A DNA stretch of 57,626 nt from Coriobacteriia bacterium (lineage in GTDB: Bacteria > Actinomycetota > Coriobacteriia > Anaerosomatales > SLCP01). The position numbers and the translations under genes are program-made. Each line of letters begins with the position of its first letter. Positions within the stretch are counted from its first letter, which is position 1. Below the pieces are notes generated by a model. It was not told the origin of the DNA, ran no database searches, and saw nothing but the letters and a program-made list of their open reading frames with translations. The stretch is from the NCBI GenBank assembly GCA_014859265.1, contig JACUUN010000005.1, forward strand, positions 1 through 57,626, given 5' to 3'. Below, piece by piece: positions 1 through 57,626 of the stretch.

Positions 1-46
1 CTCCGCATGCGCTCTGCTGCGCCCCGTACCCCTCGATCACGGCCTC

Positions 47-466
47 CTAGTCCTGTATGCCGAGGAGGAGCCACGCTCCGGTCAGGCGGTCGAACGCGAG
101 GTCGTACGTGCCGCCGCTCTTGACAACGACGCGCCAGCAGCGCTGGCTCACCCGCACCCCGGCGTCCCACCAGGAGTGCTCGACCGCCCACGTCTGCACT
201 ACCGAGGCGACATCGTAGAGACGGCCCCGCCAGGCGAACGCCGCGGGTGTCCGGCTCGACGCGTCCCACGAGACTGCCACCGCCTCCCCGACCCGGCGAC
301 CGAGAGCTCCGTCGCCGGGACGCCGCAGGTCGGACGCGCGGACGAGCCAGGGAGTCGCGAGCAGGTCGAGTACCACCGGACGGCGTCCCTCGGCGGAATC
401 GAAGAGATCGAGCGGGAGCCCGTCGGGAAGAGAGCGGTACTGCTTGATGGCGGCGTTGCGACCCAC
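47..466 (-). CDS. DUF6504-like small protein (often associated with SOS mutagenesis cassettes)
   Basis: C-terminal 'PAAFAWRGRLYDVASVVQTW...WW...WRV...YDLAFDRLTGAWLL' pattern; GTG at 466 follows GGAAGG (ORF track extends to ATG 511). Confidence 0.7.
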   Translation of the reverse strand: MGRNAAIKQYRSLPDGLPLDLFDSAEGRRPVVLDLLATPWLVRASDLRRPGDGALGRRVGEAVAVSWDASSRTPAAFAWRGRLYDVASVVQTWAVEHSWWDAGVRVSQRCWRVVVKSGGTYDLAFDRLTGAWLLLGIQD

Positions 467-502
467 GGGAGACCTTCCGACGTCGAGGGGAATCGAGCAT
501 AT

Positions 503-516
503 CGAACACATGTTCG
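503..516. promoter_or_regulatory. LexA (SOS) box, Gram-positive/actinobacterial type
   Basis: CGAAC-ACAT-GTTCG is an exact match to CGAAC-N4-GTTCG; lies just downstream of a minus-strand TATCTT -10-like hexamer (523-528). Confidence 0.85.
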
Positions 517-560
517 CTATGCAAGATACGCGTCCCCACCGACAACAACGCCGGAAGACC

Positions 561-2588
561 CTACCCGAGCAGATTCGCGGCGACCGGTATCGCCCGGGCG
601 AACACCGCTCCTACCAGCAGGGCAGTCCCGATCGTGATGGCGACAACGAGTGTCGTTCGCTGTCGACCAAGCACCTTCCCGAGCACAGCGACGGTCGATA
701 TACATGGAACCGCCAGCGTGTTCACGAGTGCGTAGACGAACAGGTCGGTACTGCTCATGAATGCGGTGAGATCGGCTGCCTGCTCCCCCATGCTCGCGAT
801 GGCAAGCGTTGCGAGAAGTTGCAGTGCAAACTCCTTGCGCAGGACGCCGAAGAGCAGCGTGAGACCCGCAACCGACGGCAGACCGAGCAGGCCTACCACG
901 ATGGGATCGAACGGGGTGGTGAGGTTCCACAACCATCCGCTCTCATACAAGCCGCCGAGCACGATGCTTCCCACGATCACAAGCGGTATGACGACCACGA
1001 GGAACTCGAGGAACTGGCCCCATGCCTTGCGCGCCACGATCATGATGTTCGGGCGTCGGAAGGAGAACATCTCCATCACCAGCCCCCGGGTGGTTCCAGG
1101 TACCATCCGCGCCATGACCACGCCCACGGTGGTGGCGACCAGGAGAGTGACCGCATACACGCCGAGCGCAGGGCCGATGCCGATGTAGTGTCCCACTGCT
1201 CCGAGTATCACAGCCGTGCGCGCACTGCACGGCACGAAGGAGACGAGGGTCGCAGCGATGAAGCGCTCACGGTCCGTGGAGAGCACGCGCACGGACAGCA
1301 CCGCCGGCACACTGCAACCCGCTCCGGCAACGAGCGGTATCACGGCCCTGCCGTGTAGACCGAGACGGTGCATCACGTTGTCGGAGAGGAATGCTACGGC
1401 GTTGAGATATCCACTGTCCTCGAGTATTGCGAGCAGGAAGTAGAACGTCAGGATGTAAGGCAGGCCGATTCCCAGAGCCGCCTCGATCCCGGAGTCCAGC
1501 CCCCAGAGCAACGTGCTTCCGAGCACACCATCGCCCGCTACGGCTTCGACCGCGTTCTGGATATGGGGTGACACGAATCGTCCCCACGCGGAAGAGAAGA
1601 GGCCCGCGAGAAACTCCCCGACGAAGAAAAGCAGCAGGAAGATCGACGCCAGTGCCGCGATGAGCATGGGAATGCCCGTCAGCGGCGCCGTTGCCAGACG
1701 CTCCCACGGGATACTCCGGGGAACCTTCGCCTGCGAGATGCACTCGAGCGCAACTTGTGAGGCCAGACGGTGACGCTCCCGATGCAAGACGAAGGAGGGG
1801 CGCCCACCCGAGAGATGACCGAGCGATGACCTCGCCTCGGCCGCAACGCGAAGCAGTCCCGAGTCGCCCTGCTCTTCGAGCGCACCGATCACGTCGGCGC
1901 GGCCTTCGAGAAGCTGCAGCCCGAGCGGGCGTCCCTCAAGACAGAGAGCGGCATTCTCACCCCGCTCGACCGTCGCGACCAGCGGGGCAATCGAGCTCTC
2001 GAACCCGGTCGCATACCTGTGAAGCGGCGTGGGCAGGGGCCTGGGCTCCTCGGCCACCTCGAGCGCTGCGATCATCAGATCGCTGATGCCCTCGCCCGTG
2101 ACCGCGACCGTCTCCACCACGCGGGCGCCCGTTGCGGCCGCCAGGCGCGCCGTGTCGATCCTGAGCCCCGTGCGCTCCGCGACATCGACGAGATTGACTG
2201 CAAGCACCACAGGTAGCCCCAGGTCGAGCACTTCGAACGCCAGGGCAAGGTTCCGGGCCAGGTTGGACGCATCCAGGACGACGATCGTCGCGTCCGGCCG
2301 TAGGTCCAGGAGGGCACGGCGTGTAGTGAGGGAGACCTCGGATGAGTCGTCAAGGCCGTAGGTCCCGGGAAGGTCGATGACGCTGACGACGCTGCCACCG
2401 ATCTCGGTGCGCCCGACATTCACGTCCACGGTCTTGCCGGCGTAGTGAGCGGTGACGACGTCCTGGCCGGTCACGCTGTTGAAGAGCGTGGACTTCCCCA
2501 CGTTCGGACTTCCGGCGAAGGCCAGGAGGAGCGGTGGACGGCCCCCGGGAAAGAGGTGCGACGGTACGGGACCGTGACACGTGGGCAT
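561..2588 (-). CDS. feoB: Ferrous iron transporter FeoB
   Basis: G-domain motifs GSPNVGKS, DLPG, NLVD; membrane region 'LEDSGYL', 'GCSVPA', 'VPCSAR', 'VPCIST'. Confidence 0.95.
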   Translation of the reverse strand: MPTCHGPVPSHLFPGGRPPLLLAFAGSPNVGKSTLFNSVTGQDVVTAHYAGKTVDVNVGRTEIGGSVVSVIDLPGTYGLDDSSEVSLTTRRALLDLRPDATIVVLDASNLARNLALAFEVLDLGLPVVLAVNLVDVAERTGLRIDTARLAAATGARVVETVAVTGEGISDLMIAALEVAEEPRPLPTPLHRYATGFESSIAPLVATVERGENAALCLEGRPLGLQLLEGRADVIGALEEQGDSGLLRVAAEARSSLGHLSGGRPSFVLHRERHRLASQVALECISQAKVPRSIPWERLATAPLTGIPMLIAALASIFLLLFFVGEFLAGLFSSAWGRFVSPHIQNAVEAVAGDGVLGSTLLWGLDSGIEAALGIGLPYILTFYFLLAILEDSGYLNAVAFLSDNVMHRLGLHGRAVIPLVAGAGCSVPAVLSVRVLSTDRERFIAATLVSFVPCSARTAVILGAVGHYIGIGPALGVYAVTLLVATTVGVVMARMVPGTTRGLVMEMFSFRRPNIMIVARKAWGQFLEFLVVVIPLVIVGSIVLGGLYESGWLWNLTTPFDPIVVGLLGLPSVAGLTLLFGVLRKEFALQLLATLAIASMGEQAADLTAFMSSTDLFVYALVNTLAVPCISTVAVLGKVLGRQRTTLVVAITIGTALLVGAVFARAIPVAANLLG

Positions 2589-2602
2589 AGGTTGCTGCTC
2601 CG

Positions 2603-3265
2603 TCAGTCGCGGTCTGCGTCTGCAGCCGTCACGAGGATGCGCTCGGCAACCTCACGGCCAAGTGCGTATGTGGTGCCATTCACCTCGATCAGTAAGGGAC
2701 CTTTGAACGGAGAGACCTCGCACACGCGCACCACGGTGCCGGGATACATGCCGAGCGAGCCGAGATACGTCAGCATGGCCTCGTCGTCCTCGGATACCTG
2801 GAGAATCTTCGAGGTCCGACCGCTGTCGATGTCACAGAGCGGCACGCCCTCCACAGGCACTATCTCACCCTCTGCACTGGGTATCGGGTGGCCATGAGGG
2901 CACACCTCCGGATTCTCCAGGTACTCTTCCAGCGCCTCCATGACCCTGGGGGAGAGCGCGTGCTCAAGGCGGCACGCGTCTTCGTGCGCGTCTTCCCAGG
3001 CAAGGCCGAGCACGTCTACGAGAAATCGCTCGGCCAGACGGTGACGCCTCACGATGTCGATCGCAAGGACGCGGCCTTCGTCCGTCAGAACGACCTCGCC
3101 GTCCCGCCGGCTTATAAGGTCGTGTGCTTCGAGACGCTTGAGGGTGGCAGTCACCGTGGGGCCGGAGACCCCCAACGCCTCGGCGATCGGCGTAGGCCGC
3201 ACGGGGCCACGCTCGGAGAGCTTGTAGATCGTCTCGAGGTACTCTTCAAGGGTCGCGGAAGGCAT
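2603..3265 (-). CDS. DtxR/MntR-family metal-dependent repressor with C-terminal FeoA/SH3 domain
   Basis: 'EEYLETIY', 'RRHRLAERFL', 'ACRLEH', 'CPHGHPIP'; FeoA-like tail 'LGSLGMYPGTVVRV...SPFKGP'; ATG 3265 after GGAGGTG. Confidence 0.93.
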   Translation of the reverse strand: MPSATLEEYLETIYKLSERGPVRPTPIAEALGVSGPTVTATLKRLEAHDLISRRDGEVVLTDEGRVLAIDIVRRHRLAERFLVDVLGLAWEDAHEDACRLEHALSPRVMEALEEYLENPEVCPHGHPIPSAEGEIVPVEGVPLCDIDSGRTSKILQVSEDDEAMLTYLGSLGMYPGTVVRVCEVSPFKGPLLIEVNGTTYALGREVAERILVTAADADRD

Positions 3266-3311
3266 CGGCCCACCTCCATCGGCGCAGCAAGATGCGGGTG
3301 TGATACTCGTC

Positions 3312-3325
3312 TTAGAGTACCCTAA
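3312..3325. promoter_or_regulatory. DtxR/MntR-type operator (autoregulatory)
   Basis: Near-perfect 14-bp palindrome TTAGAGTACCCTAA (minus: TTAGGGTACTCTAA), similar to SirR/MntR TTAGG-N4-CCTAA boxes, ~47 bp upstream of the regulator start. Confidence 0.7.
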
Positions 3326-3470
3326 CCAGGGTCCTGTCACAAGACGATGTAGGGCTATGCGCCTACATGACGTTGTCCACTGCCATACCGCCGTTCTGAC
3401 ACCATATGTGACCGTTTGTCCCGGCCAACAGCCCGTCTGTCATGTACTTGTGATTTCTCCCAAAACGGCC

Positions 3471-3499
3471 TTGACGCTCCCGGAGGGTGGCTGTAACGT
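3471..3499 (+). promoter_or_regulatory. Sigma70-type promoter for the intergenic RNA
   Basis: TTGACG-17 nt-TAACGT. Confidence 0.75.
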
Positions 3500-3505
3500 T
3501 GCAGC

Positions 3506-3676
3506 TGTCCCGAGAAGTCGGACCTGGCGAGCATCGAAACGTTGCGTACCAGTAGCCGCCGGCGGGGAAACGTGAGAGTGGGCATAACGCGAGTTGGCCC
3601 GGTCGAGCGGGACTCCAATGGAGGGAAATGGGAAGCAGCGGAGTATGGTGCCACGCGGACGAGGTTTCTCGGGACA
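3506..3676 (+). ncRNA. Structured non-coding RNA of ~170 nt, 6S-like candidate
   Basis: 5' TGTCCCGAGAA (3506-3516) pairs perfectly with TTCTCGGGACA (3666-3676); the 5' end coincides with the predicted TSS; further nested helices; no convincing ORF. Confidence 0.6.
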
Positions 3677-3727
3677 CTTCTATGTCCGCTCCCTTTCCCC
3701 GGTCGGCACGACCGGCCCCGGAGCCAT

Positions 3728-4093
3728 CTACCCCCGGTAGACGATTCTCGCGATCGGTGACTCCCACACGGCTACCTCGGCGACCGTGACCTCATCGCCG
3801 ACCCTCTCCTCGAGCTCCTCGAACACGATGCGCGCGAGGTTCTCAGCCGTCGGGTTGATCGAATCGAACGGAGGCACCTCGTTCAGGAACCCGTGATCGT
3901 AGCGGTCGAGGACGGCCGCCAGATCCTCCTTGAGGCGCTTGAAGTCGTAGACGATCCCCACCGCGTCGAGGTGCTCCCCGTGGACCGTGACCTCGACATC
4001 CCACGTGTGACCGTGTAGTTCGCGGCATTCTCCCGGATACCCGTGCAAAGCGTGGGCGGCATCGAAGTGGCCTTTCACCGTCAACTCGTACAC
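3728..4093 (-). CDS. queD: 6-carboxytetrahydropterin synthase
   Basis: 'FDAAH', 'CRELHGHTW', 'PTAENLA', 'WESP'; GTG 4093 after AGGAGG. Confidence 0.92.
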   Translation of the reverse strand: MYELTVKGHFDAAHALHGYPGECRELHGHTWDVEVTVHGEHLDAVGIVYDFKRLKEDLAAVLDRYDHGFLNEVPPFDSINPTAENLARIVFEELEERVGDEVTVAEVAVWESPIARIVYRG

Positions 4094-4104
4094 TGCCGAC
4101 CTCC

Positions 4105-4581
4105 TCAGAAGAGCGTCCCCTGACCTTCCTCGTCCTCGCACGCTTCGATGGCGTCTCCAACGGATCTCCGTTCGTCCATGGCTTCGTTGGCAAGTCTGTC
4201 CGCCTCCGTGTTCTCCTCACGGGGCACATGGACGAAACTGACGTGGTCGAAGCGACCCATCAGCGCCTTGGCCCGGGCGAACGGCTCTTTTAGCCCGTCG
4301 TTCTTCACGCGGTAGCGGCCGGTCATCTGGCGTACGATGAGCTCGCTGTCCATGCGGACCTCGAGACTCCTGCAGCCGTGAGAGGCCGCGCTGCTCAGAC
4401 CGCGAATCAGCCCATCGTACTCCGCACGATTGTTCGTCGCCTCGCCGATGAAGTACCCTGCGGCGCACACGGCTGCTCCCGAGCCGTCCCTCAACACGAA
4501 TCCCGAGCCTGCGGGCCCTGGATTGCCGCGTGAGCCGCCGTCAGTGTAGAGCACCCAGTGCGCGGGGCTACTCAACTGCAT
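4105..4581 (-). CDS. rnhA: Ribonuclease HI (actinobacterial/archaeal type)
   Basis: 'YTDGGSRGNPGPAG', 'TNNRAEY', 'DSELIVRQ', 'HVPREENTEADRLAN'. Confidence 0.92.
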   Translation of the reverse strand: MQLSSPAHWVLYTDGGSRGNPGPAGSGFVLRDGSGAAVCAAGYFIGEATNNRAEYDGLIRGLSSAASHGCRSLEVRMDSELIVRQMTGRYRVKNDGLKEPFARAKALMGRFDHVSFVHVPREENTEADRLANEAMDERRSVGDAIEACEDEEGQGTLF

Positions 4582-5296
4582 CGGCTCCCCGAACCACGAG
4601 CAGACGCCTACAGTTCGGGCAGAGCCCGATGTCAGGGCCTTCGCGCAACTCCCTGAGACGCTCTGCCGGCAGCTCGACCCGGCATGCCGAGCAGGCCACC
4701 TCGAGCAGCTTCGCCGCCCCGATACCGCCCTTCGCTGCGGCGGTTGTCTCGTAGCGTGCGAGCAGGTCGTCACCGAGTGATGCAGCCAATTCCGCCCTCT
4801 GTGTCTTGTGGCTGTCGAGGGACGCCTGCATCTCTCCGCCCTTAGCCCGGTACTCTGTAATGAGTTGATTCTCGCGCGCAGAGAGACGCTCTAGAGCCAT
4901 CTCAACCTTCGCCACCTGCTCCCGTGCCTTCTCAAGTCGCTCCATGAGCGTAATGGTGTCGTTATCGAGCTTGTCCTCGCGCCGCTTGAGCGCATCCATC
5001 TCGCGCGATAGGTTGTGCACCTCTTTGGGGTTGGTCACCTGCCCGCTATCGAGGGTCTTCTGAACGCCGACGATCTTCTCGTCAACGGTTGCGACCTCGT
5101 CGGTGTTCGCGGTGATGGCGCGCTCGAGACGGTGGACGAGCTCCTCGGTCTTCCCCTTGAGCTGCCGTACCTCATCGGCCTTGTGGCGCGTCTCGAGAAT
5201 CGCGCGCTTCTCGGGGAGTTCATCGAGGAGCTTGGCCGCTCGCCGTATCTCCAGATCACACGTCTGCAGAGCGAACAGTGCGGCGGGTACGTCCAT
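4568..5296 (-). CDS. Coiled-coil protein with C4-type zinc ribbon (DUF164 family)
   Basis: Long heptad-rich region with 'CSAC' and 'CPNCRRLL'; typical position between nif3 and rnhA. Confidence 0.88.
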   Translation of the reverse strand: MDVPAALFALQTCDLEIRRAAKLLDELPEKRAILETRHKADEVRQLKGKTEELVHRLERAITANTDEVATVDEKIVGVQKTLDSGQVTNPKEVHNLSREMDALKRREDKLDNDTITLMERLEKAREQVAKVEMALERLSARENQLITEYRAKGGEMQASLDSHKTQRAELAASLGDDLLARYETTAAAKGGIGAAKLLEVACSACRVELPAERLRELREGPDIGLCPNCRRLLVVRGADAVE

Positions 5297-6402
5297 CAGT
5301 CACTCCTTTGTGGGGTCCACCAGCCGACGACAGGCGGGTCGACCAGTACCGATCCGGCATCCAGACCTGGAGCGAGTGCCACCGCCTCAGCGAGAACTGG
5401 GACGAGCGGCCACTCCGAGACGTCATGCCCGATCTCGACGATACACAGGCCCGCAGCGGCCGCAGCCTGCGCGTCATGATAGCGCACCTCTCCTGCCACA
5501 AGGACATCGACGCCGGCACGAAGCGCGGCCGGTACGAGTGACCCGGCGGAACCCGTTGCGGTAGCAACGGTAGCAACGGTGACGTCCTCGGAGCCCCATA
5601 TCCTCGGCGTCACTCCGAACAAATCAGAGACGCGGGACACGAAAGCGGCAAGGGAGACGGGCTCGGGCAGCTCGCACACACGCCCCATCCGGGCATCGCC
5701 ACGCGCTATGGTCACCTCCGCAACCGTGATGAGCGGCTCTTCGTACGGGTGATTCTCGCGTGCCGCAGATACGGCAGCACCTGCCAGCTGACGCGGCGCG
5801 ACCATCTCGAGTCGGGACTCCTCCGCCGAGCTCATGCTTTCTACGACACCGGTGTAGGGAGCAGTCTCGCCGGATGGCGTGAAGGTGCCCGTCCCCGGCG
5901 TCGCGAACGAACAGCCGCGGTAGTCTCCGATGCGTCCCGCTCCCGCGCGCGCCATCGCATCCGCCACGGCACGCTCGTGTGAGGAGGGTACGAAGACAGT
6001 GACGAGCGACATCGGCAGCAACGCATCCTCGAGCGGCCGACCGGGGTCGAGCCCGAGCACGCGTGGGAGTGCGGCCGCCCCGTCAGGGGCACGGTCGAGG
6101 TTCGTATGGGCCGCAACAAGCGCGATTCCCGCGCTCAACGCCGGGAAGGACACCCCGGCCGCTGCCGGAGTCAAATGGGCCGGGGGCTCCAGAAAGGGCG
6201 GATGGTGGGTGACGAGCACCTGCGCACCCGCCTGGCGCGCCCGTTTCAGTGCATCGCGGGTTGGGTCCAAAGAGACCAGTACCCGCGAGACCGGCGCGTC
6301 GGGATCGCCAGCAATCAGCCCGACCCGATCCCAGAGCTCGGCCCACTCAGGGGGGAACGCAGCGTGAATCGCCTCTACGACACCGGCTACACTCGTGCTC
6401 AC
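5296..6402 (-). CDS. Nif3-like dinuclear metal protein (DUF34) with PII-like insert
   Basis: 'WDRVGL', 'THHP', 'HTNLD', 'HPYEEP', 'GHDVSE'. Confidence 0.92.
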   Translation of the reverse strand: MSTSVAGVVEAIHAAFPPEWAELWDRVGLIAGDPDAPVSRVLVSLDPTRDALKRARQAGAQVLVTHHPPFLEPPAHLTPAAAGVSFPALSAGIALVAAHTNLDRAPDGAAALPRVLGLDPGRPLEDALLPMSLVTVFVPSSHERAVADAMARAGAGRIGDYRGCSFATPGTGTFTPSGETAPYTGVVESMSSAEESRLEMVAPRQLAGAAVSAARENHPYEEPLITVAEVTIARGDARMGRVCELPEPVSLAAFVSRVSDLFGVTPRIWGSEDVTVATVATATGSAGSLVPAALRAGVDVLVAGEVRYHDAQAAAAAGLCIVEIGHDVSEWPLVPVLAEAVALAPGLDAGSVLVDPPVVGWWTPQRSD

Positions 6403-7196
6403 AGCGGCACCTCCCGCATCTCCCGGGCCTCGAAGTAGACGATGCTCTCATACCCAGCCCGTGCCACTGCGGCACGGACCTCCCCGAGCCCGCTGCCGAC
6501 CTCCTCAGGCGTGTGAGCATCGGATGCCGTCGTGACCGGCACGCCTGCGCGCCGAAACGCGGCGAGCAAGTCATCGGAGGGATAGATCTCACGGCACGGC
6601 TTCCTCAGACCGGCCGAGGAGACCTCGACCGCCACGCCGGCGTCGGCCATCGCTGCCGCAACGTCATCGTAGAGCGAAATCAGATCCCCGGGCGGCACGT
6701 GGCCGAACTTCTTCACGAGATCGGGATGGGCCATCACGTCGAACAGCCCGCTCGAAGCGGCTTGCGTGAACACCTCGAAGTACTCGTCCCACGCGCCTGC
6801 GACATCCCTCAGGGACCACTCATCGATCAGCCGCGGGTCGTCGAAAGCCCAATCCCCGAGGAAGTGCACGGATCCGAGAACAACGTCGAACGGGTAGGCG
6901 GCGATCGCCCGTGCGGTCTGCGCCCGGTACGGTGGCACCCAGTCTGCCTCTATGCCGAGCAGTACCCGGGGCGGTCCGCCCGTGGCTGCGGACTTGCGAA
7001 CGTCCGCCACATACTCTGCAAGTTCCCCTGGGCGCATGGCATACTCGCCATCCGGGTCGTAGCCGTCTGGGAGGGCGAGATGGTCAGTGAACGCGATAAC
7101 TTCAAGGCCCGCCTGCCGTGCGGCAGCGACGTACTCCGACGGTCGGCCGGCGGCATGACCGCAGCGTGCGGTGTGAATGTGCAGATCGATCATCAT
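6399..7196 (-). CDS. PHP-family histidinol-phosphatase (HisJ/HisK type)
   Basis: 'DLHIHT..CGHA', 'FTDH', 'GIEAD', 'GSVH', 'AHPDLVK', 'SDAH'. Confidence 0.85.
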   Translation of the reverse strand: MMIDLHIHTARCGHAAGRPSEYVAAARQAGLEVIAFTDHLALPDGYDPDGEYAMRPGELAEYVADVRKSAATGGPPRVLLGIEADWVPPYRAQTARAIAAYPFDVVLGSVHFLGDWAFDDPRLIDEWSLRDVAGAWDEYFEVFTQAASSGLFDVMAHPDLVKKFGHVPPGDLISLYDDVAAAMADAGVAVEVSSAGLRKPCREIYPSDDLLAAFRRAGVPVTTASDAHTPEEVGSGLGEVRAAVARAGYESIVYFEAREMREVPL

Positions 7197-8236
7197 CGTG
7201 TCGCTCCCACCACTCCCCCGCCCACTACACGGTCACCCACGTAGCATACGACAGCCTGGCCGCAGGCGACCCCACCGGCAGGGCTATCGAGCTCGACCGT
7301 TAGCCTCCCGCCCGACCAGCGTGCCTGTGCGGGCACGGACGTGGCACGATACCTGATCACAGCCTCAATGCGCTCGTGTCCTTCTGGACGCCAGACAGCG
7401 TCCTCGAGTTCGATCGTCGTGATCGGAGCTGGAGTGCCGTGGCACACGACGACGATGTTCTCATCGGCTCTGATCCTCGCGACGTACCAGGGTCCTCCGG
7501 AAAGCCCCAACCCCTTGCGCTGGCCGATGGTGTAGCGGGCGATTCCGTCGTGAGTGCCGACGTGTATCCCCTTCTCATCGACGATCGGACCTGATTCACC
7601 TGCCACAGGCGCCCTATTGACCACGAACGAGCCGACATCGTCCGGGATGAAGCATATCTCCTGGCTCTCGGGGCGCTCTGCCGTCGGGAGACCGAGCGCG
7701 CGCGCCTCCTCGCGAACCTCTGCCTTGGTTACGTCACCCAGCGGGAAGCACACGAAGCGAATCGCGGGTTCGTCGAGCCGGTAAAGGAAGTACGACTGGT
7801 CCTTCGAGACGTCGCGCCCGCGGTGAAGCCAGAGCGAGCCGGTCTCATCGGCCACGATCCGGGCGTAGTGACCGCTCGCCAGCGAATCGGCGCCGTGCGT
7901 GCGGGCACGTGCCAGCAGGATGGCGAACTTGACCCGGTCGTTGCACGCGATGCAGGGATTGGGCGTCCGGCCGGCGGCGTACTCGCGCACGAACGGCGCA
8001 ACGACCTCGCTCTCGAACACGTCGCGCATGTTGAGCGTGTAGTGCTCGATGCCGAGATGGTCGCAGACGCGGCGAGCTGCCCGAACAGCATCGGTCGAGC
8101 AGCACCTACCGGGATCCTCCCCCTCCGGGAGCACCTGCATGGTGACCCCGGTGACACTGTGACCCTGACGAACGAGACGGGCGGCAGCGACCGAGGAGTC
8201 CACACCGCCGCTCATCGCCACCCATAGGGATGCCAC
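7193..8236 (-). CDS. mnmA: tRNA 2-thiouridylase
   Basis: 'AMSGGVDSS', 'TPNPCIACN', 'GHYA', 'KDQSYFL', 'ESQEICF', 'TIGQRKGL'. Confidence 0.96.
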   Translation of the reverse strand: MASLWVAMSGGVDSSVAAARLVRQGHSVTGVTMQVLPEGEDPGRCCSTDAVRAARRVCDHLGIEHYTLNMRDVFESEVVAPFVREYAAGRTPNPCIACNDRVKFAILLARARTHGADSLASGHYARIVADETGSLWLHRGRDVSKDQSYFLYRLDEPAIRFVCFPLGDVTKAEVREEARALGLPTAERPESQEICFIPDDVGSFVVNRAPVAGESGPIVDEKGIHVGTHDGIARYTIGQRKGLGLSGGPWYVARIRADENIVVVCHGTPAPITTIELEDAVWRPEGHERIEAVIRYRATSVPAQARWSGGRLTVELDSPAGGVACGQAVVCYVGDRVVGGGVVGATR

Positions 8237-8245
8237 GGGAGTACG

Positions 8246-8713
8246 CTACTCCTCCGGGATGTCGCACGCGTCGTCATGCTCCTCGGCGTGCGGATCGAAG
8301 TCAGGATCGTCGTGCGCGATCGTGCCAGCGGCGATCGGATCGCGCCCGTGACTGACGAGGTAGTCGTCAACGGCTTTCTTCAGCCCATCGGTGGCGAGCA
8401 CGCTGCAGTGCATCTTGGCCGGAGGCAGCCCGCCGAGCTCATCGGCAACCTGCTTCTTCGTAATTGATACCGCCTCCTCGAGGGACATGCCCCGCGCCAT
8501 TTCGGTCACGATGGAACTCGTCGCAATCGCGGCTCCGCACCCCAGGGTCTGGAAACGGATGTCGTCGATCTTGTCGTCGGCAACCTTAATCGAGATTCTC
8601 ATGACATCACCGCAGACCGGGTTGCCGACCTCGCCGATGCCGTCAGCGTCATCGAGGACCCCGACGTTGCGCGGGTTGTTGAAGTGGTCCATGACTTTGT
8701 CGCTGTAGAGCAC
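8246..8713 (-). CDS. iscU: Fe-S cluster scaffold IscU/NifU-N
   Basis: 'YSDKVMDHFNNPRNVG', 'GNPVCGD', 'GCGAAIA', 'KMHCS'. Confidence 0.95.
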   Translation of the reverse strand: MLYSDKVMDHFNNPRNVGVLDDADGIGEVGNPVCGDVMRISIKVADDKIDDIRFQTLGCGAAIATSSIVTEMARGMSLEEAVSITKKQVADELGGLPPAKMHCSVLATDGLKKAVDDYLVSHGRDPIAAGTIAHDDPDFDPHAEEHDDACDIPEE

Positions 8714-8761
8714 GGAACGTCCCTTCCTCGTATGCGGGCATCGCGCCCCGGTACCGGACAG

Positions 8762-9952
8762 CTACTTGATTGTCGAGCCGAACATCTTCTCGTACAGGGG
8801 CGACATGGCCCTCAACCGCTCAACGATAGGCGGAAAGACTTCGAGAAAGTACTCGACATCGTCAGCGCTCGTGTAGCGCCCGAGCGAGACACGAACCGAG
8901 CCGTGGGCCAACTCGGCCGGACACCCGATCGAGAGCAGCACGTGGCTAGGTTCGAGGCTGCCCGAGGAGCATGCTGAACCGGTGGAGATGGCGATCCCCT
9001 TCGCATCCAGTTGAAGGAGCATGGCCTCGCCTTCGACTCCCTTGATGATGAGGTGCGCGATGTTGGGAAGACGAGCCGGGTGCGTCGCGCTCTCGACCGT
9101 GTTCTCGATGATACTGGTGATGCCCTCTACGACGCGATTCCGAAGTTCGGCCAGCCGCTCGCTCTCGGCGGGCAACTCGGCCAGCATCAGGTCCAGTGCG
9201 GTCGCGAAGCCTGCGGCTCCGGCGACATTCTGAGTGCCCGAGCGCTTCTTGAACTCCTGTCCGCCTCCGCGGACCATCGGTGCGAACGGCGTCCCGCGCT
9301 TCAGGTAGAGCGCTCCGACGCCCTTCGGACCGTAGATCTTGTGACCCGAGAACGAGGCAGCATCTACGCCGAGTTCGGCAACGTCGAACGGCACCTTGCC
9401 GAGCGTCTGAGAGGCATCGGTATGGAAGAGTGCACCCCGGTCGTGAGCGACCTCGGCAAGAGCGCGAATCGGCTGGAGTGTGCCGATCTCGTTGTTGCCA
9501 TGCATGACCGAGACAAGCACTGTGTCGTCGCGCAAAACCACACGAAGGTCATCAGGTTCGATGTAGCCCTCGGGACGCGGAGCGAGGTAGGTGACCTCGT
9601 ATCCAGACTTCTCGAGGAAGTGTGCGGGCTCGAGGACCGCATGATGCTCGAACGCCGAGACGATGACGTGGCCACCGGCAGGCTTGGCTCGCGTGACGAT
9701 ACCGATGAGCGCGGCGTTGTCCGACTCGGTGCCGCCCGCGGTGAAGATGATCTCGTTGGGATGGGATGCACCGATGGCGCTGACGACGCGCTCACGGGCG
9801 GACTCGAGAGCGGTGTACGCCTCACGGCCCCGGCGATAGAGGCTATTCGGGTTGCCCCAGACCTCGCTGTAGTACGGGAGCATCGCCTCGACGACCCGCT
9901 CGTCAACGGGGGTCGTCGCCGCGTAATCCAGGTATACATCCCGATCTTCCAT
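8762..9952 (-). CDS. iscS: Cysteine desulfurase, group I
   Basis: 'YLDYAATTP', 'SGHKIYGPKG', 'STGSACSS', 'EPSHVL'. Confidence 0.95.
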   Translation of the reverse strand: MEDRDVYLDYAATTPVDERVVEAMLPYYSEVWGNPNSLYRRGREAYTALESARERVVSAIGASHPNEIIFTAGGTESDNAALIGIVTRAKPAGGHVIVSAFEHHAVLEPAHFLEKSGYEVTYLAPRPEGYIEPDDLRVVLRDDTVLVSVMHGNNEIGTLQPIRALAEVAHDRGALFHTDASQTLGKVPFDVAELGVDAASFSGHKIYGPKGVGALYLKRGTPFAPMVRGGGQEFKKRSGTQNVAGAAGFATALDLMLAELPAESERLAELRNRVVEGITSIIENTVESATHPARLPNIAHLIIKGVEGEAMLLQLDAKGIAISTGSACSSGSLEPSHVLLSIGCPAELAHGSVRVSLGRYTSADDVEYFLEVFPPIVERLRAMSPLYEKMFGSTIK

Positions 9953-9958
9953 CAGCTC

Positions 9959-10411
9959 CTACCTCTCACCACGGCGCTGCGTGGCGCCCGATTCGTCAAA
10001 GACCTCCTGTGCCCGTGCAAGCGATGCCAGCGTCGTAGACTCCAGCACCTCGCGCACCGCGTTTGTCGCACGGTCCCACACGCCGGCGGCCGCGCATGCG
10101 TCGCCTCGCCCGCACGCAGCGGCCCGGTCACCGTCACACACGGTCGGCCGAAGCGAACCCTCGAGTGCTTCCACGACGTCGAGCACAGTAATCTCGCTTG
10201 CGGGACGCTGGAGGGCAAATCCACCGTGAGCGCCACGGACGGCGCCGACCAGACCCGCCTTGCGCAGCGCAACGAAGAGCTGCTCGAGGTATTTCGCCGG
10301 TATGCTCTGCCGGTCTGAGATCTCTCGTGCGCTCACAGGGCCCTGATCGACCCTGCAGGCAAGATCGATCATCGCAAGCAGGCCGTACTCGCTCTTGGCG
10401 GTGAGACGCAT
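9959..10411 (-). CDS. Rrf2-family regulator with three Cys (IscR-like)
   Basis: 'MRLTAKSEYGL', 'YLEQL', 'RGAHGGF', C-x7-C-x5-C; first gene of the isc operon. Confidence 0.9.
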   Translation of the reverse strand: MRLTAKSEYGLLAMIDLACRVDQGPVSAREISDRQSIPAKYLEQLFVALRKAGLVGAVRGAHGGFALQRPASEITVLDVVEALEGSLRPTVCDGDRAAACGRGDACAAAGVWDRATNAVREVLESTTLASLARAQEVFDESGATQRRGER

Positions 10412-10464
10412 CCTGTGATTCTGCTCCTCGGCTGGAATCCTTACCAAAACGGTATGATTTCAGC

Positions 10465-10493
10465 ACGATAGTCCCCACTTGCAGGGGTGTCAA
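10465..10493 (-). promoter_or_regulatory. Sigma70 promoter of the Rrf2-iscSU-mnmA operon
   Basis: TTGACA-17 nt-TATCGT on the minus strand; an imperfect inverted repeat ATCCTTACC-AAAAC-GGTATGATT (10437-10459) follows and may be the Rrf2 operator. Confidence 0.75.
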
Positions 10494-10513
10494 GCGATTC
10501 GCACCGGCAGCAC

Positions 10514-11233
10514 TCAGGTGTCGAGGTATCCGTCGTGCCCGGTGTCCGCCCGACCTGTCGCAAGTGCGATGGACGCGCCGACGTCCACCGCCGCCTGCGG
10601 CGCAAGAATTGCGGCGACCGCCGCATGATCGCCTTCGCGGGCCTCGGCGAGTGCCTGGAGGTGTTGGAGGTCCCCGACACTGGCGACCCGGAACAACCCG
10701 TGTACTCCGCGCTCCCCGATGGCAAGCGTCAATGCAGCGCCAACATCTCGTGAGCGTGTGACCAGTAGAATCGACTCCGCCTGGGATGAACGGGCATGGA
10801 TGAGCGCCACAAGCTTGCCGACCATGTCAGCGGCGGCGGCGGCGGAGAGCGGCCGTGACACGATCCGGGTGTGTAGCCTAAGCCCGAGCGGTGAACGCCA
10901 CGCTCCGCCGGAGGCGATGGTGAACCCGAGCGCTGCTCCGATATCGTCAATCTCGTGTCGCAGTTCGGTGCGAAGCCGAGCGTCGGCCTTATCCTGCGGG
11001 TCCGGGGTCGAGAGCACGAGGTCGGGGATGGCTTCGGTCACTACCTCCCGGGTGGCGTCGGAGCCGCTGGCCGATCTTGCGCTCCTGCTCTCGAAGCCCA
11101 ATGCCTCCGCAGCGTCCATCGTCAGTATCTCAGCAAGCCTGCGATTCTTGACGGACAACTTGACGCCGAAGACCTCGAGCACCGTGCTCCGGTCATCTGC
11201 GCCCGGTTCGGCAGGTGTCTCGTGGGCCTCCAT
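10514..11233 (-). CDS. Hypothetical protein (239 aa)
   Basis: ATG 11233 after GGAG, with TAGAAT -10 at 11277-11282; protein-like composition; the 499-aa ORF-track extension overlaps ribH and is rejected. Confidence 0.7.
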   Translation of the reverse strand: MEAHETPAEPGADDRSTVLEVFGVKLSVKNRRLAEILTMDAAEALGFESRSARSASGSDATREVVTEAIPDLVLSTPDPQDKADARLRTELRHEIDDIGAALGFTIASGGAWRSPLGLRLHTRIVSRPLSAAAAADMVGKLVALIHARSSQAESILLVTRSRDVGAALTLAIGERGVHGLFRVASVGDLQHLQALAEAREGDHAAVAAILAPQAAVDVGASIALATGRADTGHDGYLDT

Positions 11234-11392
11234 GAGCACTCCTCCGGGTCGGGCATCGCGGATGGGCACGTGGTCCATTCTATCCGACCGCAAGGGGTTT
11301 GGGGACCGCCACTCAGCTCTCGTCGGGTGCCACTCGTCGAATCGAACGTATCTTCCCTTGTTGGTGGCCGACCCGTCTGATACTGTGTGACA

Positions 11393-11504
11393 CCCGCCTG
11401 CCGAGGCGACAAGGGAACCAACGGTCCACGGCTGATAGCCACAGGGTGGTGAGAGCCCACTGGACGCAGAGGAAGCCCCGACCCCTATGTGGCCGGGGCT
11501 TCCT
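11393..11504 (+). ncRNA. Candidate small RNA, convergent with ribH
   Basis: TTGTTG-17-TACTGT with extended TGn (11358-11386); hairpin CGCCT/AGGCG; three-way junction GTCCA..TGGAC; strong terminal hairpin. Confidence 0.45.
11470..11504. terminator. GC-rich hairpin downstream of ribH (possibly bidirectional)
   Basis: AGGAAGCCCCG...CGGGGCTTCCT 11-bp perfect stem. Confidence 0.7.
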
Positions 11505-11520
11505 GGTTTCCGGAGTCCTT

Positions 11521-11985
11521 CTAGCTCAGTGCCTTGGCGAGGTTCGCCATCTCGATGGCACCCAGTGCTGCATCCCAGCCCTTGTTCCCCGCCTTGGTGC
11601 CGGCACGTTCGACCGCCTGCTCGATGGTGTCGGCGGTGATCACTCCGAACATCACCGGCACCCCCGAATCGAGCGATGCCTTGGCTACGCCCTTCGCTAC
11701 CTCGGAAGCCACATACTCGAAGTGCGGCGTCCCGCCGCGGATGATGACCCCGAGTGCGATTACGGCGTCGTAACGACCTGACGATGCCATCTGCCTGGCG
11801 ACGAGGGGGATCTCGAAACCGCCGGGAACCCAGGCGACATCGACGTCCTCCTCGGCGAGGCCATGGCGTGCGAGCCCATCGCGGGCGCCCGAGAGTAGCC
11901 GCCCGGAGAGCAGCTCGTTGAACCGGCTCACCACGATGCCAACCTTCAGGCCGGTCCCGATGAGGTTGCCTTCGAACGTACCCAT
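11521..11985 (-). CDS. ribH: 6,7-dimethyl-8-ribityllumazine synthase
   Basis: 'VVSRFN', 'VPGGFEIP', '[11 protein letters not shown]', 'NKGWDAA'. Confidence 0.97.
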
Positions 11986-13247
11986 TACTCTCCCTCTCCT
12001 TCGGTCGGCGCATCGTCCCGAAGGACGAGCGTATGTGCCATCTTCTCCCGTTTGGTCTCTAGATACGCGCGATTATCCGCACATGCTGGGACCTCGAGTG
12101 GGACCTGTTCCGTGACGCGAAGTCCGTACCCTTCCAGCCCGATGATCTTGGTCGGGTTGTTCGTGAGCAGACGCATCGACGTGAGTCCGAGGTCTACAAG
12201 GATCTGTGCACCGATACCGTAGTCACGGAGATCCGGCGCAAAGCCGAGTGCCTCGTTCGCCTCGACAGTGTCCGCACCAGCCTCCTGCAGTTCGTAGGCC
12301 TTGAGCTTGTTCACCAGGCCGATGCCCCGGCCCTCGTGGCCCACGATGTAGAGGATGACCCCCCTACCCTCGGCCTGCACAAGCCGCATGGCCTCCTCAA
12401 GCTGCGCCCCGCAGTCACACCTCAGGCTGTGGAAAACGTCCCCGGTCAGGCACTCCGAGTGGACCCGGACGAGCACGTCACGCGCGCCGGCGACGTCACC
12501 CACCACGAGAGCGACATGGGTCGACCCATCGATTCGCGAGGTGTAACCGTGCGCGACAAACTGCCCGTGCCGAGTGGGCAGATTCACGGTCGACGCGCGC
12601 TCCACCAGCCGCTCGGTGCGCCGACGAAACCTGATGATGTCGGCAACCGTCACGATCACGAGACCATGCTCACTCGCGAAGCACTCTAGCTGGGGACGCC
12701 TGGCCATCGTCCCGTCGACATTCATGATCTCGCAGATGACCCCCGCGGGATACAAACCCGCGAGGCGCGCAAGATCGACCGCGGTCTCCGTGTGGCCGGC
12801 CCGCTCCAGCACGCCGCCCGGCTTAGCCCGCAGCGGGAAGACGTGTCCAGGCATAGAAATGTCATCCGGCGCGGTCTCCGGATCGATTGCGGCAAGCACC
12901 GTGGCGGCACGGTCCGCCGCCGAGATACCCGTGGATATCTGGCCCTTGGCGCCGATCGACACGTGGAACGCCGTTCCCTGTTCGGAGGTGTTCGTCTGCG
13001 TCATGGGAGGTATCCGGAGCTCGTCCAGACGTTCTCCGGTGAGGGGAAGACAGATGAGGCCACGGCCGTGGGTGGCCATGAAATTCACTGCCTCAGGCGT
13101 GACCTTCTCGGCAGCCATCACGAGGTCGCCCTCGTTCTCACGGGCCTCATCGTCGACGACGATCACCATCCGGCCGGCTACAATCTCGTCGATCGCCTGC
13201 TCGACGGTGCCGAAGCTCGGGCTCCTGGCCGGGTTAGCTGACATCAT
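11985..13247 (-). CDS. ribBA: Bifunctional DHBP synthase / GTP cyclohydrolase II
   Basis: '[10 protein letters not shown]', 'RAGHTE', '[10 protein letters not shown]', 'RCDCG', 'EGRGIGL', 'LLTNNP'. Confidence 0.97.
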
Positions 13248-13912
13248 CGGCCTTCCGCCAGGTCGCGCAACATATCGCCGAGGCCCCGGTGACCGGGACG
13301 CAGCGCGTCGTCGTCGATGTTTGCGTACAGCTCAACGAAGCGCTTGACGTACTTCGCCATCATGTCCACCTCGATGTTCACCTTCGCGCCCGTAGGCTTG
13401 TCCCCGAGGGTCGTTGCGGACTCTGTATGCGCTACCACCGCCGTGGCAAAGCCGTCGGCGCGCGTCTGGGCTATCGTTAGCGAGATGCCGTCCACTGCGA
13501 CCGAACCCTTAGGCACGATGTACTCCATAAGTACGCGCGGGACGGCGAACTGATAGATCGTCGAGTTGCCCGCAGGGTGGCGCATGACGAGCGATCCTAC
13601 ATCGTCGACATGACCGGTCACTATGTGGCCACCGAGGCGGTCCGAAAGGCGCAGCGCGCGCTCGAGGTTAACCTTCGACCCCTGGCGCAACCCACCCAGG
13701 GTCGTCCTTGCGAGCGTTTCCGAGCTAACGTCGGCAATGAACGCACCTCGGATGAACTTCAGCACCGTCAGACACGAGCCGTCGACCGCGATAGAATCGC
13801 CGATGGCCATGTCGCGCCCGAACTCGGGAGCGTAGACCTCCAGACGCATGCCGTCGGCCACGCGCTCCGTGCGCGTGATGATTCCTTCAGACTCGATGAG
13901 TCCCGTGAACAT
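13244..13912 (-). CDS. ribE: Riboflavin synthase (alpha chain)
   Basis: Diagnostic N-terminus MFTGLIE; 'VNLERAL', 'GGHIVTGHVD', 'KGSVAVDGISLT'. Confidence 0.96.
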   Translation of the reverse strand: MFTGLIESEGIITRTERVADGMRLEVYAPEFGRDMAIGDSIAVDGSCLTVLKFIRGAFIADVSSETLARTTLGGLRQGSKVNLERALRLSDRLGGHIVTGHVDDVGSLVMRHPAGNSTIYQFAVPRVLMEYIVPKGSVAVDGISLTIAQTRADGFATAVVAHTESATTLGDKPTGAKVNIEVDMMAKYVKRFVELYANIDDDALRPGHRGLGDMLRDLAEGR

Positions 13913-13950
13913 CGCGACTACCCTTCCTCTCCCCGGCGTTTGAATCGCCG

Positions 13951-15048
13951 CTAGATGGCTCTTCGCCACACGGTGATGGCGTCGCAGCCTGCGACTGCCG
14001 CTTCAAACGCTGTCATGCGCTCACCGAGCGCGTCATCTGTGCCAGTTGTAGCTCCGGCGTACATACCCACCGCATCAGCCCCTGCCGCACTACCGGCGTG
14101 GATGACCACAAGCTCATCGATGAGGTTCTCATCCCATAGCGCGGTGAACAAATCCGGTCCCGCCTCAACAAGCAATCGGGCGATACCCCTCGCTCCGAGA
14201 ACGCGAAGGGCACCGCGTAGCCCATCGTCCGCAGAGTACTCGAGGATCTCCGCACCCGGCGGTGCGCCCATCCCTGAGCCCACGGGGACGAGCAACACTG
14301 CTGGTCCGCTCCCGTCGCTGAAGAGCGAACAAGTACCCGGGTCGGTGGTGCGTGTCATGACCACACGGAGTGGCTGACGCACCGCATCGGCACTGGCCTC
14401 GTCACGTACCGTCAGCCGGGGGTCATCCACGAGTGCCGTCCGGGCACCGACCAACACGGCATCCGACGCGGCACGCAATCTCATAGTCACCGGCCGCGAG
14501 CCTGGGCCCGAGATACGGGTACGCAGACCGGGGCCCGCACTTAATTTGCCATCGAGTGAACTCGCAATCTTCACCGTCACCCATGGTCTCTCCTTACGGA
14601 CGAGCGTCAACCACCCGAGATTGAGTGCTTCGTAGGGTGCCGGGTCTTCGGCGAAGGAGACATCGATGCCGGCAGCGCGCAGCCGCTCAGCACCGCCGGA
14701 GGCCACTTCGCTCGGGTCAGGCATGCCGATGACGACCCGCGCGACTCCTGCTTTTACGAGAGCATCCGTGCACGGCGGCGTGCGGCCGTGGTGCGCACAG
14801 GGCTCGAGCGTCACGTACGCGGTCGCGTCACACGCGGACGGGCCGGCCTGGACGAGCGCGACCGCCTCGGCGTGGGGCCCCCCGACGCGCTCATGCCACC
14901 CCTCCCCTATGACACGGGAGTCACGAACGACAACGCAGCCGACCATCGGATTGGGCGAGGTCGTGCCGAGACCTCTCTGCGCGAGAGTCCAGGCGCGCCG
15001 AAGAAAGGGGTCGGCTATCAATGTGGAATCGTCAGAGAACAGGCGCAT
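13951..15048 (-). CDS. ribD: Riboflavin biosynthesis deaminase/reductase
   Basis: 'PNPMVGCV', 'HAE', 'TLEPCAHHGRTPPC', 'SLDGK', 'DDPRLTVR'. Confidence 0.95.
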   Translation of the reverse strand: MRLFSDDSTLIADPFLRRAWTLAQRGLGTTSPNPMVGCVVVRDSRVIGEGWHERVGGPHAEAVALVQAGPSACDATAYVTLEPCAHHGRTPPCTDALVKAGVARVVIGMPDPSEVASGGAERLRAAGIDVSFAEDPAPYEALNLGWLTLVRKERPWVTVKIASSLDGKLSAGPGLRTRISGPGSRPVTMRLRAASDAVLVGARTALVDDPRLTVRDEASADAVRQPLRVVMTRTTDPGTCSLFSDGSGPAVLLVPVGSGMGAPPGAEILEYSADDGLRGALRVLGARGIARLLVEAGPDLFTALWDENLIDELVVIHAGSAAGADAVGMYAGATTGTDDALGERMTAFEAAVAGCDAITVWRRAI

Positions 15049-15062
15049 GCACAAGCGCGGTC

Positions 15063-15180
15063 CTTCCTTCTCCCATCCAGACTCTAACTGTCGGCCCCGG
15101 GAATCCTCCGGGTCAGCCCCTTTGGGGGGCTCGCGGGCTATCACCGCCGGTGGGGACTTTCACCCCGCCCTGAAGAAAGA
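15063..15180 (-). ncRNA. FMN riboswitch (RFN element)
   Basis: Minus strand TCTTCAGGGCGGGGTGAAAGTCCCCACCGGCGGT..AGCCCGCGAG...GCCGACAGTTAGAGTCTGGATGGGAGAAG directly 5' of ribD. Confidence 0.96.
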
Positions 15181-15193
15181 CGCTGCTAGTGTA

Positions 15194-15865
15194 CTACAAG
15201 ACTCGTTCCGCTGCTTCCCGGATAGAGTTCATGGCCGAGATCGGGTCCGACTGGCAAAAGACCGCGCTCCCCGCAACGAGGCACCTGGCGCCCGTAGAAG
15301 CGACCAGAGGAGCCGTCGTGGGATCGATGCCACCATCGACCTGGATGAGGGGCGCGACACCCTCCTCGACACACAACGCAGCCAGACGACGGACGCGATC
15401 GACGGAGCGGGGGATGAAAGACTGCCCTCCAAATCCTGGATTGACACTCATGATGAGCACCAGATCCACCTCACCGATGATGTCGCGGAGCGCCTCGACC
15501 GGAGTCCCTGGATTCAGGCTCACGCCCGCGCGGGCACCGGCGCCCCTGATGGTCTGGACGACCCGGTGCAGGTGGTCGCACGCCTCGGCGTGGACGGTCA
15601 CCAAGTCGGCTCCCGCATCAAGGTACCACCCTACCGCGGAGTCGGCGTTGTCGATCATCAGGTGAACGTCGAGCGGAACGGTTGCCACCCGCTTCAATGC
15701 CTTCACTACCGGCGGGCCGATTGTGAGATTCGGGACGAAATGACCGTCCATGACATCCACGTGGATGAAATCCGCTCCGCCGTCCTGAATCAGGCGGACC
15801 GCTGCCCCCAGATCCATGAAGTCTGCCGAGAGGATCGAAGGGGCCATGAGTACACGCTCAGACAT
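15194..15865 (-). CDS. rpe: Ribulose-phosphate 3-epimerase
   Basis: 'APSILSADF', 'HVDVMDGHFVPNLT', 'MSVNPGFGGQ', 'VDGGI'. Confidence 0.97.
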   Translation of the reverse strand: MSERVLMAPSILSADFMDLGAAVRLIQDGGADFIHVDVMDGHFVPNLTIGPPVVKALKRVATVPLDVHLMIDNADSAVGWYLDAGADLVTVHAEACDHLHRVVQTIRGAGARAGVSLNPGTPVEALRDIIGEVDLVLIMSVNPGFGGQSFIPRSVDRVRRLAALCVEEGVAPLIQVDGGIDPTTAPLVASTGARCLVAGSAVFCQSDPISAMNSIREAAERVL

Positions 15866-15879
15866 CGGTAGCGCCTCCC

Positions 15880-16899
15880 TCACTCGTCGGTCAGGTCCAT
15901 GCCGTGCAGCTCGTCTGTTGACTCACGACCCATAAGCGCCCCGACAGCATCGCCAACGCACGCATGTTCGTGGACGATCAGACGCACCTGGTGCGTGATG
16001 GGCATCTCCAGGCCGTCCCGGACGCCGATCTCGTCGACGGTGACACACGAGACCGCCCCCTCGGCAACCATGTGGGTCTCCGCCTCATACTGTTCAACGC
16101 TGCCGCCGCGGGCGATGCACTCCCCGAGGCCGCGGTTCCGGCTGTGACGGGAGGTGCATGTTGCGATGAGGTCACCCATGCCCGCCAGGCCCATGTACGT
16201 CAGGGGGTTCGCACCTTCGCACCGGCCCAGACGCGACATCTCGGCCAGGCCGCGTGTCATGAGGGAGGCCTTCGTGTTGTCCCCGAACCCGAGACCGTCG
16301 GACATCCCCGCTGCAACGGCAATGACGTTTTTCGAAGCACCCGCCAGCTCGACGCCGACGACGTCGTTGTTTGTGTACGCACGAAAGGCAGACGTCGTGA
16401 AGAGCTCCCTGAGCGCCACTCCCACCCCTTCGTCGTACGCAGCGATGACCGTCGCCGAGGGGATGCCGCGGGACACCTCCTCGGCGTGATTCGGCCCCGA
16501 GAGAGCGGCCAGCCGCGAATTCCCGCCGAGGACATCGGCAAGCACCTCGGTCATCCGCAGGAGCGAGCCTCGTTCAAGTCCCTTGGCCAGGCTTACCACG
16601 GGCGCTGCCCGGTCCCACACGGTTGCAAGCGACTCGGCCGCGGCACGCATGGCCATTGAAGGTGTGGCGATGATTATGACGTCGGCTCCCCTGACGGCAT
16701 CCTCGAGATCTACCGTCGCACGGACACATGGAGGAAGCACGACGTCAGTGAGATAACGCGGGTTGCGCGCCTCTGCCGAGATGCGCTCGGCGACCTCTGC
16801 GCTGCGTGCCCACAGTACCGTTGGAATACCCTTGCCGCCCACAACGCTGGCGATGGCGGTGCCCCACGAACCGGCACCGATGACTGCTGCGCTTCTCAA
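15880..16899 (-). CDS. gpsA: NAD(P)H-dependent glycerol-3-phosphate dehydrogenase
   Basis: 'GAGSWGTA', 'LSGPNHAEEV', 'KNVIA', 'GMGDLIATCTSRHSRNR'. Confidence 0.96.
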   Translation of the reverse strand: MRSAAVIGAGSWGTAIASVVGGKGIPTVLWARSAEVAERISAEARNPRYLTDVVLPPCVRATVDLEDAVRGADVIIIATPSMAMRAAAESLATVWDRAAPVVSLAKGLERGSLLRMTEVLADVLGGNSRLAALSGPNHAEEVSRGIPSATVIAAYDEGVGVALRELFTTSAFRAYTNNDVVGVELAGASKNVIAVAAGMSDGLGFGDNTKASLMTRGLAEMSRLGRCEGANPLTYMGLAGMGDLIATCTSRHSRNRGLGECIARGGSVEQYEAETHMVAEGAVSCVTVDEIGVRDGLEMPITHQVRLIVHEHACVGDAVGALMGRESTDELHGMDLTDE

Positions 16900-17555
16900 C
16901 GTGCGTCCTCCTGGTTCCGACCGGTGTCACGGCTACCCAGGCTTATCTTAGCTTCTTCGCCACGAGCGATGCGGGCGATATTCGAACGGTGGCGCCAGAT
17001 CACGAGAGTCGCAGCCACGAAAGAGAACGTGACGAGGGAGGGACGGTCCATATAGAGCAGGAGCACGAGCACGGGGAACTCAACCGCAACCACGACGGAT
17101 CCGAGGCTCACCATGCGCGAGATCGCGACCACCGCAACGAAGGTAGCGAAGAGTATCGGCCACGCGACCGGTGTGAGCACGAGCAATGCTCCTGCAGCGG
17201 TCGCCACACCCTTCCCGCCCGCGAAGCGAAGGTACGGCGAGTACGAGTGCCCGAGCACAGCGGCGAAGGACGCACCGATCAGCACCCAGTCATGCGCTGC
17301 GGCCCCAAGGTGCTCAGGATAGACAAGCGATGCAAGAATGACAGCGCCGACACCCTTCAGAGCATCGAGCACGAGGACCGCAGCACCCGCCTTCAGGCCG
17401 AAGACGCGCATGACGTTGGTCGCTCCCGCATTCCCCGAACCGTGCTCCCGCACGTCCGCACCGTAGAAGACGCGACCGACGATCACTGCAAACGGCGTCG
17501 CCCCGATGAGGTATGCGACGACCAGAGTGATTGCGACCCGAAGCGCGGTCTCCAT
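16896..17555 (-). CDS. plsY: Glycerol-3-phosphate acyltransferase
   Basis: 'DVREHGSGNAGATN', 'GGKGVAT', 'RHRSNIAR'. Confidence 0.95.
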   Translation of the reverse strand: METALRVAITLVVAYLIGATPFAVIVGRVFYGADVREHGSGNAGATNVMRVFGLKAGAAVLVLDALKGVGAVILASLVYPEHLGAAAHDWVLIGASFAAVLGHSYSPYLRFAGGKGVATAAGALLVLTPVAWPILFATFVAVVAISRMVSLGSVVVAVEFPVLVLLLYMDRPSLVTFSFVAATLVIWRHRSNIARIARGEEAKISLGSRDTGRNQEDAR

Positions 17556-17559
17556 ACGC

Positions 17560-18867
17560 TCAGTCCTTCTGTCGAAACTTGAGCATGATGGGGGTTCCCG
17601 TGAAGTCGAACGCCTCGCGCAGACGGTTCTCGACGTAGCGACGGAAGTTGTCATCGGCAAGTGTCGGATGGTTCGCGAAGAACGTGAATCCCGGTGGCGC
17701 TGTGCGCGTCTGTGTCACGTAGTGCACCCGGAGCGTGCGGGCGCCCTTGCTCACGGTGTGACCGAAGTCCCGCATCTCGGTGAGAAGCCTGTTGAGCGCG
17801 CTCGTCGTTATCTCCTGTGTGTAGTTGTGCCACACGGTCTCGAGGGCTCTAAAGATGCGCTGCACCTTCGCACCGGTGAGCGCGCTTATCCGTATGACGG
17901 GCGCGTAGGAGACGAAGCCGAGCCGGTCCTCGATCTGATAGGCTAGCTCATCCCGCTCCTCCTCATCGGTGACCAGGTCCCACTTGTTGAGGAGGATGAT
18001 GAGCCCGCATCCGCGTTCCTCGGCGAAACGTGCCACGCGCTGATCCTGGTCGGTGACCCCTAGCGTCGAGTCGATCACAAGCAGGGCGATCTCCGCACTA
18101 TCAATCGCACGCATCGCACGCACGAATCCGTAGTACTCGACGTCTGCATCGATCTTCGCCTTGCGCCTGATGCCGGCGGTGTCGATGAACCGGTAGTGGC
18201 AGCTGTCACGTTCGAGCAGAACATCGAGGGTGTCACGAGTGGTACCGGGCACCTCGCTCACGATGGCCCTCTCGGAACCGGTCAGCCGGTTCAGCAGTGA
18301 CGACTTACCGGCGTTGGGCTTGCCGATGATTGCGACATCGATGGCGTCGGACTCGATGACCGGGCGGGGCTCCGGCAGCGAAGTTACCACCGCGTCGAGC
18401 AGGTCCCCGGTGCCATGGCCATGCGTGGCCGACACTGGCCACGGCTCGCCGAGGCCGAGAGCCCAGAACTCATGGACCTGATCGTCCCGCCCCGGTGTGT
18501 CCATCTTGTTCACCGCGAGGAATATCGGGACCTGAGCGCGCTTCAGCCTGCGCGCGACCTCTTCATCACCGGCAGTGACTCCTGTAGTCCCGTCCACAAG
18601 CACGATGACCACGTCAGCCTCCTCGGTCGCTACGAGTGCCTGTGCGGTGATTGACTCAGCGAACGGGTCGGCCTTGGCGCTTTCGATGCCTCCGGTGTCG
18701 ATGAGCATGAACTCGTGGCCGTTCCACTCCGCACGGTGGTAGCTGCGGTCGCGAGTGACCCCGGAAGCCTCGTGGACGATTGCATCTGCCGTTTGCGCGA
18801 TTCTGTTGACCAGGGTGGATTTGCCGACATTCGGACGCCCGACCACTGCGACGATAGGGAGTGACAT
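17560..18867 (-). CDS. der: Ribosome biogenesis double GTPase Der/EngA
   Basis: Two G domains (GRPNVGKS, GKPNAGKSS; DTGG, DTAG) plus KH-like C-terminus. Confidence 0.97.
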   Translation of the reverse strand: MSLPIVAVVGRPNVGKSTLVNRIAQTADAIVHEASGVTRDRSYHRAEWNGHEFMLIDTGGIESAKADPFAESITAQALVATEEADVVIVLVDGTTGVTAGDEEVARRLKRAQVPIFLAVNKMDTPGRDDQVHEFWALGLGEPWPVSATHGHGTGDLLDAVVTSLPEPRPVIESDAIDVAIIGKPNAGKSSLLNRLTGSERAIVSEVPGTTRDTLDVLLERDSCHYRFIDTAGIRRKAKIDADVEYYGFVRAMRAIDSAEIALLVIDSTLGVTDQDQRVARFAEERGCGLIILLNKWDLVTDEEERDELAYQIEDRLGFVSYAPVIRISALTGAKVQRIFRALETVWHNYTQEITTSALNRLLTEMRDFGHTVSKGARTLRVHYVTQTRTAPPGFTFFANHPTLADDNFRRYVENRLREAFDFTGTPIMLKFRQKD

Positions 18868-18919
18868 CGATGCTCCTACTGGTGGAGGTCCGGCGCGGAG
18901 ACTGCGCCGTCCTGCAGCG

Positions 18920-20257
18920 TTAGAGGATACCAGAGAGTAGGGCGCAAGCGTGTGGCGCCACGAACTCCACCCGTCTTCCGCAGGCGGCGGAGATCTCATC
19001 GGCCGAGAGGCCGTCCAGGGTCACACCGTCCTCGTTGAAGATCACACTCGGAATCAGGACGTGCGTATCGGCCCCGTGCGCCCACACCGCGCGCGACACG
19101 TCGGCGCCGGTGAGGAGTCCCGCGACCGAAACGTTGCCGCCGAAGAAGGTGTTGTCGACGGCGAGCACGTCGAATGCGTCGCGCACTCCCGCATCGTCCA
19201 GAAGCGAGGTCAGCGCGGGCGCAAAGAGCGTCCCCGTGACCACCGTGGCGCGCAAACCCTCTGGGACAGCCGGAACGCTGCCCGAGAGCCCCTCGGCTGT
19301 GACAACCGCGAGGAACTCGTCGGTGAAGTCGCGCAGAAGCCCGATGCCGTTCTCGAACTGAGGAAAGCCGTCGTACGCCTCGGCAGGTGGTACCGGCCGC
19401 CCGGCGTTCAGATAGAACTCGTCAGCGGCGTGTACCCAACAGATGTCATCGCGCTCGCGGAATGCCGTGCGCCATGGCTCCAGCTCATCCAGCACCGCCG
19501 CTGCCGCCAACGCCGACTCATACGAGTGAGAGAAGCGGGTCTGATGGCGCGTGTAGCCGAGCGGGACGACTCCTACCGAACGGACGCCTTCCCGAGCGGC
19601 TAGCCAGGTCAGCGAAGCGTCCAGCTCTAGCCCGTCGTTGACACCGGGAACGAGCACGATCTGGACGTGGAGGTCGATGCCCTCAGCGAGCAGTTCATCG
19701 GCGACCTCGAGAGCACGGTCCTCACGCGGGCACACGAGCTCCGCGCGGACTGCGGGGGTGACCGCGTGCAGGGAAACATAGAGGGGCGAGAGATGCTGTT
19801 CGACAACGCGGTCGATGTCTTCCCCGGTAAGGTTCGTAAGCGTCACGAAGTTCCCCTGCAGGAAGGAGAGACGGTAGTCATCGTCGCGGACGTAGAGTGC
19901 GGGACGCAGACCGGGGGGCAACTGTGCCAAGAAACAGAACGCGCATGCATTGCGGCAGGTGCGGACTCCATCGAATAGCACATGGCTAAAGGAGAATCCC
20001 CAGGTCTCGCCGGAATCACGTTCGAGCCCGATGCAGCGGGTCTCCCCCTCCGCCAGAATCTCGATTTCGACTTTACGGCCGTCACTCTCCCATCGCCAGT
20101 CGATCACATCCCGGAGGCTACGCCCGTTCGCGGTCGATATCACGACCCCGGGGGACAAGCCCGCCCGGTCCGCCGGTCCGCCGGGCTCCACGTGAGCTAC
20201 CCTGGCCTCGCCGGCCAGATTCAGACCGCTGCCTCCGTATGTACGCTCTGGGAGCAC
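18920..20257 (-). CDS. PDZ + DUF512 putative radical-SAM/Fe-S protein
   Basis: N-terminal PDZ-like region; 'CRNACAFCF', 'DDDYRLSFLQGNFVTLTN', 'PQFENGIG', 'AGLLTG'; typical neighbour of der. Confidence 0.9.
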   Translation of the reverse strand: MLPERTYGGSGLNLAGEARVAHVEPGGPADRAGLSPGVVISTANGRSLRDVIDWRWESDGRKVEIEILAEGETRCIGLERDSGETWGFSFSHVLFDGVRTCRNACAFCFLAQLPPGLRPALYVRDDDYRLSFLQGNFVTLTNLTGEDIDRVVEQHLSPLYVSLHAVTPAVRAELVCPREDRALEVADELLAEGIDLHVQIVLVPGVNDGLELDASLTWLAAREGVRSVGVVPLGYTRHQTRFSHSYESALAAAAVLDELEPWRTAFRERDDICWVHAADEFYLNAGRPVPPAEAYDGFPQFENGIGLLRDFTDEFLAVVTAEGLSGSVPAVPEGLRATVVTGTLFAPALTSLLDDAGVRDAFDVLAVDNTFFGGNVSVAGLLTGADVSRAVWAHGADTHVLIPSVIFNEDGVTLDGLSADEISAACGRRVEFVAPHACALLSGIL

Positions 20258-20258
20258 G

Positions 20259-21092
20259 TCAGCCGAGCGCTTCAATCGCGGCGATGACGCCCGCCATCTG
20301 GGCATCAGGGGTGGAAGCGCCGGCGGTCACCCCCACGACCATCGCCCCCTCAAACCAGGCTGGATCGAGCTCGTCAGAGGTCTCGACATGGTGCGTTCGG
20401 GGATTAACCCGTGCGCATATCTCTGCGAGCCGTGTCGTGTTTCCGGAGTTGTGACCGCCTACGACGACCATAGCGTCGACCTCGCTGGCCAACTCTTCGG
20501 CGGACAATTGCCTCTTAGCGGTAGCCGAACAGATCGTGTTGAAAACCCGGAGCTCCGTCACCCGGGGAAGTATTGCCTGGACCACTGCGGCCAGACGGTC
20601 GGCTGATTGCGTCGTCTGCACAACGATGCCGATGCGCCGGTTCGAGAAGCGCTCGGGCAGCTCCTCGGGCGTCTGCACGATGATCGCGTCGCCGCCCGCA
20701 TGGGCGTTGATGCCCTCCACCTCGGGATGGTCCGCCTCGCCGACGATCACGACGGCATAGCCGCCGGCCTTGAGTTCACGAGCGGCGTCGTGCGCCTTGC
20801 TCACGAACGGACACGTTGCATCGACAACATCGAGCCCCTTTGCGCGCGCAGTCTCGATAATCGCTGGGTCGACGCCGTGGGAACGGATGACGAGTGTCCC
20901 GTCATCGGCCTCGTCGAGACACCCAGCCACCTCGACCCCCCGCCCTTTGAGGGCGGCGACCGCCTGCGGATTATGAATCAGGGGTCCGAGTGTGCGGACG
21001 ACCTTCCCGCTGCCAACGGCCTCCTCGGCCAGTTCCAGAGCACGCTCCACTCCGTAGCACACGCCTGCATGACGAGCGACCCGTATCTGCAT
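20259..21092 (-). CDS. ispH: 4-hydroxy-3-methylbut-2-enyl diphosphate reductase
   Basis: 'GVCYGVERA', 'IHNP', 'DATCPFV', 'HPEV', 'TICSAT', 'SGNT', 'TAGASTP'. Confidence 0.97.
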   Translation of the reverse strand: MQIRVARHAGVCYGVERALELAEEAVGSGKVVRTLGPLIHNPQAVAALKGRGVEVAGCLDEADDGTLVIRSHGVDPAIIETARAKGLDVVDATCPFVSKAHDAARELKAGGYAVVIVGEADHPEVEGINAHAGGDAIIVQTPEELPERFSNRRIGIVVQTTQSADRLAAVVQAILPRVTELRVFNTICSATAKRQLSAEELASEVDAMVVVGGHNSGNTTRLAEICARVNPRTHHVETSDELDPAWFEGAMVVGVTAGASTPDAQMAGVIAAIEALG

Positions 21093-21094
21093 CT

Positions 21095-21727
21095 CTACGC
21101 CTCCCTGGCCCGGTCCCTCGCGCGGGCTATGCGCTCCATTATCTCCCGGGTCATGAGCTCGACGCGCTCTTTGCGCCCGCCGTCCGTGAACTCCTCCGGT
21201 CTGACAGGCACACCATAGCGAATCGTCACACGCGGGAAGCGCGGCACGCGTGCGCCTGGCGGAAGTGCCTCGGCGGTACCGTGAATGCCCACGGGAACGA
21301 CCGGAACCCCGGAACGCAGGGCCATGAACGCGACGCCCTCGTTTGCCTCGCCGAGCCCGTCTGCTCCGTGTGCGCGATGCCGCGTCCCTTCCGGGAAGAT
21401 ACCCACGAGCTCGCCGGAGTCGAGCAGCGAGGCGGCAGTACTCAACGCAACTCTGTCAGGCATGCCGCGACGAACCGGAAACGCAAGAAGACGCTTAAGA
21501 GCGAAGCCGATGAACCGTGAATCCCACAGCTCGACCTTCGCCATGAAGTGCACGGGGCGGGGCGCACCGCACCATAGAAGGACCGGGTCAAGGTAGGACA
21601 CGTGGTTACCTGCGAGGATCGCCCCGCCCGGCGGCACGTTCTCGACACCGGCGAATCGCGTACGGTATGCACCGAGTACTACGTGAGCGAGGGTCAACCT
21701 CAGGGCGCGTGTCAACAGTGCACTCAC
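21095..21727 (-). CDS. plsC: 1-acyl-sn-glycerol-3-phosphate acyltransferase
   Basis: 'NHVSYLDP', 'FPEGTR'. Confidence 0.92.
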   Translation of the reverse strand: MSALLTRALRLTLAHVVLGAYRTRFAGVENVPPGGAILAGNHVSYLDPVLLWCGAPRPVHFMAKVELWDSRFIGFALKRLLAFPVRRGMPDRVALSTAASLLDSGELVGIFPEGTRHRAHGADGLGEANEGVAFMALRSGVPVVPVGIHGTAEALPPGARVPRFPRVTIRYGVPVRPEEFTDGGRKERVELMTREIMERIARARDRAREA

Positions 21728-22398
21728 GGGGTCACACGCTCCACCAAGGCGGCAACCGCGTCTACTACCTCGGTTACGGAAAGACCGGTCGTATCCAACA
21801 TCACGGCGTCTTCCGCGGCAGTAAGCGGCGCGGCTTCACGCGATGAGTCGGCGTGGTCGCGACGCTGCAAGCCACTTCGAACCGTGTCCTCATCGACGCT
21901 GTGCCCACGACCGGTCATCTCGGCGTGTCTGCGTCGCGCACGCTCCCCGGCCGAGGCGGTCAGGAACACCTTGACCTCGGCGTGCGGGAAGACCACCGTT
22001 CCTATGTCGCGGCCTTCGAGGACGATCGCGTTCGCCTCTGCGGCAATCCGGCGCTGCTGTGCCACCATGGCGGCCCGCACCTCCGGCATACGTGCGACGG
22101 CGCTCACCGCGTCATCAACCGCAGGCGTGCGTATGGCAGTCGTGATATCAGCATTGTCCAAAAGCACCGCGGTCGGTATCGGCGAGTCATCCGCGTGGAT
22201 GAACTCGATCGAGAGCGTACCTGCAAGGGTAGCGACAGCATGCTCGTCAGCGAGCGGGACTCCACGCTGGAGGGCGGCCAGCGCGACGGCCCGGTACATC
22301 GCGCCGGTGTCGAGGTAGTGGGCCCCGATCCGGCGCGCCAGAGCCCTGGCGACCGTGGACTTTCCTGAGGCAGCAGGGCCGTCGATGGCGATTATCAC
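21724..22398 (-). CDS. cmk: Cytidylate kinase
   Basis: 'IAIDGPAASGKST', 'DTGAMYR', 'EGRDIGTVVFP'. Confidence 0.97.
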   Translation of the reverse strand: MIIAIDGPAASGKSTVARALARRIGAHYLDTGAMYRAVALAALQRGVPLADEHAVATLAGTLSIEFIHADDSPIPTAVLLDNADITTAIRTPAVDDAVSAVARMPEVRAAMVAQQRRIAAEANAIVLEGRDIGTVVFPHAEVKVFLTASAGERARRRHAEMTGRGHSVDEDTVRSGLQRRDHADSSREAAPLTAAEDAVMLDTTGLSVTEVVDAVAALVERVTP

Positions 22399-22463
22399 GG
22401 TACGCGGCTCCTGTCCGTCATGGTTGGGATGATGCGCGCCGCATCATAGCACGGGGACGACGC

Positions 22464-23774
22464 TCAGCCGGTGGCCCCAAGCGCGACCAGGTCGGCAGCG
22501 AACCGTGGATATGATACGTCCACCGCTTCGAACCCGGTGACCGTCACCGGGAATGCCGATACCAGGCCCGCGAGCGCCCATGTCATCGCAAGGCGATGGT
22601 CTCCCCTGCTGGCGAGGGTCACACCCCTGAGGTCTGCGGACCCCTCAACAATCAGCGTGTCTCCCTCGGCGTGGGCTGACGCACCGAGTGCCGTCAGCCC
22701 CTCGATGACGGCGGCCAAGCGGTCCGATTCTTTGACGCGGAGCTCCCCCGCACCCTCGAAACGCGTTGGCCCTTCGGCCTGCGTGGCGAGCAGCGCGAGC
22801 ACCGGAACCTCGTCGACGAGAGCCGGGACCTCCTCGGCGTGGACAACAGTCGAGCGGAGCGAACCCGAATATCCGACGTGGATCGTTCCAACGGGTTCGG
22901 CCCCTGCCGAAGCTGATGGCTGGACCCGGACATCGGCGTCCATTCGCTCGAGGACGTCCAGGAAAGCGATTCTCGTAGGGTTCAGGCCGACACCGGTGAC
23001 CGTGAGGTGGCTGCCGGGTACTAGTATCCCCGCGGCCACGATGAATGCCGCCGATGACGGATCTCCCGGGACGACGATGTCGGTGGCCGTAGGCAGCACA
23101 GGCCCATCCACCCATGCCGAGTGCGCAATGAGATCCCTGCCGACCGGCACACCGAACGCCGGGAGCAGCAGCTCGGTGTGATCGCGAGAACGAGCAGGCT
23201 CGCGGACCACGGTGCGGCCGTGGGCGCGCACACCAGCCAGAAGGACCGCGGTCTTGACCTGAGCGCTTGCCACCCGGCTCTCGTATTCGATCGCGGTGAG
23301 CTCGCCCCCGCGGACTGTGACGGGCAGGGTTCCACCGGTGGACTGGAACGAGGCACCCATGGCATCGAGCGGACCCGTCACCCGCTCCATGGGACGCTTT
23401 GAGAGCGAAGCGTCTCCGGTGAGCGTGACCTCGACGTCCCACCCGGCGAGCACGCCGAGCAGCAGACGTGCGGTCGTGCCACTGTTGCCGCAGTCGATCG
23501 GGGTGTCGGGAGCAACCGGGCCCGTGTCACCCCATCCTGTCACCGAGATAGCGAGTGCCTCGTCGGGCGCTTCCTCGACACGCACGTCCGCACCCAGGAC
23601 GCGAACCGCGCCGATGGTCGACCGGACATCATTGCTGTCGAGCACACCTGTAAGCCGGGAAGTGCCCTGTGCCATCGCGGCGAAGAGCACCGAGCGGTGC
23701 GAGAGGGACTTGTCTCCCGGCACCGCTATCTCTCCAGTCAACGGCGCGACAGGCCTCGCCGAGACGTAATCCAT
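22464..23774 (-). CDS. aroA: EPSP synthase (class II)
   Basis: 'PGDKSLSHR', 'DCGNSGTT', 'SAQVK', 'RDHTE', 'ELRVKESDR', 'DHRLAM'. Confidence 0.97.
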   Translation of the reverse strand: MDYVSARPVAPLTGEIAVPGDKSLSHRSVLFAAMAQGTSRLTGVLDSNDVRSTIGAVRVLGADVRVEEAPDEALAISVTGWGDTGPVAPDTPIDCGNSGTTARLLLGVLAGWDVEVTLTGDASLSKRPMERVTGPLDAMGASFQSTGGTLPVTVRGGELTAIEYESRVASAQVKTAVLLAGVRAHGRTVVREPARSRDHTELLLPAFGVPVGRDLIAHSAWVDGPVLPTATDIVVPGDPSSAAFIVAAGILVPGSHLTVTGVGLNPTRIAFLDVLERMDADVRVQPSASAGAEPVGTIHVGYSGSLRSTVVHAEEVPALVDEVPVLALLATQAEGPTRFEGAGELRVKESDRLAAVIEGLTALGASAHAEGDTLIVEGSADLRGVTLASRGDHRLAMTWALAGLVSAFPVTVTGFEAVDVSYPRFAADLVALGATG

Positions 23775-23791
23775 GATGCCCGTCTCCCTCC

Positions 23792-24919
23792 TCAGCCCTC
23801 GAGCGGGCGTGTCTGGGGAGCGTACCCCGCCGACCGCAAGTCCTCGACGAAGCGATCGATGTCTCCCTCATCGGTCATCACGATCACAAGATGTGCGCTT
23901 GCCTCTGAGACGTGGTCGATTTCGATGGCTTCTATGTTGCACCCGGCGCGGCTGGCCGCCGTGGTCACCTCGGCGACCACGCCAGGACGGTCCAGCACCG
24001 GAACGACGACCTCGGTAAGGCGCGACGTGGCGGGTACCCACTGCGCCGGAAGCGAACGCCGGATGTCCGCCGCGCGGGCGAGCCACGATCGCAACCCGTC
24101 GGCGTCATTCGCCCGCAGCATCTCCGTGAACTCCCCGAGTACGTCACGCAGCTCGTCGACCCCTCCGGCGACGGCATCGGCGTTATCCAGACAGATGCCG
24201 GTCCACAGATCCGGACTCCCCGCCGCGACCCGTGTAGTGTCCTTGAAGCCGCCGGCCGCGAGCCTCAGCAACTCCCCGTCCTCACCCGCGTGGCCCGCAG
24301 CCAAATCGACCAGCGCACTGGCGGCGACGTGAGGTACGTGACTGATGATCGCTACCGCTTCATCGTGCGACGCCGGATCGACAGAGATCACGCGGCAGCC
24401 GAGCTCGCTCACAAGCGCATGTACGCGCCGGTACGCATCCACATCGGTCGAAGGGCTCGGTGTCAGGACGTAGTACGCGCCGCTGAACAGATCGGGGTCG
24501 GCCGCCTCGACTCCGCTGCGCTCCGACCCGGCCATCGGATGACCCCCGACGAATGCCGCCTGGCCGCCGAGTCGCTCTTCGGCGACCGCGATGATGGAGG
24601 ACTTCGTGGACGCGACATCGGTGACGACCCCGCCATAACCCCCGGTAGCCAGCCGTTCGATCCACTCAACGACACGGGAGGCGGGAGTGGCCAGCACCAC
24701 CAGGTCCGTGCCCCCGGGTCCCAGCCACTCCCTGGCCCCGAGCCCGTCGGGCAGTGAGGCGGCATCGATGAGGCTGTGTGAGAGGGCCCACTCGAGCCCC
24801 GCCGGGTCGGTGTCGATGCCTACTACCCGCGGCGGGTTGTCGAGGCGTTTGAGCGCTGCGGCGAAGGAGCCGCCGATGAGGCCCACGCCCACCACCGCGA
24901 CGGAAGCAAATCGCATCAC
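23792..24919 (-). CDS. tyrA: Prephenate dehydrogenase with C-terminal ACT domain
   Basis: 'GVGLIGGS', 'DVASTK', 'GGHPMAGSE', 'SHVPH', 'GGFKDTTRVA', ACT 'DRPGVVA'. Confidence 0.94.
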   Translation of the reverse strand: MMRFASVAVVGVGLIGGSFAAALKRLDNPPRVVGIDTDPAGLEWALSHSLIDAASLPDGLGAREWLGPGGTDLVVLATPASRVVEWIERLATGGYGGVVTDVASTKSSIIAVAEERLGGQAAFVGGHPMAGSERSGVEAADPDLFSGAYYVLTPSPSTDVDAYRRVHALVSELGCRVISVDPASHDEAVAIISHVPHVAASALVDLAAGHAGEDGELLRLAAGGFKDTTRVAAGSPDLWTGICLDNADAVAGGVDELRDVLGEFTEMLRANDADGLRSWLARAADIRRSLPAQWVPATSRLTEVVVPVLDRPGVVAEVTTAASRAGCNIEAIEIDHVSEASAHLVIVMTDEGDIDRFVEDLRSAGYAPQTRPLEG

Positions 24920-25941
24920 GACACCCCCGGGTGCTTGCCGACGAGATCGAGCAGGGGCGCGAGACCGTCCATCAGCCCCTTGAAGCCGGGCAGATCGAGC
25001 GATTGCGGTCCGTCGCAGCGCGCCCGCTCGGGCTCCGGATGCACCTCGACCATGACGCCGTCAGCGCCCGCGATCACTGCCGCCTGGGCCATCGGCGCCA
25101 CAAGCTCACGTCTTCCGGTGGCATGTGAGGGGTCCACAACGATCGGCAGGTGTGTCAGCGACTTCAAGGCGGCGACCGCGGCAAGGTCGAGGGTGTTGCG
25201 TGTGTACGTCTCGAACGTGCGGATGCCCCGCTCACACAGGATGAGGTCCCTGTTGCCGCCCTTCAGAACGTACTCGGCGGCGGAGAGGAGCTCCTCGATG
25301 GTTGCCGAGAGGCCCCGCTTGAGAAGCACCGGCTTGCCCATCTTCCCCAACTCGTCGAGCATCATGAAATTCTGCATGTTGCGCGCGCCGACCTGCAGCA
25401 CGTCGGCCCACTCGGCCACGGTCGCCGCATCCCGGACGTCGAGCACTTCGGTGACCACGGGAAGCCCGAACTCATCTGCGGCCTCCCGCATCATGCGCAG
25501 CCCTTCGACACCAAGCCCCTGGAACGCGTACGGGCTCGTGCGCGGCTTGTACGCACCCCCGCGGAGCATCGCCGCGCCTGCGTCCTTCGCGACCTCGGCA
25601 ACCGCCCGCATCTGCTCGGGTGACTCCACCGAACACGGACCGGCAATTGTGGCAAACGCTCCTCCGCCGATCGACGACCCTTGCGGGAGGGTCACGACCG
25701 TGTCCTCGGGTTGGAACTCCCGGCTTACGAGTTTGTACGGCTTGAGGACTCTGACGACGTTCTCGACCCCGGGAAGGCCCTCGAGCTCGAGGTTGTAGAT
25801 GGTCTCCCGGTCTCCGATGACACCGATGATCGTCTTGACCTCGCCCTGGGACAGATGAGCCTGGGCACCGGCCTCCTCGAGGACCTCGACGACGTGATCG
25901 ATATCGCTCCGGGACGCATGGTCCCGCATCACTACAAGCAT
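24916..25941 (-). CDS. aroF: DAHP synthase, type I-beta with N-terminal regulatory domain
   Basis: 'IAGPCSVES', 'GGAYKPRTSPY', 'GARNMQNF', 'CERGIRTFE', 'DPSH'. Confidence 0.95.
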   Translation of the reverse strand: MLVVMRDHASRSDIDHVVEVLEEAGAQAHLSQGEVKTIIGVIGDRETIYNLELEGLPGVENVVRVLKPYKLVSREFQPEDTVVTLPQGSSIGGGAFATIAGPCSVESPEQMRAVAEVAKDAGAAMLRGGAYKPRTSPYAFQGLGVEGLRMMREAADEFGLPVVTEVLDVRDAATVAEWADVLQVGARNMQNFMMLDELGKMGKPVLLKRGLSATIEELLSAAEYVLKGGNRDLILCERGIRTFETYTRNTLDLAAVAALKSLTHLPIVVDPSHATGRRELVAPMAQAAVIAGADGVMVEVHPEPERARCDGPQSLDLPGFKGLMDGLAPLLDLVGKHPGVS

Positions 25942-26004
25942 GGCTCTTCACTCCCTCGCCTCGATGCGTACCCGTTCACGCCTCCTTGGCACCAGGGGGT
26001 GACG

Positions 26005-27105
26005 CTAGACGCCACCGAGCCGTGCTACGACCGCTTCAAGAGCCGCGATCGTCGCCCGGGTGTCCTCGGGTGTCCCGACGCCAACCCGCAGAGCGGGAGC
26101 GGTGCCGAAGCCACGCACGATGACCCCCTCGCCGAGGAGTGCCTCGAACACTTCGACCGGCCGCTCGGTCCTCAAGTAGACGAAGTTCGTCTCGGACGGG
26201 ACGTATCCGATGCCAAGCCGGTCGAAGGCCGAATAGAGGTAGGTCTTCTGCTCCTGGTTCTCACGCTTGCGGCGCTCGACCTCAGCTTCGTCACCAAGGG
26301 AGTAGAAGGCACCGACCTGGGCTGGCGTGTTCACGTTGAAAGGCTCTCGGACCTTGTCGACAGCGTGCGCGAGCGGTGCGGGCAGTACGCCGTAGCCGAT
26401 ACGCAATCCGGCCAGCGAGTAGATCTTGGAGAACGTGCGGAGCACGGCCAGCGGACGATCGCCGTCGAACCAGTCGAGAGCGTCTGGGTAGCGGTCATCG
26501 GTGACGAACTCGAAGTACGCCTCGTCGACCACAACCATGACGTGGCCGGGAACCTCGGCCAGGAAGCGTTCGAACTTCTCGCGGTGGTAGATCGTACCGG
26601 TGGGGTTGTTCGGGTTGCAGAGGAATACGATGCGCGTCTTGTCGGTGATCGCTGCGAGCATGGCGGAGAGATCGTGTATCTCGTCTGCTGTGAGCGGCAC
26701 TTTGACGGCAATGGCGCCGAACATCTGTGTGACCATCGGGTAGACAACGAAGCTCGGCCAGGCGAACACGACCTCGTCTCCCGGACGCAGCAACACTTGT
26801 GCGATCAGACGTATGAGCTCGTTCGAGCCGTTGCCGATCACGAGGCTCTCGTCAGCCGCCCCCAGGTGCTGGCAGAGTGCACGTCTCAGAGCGCGGGCGG
26901 AGCCATCCGGGTAGCGATTAAGACGCGGAAGGACCGCCTCCATCGCCCTGAGCGCGGTCGGGAACGGGCCGCACGGGTGCTCGTTGCTGGAGAGCTTGAG
27001 GATGGTGTCGCGTCCAAAGCGTTCGCGTACCTCGCTGGCACGCAAGCCGGGGGCGTAGGGCACCATGGGATCGAGCTCTGCTCGTATGGCGGCTTCCCAA
27101 TCCAT
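26005..27105 (-). CDS. hisC: Histidinol-phosphate / aromatic aminotransferase
   Basis: 'KLSSNE', 'NRYPD', 'GNGSNE', 'NPNNPTG', 'DEAY', 'RTFSKIYSLAGLRIGY'. Confidence 0.92.
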   Translation of the reverse strand: MDWEAAIRAELDPMVPYAPGLRASEVRERFGRDTILKLSSNEHPCGPFPTALRAMEAVLPRLNRYPDGSARALRRALCQHLGAADESLVIGNGSNELIRLIAQVLLRPGDEVVFAWPSFVVYPMVTQMFGAIAVKVPLTADEIHDLSAMLAAITDKTRIVFLCNPNNPTGTIYHREKFERFLAEVPGHVMVVVDEAYFEFVTDDRYPDALDWFDGDRPLAVLRTFSKIYSLAGLRIGYGVLPAPLAHAVDKVREPFNVNTPAQVGAFYSLGDEAEVERRKRENQEQKTYLYSAFDRLGIGYVPSETNFVYLRTERPVEVFEALLGEGVIVRGFGTAPALRVGVGTPEDTRATIAALEAVVARLGGV

Positions 27106-27192
27106 CTCGGCTCTCAGGCGCTCCTCACGATCCCGGTGCGGGTGTGCCGAGGATTGTCGCAGGTCGGACGCGCACGAGCAAGAGATGGCCGG

Positions 27193-27780
27193 TCATCCGT
27201 GGACACAGAACTCCTCCATCATCCCGTGACCGTCCGTCACCGTGACGTGGGCTGCGGCACCATTCCTTATATGGAACGCCCAGATGTCGCTCGTCGACAA
27301 GCCGAGTAGATGCACCAGCATCGCCCTGAAGACGCCGCCGTGGGTACAGACCGCATGTCGGCCACCCAACCCGACCAGCAAGTCTGCGAACTCGGCCGCC
27401 CGGGCCTCTATCGCGGCACGCGACTCGCCGTCTGGCGCTACCGGGGTCTCAACGGAACGGTAGTCGAAGGCGAGTCCAGCCTCCTCGATCTCGGGCCAGG
27501 TCAGCCCCTCGGCCTGACCGAAGTCGAGCTCGAGCAGACGCTCGTCCACCTTCAAGGGAACGGCGGCTGCACCGGCGGCCGACTCGGCGACCCGGTACGC
27601 GCGCTCGAGCGGGCTCGACCATACGGTCTGCGGCTCGAATACCGCGATTCGTGCCACGAGCAGATCGACCTGGCGTACCCCCCGTTCGGTGTAGGGCGTC
27701 TCGCCACGCCCGACGAGCCGACCGTCGAGGTTCGCCTCGGTCTCGGGATGGCGGACGATAAGCACCTCGGTGACGTTCAT
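27193..27780 (-). CDS. cobC: Histidine phosphatase, probable alpha-ribazole phosphatase
   Basis: 'VRHPET', 'SSPLERA', 'ELDFG..EG', 'THGG'; follows cobU-cobT-cobS. Confidence 0.75.
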   Translation of the reverse strand: MNVTEVLIVRHPETEANLDGRLVGRGETPYTERGVRQVDLLVARIAVFEPQTVWSSPLERAYRVAESAAGAAAVPLKVDERLLELDFGQAEGLTWPEIEEAGLAFDYRSVETPVAPDGESRAAIEARAAEFADLLVGLGGRHAVCTHGGVFRAMLVHLLGLSTSDIWAFHIRNGAAAHVTVTDGHGMMEEFCVHG

Positions 27781-27784
27781 GCCC

Positions 27785-28573
27785 CTACCATACCAGGGCG
27801 AACAGAACGAGGGCCGTGGTCTCGGTCAGCAGCACGCTTGCGCCGAGCACGTCTCCCGTGATGCCCCCGAAGCGTGACGCGAGGACATGCGGGGTGCCGA
27901 GCGCGGCAACCACGGACACAACCACACCCACAGGCACCCCGGATCCTGCAACCGATGCCGTGACGGCTATTCCCACCAGAACTGCTGTGGCGAAGCTGGC
28001 CGAGGCAGCCCTGGGCCAGCCGGCCACTGCCACCCCGAGCCCGGTCTGTCTGGCAGGCCTTCCGAGCCACGAACCGAACACCGCAGCGAAGCGGCCGAGG
28101 ATCGGGGCGATGACCAGTGCTGCGAGTGCGCTCTGCCCGATGAGCACCGAAACGGCGGTCACCTGAATGATTGCCACCAGGACGAGGGCGGATGCGCCGA
28201 AGACCCCGATGTGAGGGTCACTCATGATCTCGAGACGACGCGCTGGCTCGTAGGCTCCCCAGTACGCGTCGGCAACGTCCGCAAGCGCATCCCAGTGAAG
28301 CATGCGGGTGAGCAGCGCCCAGCCCGTGACCAACAGAGCAGCAAGGAGCAGCGTGTGCGACGCGCCCGCGATCCTGAAGGGAACGCCTAGGACCACCGGA
28401 CCGTACAGGAGCGCGAAACCGAACGCGCCGAGCAGCAGGCCGGCCGTTGGGAAGTAGCCCGCAACGTCGGGCCGCTCATCTTCGGGCCACGTGACTCGCA
28501 GTGGAAGCACGGTGAGTAGCGTGATCGCAAGCCCGAGATCCCTGAGGGGGCGCGATGTCGCCGGAGCCCTCAT
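27785..28573 (-). CDS. cobS: Adenosylcobinamide-GDP ribazoletransferase
   Basis: 'LHWDALADVADA', 'RRLEIMSDPHIGVFG', 'GGITGDVLGA'. Confidence 0.93.
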   Translation of the reverse strand: MRAPATSRPLRDLGLAITLLTVLPLRVTWPEDERPDVAGYFPTAGLLLGAFGFALLYGPVVLGVPFRIAGASHTLLLAALLVTGWALLTRMLHWDALADVADAYWGAYEPARRLEIMSDPHIGVFGASALVLVAIIQVTAVSVLIGQSALAALVIAPILGRFAAVFGSWLGRPARQTGLGVAVAGWPRAASASFATAVLVGIAVTASVAGSGVPVGVVVSVVAALGTPHVLASRFGGITGDVLGASVLLTETTALVLFALVW

Positions 28574-29640
28574 GTAGCATCCGAGCCGCTTACACCGGCC
28601 TCATCGAACGTGGCCATCCCAGAGAGCATCCGGCACGCAGCGTCTACGAGCGCCATCGCGAGAGCCGCCCCTGTCCCCTCCCCGAGCCTCAGGTCGAGGT
28701 CGAGGACCGGACGCATGCCGAGGTGCTCGAGCTGGATGCTATGACCCGGCTCCAGTGAGCGATGCGACGCAAGCAGGTAGTCGCGGCATGCCGGACAGAG
28801 AGCAACCGCCGCGAGAGCGGCGGCGCCGGAGATGAAGCCGTCGACCAGCACGCACGCCCTCAGAGCCGCACCGCCGATCATCACGCCTGCAAGTCCGGCA
28901 ATCTCGGCCCCCCCTACCGAAGCGAGTATCCCGAGCGCGTCTGTTCCGGGCGCCACGTTGCGCGCGAGGGCATCCCGCACGACCGTCGTTTTGTGCGCTA
29001 CCCCCGCTTCGTCGAGTCCGGTTCCTGGACCCACTACTCGCTCCGGAGACACGCCCGTGTATGCCGCTGTGAGAGCTGCCGCCGCAGTGGTGTTCCCGAT
29101 GCCCATCTCTCCTGTGCCGAGCAGTGTCACACCGTCGCTGACAGCTGCTGACGCTGCCTCTGCACCCGAAAGTACTGCCTCGACGGCCTGCACGGTGCTC
29201 AGCGCAGGGCCATGCCGCATGTTCTCCGTGCCCTCGGCGACCTTGATCTGGTATACCCCTCCGAGTCCGCTGGTGTCCCCCGCCACTCCAACGTCGTAGA
29301 GGCGCAGCTCGGCATCCACAGAGCGGGCAATCTGATTGATGGCGGCACCGCCGGTCGCGAAGTTGGCGACCATCTGCAACGTAACGGACTGGGGATACGA
29401 CGACACGCCCTCGACGGCAACACCATGGTCACCCGCCATGAGCAGGATGGCTTTTCGCTCGACAGACGGGTGCTCTGTCCCCTGGATGCGGGCGACGGCC
29501 GCCGCTATCTCTTCGAGCCTGCCGAGGCTGCGGCGCGGCTTTGTAAGCGAGTCCAACCGTACCCACGCGCGCTCTTCAGCAGACATATCGGCAGGCTGAA
29601 CTGTGTCGATCAGATGCATAAGTCGCTCGGTAGCGCTCAT
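28570..29640 (-). CDS. cobT: Nicotinate-nucleotide-dimethylbenzimidazole phosphoribosyltransferase
   Basis: 'LTKPRRSLGRLE', 'GDHGV', 'GEMGIGNTT', 'DGFI', 'LRLGEGTGA'. Confidence 0.96.
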   Translation of the reverse strand: MSATERLMHLIDTVQPADMSAEERAWVRLDSLTKPRRSLGRLEEIAAAVARIQGTEHPSVERKAILLMAGDHGVAVEGVSSYPQSVTLQMVANFATGGAAINQIARSVDAELRLYDVGVAGDTSGLGGVYQIKVAEGTENMRHGPALSTVQAVEAVLSGAEAASAAVSDGVTLLGTGEMGIGNTTAAAALTAAYTGVSPERVVGPGTGLDEAGVAHKTTVVRDALARNVAPGTDALGILASVGGAEIAGLAGVMIGGAALRACVLVDGFISGAAALAAVALCPACRDYLLASHRSLEPGHSIQLEHLGMRPVLDLDLRLGEGTGAALAMALVDAACRMLSGMATFDEAGVSGSDAT

Positions 29641-29654
29641 GTGCCGGTACCGTT

Positions 29655-30242
29655 TCAGTCCGAGGGCCAGGACACGTCCCGGGGCAGAGCCCCGAGATCG
29701 AGCACGCGACCGTTCACGGCGAGGTACGCCGCATCGGCGATGGTGACGAACACCGTATTCGCGCGTCCCAGAGCGTCCCGGAAGACCCGCCCGCTGGCGT
29801 ACGCGGGAACGACTCCCCAACCTGTCTCGTTCGTGACGACGATGGTGTCACCAGAACGGCGCGAGACCCATGCGACGAACTCCGCAAGAGCCCCGTCGAG
29901 CGCGGACTCGAGCTCAGTCTCATATGTATCGGTGTCAAGGTCGCCGGTGGCCTCCCCCATCATGAGCGCGGCGAGCGTTCCGAGGCACTCTACCACAAGC
30001 ACAGCCTCGTCCGGGACGGACTTTCTCCACGAGCGCGAGTCCCCGGCCTCAAGCGCGCGGAACTCAGTCGGACGCTCCGTCCTGTGGCGCTCGATACGAG
30101 CGGCGAACTCGGCGTCGCCTTGCGCAACACCGAACACCGCCACAACGACCTCTACACCCCTTCCGGCTCTTGCATGCGCAAGGCGCTGCGCAGCTGCCGA
30201 CTTCCCGCTGCGGGCTGCACCGGTAATGACGACAAGCGCCAT
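29655..30242 (-). CDS. cobU: Adenosylcobinamide kinase / guanylyltransferase
   Basis: 'TGAARSGKS', 'RIERHR', 'VTNETGWGVVP', 'FRDALGRAN'. Confidence 0.94.
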   Translation of the reverse strand: MALVVITGAARSGKSAAAQRLAHARAGRGVEVVVAVFGVAQGDAEFAARIERHRTERPTEFRALEAGDSRSWRKSVPDEAVLVVECLGTLAALMMGEATGDLDTDTYETELESALDGALAEFVAWVSRRSGDTIVVTNETGWGVVPAYASGRVFRDALGRANTVFVTIADAAYLAVNGRVLDLGALPRDVSWPSD

Positions 30243-31018
30243 CAGCGCCCTCCTTCCGTCGTGCGCTTGAGTGCTGAGACCTCTTCTGGGCCAAGGTGCC
30301 GGTGCTCGCCCGGGGCTAGGTCGCCGAGGACCAGCGGGCCGAACGACGTCCGGTGTAGCGAGATGACGGGATGACCGACCGCGGCGAACATGCGTCGGAC
30401 CTGTCGTTTGCGGCCTTCACGTATCGCGATCTCCATCTCCGCCGACGGACCTGCTTCGACCATCCGCACCCGGGCAGGCGCCGTCACGCCGTCTTCGAGC
30501 TCCACCCCCGATGAAAGCGCGGCGAGTGTCTCCCGGGCCGGTCTGCCTTCGACCGAAACGCGGTAGGTCTTCTCGACGTGGAAGCGCGGATGAAGAAGCT
30601 TATGTGCGAGGTCACCGTCGGTCGTGAAGAGAAGAAGGCCCGTCGTCTCCCGGTCCAGCCGGCCCACCGGGAAGAGCCCTGCCGGGTCGCGGGGAACCAG
30701 ATCGGCGACGGTGGGACGGCCCTGGGGATCGCTCATGGTCGTCACGTAGCCGGCCGGCTTGTTGAGCACGAGATACGTCGGCGCCGATGCGAGCGTGACG
30801 ACCCGGCCATCGACTTCCACGGTATCCGTGAGCGGGTCGACGCGTGCACCGAGCTCGGAGACGACGACACCGTTGACGCGGACCCGCCCGGCAGTCATGA
30901 GGTCCTCGCTGCCACGGCGCGAGGCAACACCCGCGCGTGCCAGGAACCGCTGGAGCCTCATCGGGACGATACGCTCGTGGACGCCTGGCGGCCCGTCTGT
31001 GGCTTCGTGGGTGTTCAC
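30242..31018 (-). CDS. rluB: rRNA pseudouridine synthase (RsuA/RluB family)
   Basis: S4 domain 'RLQRFLARAGVASRR'; 'VGRLDRETTGLLL', 'EGRKRQVRRM'; follows scpAB. Confidence 0.92.
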   Translation of the reverse strand: MNTHEATDGPPGVHERIVPMRLQRFLARAGVASRRGSEDLMTAGRVRVNGVVVSELGARVDPLTDTVEVDGRVVTLASAPTYLVLNKPAGYVTTMSDPQGRPTVADLVPRDPAGLFPVGRLDRETTGLLLFTTDGDLAHKLLHPRFHVEKTYRVSVEGRPARETLAALSSGVELEDGVTAPARVRMVEAGPSAEMEIAIREGRKRQVRRMFAAVGHPVISLHRTSFGPLVLGDLAPGEHRHLGPEEVSALKRTTEGGR

Positions 31019-31020
31019 GG

Positions 31021-31656
31021 CTAGTCGATCTCTGCGACGTCGTTCTCGTCGGGTCCGAGATCCTCTTCAGCACCGAATCCGATGCCCCCCGACGGACCGC
31101 CAAGCCGGTCCCGGATCGCCGCTTCGGTCCGCGGATCGGGAGCGAACTCCTCGAGCGGGGGCAGCTCCTCGAGGCTCTTGAGCCCAAACTTCTCGAGGAA
31201 CGCCTTCGTGGTCGTGTAGATAATCGCGTTACCGGCCTCACGGTCCCGGCCGGCCTCTCTGACGAGGCCCTTCTCGATGAGCGATGAAATCACGGCCTCA
31301 CTATTCACGCCCCTTACCGCGTTCACGCCTGCCCGGGTGACCGGCTGGTGATATGCGATCACAGCCAGAGCCTCGAGGGCGGCCTGGGACAGGCGACGTG
31401 TGTCCCAGGAAAGCACGAACTGCTCGATTGCGTCGTGATACGCCGGATGCGTGTACAGGCGCCACCCACCAGCCGCCTCCCGGAGCTGGAAGCCACGTTC
31501 GGCTTCTCGGTACTCCTCGGCTAGGCTGGTGAGGGTCTCGGTGACTGCTGAGACATTGGCGTCGAGTATCTTGGCTACGCGCGCCGCCGAGACCGGCTCG
31601 TCGGAGACGAACAACAGTGCCTCAATCGCGCCGCGGAGCATCACATCCCCCTGCAT
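31021..31656 (-). CDS. scpB: SMC-Scp complex subunit ScpB
   Basis: 'IEALLF', 'LSQAALEALAVIAYHQPVTR', 'RGVNS', 'FLEKFGL..L.ELP'. Confidence 0.95.
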   Translation of the reverse strand: MQGDVMLRGAIEALLFVSDEPVSAARVAKILDANVSAVTETLTSLAEEYREAERGFQLREAAGGWRLYTHPAYHDAIEQFVLSWDTRRLSQAALEALAVIAYHQPVTRAGVNAVRGVNSEAVISSLIEKGLVREAGRDREAGNAIIYTTTKAFLEKFGLKSLEELPPLEEFAPDPRTEAAIRDRLGGPSGGIGFGAEEDLGPDENDVAEID

Positions 31657-31657
31657 G

Positions 31658-32407
31658 TCACGAACCCTCCTGAACGTCGGTGGCGATAACCACGATGTCA
31701 TCGAACAGCTCGTCCTGTCGGAGTTCGACACGACCGCGCTTGTACAGCTCGAGTATGGCAAGGAACGTCACCACGAGGACCTCGGGCGACGGGTCCATGC
31801 CGAGAAGCTCGCTGAAGCACACCTTCCCCGAGCGGGCAAGAGCGCGCGACACGCTCTCGGTGTGCAGCTCGAGGCTGATAGGTGCGGCGGCAACGTGTTC
31901 CGCCTGCAGCAGGAAGACCTCGCGCCGGTGCACGAGATCAGCGCAGATGACCGCGAGCCCGCGAAGGGTCAGACCCTCCAGGTAGTCGGGCATCAGGCCG
32001 ACGAACGGGACCTCCAGACCGGCCTGGCGTGGATGCATGTGTGATACCGACTCCATGCGGGCAGCGAGCTCGGCTGCAACGTTCTTGAACTGCTTGTAGA
32101 CCAGGAGGCGGGCGAGCAGCAGCTCCCGTGCCTCCTCGGGTGAGAGGTCATCGATATCCTCACCGATGTACTGCTCTTCTGTGGGCAGCAGGCTCGCCGC
32201 TTTGATCTCGAGCAGGGTCGCCGCAACAAGGAGGAAGTCGCTCGCCACATCGAGATCCAGCTCGTGCATGCGCTCGACGTATTCGAGGTACTGGTCAGTG
32301 ACCTCGGTGATCGAGATCGCACTGACGTCGACCTTCTGACGCGCGACGAGATGGAGCAGCAAGTCGAACGGCCCCTCGAATGAATCGATCTTGACCCGGT
32401 ATCCCAC
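31658..32407 (-). CDS. scpA: Segregation and condensation protein A (kleisin)
   Basis: 'FEGPFDLLLHL', 'FLLVAATLLEIKA..LLP', 'TFLAILEL'. Confidence 0.95.
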   Translation of the reverse strand: MGYRVKIDSFEGPFDLLLHLVARQKVDVSAISITEVTDQYLEYVERMHELDLDVASDFLLVAATLLEIKAASLLPTEEQYIGEDIDDLSPEEARELLLARLLVYKQFKNVAAELAARMESVSHMHPRQAGLEVPFVGLMPDYLEGLTLRGLAVICADLVHRREVFLLQAEHVAAAPISLELHTESVSRALARSGKVCFSELLGMDPSPEVLVVTFLAILELYKRGRVELRQDELFDDIVVIATDVQEGS

Positions 32408-32419
32408 CGGGAACGCCCC

Positions 32420-33421
32420 CTACCGGTCCCCGTCGATGCGCACGAGGCGCCTGCACGTCTCAACGACCCCGGCGGTCACGGGCCGCGCCTTGGCAGCACC
32501 CGCCTCAAGGACCTCCCACGCGAACCCGGGCCGAGCAGCCAGCTTCTCGCGACGGGCCCGGAACTCGGAGAGGTAGGCCACCAGGTCCTCGGCCATCTTC
32601 TTCTTGTGGGCGACACAACCGCACTCGGCAGTGCGACAGCACCGGTCCCACTGCTCGATGTCGGACGCGTCGGGAGTCACGAGCTTGTGGATCTGGTGAA
32701 GCGGGCAGATGTCCGGGTCGCCGGAGTCGGTCTTGAGTTTGCGGGCGGGATCGGTGATCATACCCCGCACCTTGGCAGCGATCTCATCAGGGGTGTCCGA
32801 GATGAAGATGGCGTTTCCGTACGACTTGCTCATCTTGCGGCCATCGGTACCGGGCACCCGGGCACCCTGCTTCGCGATGAGCGCGGCCGGCTCGATCAGG
32901 TACTCGCCGTAGGTGTTGCTGAAGCGGCGCACGACCTCGCGCGTGAGCTCGAGGTGGGGCAGTTGGTCCTCGCCCACCGGCACCACGTCGGCGAGCACGA
33001 TCGTGATGTCGGCGGCCTGAAGGAGCGGGTACATGAAGAACCCGAGGTTGCCGAGGTCCTTATCGGTTACCTGCTCGCGCTGCTCCTTGTAGGAGGGCAC
33101 GCGCTCGAGCCACGACATCGGGGTCACCATCGAGAAGTAGAGAGTGAGCTCCGCAACCTCAGGAACGTCGGACTGACGGTAGATGGTGCAGCGCTCGGGA
33201 TCGAGTCCCGCAGCGCACCAGTCGAGCACCATCTCCTCGGTGAACTCGCGCACGCGGGTCGTGTCCGCCCAGTCACTGGTGAGCGCGTGCCAGTCCGCGA
33301 TGAAGTAGAAGGCGTCGTACTCGTCCTGCATGGCCAGCATGTTCTGGAGATTGCCGAACCAGTGCCCGAGGTGAAGCTTGCCGGTCGGTCGGTAGCCGGT
33401 AAGCGCGCGCTTACGTGTCAT
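32420..33421 (-). CDS. trpS: Tryptophan--tRNA ligase
   Basis: 'RPTGKLHLGH', 'YPLLQAADI', 'VPVGEDQ', 'KMSKS'. Confidence 0.97.
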   Translation of the reverse strand: MTRKRALTGYRPTGKLHLGHWFGNLQNMLAMQDEYDAFYFIADWHALTSDWADTTRVREFTEEMVLDWCAAGLDPERCTIYRQSDVPEVAELTLYFSMVTPMSWLERVPSYKEQREQVTDKDLGNLGFFMYPLLQAADITIVLADVVPVGEDQLPHLELTREVVRRFSNTYGEYLIEPAALIAKQGARVPGTDGRKMSKSYGNAIFISDTPDEIAAKVRGMITDPARKLKTDSGDPDICPLHQIHKLVTPDASDIEQWDRCCRTAECGCVAHKKKMAEDLVAYLSEFRARREKLAARPGFAWEVLEAGAAKARPVTAGVVETCRRLVRIDGDR

Positions 33422-33491
33422 ACGGCGAGGACTCCTCGAACGTGGAAACCAATGTGGCGGAAACGGTTCGTATGATACCGCACCCGCTCGC

Positions 33492-34121
33492 TCACAACCC
33501 TGTGAACAGCCCGAGCAACGGGTAAACGGTGAAACCGAAGTACCAACCGAGCGGGTTGATGCCGAGATAGGAGGGTAGCAGCCAGAGTGCGGCAATGATG
33601 ATGAGGAATCCATACCGCTCCACACCGTGGTACGCCTTGAGCGCCCGGTCGGATAGGAACAGCGGCAACACCCGCGAGCCGTCGAGAGGTGGCAGCGGAA
33701 TCAGGTTGAAGAACATCAAGACAAGGTTCATGAGAGCGAAGAAGAAAAGTGTCTGGCCGATCAAGCCCGCGCTACCCACGACCCTGAAGACCAATCCCGA
33801 GAACGCAGCGAGCACCAGGTTCGAAGCCGGTCCTGCGATGCCGGTGAGGAACATCCCGCGGCGGTAGTCTTTGAACCGGTACGGGTTGATGGGCACCGGC
33901 TTTGCATAGCCGAAGCCGAATCCCAGGATGGCGACCATCAACAGGGGGAGCAAGATGGTGCCCCACGGGTCGATGTGGCGCACCGGGTTCAGGCTCAGTC
34001 GACCCCGCTCCTTAGCGGTGTTGTCTCCCAGCAGATAGGCGGCCCAGCCGTGGGAAACTTCATGGATGACGATTGCCGGCACGAGAAGACCGAATCGCCA
34101 TGCGATCTCGACGAGATCCAC
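33492..34121 (-). CDS. Site-2 (M50) intramembrane metalloprotease
   Basis: 'HEVSHG', 'NPVRHID', 'AGPASN', 'FNLIPLPPLDG'. Confidence 0.93.
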   Translation of the reverse strand: MDLVEIAWRFGLLVPAIVIHEVSHGWAAYLLGDNTAKERGRLSLNPVRHIDPWGTILLPLLMVAILGFGFGYAKPVPINPYRFKDYRRGMFLTGIAGPASNLVLAAFSGLVFRVVGSAGLIGQTLFFFALMNLVLMFFNLIPLPPLDGSRVLPLFLSDRALKAYHGVERYGFLIIIAALWLLPSYLGINPLGWYFGFTVYPLLGLFTGL

Positions 34122-34133
34122 GTGTGCGTTCTC

Positions 34134-36773
34134 CTAGCGGCCCTGACGCGGACCATCTGCGGGCAATCCCGCGCGCGACACGAGGCGTCCCAGGTTCGCC
34201 ATCTCGGCGTCCCGCCCCACCGCCTTGCCGTCGAGACGGGCGTCGAGCGCTTGCGCGAGTATACCGGAGAAAGCCGGCGATGGCTCCAGCCCCATTGCGA
34301 TGAGGTCCTCTCCGCTCACAGCCGGCTTGATGCGGGAGAGCACGCTCACGAACCGCTGGATCCTCTCCCGTGCGAGCACATCTCCTGCGCCCCACAAGTA
34401 GATGATGGCCTCCTCAGGAACAGAATCCAGTAAGCGGTAGAGACGGGAGTCCCTCATCTTGCGCCGGTCCTTGAGGCGTCTACCGAGTAGTACGGATCGC
34501 TCGGCGAGGACGAGGGCGGGCTCACCGTACTCACGACCGAACCGCATCCGTCGCAGCCAGCGCTCCCCCGCCTGCTGACCGCTGCCCGCCACCAGCGCCG
34601 CAACCAGCGCGACCCTGCGGCGCGGCGTACGTTCGAATGCGTCCGCGAGTGTGCGGTACGCGCGCTCGGCACCGAAGAGCGCCTCGATGGAGTGGTGACT
34701 CACGGCACCCTCGGGAAGCAGTACGCCGAGTACGCCGAGGTCGTCGAGGCGCTCGAACACCGCCGAGGGCGAGTCTTCATCGATGATGTCTAGCATCTCC
34801 TCGCGTATGCGAGCGCTGCTGACCTCGTCGATGACACCCATCTCGACCGCCTGACGTGCGAGCTCCTCCGTCGCACCATCCATGCAGAACCCGAAGCGGC
34901 GTTCGAATCGCGCTGCGCGAAGTACGCGCGTGGGATCCTCGACGAACGACAGCGAGTGAAGGACCCTCAACGTTCCCCGCTCGAGGTCGCGCAGCCCACC
35001 GAAGGGATCGGCGATAGCCCCGAAGCACTCGGTGTTCACGCACGCCGCCATGGCGTTCAGGGTGAAGTCGCGGCGGAAAAGGTCCTGGCGCAGGGAGGAG
35101 CGCTCAACGGTCGGTAGCGCACCCGGACGCGTGTAGTACTCGGTCCGGGCGCTCGTGATGTCGAGGTGCAGTGTTCGGGAGAGAACCAGTACGGCCGTAC
35201 CGAACCTCCGGTGGACCTTCACCCGTGCGCCGAGTGCGGTTGCCGCAGCCTCCGCAAAGGCAACCCCGTCCCCCTCGATCACAACATCAATGTCGAGGTT
35301 GCGGCGGCCCAGAAGCATATCGCGAACGAACCCTCCCACCGCGTGCGCTCTCAACCCATGTTCCTCGGCCATGCGCCCGATCTCATGTAGCGCCTCGTAC
35401 GCCTCGGCGGGAAGGAGCGACGTGACCGAGGCGAGGAAGCGCTCGGTGGACCGCGCACGGGCACGCGGCAGACGCCGGTCGAGGTACTCGTCACCGTGCT
35501 CGGCACGGAGCAGGTCCTTACGCGTGACGATTCCAACAAGTTCGCCGTCGTGCACTACCGGCAGCCGTCCGATGCCCCTCGTCGCGAGCAGGTTCTCAAC
35601 AGTGTAGAGGTCGTCATCGGGGCCGACCGTCACCACCTCCCGGGTCATGAAGCCCTTGACGGGGGCGTGCGAGAGACAGTGACGCACGGCCTTGTCCACA
35701 TCCTTGCGGGTGATAAGCCCAACGACTCCGTCGCCTTCCATGACTGGCAGACCGCCGTGGCCCCACGTCGCCATCAGGGTCCCGGCCTCGGCCATGGTCG
35801 CATCCGGTTGGACGGTGTGGACCGGTGCCGAGAGGATATCTCGCGCCCTCAGAGGCGAGCGCACCACTTCGTCGAGTGCCTCGCGCACCCGTAGTAGCGC
35901 CGTGTCGGTGTCCATTTCACGGAAGGCGGCTGACGCAGCCTGGGCGTGTCCCCCGCCGCCGATGCGCTTCATCACCTTACCGACGTCTACCTCGTACAGC
36001 CGACTGCGGGCGACCACCTGCAGTCGTCCAGGCATGCCGACGATCGCGATTGCAACCCGGTACCCCATGTCTTCGACGATGTAGTGCGTCAGGACGCTTG
36101 CCGAGTCCACGTACTCCCCCGCACGGGCAACACCGACCGCTACCTGCTGGCCGTGCACGTCCCAGACCTCCAGCGAACCCAGGAGGTCTTCGAGCAGGCG
36201 CCGCTGCTCAGAGTCGAGCGCGCGCGTCAGGAACTGGTTCAGAACCTCCATGTCCGCCCCTGCGCCCATCAGGTAGGCAACCGCCTCCGCGTCATAGGCG
36301 GTCGTGCCCGGATACGTGAGAGAGCCCGTGTCCTCGTGAATACCGAGGAGAAGCAGGGACGCTTCGAGCGGGGTCAGCGCTATGCCCTGACGGTGAATCT
36401 CGTGCACCAGGATGGACGTCGTGGCGCCGACATCCAGCGAGCGGTCATCGACGCCTGAAAGGTCACCCTCGGCTGGAGGATGATGGTCGTACACCACCAC
36501 TTCCACATCGGGGCGCACAGCGATTTCGCCGAGCTCCCCGATACGGCCGGCGTCCCGAGTGTCGACCATGATCAGGCGCGTAATCGAATCCAGCTCGAGC
36601 CCCCTGAGGTCGACGAAGTCAAGAAAGTCCTCGTGCAGGTTGTGGAACGCCCGCACATTGGCATTCTGCGTCCCGAGGAACACACCGCGTGAGCCCGGGA
36701 AGAGCTTCGTTGCAGCTACGGTGGCCGCGTAGGCGTCAAAATCCGGGTTCGCATGTCCGACGACGAGTTCCAC
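34134..36773 (-). CDS. tRNA nucleotidyltransferase with N-terminal DHH/DHHA1 and CBS domains
   Basis: 'HANPDFD', 'YDHH', 'EDTG', 'GGGGHAQAASA'; CBS pair; 'GGFVRD...DID', 'RRDFTLNAMA', 'EDPTR'. Confidence 0.92.
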   Translation of the reverse strand: MELVVGHANPDFDAYAATVAATKLFPGSRGVFLGTQNANVRAFHNLHEDFLDFVDLRGLELDSITRLIMVDTRDAGRIGELGEIAVRPDVEVVVYDHHPPAEGDLSGVDDRSLDVGATTSILVHEIHRQGIALTPLEASLLLLGIHEDTGSLTYPGTTAYDAEAVAYLMGAGADMEVLNQFLTRALDSEQRRLLEDLLGSLEVWDVHGQQVAVGVARAGEYVDSASVLTHYIVEDMGYRVAIAIVGMPGRLQVVARSRLYEVDVGKVMKRIGGGGHAQAASAAFREMDTDTALLRVREALDEVVRSPLRARDILSAPVHTVQPDATMAEAGTLMATWGHGGLPVMEGDGVVGLITRKDVDKAVRHCLSHAPVKGFMTREVVTVGPDDDLYTVENLLATRGIGRLPVVHDGELVGIVTRKDLLRAEHGDEYLDRRLPRARARSTERFLASVTSLLPAEAYEALHEIGRMAEEHGLRAHAVGGFVRDMLLGRRNLDIDVVIEGDGVAFAEAAATALGARVKVHRRFGTAVLVLSRTLHLDITSARTEYYTRPGALPTVERSSLRQDLFRRDFTLNAMAACVNTECFGAIADPFGGLRDLERGTLRVLHSLSFVEDPTRVLRAARFERRFGFCMDGATEELARQAVEMGVIDEVSSARIREEMLDIIDEDSPSAVFERLDDLGVLGVLLPEGAVSHHSIEALFGAERAYRTLADAFERTPRRRVALVAALVAGSGQQAGERWLRRMRFGREYGEPALVLAERSVLLGRRLKDRRKMRDSRLYRLLDSVPEEAIIYLWGAGDVLARERIQRFVSVLSRIKPAVSGEDLIAMGLEPSPAFSGILAQALDARLDGKAVGRDAEMANLGRLVSRAGLPADGPRQGR

Positions 36774-36778
36774 AGCGG

Positions 36779-38080
36779 CTACACCTCGTGAAAGAGCGAT
36801 GGCGGGTCGACGCGTTCAGAAGCGATGGCAATCGAGGCTCTCAGACGTTCCTCGCCGAGGTCGAGTTGTTGCTCGGTAGCGGCGTAGAGGGTCGCGATAC
36901 GGTCCCCCGGAGTGACTTCGTGGCCGATGCGGACGTCGAGGACGAGCCCCGCGCCAGGGTCGATGAGGTCATCCTTCGTCGCACGCCCGGCACCGAGCAA
37001 CATGGCAGCCCTGCCAATCTCCTCGGCATCCGTTCCGACGACGAAACCCCTCTCACCGCTGACCGTGACCTCGCGAGAACGGCTCGCTAACGGAAGCAAC
37101 GAGGTGTCCGAGGCTACCGCCGGATCGCCGCCCTGTGCTTCGATCCAGCGCTTGAACACCCTGATTGCCGCTCCGGACGAGAGCGCCTGCTCCGCCTGCC
37201 AGCGGCCCTCGCCCTCGTTGGGCGCGACCCCTCCGAGCGTCAGCATCTTGGCCGCGAGATCGAGGCAGAGCTCGGTGAGCTCCACCGGACCCTCGCAGCG
37301 CAGTGTCTCGACGGCCTCGACTACTTCGAGCGCGTTGCCTACGGCCATGCCGAGGGGCTGGTTCATATCGCTCATGACACAGTGGACATCCTTGCCGAGT
37401 CTAGCCCCGACCCTCGTCAGTTCGCCGGCAAGGTGCCGGGCCTCGTCTTCGGTCTTCATGAATGCGCCCGATCCGACTTTGACGTCCAAAAGAATGGCAT
37501 CCGCCCCACCCGCTACCTTCTTGCTGATAATCGAACCGACGATAAGCGGGATGCTCGGTACGGTCGCCGTAACGTCGCGCAGGGCGTACATCATCTTGTC
37601 GGCGGGATCGATGTCCGGCGACTGTGCGATGACGGCGACCCCTACGCGCGCGACCTGCTCGAGAAACTCATCCGGAGAGAGCTCGACCCGCATCCCGGGT
37701 ATCGACTCGAGTTTGTCGAGAGTCCCACCAGTGTGTCCGAGGCCCCGTCCACTCATCTTCGCAATCGGCACCCCGCACGCTGCAACCAGCGGAGCAAGAA
37801 CGAGGGTCGTCGTGTCGGCCACACCGCCCGTCGAGTGCTTGTCGACCTTGATCCCCGGGATCGAAGAGAGATCGACCACCCTGCCCGAGCGCACCATCGC
37901 GTCGGTGAGGCACACGGTCTCCTCGCCTGAAAGTCCGTTTAGGTACGCGGCCATGAGCCACGCGGCCATCTGGTAATCCGGCATCTCACCTTCAGCGTAT
38001 CCGAGAACGATCCGGTCAATCTGCTCGGCAGTGTGCTCGTTCCCATCCCGTTTTGCCTCTATGAGCTCTTCGAACGTCAT
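36779..38080 (-). CDS. pdp: Pyrimidine-nucleoside (thymidine) phosphorylase
   Basis: 'DKHSTGGV', 'KMSGRGLGHTGGTLDKLESIPG', 'DVKVGSGAFMK'. Confidence 0.96.
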   Translation of the reverse strand: MTFEELIEAKRDGNEHTAEQIDRIVLGYAEGEMPDYQMAAWLMAAYLNGLSGEETVCLTDAMVRSGRVVDLSSIPGIKVDKHSTGGVADTTTLVLAPLVAACGVPIAKMSGRGLGHTGGTLDKLESIPGMRVELSPDEFLEQVARVGVAVIAQSPDIDPADKMMYALRDVTATVPSIPLIVGSIISKKVAGGADAILLDVKVGSGAFMKTEDEARHLAGELTRVGARLGKDVHCVMSDMNQPLGMAVGNALEVVEAVETLRCEGPVELTELCLDLAAKMLTLGGVAPNEGEGRWQAEQALSSGAAIRVFKRWIEAQGGDPAVASDTSLLPLASRSREVTVSGERGFVVGTDAEEIGRAAMLLGAGRATKDDLIDPGAGLVLDVRIGHEVTPGDRIATLYAATEQQLDLGEERLRASIAIASERVDPPSLFHEV

Positions 38081-39264
38081 GCCTGCCGCACCTCCGCAAG
38101 AAACGAGGTACCGCGCCCACAGCGGCCGGGTATCCTGTAGAAGTCGAGCACGGTCTCACCGATGTCGGAGAAGGTGGCGCGTGTGCCGAGATCGACCCCG
38201 CGGTCGATTCCTTTGAGCTTCGCGATGAGCGGAGTGTGCTCCCGGCTGTGATCGGTGGAGGGCATGGTCGGATCGCAGCCGTGGTCGGCAGTGATGATGA
38301 GCAGGTCGCCGTCGATCATCGCGCTGAGCAACTCTGGCATGCGGGCATCTACGGCCTCCAGCCCGCGCCCATAGCCTTCTGCGTCGTTTCGATGCCCCCA
38401 GAGCATGTCGAAGTCGACCAGGTTCGCGAAGACGAACCCGGGTGTATCGCTGTTCACGCGCTTCACGAGCTTGCTGAAACCATCCATGTTGTCGGTGACG
38501 TGTGGTGACTCGCACACCCCCTGCCACGCGAAGATCTCGCCGATCTTGCCGATGCCGTACGTGTCCACCCCGATCTCCGCGAGGCGATCGAGCGCGGTGG
38601 GCTCGACGGGCTTGAGGGCGAAATCACGTCGCCGGTGTGTGCGAGTATAGCCTTCTTCGTCGGAGCCGATGAACGGTCGTGCGATTATCCTGCCCACTGC
38701 ATGCTCCCCGACGCACACCCTCTCCCGGGCAATCGAGCAGAGCTCGTAGAGCCTCTCGATCGGGACGATATCCTCGTGGGCGGCGATCTGGAAGACGCTG
38801 TCGGCGCTCGTATAGACGATCGGCTTGCCGGTTCGCACATGCTCATCCCCGAGATCCTGGATGATCACGGTCCCGCTAGCAGGGTAGTTTCCGAGCCATC
38901 CGACACCGGTCTCGCGCTCGAAGGCCTCCATGACCTCGTCGGGAAATCCTTCGGGATACGTCGGGAACGGGCTCGTCAGGTGAAGGCCCATCATCTCCCA
39001 GTGGCCGGTCGTGGTGTCTTTCCCGGCGCTCGCCTCGGCATTGCGACCCCATGACGCCTGCGGCTCGTCAGTGGGTGGCACTCCGAGAATGTCAGTGATG
39101 TTTCCGAGCCCCAGTGCGCCGAGGTTCGGCAGGGACAGCCCACCTGCCGCGAGAGCCGTGTTGCCGAGGGTGTTGCTTCCCTCGTCCCCGTAGTCGGCCG
39201 CATCCGGCAGGGCGCCGACGCCGACGCTGTCGAGTACGAGTACAATCGCACGCAGCTCTCTCAT
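38077..39264 (-). CDS. deoB: Phosphopentomutase
   Basis: 'LDSVGVG', 'GKDTTTGHWE', 'YTSADSVFQIAAHE', 'NLVDFD..GHR', 'TADHGCDP', 'DHSRE'. Confidence 0.97.
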   Translation of the reverse strand: MRELRAIVLVLDSVGVGALPDAADYGDEGSNTLGNTALAAGGLSLPNLGALGLGNITDILGVPPTDEPQASWGRNAEASAGKDTTTGHWEMMGLHLTSPFPTYPEGFPDEVMEAFERETGVGWLGNYPASGTVIIQDLGDEHVRTGKPIVYTSADSVFQIAAHEDIVPIERLYELCSIARERVCVGEHAVGRIIARPFIGSDEEGYTRTHRRRDFALKPVEPTALDRLAEIGVDTYGIGKIGEIFAWQGVCESPHVTDNMDGFSKLVKRVNSDTPGFVFANLVDFDMLWGHRNDAEGYGRGLEAVDARMPELLSAMIDGDLLIITADHGCDPTMPSTDHSREHTPLIAKLKGIDRGVDLGTRATFSDIGETVLDFYRIPGRCGRGTSFLAEVRQA

Positions 39265-39362
39265 GCGAACATCACCACTGCGATAGCCCCTTTCCGGCCC
39301 TGTTCAGCCAAGATATCCCGACGCTCAGAGATGCGTGACCGAGCTGCTTCTACTCACTGAGA

Positions 39363-39650
39363 CTATCCCCGAGTGCGGGCGACGCTGAGCGCCCACTCGA
39401 TTAGAAGAACGACGACGACAGTCAGCGCTGCTCCGACATCGAACACGCCCCCGTACGGTGTACGTGCGCCGCTGATACCCACTCGCAGGACGAGGAACTC
39501 CGTGAAGTCAACGATCGCGCGCCCCGCAACGGTTATAGCGAGGGCTCCGAAGAACTCGACGACGATACGGCCCGTCAGCAACACTGCGACCACGAAGAGG
39601 ACGTTCATGAAGAACGTCAGAATAAAACGCGCCTGGGCGGAACCTGGCAT
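39363..39650 (-). CDS. Small membrane protein, YggT-like
   Basis: Two hydrophobic segments with 'TPYGGVFD'; ATG 39650 after GGGGA. Confidence 0.6.
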   Translation of the reverse strand: MPGSAQARFILTFFMNVLFVVAVLLTGRIVVEFFGALAITVAGRAIVDFTEFLVLRVGISGARTPYGGVFDVGAALTVVVVLLIEWALSVARTRG

Positions 39651-39729
39651 CGCATCCCCCGGATACGGTACGTCGTTACACTCCGAGTATGGAGGGAACG
39701 GGCGTGCGATACCAGGTGAGGAGGCGTAC

Positions 39730-39984
39730 CTAGCGCACCGAATCGGAGATCGCGCGGCCGATGATCTTGGCTGCAACCTCCTCGGCGGACGGAGGGTGAG
39801 TCTCCATCCGATCTTTCGCTTCGCTCACCCGCTCATCGCGCGTCTCGGGGAGGGTGTCGAGAACCTCTCGTACCCGCTTGAGCAGGTGTTCGGGAACATC
39901 GCCGGGAATCGAATGCTCATTATGTGTGTCATGTGTTCGCAGGTAGTCGACGGCGAGTCGGACCTGCTCCTCTGAGATAATCAT
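39730..39984 (-). CDS. FlgM-like anti-sigma-28 factor (84 aa)
   Basis: C-terminus 'LPETRDERVSEAKDRM...SAEEVAAKII' resembles the FlgM R..RV..K..I...Y.v....iA.K pattern; preceded by a sigma-28-type promoter. Confidence 0.65.
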   Translation of the reverse strand: MIISEEQVRLAVDYLRTHDTHNEHSIPGDVPEHLLKRVREVLDTLPETRDERVSEAKDRMETHPPSAEEVAAKIIGRAISDSVR

Positions 39985-39994
39985 CGCATTACTA

Positions 39995-40022
39995 GTATCG
40001 GCTCGAAGAACCGTCCTCTTGA
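39995..40022 (-). promoter_or_regulatory. Sigma-28 (FliA/SigD/WhiG)-type promoter
   Basis: TCAAG-15 nt-GCCGATAC, ending 10 nt before the ATG. Confidence 0.75.
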
Positions 40023-40128
40023 CCTTTTCCGCGAGACCGCACAAGGGTGTCCGGCGAAGGGAGAGCCCCAAGGCCGGCACCTTGAGGCTCAGGGGTAAGG
40101 GGTTGCATTCGCATGCAACTCAAAAACG

Positions 40129-40157
40129 ATTCTAGCCCTCGAACAATTGTGATGCAA
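40129..40157 (-). promoter_or_regulatory. Sigma70-type promoter upstream of the FlgM-like gene
   Basis: TTGCAT-17 nt-TAGAAT, followed by the palindrome GTTGCAT-N4-ATGCAAC (40102-40119). Confidence 0.6.
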
Positions 40158-40184
40158 GACCCTTGTGAAAATCTTCCCTTGCCC

Positions 40185-41624
40185 TCAGGCGAAGGTCAGG
40201 ACCCGCAGAACCGACTGCAGACCGAGGACCAGTGGCACGATCCCGATCGCGACAATCAGCACCGCGACGGTTGCGATCGCCACCTCGGATCCGCGGTCGG
40301 TGGTCCCCTCGTCACCCGGCTCGTGCGATACCGTTGGAGTCTCGAAGTATAGAGACCTCAGGACCGCACCGTAATACCCGAACGATACGACCGATGCGAT
40401 GACCCCGAAGAGCGCCAGCCACCAGTACCCTGCCGAGACCGCAACCCCGAAAACCATGAACTTGCCCCAGAAGCCGGCCGTCAGCGGCATACCGATAAGT
40501 GAGAACATCGTGACAGTCACCGCGGCTCCGAGCATCGGGCGCTCCCGCCCCAGACCCGCAAGGGCCGCGATGGTGCCGTCCCATCCCGGCCTGGCGGCCC
40601 GGAATGCACCTGCTGCGAGGAACGCACCGGCCGCAGCTAGCGCATACGCCGTAACTAGCAGAGCAGCTGAGGTCATTGCTGGCGCGCCAAGCGCAACGCC
40701 GACGAGTGCGTATCCGATCTGGGCGACACCCGAATACGCGAGCATCCGTGTGTACGAACGCTGAAGCAGACCGCCGCTGGCTCCGAACGCCATCGAGAGA
40801 ATCGCCAGGAGCCCGAACACCCACAGCTGGTACGTGGTGTCCAGGCCGGCGAACACCGAGCGTGAGAAGAGGATGATCATGGCGACTACCGCCGCCAACT
40901 TCGGTATGCCGGCCAGAAGCGCTGCGAAGTGCGAGGGAGCCGATTCGAACGCGTCCAGCGCCCAGGAGTGGAACGGGAACGCCCCTACCTTGTAGGCGAG
41001 CGCAACGGCGATAAGCACGAAGGCCGTGGTGACCGGCGAACCTGTTTCCGTGCCCATGACGCCACGTATCCATACGTAGGAGGTGGAACCACCGTAGAGC
41101 CCGAAGAGAATCGCCAGACCGAGAACGAAGAACCCAGTCGCGATCGCGCCCTGAACGAAGTACTTCACCGCAGCTTCGATTGCCGGGGCCGTGCGCGCGG
41201 ACCAAACTAACGCATACGCGCAGAGCGCTAGCCCTTCGAGGGCGATCAGAAGTACAAGGATGTCCGCTGCAACCGCAATGGACGCGGCAGCTGCGACGGA
41301 GACCGTGGCAAGCGCAGCCAGTCCTCCACCGGAGCTAGCCTCTGTGAGCGGGCGCCATGAACCCAGCAAGACCAGAGCGCCGATGGCACAGATAATGCCG
41401 ACGATCGCGGAGAACCCTGTCCCTGACAGCACTACGTCACCGGTCAATTCAGGCGCGCGGGCACTGCCCGCAAATGCGAGGACCGACCCGGCTACGAGCC
41501 CGGCAACCGCGGCCGCTATGGCAAGACCCCGGCGCTCGAACGCGTCGAATGCGACGGCGGCGGCGGCCCCGACGACGCATACGATCTGGGGCGCGAACGC
41601 GACCAGCATGCTGACCTCGGTCAC
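40185..41624 (-). CDS. nuoN: Complex I subunit N
   Basis: 'IEAAVKYF', 'YKVGAFPFHSW', 'RMLAYSGVAQIGY', 'GMPLTAGFWGK'. Confidence 0.93.
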   Translation of the reverse strand: MTEVSMLVAFAPQIVCVVGAAAAVAFDAFERRGLAIAAAVAGLVAGSVLAFAGSARAPELTGDVVLSGTGFSAIVGIICAIGALVLLGSWRPLTEASSGGGLAALATVSVAAAASIAVAADILVLLIALEGLALCAYALVWSARTAPAIEAAVKYFVQGAIATGFFVLGLAILFGLYGGSTSYVWIRGVMGTETGSPVTTAFVLIAVALAYKVGAFPFHSWALDAFESAPSHFAALLAGIPKLAAVVAMIILFSRSVFAGLDTTYQLWVFGLLAILSMAFGASGGLLQRSYTRMLAYSGVAQIGYALVGVALGAPAMTSAALLVTAYALAAAGAFLAAGAFRAARPGWDGTIAALAGLGRERPMLGAAVTVTMFSLIGMPLTAGFWGKFMVFGVAVSAGYWWLALFGVIASVVSFGYYGAVLRSLYFETPTVSHEPGDEGTTDRGSEVAIATVAVLIVAIGIVPLVLGLQSVLRVLTFA

Positions 41625-41625
41625 G

Positions 41626-43074
41626 TTAGGCCCCCGTTCCGACGACGAGCGCGAGCGCGGCGAAGACGTCGCCGGTCATCGCGAGGACGAGCCTCGGCCA
41701 CACGCCGAGGACGATGACTGCTGCAACGAGCAGCCCGACCGGAATCAAGTCCCCGGCGGTCAGGTCGCGAATCCCTGCCCACTCTCCCGCCACCTCGCCG
41801 TGGAGGACCTCTCTAACCGCACGCAGGTTGTACGCGGCGGCGAGAACGATGCCGGGCATGACAAGGGTGATCGGCCACGACCACGCACCGAATCCCTCGA
41901 TCACCGCGAGAAACTCACCGGGAAAACCCGACAGGCCCGGAAGGCCGAGACTCGCGAGCGCCGCGAAGGTTAGAGCCGTCCCCCACCGGGGGGTCAGAGA
42001 GCCGAGGCCGCCGAACCGGGCGATCTCCCGCGTGTGGGCGCGGTCGTACAACTGGCCGACCAGCAGGAAGAGCAGTGGCGCGATAGCCCCGTGGCTCACC
42101 ATAACAAGCATGGCTGCCGAGAAGCCCCGCTCCCCACCGGTCGAGAGCGCGAGCAAAACGAAGCCCATGTGCGCGACGCTCGAATATGCTACGAGGCGCT
42201 TCAAATCGGCCTGGACCAACGCGACCGCGGCTCCGTATACGATTCCCACGCCGCCGAGCACTGCGAAGATCCAGGACACCTCGGCAAAGACACCAGGAGC
42301 TATCGGAATGGCGAGACGCAGCAGACCGTAGCCGCCCATCTTCAGAAGCGCCCCGGCCAGCAGTATCGAGCCTGCGGTTGGCGCTTCAACATGGGCGTCG
42401 GGAAGCCAGGTGTGCAGCGGAAACGCTGGAAGCTTCACCAGCATGCCGGCAGCGAGCAGCCAGAAGACCACCATCGGATCCGGAAGGGCGACCCGGCCGG
42501 CAACGAGCGAGTCTATGCTCGTGGCACCGATGGTGAAGATCGCCATCAGGATGCCGACCAGCATGAGCGCGCTTCCCGCGAACGTATAGACGAAGAACTT
42601 CATCGCAGCGTGTCTGCGGTCCTCATGTCCCCAGACACCGATCAGGAAGTACATCGGGATGAGCACGGCCTCCCAGAACACATAGAGAAGCACGACGTCT
42701 GCCGCAAGGAAGACTCCGGCGAGCGCCGCCTGGAGTCCGAGGAGCAGCGCGTGGTGCACCGCAGGACGTTCCTCGACCTTCCACGAGGCCAGCACCGCAA
42801 CGGGGCCGAGCAGCGCGGTGAGTACGAGTAGAGGTGCCGAAAGCCCGTCGATGCGCAAATCCCAGAAGGGCACAGACTCCTGCGCGACGCGCACGCCGGA
42901 AAGCGCCTGCCCGGTGAAGATCCCTTCTCCCGCCAGCGAGAGCAAGGCTGCAGCGAACCCCAGGGTGGCCGCAAGGGCCACCACACGCGCAAATGACGGA
43001 GCGAACCTGCCCGCAACCAGGCAGGCCACGACTCCGGCGAGCGGCACCAGTATGAGCAGCTCAAGTGCGATCAT
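41626..43074 (-). CDS. nuoM: Complex I subunit M
   Basis: 'DGLS', 'FWEAVLIPMYFLIG.WG', 'PLHTWLPDAHVEAPT', 'DLKRLVAYSS', 'GLPGLSGFPGEF'; ATG overlaps the nuoL stop. Confidence 0.95.
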   Translation of the reverse strand: MIALELLILVPLAGVVACLVAGRFAPSFARVVALAATLGFAAALLSLAGEGIFTGQALSGVRVAQESVPFWDLRIDGLSAPLLVLTALLGPVAVLASWKVEERPAVHHALLLGLQAALAGVFLAADVVLLYVFWEAVLIPMYFLIGVWGHEDRRHAAMKFFVYTFAGSALMLVGILMAIFTIGATSIDSLVAGRVALPDPMVVFWLLAAGMLVKLPAFPLHTWLPDAHVEAPTAGSILLAGALLKMGGYGLLRLAIPIAPGVFAEVSWIFAVLGGVGIVYGAAVALVQADLKRLVAYSSVAHMGFVLLALSTGGERGFSAAMLVMVSHGAIAPLLFLLVGQLYDRAHTREIARFGGLGSLTPRWGTALTFAALASLGLPGLSGFPGEFLAVIEGFGAWSWPITLVMPGIVLAAAYNLRAVREVLHGEVAGEWAGIRDLTAGDLIPVGLLVAAVIVLGVWPRLVLAMTGDVFAALALVVGTGA

Positions 43075-44900
43075 CACAACCCCCGTCCAACGTATGAAAC
43101 GAGGGCGAGCAACGCTACGGCCCCGGCGCCAAGCATCGTGGCGTACCACTGGGCGTCCCCGGACTGAAGCGAGGTGAACACCCGTCCAAGCCCACGGGCA
43201 CCCGGGGCGGCACCTTCCGCGATTCCGTCGACGACCCTGCGATCGACGAAGTCGTAGAGCACACGGGAAACACCGATGACCGGAGACAGGACGGCCCGCT
43301 CGACCAGCGTGTCGGCACCCCAACCGGTCCGCATGAGCGACGCGAGTCGCTCGAAGGATGGGCGCGCGAAAGCGGGGTGGTCGATACCGGCGACCTTCCA
43401 GCCCGCAAGCAGTCCGGCGACAGCAAACAGGGTCGACGCGAGCGCTATCCTGAGATCGAGAGAGCCTTGATGCGCTCCGACTACGTCTGCGACCGACGCT
43501 GCCGCAAAGCCCAGCCCGCCAGCGAACGCAGCGAGGATGATGAGTGGGATCCGCATGCTCCACCCGCCCTCGTGGGGATGGCCGCTCCCGCGATACACAT
43601 CGAAGAACGCGAGCCGGGTGGTGCGGGCGATATAGAACGCTGTCATCAGGCTCGCACCGAAGAGGATGGCGGCCCACATCGGCTCGGCACCGGCGACATC
43701 ATGAAGTATCTCGTCTTTGCTGAAGAAACCTGCGAGCGGCGGCAGTCCCGCAAGTGCTCCCGCGCCGATCAGCCACGTTGTGCCGGTCACCGGCATCTTA
43801 CGGAACAGCCCACCCATCTCCTCGAGCTCCTGCGTGCCCGAGCCATGGATCACGCTTCCGGAGCCCAGGAACAGCAATGCCTTGAAGGCGGCGTGCGTCA
43901 CCAAATGGAAGATCGCAGCGCCCCACGCGCCGACACCGAGCGCGGCGAACATGAAGCCGAGCTGACTGATGGTGGAGTACGCGAGGACCTTCTTGATGTC
44001 CGACTGTACGAGAGCGGCCGCGGCGGCACCGACGGCGGTCACGCCGCCGATGGCGAGCGTCACGGCAAGTGCCTCGCTCGAAAGAGAGAAAAGCGGCCAC
44101 GCGCGAGCAACGAGGAAGACGCCGGCCGCCACCATAGTGGCCGCGTGGATGAGCGCCGAGACTGTAGTCGGGCCTTCCATGGCATCGGGCAGCCATATCT
44201 GCAGCGGGAACTGTGCCGACTTACCGACCGCGCCCACCAGAAGGAGCAGGCTCGCAGCGGTGACGATGCCGGGCGCCAGCGAGGGGGCCGCCGCGAACAC
44301 CGCCGAGTACGAGAGATCACCGACCTCACGCCAGAGCAGGGCCAGCGCGAGGAGCAGACCGACGTCGCCGACCCGCGTGGTGAGGAAGGCCTTGACCGCA
44401 GCCTTGGCGGCAGCGGGACGGGTGAACCAGAATCCGATCAACAGGTACGAGCACGTTCCGACCAGCTCCCAGCCGATGAACAACCCTACCAGCCCGTCGG
44501 CCACGACGAGCATGCTCATCGCCGCCGTGAAGAGACAGAGTGCCGCGTAGTAACGAGGCAAGCCGTTCTCACCGTGCATGTAGCCGGCGGAGAACATCAC
44601 CACGAGCGCGGCGACAAGGCCGACCACGACGAGCATCACCGCGGTCAGGCCATCGACGGCCCAACCCACCGTGAGGCCGCCGGCACCGCCGATTGTGAGC
44701 CATTCGACAGAGTCGGCGCGAGCGGAGCCGTGGACGCCCTCCACCAGCGAGAGTGCTCCGTAGGCTAGGACCCACACGGGAGCGACAATGGCTACCGCGG
44801 GGGTCAGGCGTCCGAGGAGGCGCCCTGATACGGCAACCACCACCGCGAGGGCCAGCGGAAGCATGACGACCGACCAGCCGGAGTCGAGGAAGCCGCTCAT
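43074..44900 (-). CDS. nuoL: Complex I subunit L
   Basis: 'GWELVG.CSYLLIGFW', 'GKSAQFPL..WLPDAMEGPT', 'DIKKVLAYSTISQLG', 'HAAFKALLFL', 'GFFSKD'. Confidence 0.96.
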   Translation of the reverse strand: MSGFLDSGWSVVMLPLALAVVVAVSGRLLGRLTPAVAIVAPVWVLAYGALSLVEGVHGSARADSVEWLTIGGAGGLTVGWAVDGLTAVMLVVVGLVAALVVMFSAGYMHGENGLPRYYAALCLFTAAMSMLVVADGLVGLFIGWELVGTCSYLLIGFWFTRPAAAKAAVKAFLTTRVGDVGLLLALALLWREVGDLSYSAVFAAAPSLAPGIVTAASLLLLVGAVGKSAQFPLQIWLPDAMEGPTTVSALIHAATMVAAGVFLVARAWPLFSLSSEALAVTLAIGGVTAVGAAAAALVQSDIKKVLAYSTISQLGFMFAALGVGAWGAAIFHLVTHAAFKALLFLGSGSVIHGSGTQELEEMGGLFRKMPVTGTTWLIGAGALAGLPPLAGFFSKDEILHDVAGAEPMWAAILFGASLMTAFYIARTTRLAFFDVYRGSGHPHEGGWSMRIPLIILAAFAGGLGFAAASVADVVGAHQGSLDLRIALASTLFAVAGLLAGWKVAGIDHPAFARPSFERLASLMRTGWGADTLVERAVLSPVIGVSRVLYDFVDRRVVDGIAEGAAPGARGLGRVFTSLQSGDAQWYATMLGAGAVALLALVSYVGRGL

Positions 44901-44901
44901 C

Positions 44902-45207
44902 TCAGCCTTTCACCTCCGCGAGCTCGTCGACGCGCGTCGTCTTGAACCGCCGGGCAACCGAGATCACGAGAGCGAGCCCGACCGCAGCCTCGGCGGCAGC
45001 AAGCACGATCACCATGACGCCTGTCGCCTCTACGGCACCCTCGTGCGCACCAACGGGCGTGCCTGCCGCGGCAAGACCGACAAGGAGTAGGGTCGCGGAG
45101 CCGAGCATCACCTCTATGCTCGCGAGAATCGCCACGAGGTCACGGCGTGTAAGAACCCCATACAGGCCCAGCGAGAACAGCCCTACCGTGATGACCAGCA
45201 GGCTCAT
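44902..45207 (-). CDS. nuoK: Complex I subunit K
   Basis: 'GLYGVLTRR', 'IEVML', 'AAAEAAVGLA'. Confidence 0.94.
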   Translation of the reverse strand: MSLLVITVGLFSLGLYGVLTRRDLVAILASIEVMLGSATLLLVGLAAAGTPVGAHEGAVEATGVMVIVLAAAEAAVGLALVISVARRFKTTRVDELAEVKG

Positions 45208-45698
45208 CGGTCATCACCTCCAAGTATCACGACGACAGAGACCAAAACCGCCAGCAGTAGGACGCCACCCATCTCGAAATGAGTCAGCATCGGTCCGAGG
45301 AATGCCTCGGTGAGTTCGGCAGGCCCCGACTCTATCCCCTGGTTGACCGAGTCGGGCACAACGCCGCGAAGTGCCATGACGACCATGAAGAACAGCCCGC
45401 CTGCGACAGCGAGTGCTGCGACGTCATGCCGTGTCTCCAGAAGCGGGGATCCGTCGGGTGATCGGTGCACCAGCATGATGGCGAAGATCATCAGCACGAG
45501 CACGCCACCGATGTAGACGAACAATTGGACCACACCGAGGAAGGTCGCACCCCAGTACACGAAGAATCCGGCGACAGCGAGAAGGAAGGCGCCAAGGCCC
45601 ATCGCCATGCGGCTCACATCACGCGCGAACACCGTCACGACCGCGCCGGAGACGGCGACAACGCCAAGGAGGGCGAAGATGATGCTCGCAAGGGTCAC
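45204..45698 (-). CDS. nuoJ: Complex I subunit J
   Basis: 'FLGVVQLFVYIGGVLVLMIFAIML', 'FEMGGVLLL'. Confidence 0.93.
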   Translation of the reverse strand: MTLASIIFALLGVVAVSGAVVTVFARDVSRMAMGLGAFLLAVAGFFVYWGATFLGVVQLFVYIGGVLVLMIFAIMLVHRSPDGSPLLETRHDVAALAVAGGLFFMVVMALRGVVPDSVNQGIESGPAELTEAFLGPMLTHFEMGGVLLLAVLVSVVVILGGDDR

Positions 45699-47785
45699 CG
45701 GGGCACCTCCCGGACGGCTTCATGCACACCATCGCGCCCGGTTGCCCGCGTGCCCGCGCCATCCCGTAGCATCTCGTGGCGGTCGAAGATGGTCAGGTCG
45801 CGGTGGAAGAAGCTCAACTCGTACTGCCCGGTATGGGTCAGCGCATTGGTGGGACACTGCGGGGCACACAGGCCGCAGAAGCAGCACTTCGAGAGGTCGA
45901 GTTCGTAGTGGGTCACCCGGCGCTCGCCAGGGTCGTCCACGCGCTCTACCTCGATCGCGTAGTCGGGACACGTACGCGCGCAGAACGTGCAGCCCACGCA
46001 CACTTCGGACTGGCACCGCAGACAGCGCATCGCCTCGTTCAAGGCCTCCAGGTGGGTGATACCGAGCTCTATGTGGCGGAAGTCGGTCGCGCGCTCCTCG
46101 GGTTTCGCCATCGGCATCGTGACCCGGCGGCGGTTCGCTTCCACGCCATCGATATGAGCCACCTGGTACTTGTCGTAGACGGGAACGGGACGGGCCACGC
46201 GGCCCTCGGCAAGATCCAGCCCCTCCAGATAGCGGTGAATCGAGGTTGCCGCTTCATGACCGGTGGCGATAGACGCAATGGCACTTCCGGGGCCGGTCAC
46301 AACCTCGCCAGAGGCGAAGACGCCCTCTTGAGCGGTGGTGAACAGAGTGCCATCGACCGGAAGCAGCCCACGCTCCGTGAGTGTCAGATCAGAGCCCGCC
46401 ACCACATCCGCGAGTACCGGACCCTGGCCGACCGAGAAGACCACCATGTCGACTGCCACCTCGGTGTACTCGTCACCAAACTGAGGCGCAAAACGGCCGG
46501 ATGCGTCGAATACCGAGATACACTCGCGCATGCGCATGCCCCGGACCTTGCCCTCGTCGTCGACAAGGACCTCCTCCGGACCGAGCGAGCACATTGCGAT
46601 GACGCCCTCGTCGAGCGCCTCCTCGATCTCCCACGGGTGACAGGGCATCTCTTCTTCCCCTTCGAGGCACGCCAGGCGGACCTCGGTAGCTCCGGTGCGA
46701 AGCGCACAGCGGGCAACGTCGACCGCGACGTTGCCGCCGCCGATCACCAGCACGCGCTTGCCCTGCACGCCCGGGTCGCCCTTCCAGTTCGCGTCGCGCA
46801 GGAACGGCAGCGCCCCGGTCACGCCCTCGGCGGTATGGCCAGGAACCGGGATGATTCGGCTCTCCTGCAGGCCGACGGCGATGAGCACAGCGTCATACTC
46901 GCCTAGAAGGTAGTCGATCGGAACGTCCTTGCCGACCTCAACGCCAAGCTTGAACTCCATGCCGAGAGTCACCAGGTTGTCGATCTCGTCGTGGAGCACC
47001 TCCCGGGGTAGTCGGTACGAGGGCACTCCGGAGTACAGGGCCCCACCCGGCTTCTTCTCCTTTTCGTACACCGAGACCGAGTAGCCGAGCTTCATCAGGT
47101 CGTATGCGGCGGCAAGTCCGGATGGTCCGGAGCCGATGATGGCAATCCGCCGGTTGCGCGTACGCTCCAGCGGCTCGAGCCGCTCGCTCGCCACCTTGAC
47201 GTACTCCTCGTACGCGTGACGGTGGAGCGGCCGGATAGCGATCGGCTCGTCGTAGTAGTTGCGACGGCATGCCGTCTCGCACGGATGGTGGCAGATACGA
47301 CCGAGGACGCCGGGAAGGATGTTTCGGTCCCTGACGAGCTCGTATGCCTCGGCGGGCTTGCCCTCGCCAAGGTAGTATCCCTGGCCGCGAGCGTCGACAT
47401 TTGCCGGGCAGTTGCCGACACACGGGGGCAGCCGGTCGGCACGGTAGAGCCCATCGATGAGAGCGTTGTACTCGGGCGGCGTATCTTCGATGATCGGGAT
47501 GTCGTCGAGACCGAGAATGCCGCGGAGCCGCAGGGCGCCGCGCCACCTCGGTGATAGCGCGACCTTCTCGTGCGGGTAGCGCAGAGTCGTTGCCGGACCG
47601 AGCGCCTTCCTGCCCGTGATGCCCAGGCCGGTCAGCAGCGATTGCCATCGTGCGAAGAAGCCGGCGACACCGCCAGGGAAGTCGTCGGTGACGTTCACCG
47701 TCACGGGGACGACATGAGGAGCCTGCGCGGGCGCACCGATTTCGTGGTTACGGGTATCGGTGTTGTTGTGTGAGTTCACAGCCAT
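45695..47785 (-). CDS. nuoI: NuoI carrying an inserted GltD/NfnL/DsrL-family FAD-FeS NAD(P)H oxidoreductase module (696 aa)
   Basis: NuoI N-part 'LLTGLGITG...TLRYPHEK..LSPRWRG'; insert 'PPCVGNCP', 'GRICHHPCETACRR', 'IIGSGPSGL', 'GGGNVAVD', 'EAMRCLRC'; NuoI C-part 'CVGCTFCARTCP...YELDLSKCCFCGLCAPQCPTNAL...YELS'; sits between nuoH and nuoJ. Confidence 0.9.
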   Translation of the reverse strand: MAVNSHNNTDTRNHEIGAPAQAPHVVPVTVNVTDDFPGGVAGFFARWQSLLTGLGITGRKALGPATTLRYPHEKVALSPRWRGALRLRGILGLDDIPIIEDTPPEYNALIDGLYRADRLPPCVGNCPANVDARGQGYYLGEGKPAEAYELVRDRNILPGVLGRICHHPCETACRRNYYDEPIAIRPLHRHAYEEYVKVASERLEPLERTRNRRIAIIGSGPSGLAAAYDLMKLGYSVSVYEKEKKPGGALYSGVPSYRLPREVLHDEIDNLVTLGMEFKLGVEVGKDVPIDYLLGEYDAVLIAVGLQESRIIPVPGHTAEGVTGALPFLRDANWKGDPGVQGKRVLVIGGGNVAVDVARCALRTGATEVRLACLEGEEEMPCHPWEIEEALDEGVIAMCSLGPEEVLVDDEGKVRGMRMRECISVFDASGRFAPQFGDEYTEVAVDMVVFSVGQGPVLADVVAGSDLTLTERGLLPVDGTLFTTAQEGVFASGEVVTGPGSAIASIATGHEAATSIHRYLEGLDLAEGRVARPVPVYDKYQVAHIDGVEANRRRVTMPMAKPEERATDFRHIELGITHLEALNEAMRCLRCQSEVCVGCTFCARTCPDYAIEVERVDDPGERRVTHYELDLSKCCFCGLCAPQCPTNALTHTGQYELSFFHRDLTIFDRHEMLRDGAGTRATGRDGVHEAVREVPR

Positions 47786-48726
47786 GGGATCACCGCCCCG
47801 ACGATCACAAGTTGCACGAGCGCCATCGGCGTCAGCACTTTCCACGCGGTGCCCATCAGCTGATCGGGGCGCATGCGCGGGTACGTCCACTTCACCCACA
47901 TCATCGCCGTGGCAATGAGGGTAGCCTTCGCTATCAACACGATAACCCCGAGCGCGCCGGGCAGGCCGAGGTAGCCCCCGAAGAAGAACGCAGCCCCGAA
48001 GAGCGACGCAGCGACCAGGCCACCATACTCAGCCATCATGAAGATCGCCCAGCGGATGCCCGAGTAGTCGGCGAAGTAGCCCGCTACCAGCTCCGACTCT
48101 GCCTCGGGGAGGTCGAACGGACCGCGGTTGACCTCAGCGACCGATGAGATGAAGTAGACGACGAACGCGATGAGAGTGAGCGGAATCCACCACCACCGCC
48201 ACTCGTCCATGATGTCGAGCGGGCGCATCGATCCCGCAAGCAGCACGAACGGCAGCACCGAGAGCGTGCGCGGCAGCTCGTAGGAGATCATCTGAGCCGC
48301 GGCCCTCAAGCCCCCGATGGTGGCGTACGTGTTGCGCGACGCCCAGCCGGCGAGCAGGACTCCGATGACGGAAATCGCCGGGACCGCCATGAAGAAGAGC
48401 ACGCCGACGCTCGTGTCCAGCGGTGCAAAGCCGGCGGCGTATGGAATGACCGCGAGTGACATCGCGATTGGCGCGAACACGATGAGCGGCGCGATCCGGA
48501 AGATGCGCACATCGGCCGCGCGCGGGGTGATGTCCTCTTTGAGCACGAGCTTCACGGTGTCGGCGAGCGTCTGCAGAAGCCCGAACGGGCCGAGCTCCTG
48601 GGGCCCGATACGCATCTGGATGCGCGCGGACACCTTCCGCTCGCCCCACACCCCGATCAGCGCGGCCACCGCTATGACAAGGCCGGCCGCCAGGCCGTAG
48701 AAGGCACCCCATGCCAGGCCGCTCAC
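47776..48726 (-). CDS. nuoH: Complex I subunit H
   Basis: 'ERKVSARIQMRIGP', 'GLLQTLADTVKL..KED', 'RAAAQMISYE', 'RGPFDLPEAESELVAG', 'PRMRPDQ'. Confidence 0.96.
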   Translation of the reverse strand: MSGLAWGAFYGLAAGLVIAVAALIGVWGERKVSARIQMRIGPQELGPFGLLQTLADTVKLVLKEDITPRAADVRIFRIAPLIVFAPIAMSLAVIPYAAGFAPLDTSVGVLFFMAVPAISVIGVLLAGWASRNTYATIGGLRAAAQMISYELPRTLSVLPFVLLAGSMRPLDIMDEWRWWWIPLTLIAFVVYFISSVAEVNRGPFDLPEAESELVAGYFADYSGIRWAIFMMAEYGGLVAASLFGAAFFFGGYLGLPGALGVIVLIAKATLIATAMMWVKWTYPRMRPDQLMGTAWKVLTPMALVQLVIVGAVIPWL

Positions 48727-49868
48727 CGATCCACCTCCCCGAACACCGGATCGAGGCTTCCCAGGATGACGACGAGGTCGGAAAGCATGTGGCCCTCGGC
48801 CAGCATCGGGAGGAGCGCGAGATTGCAGAACGCCGGCGAGCGCACCTTCATCCGGTAGGGGCGCACCGATCCGTCGGAGACGAGGTATACGCCGAGAGAC
48901 CCGCGCGCAGACTCGATGTGGTCGTAGGCGTCACCGGGACGCGGCGCAAGCAGCCTCGGCATGCCGGACGCGTTAATGGGTCCGGGCTCCATCTGTGCCA
49001 GGGCCTGCTCGATGATGCGACAGGACTCGTAGCACTCGAAGAGCCTGACGCGCGCACGGTCGTAGCAGTCGCCGTTGGTGCCGGTGGGCACGTCGAAATC
49101 GAAACGCGGATAGACCGAGTAGGTGTCGTGTTTGCGGAGGTCCCAGTTCACGCCGGAGCCGCGCGCGACAGGTCCCGAGGCGCCCCAGGCCACCGCGTCC
49201 TCGGCAGAGAGGACGCCAACGCCCTTCATGCGATCTCGGGCGATGACATTCCCGAAGTAGAGGGCGTCGATATCGTCGAGCGCGGTGCGATGGTCGCGGC
49301 AGAACGCGAGCACCGACTCCGCCCACCCCTCGGGGATGTCGAAGCTCACGCCACCGGGACGGACGTAGTTGTACGTGAGCCGGGCGCCGCACAACTCCTC
49401 GAATGCTTCGACGATCCTCTCGCGCTGGTCGAACGCGTAGATGAACATCGTGAATGCCCCGGTGTCGGCGGCGGCAGAACCGAGGGACATCATGTGACTC
49501 GCGATGCGTTGCATTTCGCATACGATCACCCGCAGGTACTCCGCACGCTCGGGTACCCGGATACCGGCAAGCCGCTCCACGGCACGGCAGTACGCCCAGT
49601 TGGCGTACATCGAGCCGACGTAGTCGAGCCGGTCGGTAAGCGGTACCACCTGCAGGTATGTGCGGTTCTCGGCCATCTTCTCGATTCCGCGGTGCAGGTA
49701 GCCGATGACCGGCTCGGCCTTGGTGACGACCTCGCCGTCGAGACGCACGATCACCCGGCAAACGCCGTGAGTCGAAGGGTGGGAAGGACCGATGTTGACG
49801 ACGAGCTCGTCAACGCTGGGCTCGACCTCGTTCACGAAGCACTCGTCCTGCCCTATCTCTGCGGCCAT
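48723..49868 (-). CDS. nuoD: Complex I subunit D
   Basis: 'NIGPSHPSTHGV', 'GYLHRGIEK', 'RLDY', 'ESARG', 'DPVFGEVDR'; no NiFe CxxC motifs. Confidence 0.96.
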   Translation of the reverse strand: MAAEIGQDECFVNEVEPSVDELVVNIGPSHPSTHGVCRVIVRLDGEVVTKAEPVIGYLHRGIEKMAENRTYLQVVPLTDRLDYVGSMYANWAYCRAVERLAGIRVPERAEYLRVIVCEMQRIASHMMSLGSAAADTGAFTMFIYAFDQRERIVEAFEELCGARLTYNYVRPGGVSFDIPEGWAESVLAFCRDHRTALDDIDALYFGNVIARDRMKGVGVLSAEDAVAWGASGPVARGSGVNWDLRKHDTYSVYPRFDFDVPTGTNGDCYDRARVRLFECYESCRIIEQALAQMEPGPINASGMPRLLAPRPGDAYDHIESARGSLGVYLVSDGSVRPYRMKVRSPAFCNLALLPMLAEGHMLSDLVVILGSLDPVFGEVDR

Positions 49869-49881
49869 GGTCCCACCCCCT

Positions 49882-50343
49882 TCAGATGTAGTCCGGACGG
49901 CGAATGACGGAATCGTCCCGGTAGTCCTTGCGCAGCGGGTAGCCCTCCCATTCCTCGGGAAGGAGGATTCTGCGCAGGTCAGGGTGGCCTTCGAACACGA
50001 TGCCGAACATGTCGTAGACCTCTCGCTCCTGCCAAAGCGCGGCGGGCCAGAGATCGACAAGCGAGCGAGCCAAGGGGTTGTCACGCTCGACGTTGCACTT
50101 GAGGAAGAGTGCTGCAGACATCGAACGCGAATGAAGCCTGTAGACCAGCTCGAAGTACGTGAGACGGTCGACAGCCGTCGCCATGCCGAGCCGGTCGAAG
50201 CCAAGCTCTTTCAGGTTGTCGGCCGCATCGAAGAGGCGATCGCAGTCGACAGAGAGAACCCCGTCGCCGAACTCTATCGAGAACAGCGGGCACAGATCAG
50301 GATATGTGGCACAGAGATGCTCGCGAAGTTCGGTGATGTTCAG
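49882..50343 (-). CDS. nuoC: Complex I subunit C (probable CTG start)
   Basis: 'WQEREVYDMFGIVFEGHPDLRRILLPEEWEGYPLRKDY'; frame open from CTG 50343, with no ATG/GTG/TTG until 50184. Confidence 0.88.
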   Translation of the reverse strand: MNITELREHLCATYPDLCPLFSIEFGDGVLSVDCDRLFDAADNLKELGFDRLGMATAVDRLTYFELVYRLHSRSMSAALFLKCNVERDNPLARSLVDLWPAALWQEREVYDMFGIVFEGHPDLRRILLPEEWEGYPLRKDYRDDSVIRRPDYI

Positions 50344-50942
50344 CGGGACTCACCCCCTGTGTCCGGGCCGCTTCCACCGAGGCGGGCACCGAGGGAGATA
50401 TCGCCGGGCATCGGCAGGGTGTATGAGCCCTCTCGACGGCGATCCGGAGCGATAGACTCGGTCGCGATCCGCTCGCGGAGTCGCAACACCGCATCCTGGA
50501 GGGACTCGGGACGCGGAGGACATCCTGCGAGGTAGACATCAACCGGAAGGAACTCATCGATGCCGCGGACGACGGAGTACGTGTCGTAGTAGAAGATGCC
50601 GCCCGAGATGGTGCAGTTGCCCATCGCTATGACCCACTTGGGGTCGGCCATCTGCTCGTAGAGGCGCTTGACTGCAGGCGCCATCTTCTTCGTGATCGTC
50701 CCGGCGACGATCATGACGTCGGTATGGCGCGGATCGGGACGGGGGAACGTGCCGTGACGGTCGAAATCGAACTTGTTGAACGAGGCGGCTATAAGTTCCA
50801 TAGCACAGCATGCTGTACCCATCGGCATCGCCCAGAGCGACTTGCCCCGTGCCCAGTCAACCAGCGAATCGACAGTGGACAGGATGATCCCTCCCCCTTG
50901 CCCCCCCTCGAGAGCCTCGCCGAGGCGATCGATCAGCGCCAC
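50340..50942 (-). CDS. nuoB: Complex I subunit B
   Basis: 'SLW...GTACCAMEL', 'VAGTITKKMAP', 'YEQMADPKWVIAMGNC', 'VDVYLAGCPPRPE'. Confidence 0.96.
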   Translation of the reverse strand: MALIDRLGEALEGGQGGGIILSTVDSLVDWARGKSLWAMPMGTACCAMELIAASFNKFDFDRHGTFPRPDPRHTDVMIVAGTITKKMAPAVKRLYEQMADPKWVIAMGNCTISGGIFYYDTYSVVRGIDEFLPVDVYLAGCPPRPESLQDAVLRLRERIATESIAPDRRREGSYTLPMPGDISLGARLGGSGPDTGGESR

Positions 50943-51298
50943 TGCAGGACCCCCTTGCGCCACGCGTAGAGAAGGCCAAGAGTAAGCAGACCGACGAAGA
51001 TGCCGACGGCGATGACGCCCCCGGGCGACCCCCGTAGGCCGCTTGCGACGGCGAAGAGCATCGCCGCCTCGGCATCGAAGATCACCAGCAGCAGGGCTAT
51101 GGCGGCGAAACGCAACCTGACCGGCGCCCAGGGCATCCCGGCCTGCGGCATGCCACATTCATAGGGTTCGACCTTCTCGGCCGTGGGGTTTCGCGGTGAG
51201 AGAACGGTGTTAGCGAGGAAGACGACAAGGATGAAGGCGACGGCGGCCGCTGCCAGCCCCACCACGAACAGAACGCTTTCCGCATACGCACCCTGCAT
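50933..51298 (-). CDS. nuoA: Complex I subunit A
   Basis: 'KVEPYECG', 'VIFDAE', 'YAWRKGVLQW'. Confidence 0.95.
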   Translation of the reverse strand: MQGAYAESVLFVVGLAAAAVAFILVVFLANTVLSPRNPTAEKVEPYECGMPQAGMPWAPVRLRFAAIALLLVIFDAEAAMLFAVASGLRGSPGGVIAVGIFVGLLTLGLLYAWRKGVLQWR

Positions 51299-51434
51299 GC
51301 GTTCCCCCTGGTTGACCCCTTGTGCCCGCAGCCTCGCCAGCCACGACACAGACGAGTCCCATAGTCCCTGCAAATCCACTGCACACGACGCCAAAGAGCG
51401 TCGGTCCCGGCGCGGTTGGGCTGATTCTCGCAGA

Positions 51435-51486
51435 ACATTCGGTGTTTGTAAACATTGTTACAAACATTGTTACAAACACCGAATGT
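51435..51486. repeat. 17-bp perfect inverted repeat enclosing a 12-bp tandem repeat, upstream of nuoA
   Basis: ACATTCGGTGTTTGTAA (51435-51451) / TTACAAACACCGAATGT (51470-51486); AAACATTGTTAC twice. Confidence 0.85.
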
Positions 51487-51511
51487 CGGAGGAAACACGC
51501 AGGTGACTACT

Positions 51512-53533
51512 CTACTCGCCCGCTTCTGCCTCCTCTATGGAATCAGCCAGCTCAATCCATTCGCGTTCCATTTCCGCAAGAACTGACTTCAGTTCTGCGT
51601 ATTCCTTCATGGCAGCCGAGAATGCGTCGGGATCCTCGTAGAAAGACGGGTCCGCCATGAGGGATACGATCTCGTCGTGCCGGTGCTGGCCGCTGGCGAT
51701 CCGACTCTCGAGCTCGGCCAGACGTCCCCTGTTCTCGCGGGTAGCACGGTAGGTGCGATTGCGTACCTCCGCCTCGGCACGCTTCTGTTCTTTCGTCTTG
51801 CGCGCGACACCCGGTGCACCCGGACCCTGCTCTTCCGACACCGCGCCATCCCGTGATCGCGCACGCGCGCTGATGACAGGCGCCGCAGGCCCGCTCTGCA
51901 CCTCGGCATCGAGTTTCGCTCGCTTGAATAGGTAGTAATCGTAGTCTCCGGGAAACACCGTCGACCGCCCGCCCCGCACCTCGACTATCTTGTTCGCCAC
52001 CGACCGAATCAGATGTCGGTCATGGGTGATGAGCACGATCGTGCCCTGGAACTGTGCGAGTGCAGCCTCCAGTACGTCGGATGACGCGATATCGAGATGG
52101 TTCGTCGGCTCGTCGAGACAGAGGAACGGCGCAGGCTCCACCAGCATCTTCGCGAGTGCCAGCCGGCAGCGCTCGCCGCCGGAAAGAACACGGACGTGCT
52201 TGTTGACGTCGTCCCCACTGAAGAGGAAGGCGCCGAGCAGCCGGCGGACCTCGGCCTGGGTCCAACCGGGCGCCACGGCATCGAGCTCGTCGAACACGCT
52301 CTTGGCTCCGTCGAGCGCCTCCAGCTGATGCTGGGCGAAGTAGGCGACATCGACGTGGACGCCGTAGCGCCGCTCTCCGGCATCAGGCTCGAGCACCCCG
52401 GCAAGCATCTTCAGCAGCGTCGACTTACCGGCACCGTTCGGTCCGACGAGGGCCACTTTGTCCCCTCGGTAGAGCGTGAGGTCGAGTTTGTCGTACACGA
52501 CGTTGTCCCCGTACGCCTTGTGGACGCCGGCGAGTGTGACGACCTCTTCACCGGTTCGGGGTGGCTGAGGGAACGCGAACCGCACGGTCTTGCGCTCCTC
52601 GGGCAGCTCCACCATCTCTGCCTTGACCTTCTCGATGCGCTTGACGCGATCCTGTGCCTGACGCGCCTTCGTGTTCTTGTAACGGAATCGGTCCACGAAC
52701 GCCTGCATGTGGGCGATCTCCTTGAGCTGCCGCTCGTGCGTGACGCGCTGCTGCTCGCGGACCAGCTCGCGCTGGGCGAGATAGCGCTCGTAGGTGCCGG
52801 CGTACGTGGCAACCCTGCGCTGATCGATCTCGGCGACGTGGTCGACCAGGCCCTCCATGAAAGCCCGGTCGTGGCTCACGAGGACGATGGCTCCCTCGTA
52901 GCCACGCAGGAACGACTCAAGCCACGTCACGGTTTCAAGGTCGAGGTGGTTCGTTGGCTCGTCGAGGAGCAGGACATCGGGCTTGGCCAGCAGCAGCTTG
53001 CCGAGCGCGAGTCGCATCAGCCAGCCGCCGCTGAACTGTTCGGTCGGGCGCTCCAGGTCCGCCTCCTTGAACCCGAGCCCCGTGAGCACCGCGCGCGCCT
53101 CCGCTTCGACCCCGTAACCGCCTGCATGCTCGAAACGGTCGCGCAGCCGCCCGTACTCGGCAAGCAGGCGATCGGCCGTGGCCGGGTCCTCATCCGACAA
53201 CGATACCTCGGCAATCTCGTGCTCGAGCAAACTCAACCGATGCTCGAGGGTGGTGACGTCGGCTGCCGCAGTGAGCGCCTCGGCGAGCACCGTTCGGCCG
53301 TGCATCTCGATGGCTTCCTGCTTGAGGTAGCCGACTACGGCATCCTTCGCGAGCGTGACCGAGCCCTCGTCCGCTGTCTGCTCCCCGGAAATGATTTCGA
53401 GCAGTGTCGTCTTGCCCGCACCGTTGGGGCCGAGCAGCGCGAAGCGGTCGCGTGCGCCGACACGCAGTGACGCCCCCTCGAAGAGTACTCGCTCGCCGAA
53501 GGTTTTCGTCACTGTATCCACGGAGATAATCAC
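51512..53533 (-). CDS. ABC-F family ATPase with C-terminal coiled coil
   Basis: Two NBDs ([28 protein letters not shown] twice), inter-domain linker, no TM segments. Confidence 0.95.
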
Positions 53534-53563
53534 CGTGACAGTCTACCAGGGAGGATTGGTCGT

Positions 53564-54913
53564 GTGAGCGCCAAGGGCAAGATCGTCGTGATAGGGTCCG
53601 GAGCGGCAGGGACCGGAGCGGCACGCACGCTGGCTGCGGCAGGTTGGGACACCACCGTGGTCGAGCGCGACCGCGTGGGAGGCACCTGCCTGTGGCGTGG
53701 TTGCATGCCGAAGAAGGCCCTCTACAACTCCGCACGCGCCCGACGCAATGCTGACCGAGCGGAGATGTTCGGCCTCGAGGGTGCCCGGGGTTTCGACTGG
53801 CAAAGCGTGCTGGCGTGGAAGTGGCATAGCCAGGAGACGTACGCGGGCGACCAGGAGGCCGGATTTACGGACCGGGGCATCCGGCTTGTGAAGGACGATG
53901 CCCGCTTCGTGTCGCCTGACGCTGTCGAGGTCGCTGGGGAACGTGTGTCCTTCGATCACGCGATCATCGCGACTGGCTCCCGGCCTGTCATTCCGCCCAT
54001 CACCGGTATCGAACTCGCCGACACCAGCACCGGCGCGCTCGGTTATCCTGAGCCACCTTCGTCGCTGCTGGTAGTCGGTGGAGGGTTCATCGGTCTGGAG
54101 CTCGGGGCGATCTACGCCTCCTTCGGCACTGAAGTCACCATCATTACCAGCGCCGTTCGACCGCTCGAGATGCTAGATGAGGAGATTTCCGCAATCCCAC
54201 TCCGCCGGTTGGAGCGACTCGGGGTGGCATTCCATACTTCCTGTCGGCTCAAGAGTCTCTCCGGCTCTCCCGGCGCGGTCACAGCGCGCTTCTCCGATGC
54301 TGCCGGAGCGTCACACGAGCGCACATGGGAGCGAGTGCTCGTCGCAGTCGGTCGCAAACCCTCCGTTGACGATCTCGATCTGGCAGCCGCGGGCGTGGAG
54401 GTCGACGGCCGTGGGGGAATCGTGCTCGACACGTCCCATCGCACCACAAATCCCCGCGTGTGGGTGGCAGGCGATGCGGCCGGTGGCATGATGCAGACCC
54501 CGATCGCTAACTACCAGGGGCGGACGGTGGCGGCATCCATCGACTCGGGCGCCGCAAGCGAACTGGACGACTCAATGGTCCCGACGTGCCTATTCACAAC
54601 ACCACAGGTGGCCCAGGTCGGACTCACTGAGACACAGGCACACGCATCTGGGATCGAGATCAGCATCGGACGCGCATCCTTCGAGTTCCTGGGTGCTGCA
54701 GTAATCGAGGATGAGCGCGATGGCCTGGTGAAACTGTTGTTCGCCGAGGACGACGGCAGGCTCGTTGGAGCGCATATCGCCGGACCGGCCGCGAGCGACC
54801 TCATCTACGCGGCGGCGGTTGCCATGCGATGCGGTGCCACTCGGGACACCCTGCGCGCGACCATCGGTATCCACCCGGCGTTTTGCGAGGCGCTCAACTG
54901 GGCCGCGGGGTAA
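53564..54913 (+). CDS. Class I pyridine nucleotide-disulfide oxidoreductase (LpdA/Gor-like)
   Basis: 'GSGAAG', 'GGTCLWRGCMPKK', 'GGGFIGLE', C-terminal 'HPAFCE'. Confidence 0.9.
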   Translation: MSAKGKIVVIGSGAAGTGAARTLAAAGWDTTVVERDRVGGTCLWRGCMPKKALYNSARARRNADRAEMFGLEGARGFDWQSVLAWKWHSQETYAGDQEAGFTDRGIRLVKDDARFVSPDAVEVAGERVSFDHAIIATGSRPVIPPITGIELADTSTGALGYPEPPSSLLVVGGGFIGLELGAIYASFGTEVTIITSAVRPLEMLDEEISAIPLRRLERLGVAFHTSCRLKSLSGSPGAVTARFSDAAGASHERTWERVLVAVGRKPSVDDLDLAAAGVEVDGRGGIVLDTSHRTTNPRVWVAGDAAGGMMQTPIANYQGRTVAASIDSGAASELDDSMVPTCLFTTPQVAQVGLTETQAHASGIEISIGRASFEFLGAAVIEDERDGLVKLLFAEDDGRLVGAHIAGPAASDLIYAAAVAMRCGATRDTLRATIGIHPAFCEALNWAAG

Positions 54914-54916
54914 ACG

Positions 54917-54944
54917 CGACCTTGAGGCTCATGCCTCAAGGTCG
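54917..54944. terminator. Hairpin between convergent genes
   Basis: CGACCTTGAGGC-TCAT-GCCTCAAGGTCG 12-bp perfect stem. Confidence 0.65.
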
Positions 54945-57439
54945 GCGCATCTCTCGACTTCACACGAGAGCAAGTCGAACAGCCGGTCGAACTCCCGGTC
55001 GTTCTCGACGACCGGCTCTGGCTGCTCGGGCACGTGCGTCAGCCTGTGCAGCTTGCACGAACCCCCTCTGTGGCACGGCTTACTCGGTCCCGGTTCGATC
55101 GTTGTGTTGCCTCCAGCTAGAACTTCTTCGATCTCAAATGCGGAACATGGATGCGAGAACAGATAACCCTGCACATGGTCGCAGCCCGCATGTCTCAGGT
55201 ACTCGAGATGACATGGTTTCTCGACGCCCTCGGCTACGGTACGCAAGTGGAGCTTGGATGCCAGAACGAGGATCGTATCGATGATTGGATGTGAATCTGA
55301 CTCCGCGCACAGGTCCGAGACAAAGGACCGGTCTATCTTCAGGATGCTGATGGGCAGTCCCTGCAGACGTTCAAGCGAGGAGTGACCGGTCCCGAAGTCG
55401 TCCAGCGCAAGCCCGACACCCATCGCTCTCAGTTGCTCGAACACCGGCGAGACCATATCGATCTCCCGCATCATCGCTGTCTCTGTGATCTCCAGCTCGA
55501 GATCTTCAGGCTTCAGGCCGGTATGGGCTAGAACCTCAGAAACCTCGTGGATGAGATCCCCGTCAATCATCTGGACCGCCGAAAGGTTCACCGCGACCCG
55601 GGGCACAGCGATGCCCGCCTGCCTCCACCGAGCGAGTGTCCCACACGCCTCGAAGAGGATCCACCGGCCCATTGGAACGATGAGACCACTCTCCTCGGCG
55701 ATATCCATGAACTCCTCCGGGCCAAGTACACCCCTTGTGGGGTGTCGCCAGCGCACCAACGCTTCGACGCCAGCAAGCCTACTGCTGTCGGCCGTGATGA
55801 TGGTCTGGTAGTGGATCTCGAGCTCTCCCTTGTCGACGGCATCGGCGAGCTCGTTCTTTGTCCGGAAGCGCTCCGAGATCGCCGTCTCCATGCTCGGCTC
55901 GTACACCTCGAAGCGGTCACCGCCTGCCTTCTTCGCGACATACATCGCGCGATCCGCCCGCTTCAGTGCCTCACTCGCCTGCATCCCCCTCTCGCAGTGG
56001 CAGATTCCAATGCTCGCGGATGGCCGCACGGTAAGCCCGCCTATCTCCATCGTCTCCGAAGAGAACTCCAGCAGCCGCAAGGCGATGTCCTCCGCGTGCG
56101 CCTTCGCTGTGACATCCGGCACTATGAGGACAAACTCATCGCCGCCAACCCGCCCGAGCGTGTCGCCATCGCGTGTCACCCAGCTGAGCCGGTCGCCCAT
56201 GATCTTGATCAGCTGGTCACCCGCGTCATGGCCCACCGTGTCGTTCACCGCCTTGAGATTATCGATGTCCACGTAGATGACGGCGAGTCCTTCGGCATCT
56301 CCCCGGTCCAGGTGAGCAAGGGCGCCGTTCAGCCGCTCGCTAACGAGGCGCCTGTTCGGAAGGCCCGTAAGCGGATCATCGTAGGCCATCTGGGAGACGA
56401 GCTCCTCCGCCTGACGACGCGCGGAGACGTCTCGCGAGACGTTCATAATCGCCGGGCCGCCGTCGAACACCACGAATTGGCTCCTCACTTCGACGGGTAG
56501 ACGCTGACCGCCCTTGCAGACGTTCATCACCTCGTAGAGCGCGGTGCCGGACTCGACAACGGTTCGCCGTTGGTTCTCGCGTGCATCCTCCTGCGACTCC
56601 GGCGCGATCCACGAGAAGGGCTCCAGCTCCAGAAACTCCTCGCGCGTGTAGCCGCGCATCTCGTGTGCCGCCTGGTTGAGATAGAGGATCCTACCATCCG
56701 GGCGAGTCACGATGACCGAATCGTGTACCGAGTCGAGCAGATGGGACTCGGAGCGCAGGCTCTCCTCTGTGCGCCGCCGCTCTGTCACGTCCTCCCCGTA
56801 CGAGATCACCTGCAGGACATCACCGGACTCGTTGAGCGCCGCCGAGCGGCTCCACCGCACAATCCGCTCCCCGATGCACGTGCGGACAGGGTACTCAAGG
56901 GTGGCACCAACCTGGCCGCGGCTCTCACAGAACCGCTCGAATTCGTCGCGCGCGTAGATGTCGGCTGCCTGTGTGCCCCAGAGTTCGAACGCGTCCTTGC
57001 CTACGACATCGTCCTCGGCGACGCCGAGCAGTTCGAGGCCGTACCGGTTCATATGCCTGACCGTGCCATCGGGGTCCAGCGTCGCCACCACAGCTGCAAC
57101 ACCATCGGCGTAGGTGCTGCGAACTGACTCGATCCGAGCGAGCAGCTCTGACGTTCGGCGAGCGTCGAAGGCCTCTGCACGGAAAGCGAGGGCGCCCCAC
57201 ACCACGCCGGTCGCCTGTACTACGCGCAGAAAAGCAAGGACATCGGCTTGATTCGTAACGCTTCGCCCCAGGAGGACGAGCGACGCGGCGATGCCTGCGA
57301 CACACGCGGCAGCAAAGGCGACAGCAGCCCTGCGCCACCGTCCCCGCACGGACGATGCGCGGAGGGCAAACACGATGACTGCGAGGGCGACCGCATGTAT
57401 GAGGAGTGCAGTCCAGTGCAGAAGCGCTTGTCCGGGCAT
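54929..57439 (-). CDS. Membrane-anchored PAS-PAS-GGDEF-EAL c-di-GMP enzyme
   Basis: Three N-terminal TM segments; two PAS domains ('EDVTERR', 'RDVSARR'); 'DPLTGLPNR', 'RDGD..GGDEF', 'EALVRW', 'EITE', 'DDFGTG', 'EGVE', 'QGY'. Confidence 0.95.
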   Translation of the reverse strand: MPGQALLHWTALLIHAVALAVIVFALRASSVRGRWRRAAVAFAAACVAGIAASLVLLGRSVTNQADVLAFLRVVQATGVVWGALAFRAEAFDARRTSELLARIESVRSTYADGVAAVVATLDPDGTVRHMNRYGLELLGVAEDDVVGKDAFELWGTQAADIYARDEFERFCESRGQVGATLEYPVRTCIGERIVRWSRSAALNESGDVLQVISYGEDVTERRRTEESLRSESHLLDSVHDSVIVTRPDGRILYLNQAAHEMRGYTREEFLELEPFSWIAPESQEDARENQRRTVVESGTALYEVMNVCKGGQRLPVEVRSQFVVFDGGPAIMNVSRDVSARRQAEELVSQMAYDDPLTGLPNRRLVSERLNGALAHLDRGDAEGLAVIYVDIDNLKAVNDTVGHDAGDQLIKIMGDRLSWVTRDGDTLGRVGGDEFVLIVPDVTAKAHAEDIALRLLEFSSETMEIGGLTVRPSASIGICHCERGMQASEALKRADRAMYVAKKAGGDRFEVYEPSMETAISERFRTKNELADAVDKGELEIHYQTIITADSSRLAGVEALVRWRHPTRGVLGPEEFMDIAEESGLIVPMGRWILFEACGTLARWRQAGIAVPRVAVNLSAVQMIDGDLIHEVSEVLAHTGLKPEDLELEITETAMMREIDMVSPVFEQLRAMGVGLALDDFGTGHSSLERLQGLPISILKIDRSFVSDLCAESDSHPIIDTILVLASKLHLRTVAEGVEKPCHLEYLRHAGCDHVQGYLFSHPCSAFEIEEVLAGGNTTIEPGPSKPCHRGGSCKLHRLTHVPEQPEPVVENDREFDRLFDLLSCEVERCADLEA

Positions 57440-57497
57440 CTTGCGAATCCTTTGTCGAAACCGTGGTCCCTAGCGAGTGAGTCATGAGTTACTAACC

Positions 57498-57525
57498 CTA
57501 TCGACCTGCCGATGTGCCAACTTGA
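57498..57525 (-). promoter_or_regulatory. Sigma-28-type promoter of the GGDEF-EAL gene
   Basis: TCAAG-15 nt-GTCGATAG, same architecture as 39995-40022. Confidence 0.65.
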
Positions 57526-57586
57526 ACCCCAAGGCCGGTCGCACCATGAGGCTTTGGGGGACGGGGCAACACCGAGAGCAACACAA

Positions 57587-57613
57587 AGGCCGGGAGCGAT
57601 ACGCTCCCGGCCT
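57587..57613 (-). terminator. Intrinsic terminator of an upstream minus-strand gene outside the window
   Basis: AGGCCGGGAGCG-ATA-CGCTCCCGGCCT followed on the minus strand by TTGTGTT. Confidence 0.7.
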
Positions 57614-57626
57614 CATCATCCATGGT

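Follow-up and report, generated by a model that had tools for sequence, protein, structure and literature searches.

On sequence alignment, the gene in the nuoI position of an eleven-subunit nuo operon from a Coriobacteriia bacterium encodes a NuoI protein split by a complete flavoprotein of the NfnB/StnC/GltD type. The operon lies in a window of 57,626 nucleotides, the whole stretch of DNA that was analysed, from a MAG of 255 contigs (97.7% complete, 4.23% contamination). Fused NuoI proteins form a family across several classes of anaerobic Actinomycetota. On balance, we favour the view that the insert is an FAD-based input module that replaces NuoEFG in an eleven-subunit, quinone-type complex I, through which NADH electrons probably reach the proton pump by a second route, unrelated to the usual one.

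The ORF at 45695-47785 (minus strand) is open, and its 696-aa product (protein P0002; identified as NuoI with an inserted flavoprotein by Pfam, TIGR01971 and BLASTP) occupies the nuoI slot of the operon, which confirmed the preliminary description on this point. The ATG of the fused gene overlaps the nuoH stop codon. Pfam searches placed Fer4_20 at residues 120-195, Pyr_redox_2 at 213-509 and Fer4_7 at 596-648. The NCBIfam model of NuoI, TIGR01971, was matched in two pieces, model positions 1-41 at 47507-47629 and 40-121 at 45770-46012, with ∼505 residues interrupting the match and a score of 93 bits, below the curated cut-off of 113.05; 12/12 diverse fused forms matched the same model at E <= 1e-5. 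In a BLASTP comparison with the ordinary NuoI of the same genome, residues 47-88 and 596-658 aligned to successive stretches of that protein, and therefore ∼505 residues have been inserted. The split model match and the two-piece alignment bear out the earlier proposal that NuoI flanks surround the insert. By these alignments, NuoI is represented by residues ∼47-88 and ∼592-671, and the insertion point follows its N-terminal segment at the membrane interface and precedes the first motif for cluster binding.

The N-terminal segment (residues ∼47-88; 47522-47647, minus strand; TIGR01971 and BLASTP) consists of an amphipathic helix and the pattern T-x-x-Y-P-x-E ... R-x-R-G, of which T67, Y70, P71, R82 and G83 do not vary among 12 distant fused forms. 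In the AF2 model of the fused protein (mean pLDDT 83.3, pTM 0.82) a helix is predicted at residues 40-62. The ferredoxin core and tail of NuoI (residues 592-696; 45698-46012, minus strand) were assigned from TIGR01971 positions 40-121, NuoI/TYKY chains in the PDB and BLASTP. This part contains two CxxCxxCxxxCP motifs (C596/599/602/606 and C634/637/640/644), a NuoI-type spacer of 27 residues and a C-terminal tail, and solved NuoI/TYKY chains match residues 585-678 (e.g. 8qby_I at 4.2e-20). The fused gene is at present annotated as 'FAD-dependent oxidoreductase' or 'glutamate synthase beta-like'.

The insert (residues ∼89-591; 46013-47521, minus strand; Pfam, PDB and Foldseek) comprises an Fe-S helical domain, FAD and NAD(P) domains, a linker and the motif RCLRC. 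Sequence searches of the PDB returned 9bov_A (9.7e-95), 8oh5_C (StnC; 7.1e-87) and NfnB 4ylf_B (7.5e-77), with 9n5u_A also among the best solved relatives; the top Foldseek matches were the same (9bov_A, 8oh5_C, 4ylf_B), NfnB and GltD being found at TM 0.76-0.78 (normalised by target length). The Pyr_redox_2 match extends over profile positions 2-291 of 291, and PRK12771 (NF009410) scored 445 bits, below its cut-off of 516, over residues 116-650 and profile positions 44-561 of 566. The insert had initially been placed in a glutamate synthase beta/NfnL/DsrL family; its nature as an NfnB/StnC/GltD-type flavoprotein stands, but its closest solved relatives are StnC of the StnABC transhydrogenase of Sporomusa ovata (8OH5) and NfnA of NfnABC (9BOV, 9N5U), not glutamate synthase beta or DsrL. 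The insert is a complete Fe-S flavoprotein, predicted to hold FAD, a nicotinamide nucleotide and two [4Fe-4S] clusters.

Both Rossmann motifs named in the preliminary description were present, with little or no variation among 180 family members: GSGPSG for FAD (residues 218-223; 47117-47134, minus strand), located by sequence and family alignment, and GGGNVA for the nucleotide (residues 349-354), which was delimited by alignment together with the sequence up to the end of strand beta2 at L374-E375 (46661-46741, minus strand). The Fer4_20 region (residues 120-195; 47201-47428, minus strand; Pfam and StnC/NfnB alignment) carries C122, C126, C165, C169, C173 and H188, and its cysteines are invariant in 180/180 family members and 12/12 distant fused forms. 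The Fe-S motifs of the insert had been considered complete. The five cysteines and the histidine are indeed in this region, but the N-terminal CxxC usual in GltD-type proteins (C39/C42 in NfnB) is missing there, so that 6 of the 8 ligands of the two clusters are in place; RCLRC (residues 587-591; 46013-46027, minus strand), recognised by its conservation, follows the flavoprotein domain as a permuted CxxC, four residues before the first NuoI cysteine. C588 and C591 are kept in 179/180 family members and are invariant in 12/12 distant fused forms, and by motif logic they may complete the ligand set of the distal cluster, which otherwise lacks two. Residues 120-190 map to NfnB 45-119, and H188 falls at the K170 ligand position of StnC, a position occupied by His in 8/12 and by Lys in 4/12 distant fused forms. 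This mapping, which used the NfnB cluster-ligand lists of PMC7596348 and ligand numbering from that paper and PMC10482914, places in the Fer4_20 region the residues predicted to bind the proximal [4Fe-4S] cluster and some of those for the distal one. Altogether, 15 predicted cluster-ligand cysteines show no variation among 12 fused forms with identities of 35-65%.

NAD(P)H had been suggested as the electron donor. The motif YRR, which serves for the 2'-phosphate of NADPH (PMC7596348), is absent from the fused protein, where C-L-E-G is found at residues 373-376; E375, which lies where YRR is found in NADPH enzymes, is present in 180/180 family members. In assays, DsrL enzymes that lack YRR work with NAD(H) (PMC7596348). 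Since YRR is replaced by L-E, NADH is the probable nucleotide in this lineage, and its fused protein is probably NADH- rather than NADPH-using. The suggestion was thereby narrowed, as the lineage looks NADH-specific and not NADPH-specific. Among 12 diverse fused forms, six have L-E and six have YRR.

All eleven subunits (nuoABCDH-I*-JKLMN, where I* is the fused nuoI) are encoded in one operon on the minus strand. The genes upstream of the fusion are nuoA (50933-51298; Oxidored_q4, 4.7e-25; the start was taken as ATG at 51298, which follows a GGGGGA ribosome-binding site), nuoB (50340-50942; Oxidored_q6, 3.1e-28; the start was taken as GTG at 50942), nuoC (49882-50343; Complex1_30kDa, 129.9 bits), nuoD (48723-49868; Complex1_49kDa, 5.6e-94) and nuoH (47776-48726; NADHdh, 4e-102). 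The nuoC gene was missing from the ORF list because it starts with CTG, which overlaps the nuoB stop (cTGa). Downstream are nuoJ (45204-45698; Oxidored_q3), nuoK (44902-45207; Oxidored_q2), nuoL (43074-44900; Proton_antipo_M and Proton_antipo_N), nuoM (41626-43074; Proton_antipo_M; the start was taken as ATG at 43074, overlapping the nuoL stop) and nuoN (40185-41624; Proton_antipo_M), all assigned by Pfam. The operon is flanked by unrelated genes, which encode an ABC-F ATPase, a metalloenzyme-superfamily protein and a nucleoside phosphorylase. NuoB carries tandem CC, GNC and GCPP cysteines, which we take to be the site of cluster N2, and NuoD carries GPSHPSTHG and DRLDY, presumably the quinone-site His and Tyr (His38/Tyr87 of Thermus Nqo4). 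The residues expected at the quinone end of the electron path envisaged earlier are present. The features of an Mbx/Mbs-type complex were absent: the membrane subunits match Oxidored_q2, q3, q4 and three Proton_antipo_M, and NuoD has His and Tyr at the pocket positions, not the vestigial NiFe cysteines of the Mbx/Mbs type.

As stated in the preliminary description, the operon contains no nuoE, nuoF or nuoG. Two NuoF-like genes were found in the genome, encoding RnfC and a subunit adjoining formate dehydrogenase; no complex-I-linked NuoEFG was found in it, although true absence is not provable in a MAG of 255 contigs. The genome also harbours a second eleven-subunit nuo operon with an ordinary NuoI, and therefore the fused complex is not its only complex I.

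A contig from an independent study covers positions 45400-48000, which include the entire gene, and differs there by 21 substitutions without any gap. Over 120 full-length homologues (68-99% identity) come from other assemblies, and an assembly chimera, a concern raised at the outset, is thus ruled out. Of the 93 genomes sampled from the order of the source genome, 82 carry the fused gene, as do 19 genomes from other classes of Actinomycetota. Recurrence of the same architecture, which had been proposed as a check, was observed: in 14/14 loci checked in other genomes the fused gene is inside a nuo cluster, directly 3' of nuoH in 10 and of nuoD in three, with one at a contig end. A 40%-identical fused form is likewise found in a nuo cluster on metagenome contigs, and in a 100% complete genome (G502) the sole NuoH gene belongs to the fused operon. 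No evidence was found for an artefact, whether a chimera or a decaying, non-functional pseudogene fusion; given the indel-free contig, this distribution and the invariance of the ligand cysteines down to 35% identity, its probability is negligible. The same NAD(P)H cassette could have been inserted more than once at one NuoI site, for which a tree test was borderline, and could in that case represent a mobile complex I input module.

The direction of electron flow that we infer is from NADH to quinone. NADH would reduce the FAD of the insert, from which electrons would pass to the proximal cluster (C126, C165, C169, H188) and then to the distal one (C122, C173, probably C588 and C591). The distal cluster would be joined by the four-residue spacer to the first ligand of N6a, and the path would continue through N6a and N6b to N2 in NuoB and on to the NuoD/NuoH quinone pocket. 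Quinone reduction would drive the NuoL/M/N/H/A/J/K proton-pumping module. Menaquinone is the probable acceptor, although no quinones were detected in two cultured relatives from the order (PMC9686372). Ligand mapping onto NfnB and StnC yielded the same succession, FAD, two predicted [4Fe-4S] clusters and the NuoI clusters, that the preliminary description had put forward, and the computationally testable parts of that interpretation are all supported. If electrons do follow this path, the insert would thus replace the FMN-based NuoEFG.

Complex I is reversible, and it is possible, if unlikely, that the fused enzyme works in the opposite direction, with menaquinol (e.g. from a membrane hydrogenase or formate dehydrogenase) reducing NAD+ at the expense of the proton-motive force. 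The YRR forms would then make NADPH from NADP+, and in lithotrophic growth the reduced nicotinamide would be available to biosynthesis and to the Wood-Ljungdahl pathway. Wood-Ljungdahl genes are indeed encoded in the genome (a CODH/ACS cluster, and pterin-binding and CooC-like genes adjoining formate dehydrogenase), H2 or formate supports the growth of cultured relatives (PMC9686372), and DsrL-type relatives catalyse both directions (PMC7596348). However, the sequence bears no sign of direction, and Rnf, encoded in the genome, can already connect ferredoxin and NAD. The presence of Rnf also counts against a quinone-independent, ion-translocating ferredoxin:NAD(P)+ oxidoreductase, in which the flavoprotein would be the exit for electrons and not their entry, and which we regard as distinctly improbable. 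The operon is of the Nuo type (NuoA, J, K, L, M, N), not the Mrp/Mbx type, the quinone-site His/Tyr of NuoD and the tandem-Cys N2 site of NuoB are kept, and the futalosine menaquinone pathway is encoded (MqnC, MqnE, an MqnA/D-family protein and a UbiA prenyltransferase); by the ligand mapping, the two clusters of the insert form one line toward NuoI, with no evident entry for ferredoxin. On the other hand, such a role was proposed for the GltD-like subunit of Mbx-like operons (Degli Esposti 2015, PMC4758237), respiratory quinones went undetected in the two cultured members of the order (PMC9686372), and ferredoxin is the usual presumed donor of eleven-subunit complexes, as proposed in PMC9686372.

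The insert belongs to the lineage of NfnB, whose FAD bifurcates in NfnAB (PMC10482914), and its FAD might likewise split the electrons of NAD(P)H between a high-potential branch (NuoI, N2, quinone) and low-potential ferredoxin. The closest relatives are nevertheless StnC and the NfnA of NfnABC, and according to that paper the FAD of the StnC GltD domain has lost bifurcation. Moreover, no NfnA-like partner (FNR-like, [2Fe-2S], second FAD) or second cofactor branch was found in the operon or within ∼3 kb on each side, and the single path to N6a needs both clusters, so that bifurcation by this FAD appears highly improbable. A membrane-bound bifurcating or confurcating complex I, coupling quinone reduction, ferredoxin reduction and proton pumping in one enzyme, is considered very unlikely.

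For the preferred role as an NADH input, StnC and the NfnA of NfnABC offer the nearest parallel, as in them too a GltD/NfnB-like domain with FAD and two [4Fe-4S] clusters is inserted in a complex-I-type (NuoG-like) Fe-S protein, along whose cluster chain electrons pass linearly, in StnC from NADPH and without bifurcation (PMC10482914). The fused NuoI shares with StnC and NfnA the permuted RCLxC after the flavoprotein domain, and with StnC a non-Cys ligand position at the proximal cluster (K170 in StnC, H188 here). However, the host there is a soluble NuoG-like protein and here the NuoI of a membrane complex; the partner of StnC is a bifurcating StnAB/HydBC-type module, as opposed to NuoB/D and quinone, and StnC has YRR and uses NADPH, whereas the fused protein has L-E. 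A GltD-family flavoprotein at the NuoI position, proposed to handle NAD(P)(H), also occurs in Mbx-like operons of Thermotoga and proteobacteria; as described in PMC4758237, it substitutes for NuoI in a complex of the Mbx/Mrp type that has NAD(P)+, not quinone, as acceptor, whereas here NuoI is kept, in split form, in a Nuo-type operon with a quinone-type NuoD. With NuoEFG the insert shares the job inferred for it, the oxidation of NADH and one-electron delivery through Fe-S clusters to N6a of NuoI. The folds are unrelated (FMN in NuoF, FAD in a two-Rossmann GltD fold in the insert), and NuoEFG consists of three separate subunits with about seven clusters, the insert of one domain with two. Alternative inputs to eleven-subunit cores include FpoF from F420H2 dehydrogenase and, in cyanobacterial NDH-1, the ferredoxin site formed by NdhS/NdhV/NdhO, which are separate subunits with F420H2 or ferredoxin as donors, none of them inserted within NuoI.

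A stand-alone PRK12771-type paralogue (GltD-like/ferredoxin/MvhD) is encoded in the CODH/ACS cluster of the same genome (contig C65) and is 39% identical over residues 121-662. It shares with the fused NuoI the truncated Fer4_20, the linker, RCLxC and the subsequent 2x[4Fe-4S] domain, but lacks the NuoI N-terminal segment and tail, has a short ferredoxin spacer, retains YRR and includes an MvhD domain; its gene lies among Wood-Ljungdahl genes. Literature searches returned no description of a NuoI with an inserted flavoprotein, the nearest cases being StnC and the GltD-like substitute for NuoI.

To our knowledge, NADH entry into complex I has been known only via the FMN-based NuoEFG module; complex I cores without NuoEFG have donors assigned as ferredoxin, F420H2 or unknown. 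If the proposed role is correct, an FAD-based NAD(P)H dehydrogenase within NuoI would be a second, independent solution to NADH input. Given the current names of the gene and the description of a nuo locus without NuoI in one cultured relative (PMC9686372), the complex has probably been misread in metabolic reconstructions of these lineages. Because the order has cultured members, direct testing is possible, and NADH and NADPH variants that occur naturally within the family can be used to study nucleotide specificity. The occurrence of one GltD cassette in both the NuoG-like StnC and NuoI illustrates modular evolution. The proposed role would also explain how NADH, or NADPH in the YRR forms, could be coupled to the membrane in anaerobic Actinomycetota that lack NuoEFG.

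The source genome is a metagenome-assembled genome of 2.34 Mb in 255 contigs, 97.7% complete with 4.23% contamination; the window is its entire contig C62, which has 57,626 bases and a G+C content of 64.7%. A compact operon is located on the minus strand, from ~51298 down to 40185. Pfam searches identified NuoA, NuoB, NuoD, NuoH, the product of the fused gene, NuoJ, NuoK, NuoL, NuoM and NuoN in this operon, and no nuoE, nuoF or nuoG. The nuoC gene, absent from the ORF list, was recovered from a translated gap as an intact frame (49882-50343, minus strand; Complex1_30kDa, 129.9 bits), and the operon therefore has all eleven core subunits. This gene has no ATG, GTG or TTG start; the one plausible start codon, a CTG, overlaps the stop of nuoB (cTGa) and is preceded by GGGGGTGAG. 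The genes flanking the operon are not related to complex I. Those upstream include a dihydrolipoamide-dehydrogenase-type flavoprotein disulfide reductase (Pyr_redox_2 and Pyr_redox_dim; 53564-54913, plus strand) and a PAS-PAS-GGDEF-EAL signalling protein (54929-57439, minus strand).

The fused gene (45695-47785, minus strand) is an uninterrupted reading frame, 696 codons long, whose ATG overlaps the nuoH stop. Pfam assigned Fer4_20 to residues 120-195 of its product, Pyr_redox_2 to residues 213-509, and a dicluster ferredoxin domain to residues 596-648. The NuoI model TIGR01971 matched in two pieces, its positions 1-41 near the N-terminus and 40-121 at the C-terminus, and is thus split around Fer4_20/Pyr_redox_2. 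In a BLASTP comparison, residues 47-88 and 596-658 aligned to consecutive parts of the ordinary NuoI encoded on contig C136 of the same genome, so that ~505 residues occupy the place of roughly ten in the ordinary protein. The insertion point lies immediately ahead of the first CxxCxxCxxxCP motif. The C-terminus has the NuoI-type 27-residue spacer between the cluster motifs and a NuoI-type tail after the second motif, whereas a stand-alone paralogue of the insert, encoded elsewhere in the genome, has a short ferredoxin spacer. The domain assignments, the split model match and the BLASTP alignment together bear out the preliminary description of a flavoprotein inserted inside NuoI.

Positions 45400-48000 are covered without gaps by a contig assembled from sequencing data of a separate study, and it differs there by 21 substitutions. 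Among these, the change at 47785 in the second-study runs turns ATG into GTG on the coding strand, with the start codon kept. An artefact, whether an assembly chimera or a non-functional fusion, was excluded on the grounds of this gap-free independent contig and the conservation of the fusion. Short extra pieces at ~46600-46760 were rejected as variants of the fused gene, being conserved-motif matches from other organisms.

A word-indexed search yielded more than 120 full-length homologues with 68-99% identity; those that have a name are annotated as 'FAD-dependent oxidoreductase [Coriobacteriia bacterium]' or as 'glutamate synthase beta subunit-like'. Among 201 genomes of the class Coriobacteriia, the full-length fused protein was present in 80, and two further copies were cut by contig ends (82 in total); the fused gene was carried by 82 of the 93 Anaerosomatales genomes, compared to none of the 108 from other orders. 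More fused forms, down to 37% identity, were identified when 1.84 billion representatives were searched exhaustively with HMMER. The 12 distant fused forms that were aligned retain the N-terminal motif of NuoI as well as every cluster cysteine, and each of them matched the NuoI model. Among the sources named for distant forms are Candidatus Aquicultor, Candidatus Subteraquimicrobiales and 'Actinobacteria', together with one MAG each under the labels Anaerolineae and Firmicutes. When 401 Actinomycetota genomes were searched with a profile, full-length fused genes were detected in four Anaerosomatales genomes and in 19 from other classes, representing at least 11 family codes, plus one gene cut by a contig end. 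It should be noted that a contig search with the distant fused-form alignment returned at least 600 stretches dominated by ordinary GltD-like proteins, and that its best 80 loci, nearly all beginning at query residue ~57-61, were uninformative on fused forms.

The fused architecture was also found in nuo contexts of other genomes. Fourteen loci (12 from other classes and two from the same order), queried with the Nuo proteins of the window, were compared, and in all of them the fused gene lies within a nuo cluster. It directly follows nuoH in ten loci and nuoD in three, while the upstream part of the remaining one is cut by the contig end. The three after-nuoD loci, L114 (genome G283), L118 (G260) and L119 (G218), all from other-class genomes, have the layout D-fused-H-J-K or carry nuoH on the opposite strand ~3 kb off, so that the arrangement of genes next to the fusion varies. 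Metagenome contigs with a 40%-identical form show the order nuoB-C-D-H-fused-J-K-L. The sole NuoH gene of genome G502 (100% complete) belongs to the fused operon, and the fused protein must therefore be the NuoI of its only complex I. Genome G287 carries an additional NuoH, and a NuoF-like gene follows the same orientation at a distance of ~3.4 kb; the pair possibly represents a canonical nuo cluster.

The closest solved relatives of the insert are NfnA of the Caldicellulosiruptor NfnABC complex (9bov_A), StnC of Sporomusa ovata (8oh5_C) and Thermococcus NfnA (9n5u_A), followed by NfnB/NfnL and GltD. This ranking holds both by sequence and by fold, the fold query being an AlphaFold2 model with a mean pLDDT of 83.3 and a pTM of 0.82. 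According to excerpts of its published description, StnC is a NuoG-like protein with an inserted GltD-like NADPH domain (residues 102-565), whose FAD is non-bifurcating and whose two clusters carry a linear electron flow into the NuoG-type chain (PMC10482914). The design of StnC is repeated in the window protein, but the host is NuoI here and a NuoG-like protein in StnC.

The cluster ligands of NfnB, as given in an excerpted source, are C39, C42, C47 and C100 for the distal cluster and C51, C90, C96 and E117 for the proximal cluster (PMC7596348). Residues 120-190 of the window protein correspond to NfnB 45-119 in the alignment, and for StnC 94-170 the match was resolved to single residues. Based on these alignment ranges and the cysteine spacing, C122 and C173 were assigned as putative counterparts of distal-cluster ligands, and C126, C165 and C169 as those of proximal-cluster ligands. 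H188 is aligned with StnC K170 and NfnB E117, at the position of the proximal cluster's non-cysteine ligand, which is His in eight and Lys in four of the 12 diverse fused forms. Upstream of C122 the window protein has no cysteine to match NfnB C39 and C42; the 'EA-x-RCLRC' motif, the usual start of Fer4_20, is located after the flavoprotein domain instead. C588 and C591 are invariant in all 12 distant forms and present in 179 of the 180 aligned close relatives, and we infer them to be the missing ligands of the distal cluster. Four residues separate C591 from C596, the first NuoI cysteine, which, by analogy with Thermus Nqo9 and with ferredoxin folds of the 2x[4Fe-4S] type, would be a ligand of the entry cluster N6a; this spacing would keep the distal cluster near N6a. 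The predicted cofactors would thus be FAD, the two NuoI clusters and two clusters of the GltD type. Across the 12 diverse forms, 15 cysteines are invariant. C399 and C422 in the NAD-binding domain (P0002; window ~46520-46591), conserved in 180 and 179 of the 180 close relatives, respectively, were rejected as additional cluster ligands, as they show no conservation in the distant fused forms.

In NfnB, residues Y310-R311-R312 bind the 2'-phosphate of NADPH, and DsrL enzymes without YRR used NAD(H) in assays, as stated in excerpts of PMC7596348. In the window protein this stretch reads C-L-E-G, with the Glu found in 180/180 members of the close family. L-E is present in six of the 12 diverse fused forms and YRR in the other six; YRR is also found in the stand-alone paralogue. 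The replacement of YRR by L-E, together with the DsrL precedent, therefore makes NADH the probable nucleotide of the window lineage and NADPH that of other fused forms.

The preliminary description had also raised the question of nuoEFG elsewhere in the genome. Two NuoF-like genes were found, encoding RnfC of an rnf cluster and a subunit whose neighbours are a molybdopterin formate dehydrogenase and a NuoE-like protein; no NuoF-like gene lies within a nuo cluster of this 97.7% complete genome. A second 11-subunit nuo operon, on C136 (L011:215-8397), in which nuoA, B, C, D, H, I, J, L and M were seen, encodes an ordinary NuoI and is also devoid of nuoEFG. There are thus two complex I gene sets in this genome that lack NuoEFG, and NuoI is fused in one of them and ordinary in the other.

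Other loci of this genome were also recorded. The rnf cluster on contig C24 (L012:7685-12810, minus strand) looks complete, with RnfC, D, G, an Rnf-Nqr membrane subunit and an RnfB-like protein, and is followed by a gene for heptaprenyl diphosphate synthase component I. On C150 (L013:1854-7457, minus strand), the NuoE-like, NuoF-like and formate dehydrogenase genes are adjoined by pterin-binding and CooC-like genes; the formate dehydrogenase frame is broken at ~3488-3501, possibly by a selenocysteine codon. The stand-alone insert paralogue on C65 (L028:1212-3209, minus strand; 39% identity), with a C-terminal ferredoxin and an MvhD/FlpD domain, directly adjoins CODH/ACS genes (CdhD-like, ACS beta, CooS-like).

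With regard to the quinone, the window NuoD retains GPSHPSTHG and DRLDY, and NuoB the tandem-Cys pattern; we take these to be the quinone-site His/Tyr and the N2 site, respectively. MqnC (472.6 bits) and MqnE (498.9 bits) were detected in the genome, both above cut-offs, as were an MqnA/D-family protein and a UbiA prenyltransferase, and menaquinone synthesis by the source organism is therefore plausible. Contig C183 (L029:2723-10142, minus strand) carries a futalosine cluster of MqnE, MqnA/D-family, MqnC, MTAP-like phosphorylase and aminofutalosine-deaminase-like hydrolase genes. The cluster is notable given that, in the excerpted description of the first cultured members of the order, respiratory quinones were undetected in either strain (PMC9686372), a result that counts against menaquinone synthesis.

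We lean, with some reserve, towards the fused complex being a proton-pumping NADH:menaquinone oxidoreductase, whose N-module would be the FAD domain built into NuoI. The same machine might run in reverse, making NAD(P)H, which we consider unlikely. The undetected quinones of the cultured members (PMC9686372, excerpts) agree with a ferredoxin:NAD(P)+ role that involves no quinone, which excerpts of PMC4758237 propose for Mbx-like operons; however, such a role is at odds with the Nuo-type membrane arm, the quinone-type NuoD and the single linear path of the insert clusters, and appears improbable. It is harder still to envisage bifurcation by the NfnB-type flavin of the insert, as no second branch is encoded in the operon or its flanks and this activity, judging by the excerpts of PMC10482914, is lost in StnC, the closest characterised relative.

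The origin of the fusion was addressed with a GltD-core tree (quick search, LG+G4) of 35 fused and 77 non-fused rows, the latter being every third of 227 candidates plus the genome's own paralogue. The fused forms are scattered among non-fused relatives, which requires six changes of state, at least four of them forced by starred branches. The AU test of fused-form monophyly gave a borderline p = 0.049, compatible with one or several insertions.

In the literature covered, the main texts of mostly open-access papers, no description was found of a Nuo-type complex I whose NuoI is fused to a GltD/NfnB-type protein. Closest to it are the NuoG-like StnC with its GltD insertion and the GltD-related flavoprotein in place of NuoI in Mbx-like operons, stated briefly in the excerpts of PMC4758237. 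For a cultured Anaerosomatales strain, the excerpts of PMC9686372 give a nine-accession locus as 'NuoACDHJKLM', without NuoI, and propose ferredoxin as its donor; we infer that the unnamed protein of this locus is the NuoI fusion. Relative to that literature, the fused complex would be a complex I whose electron-input module is of a new type.
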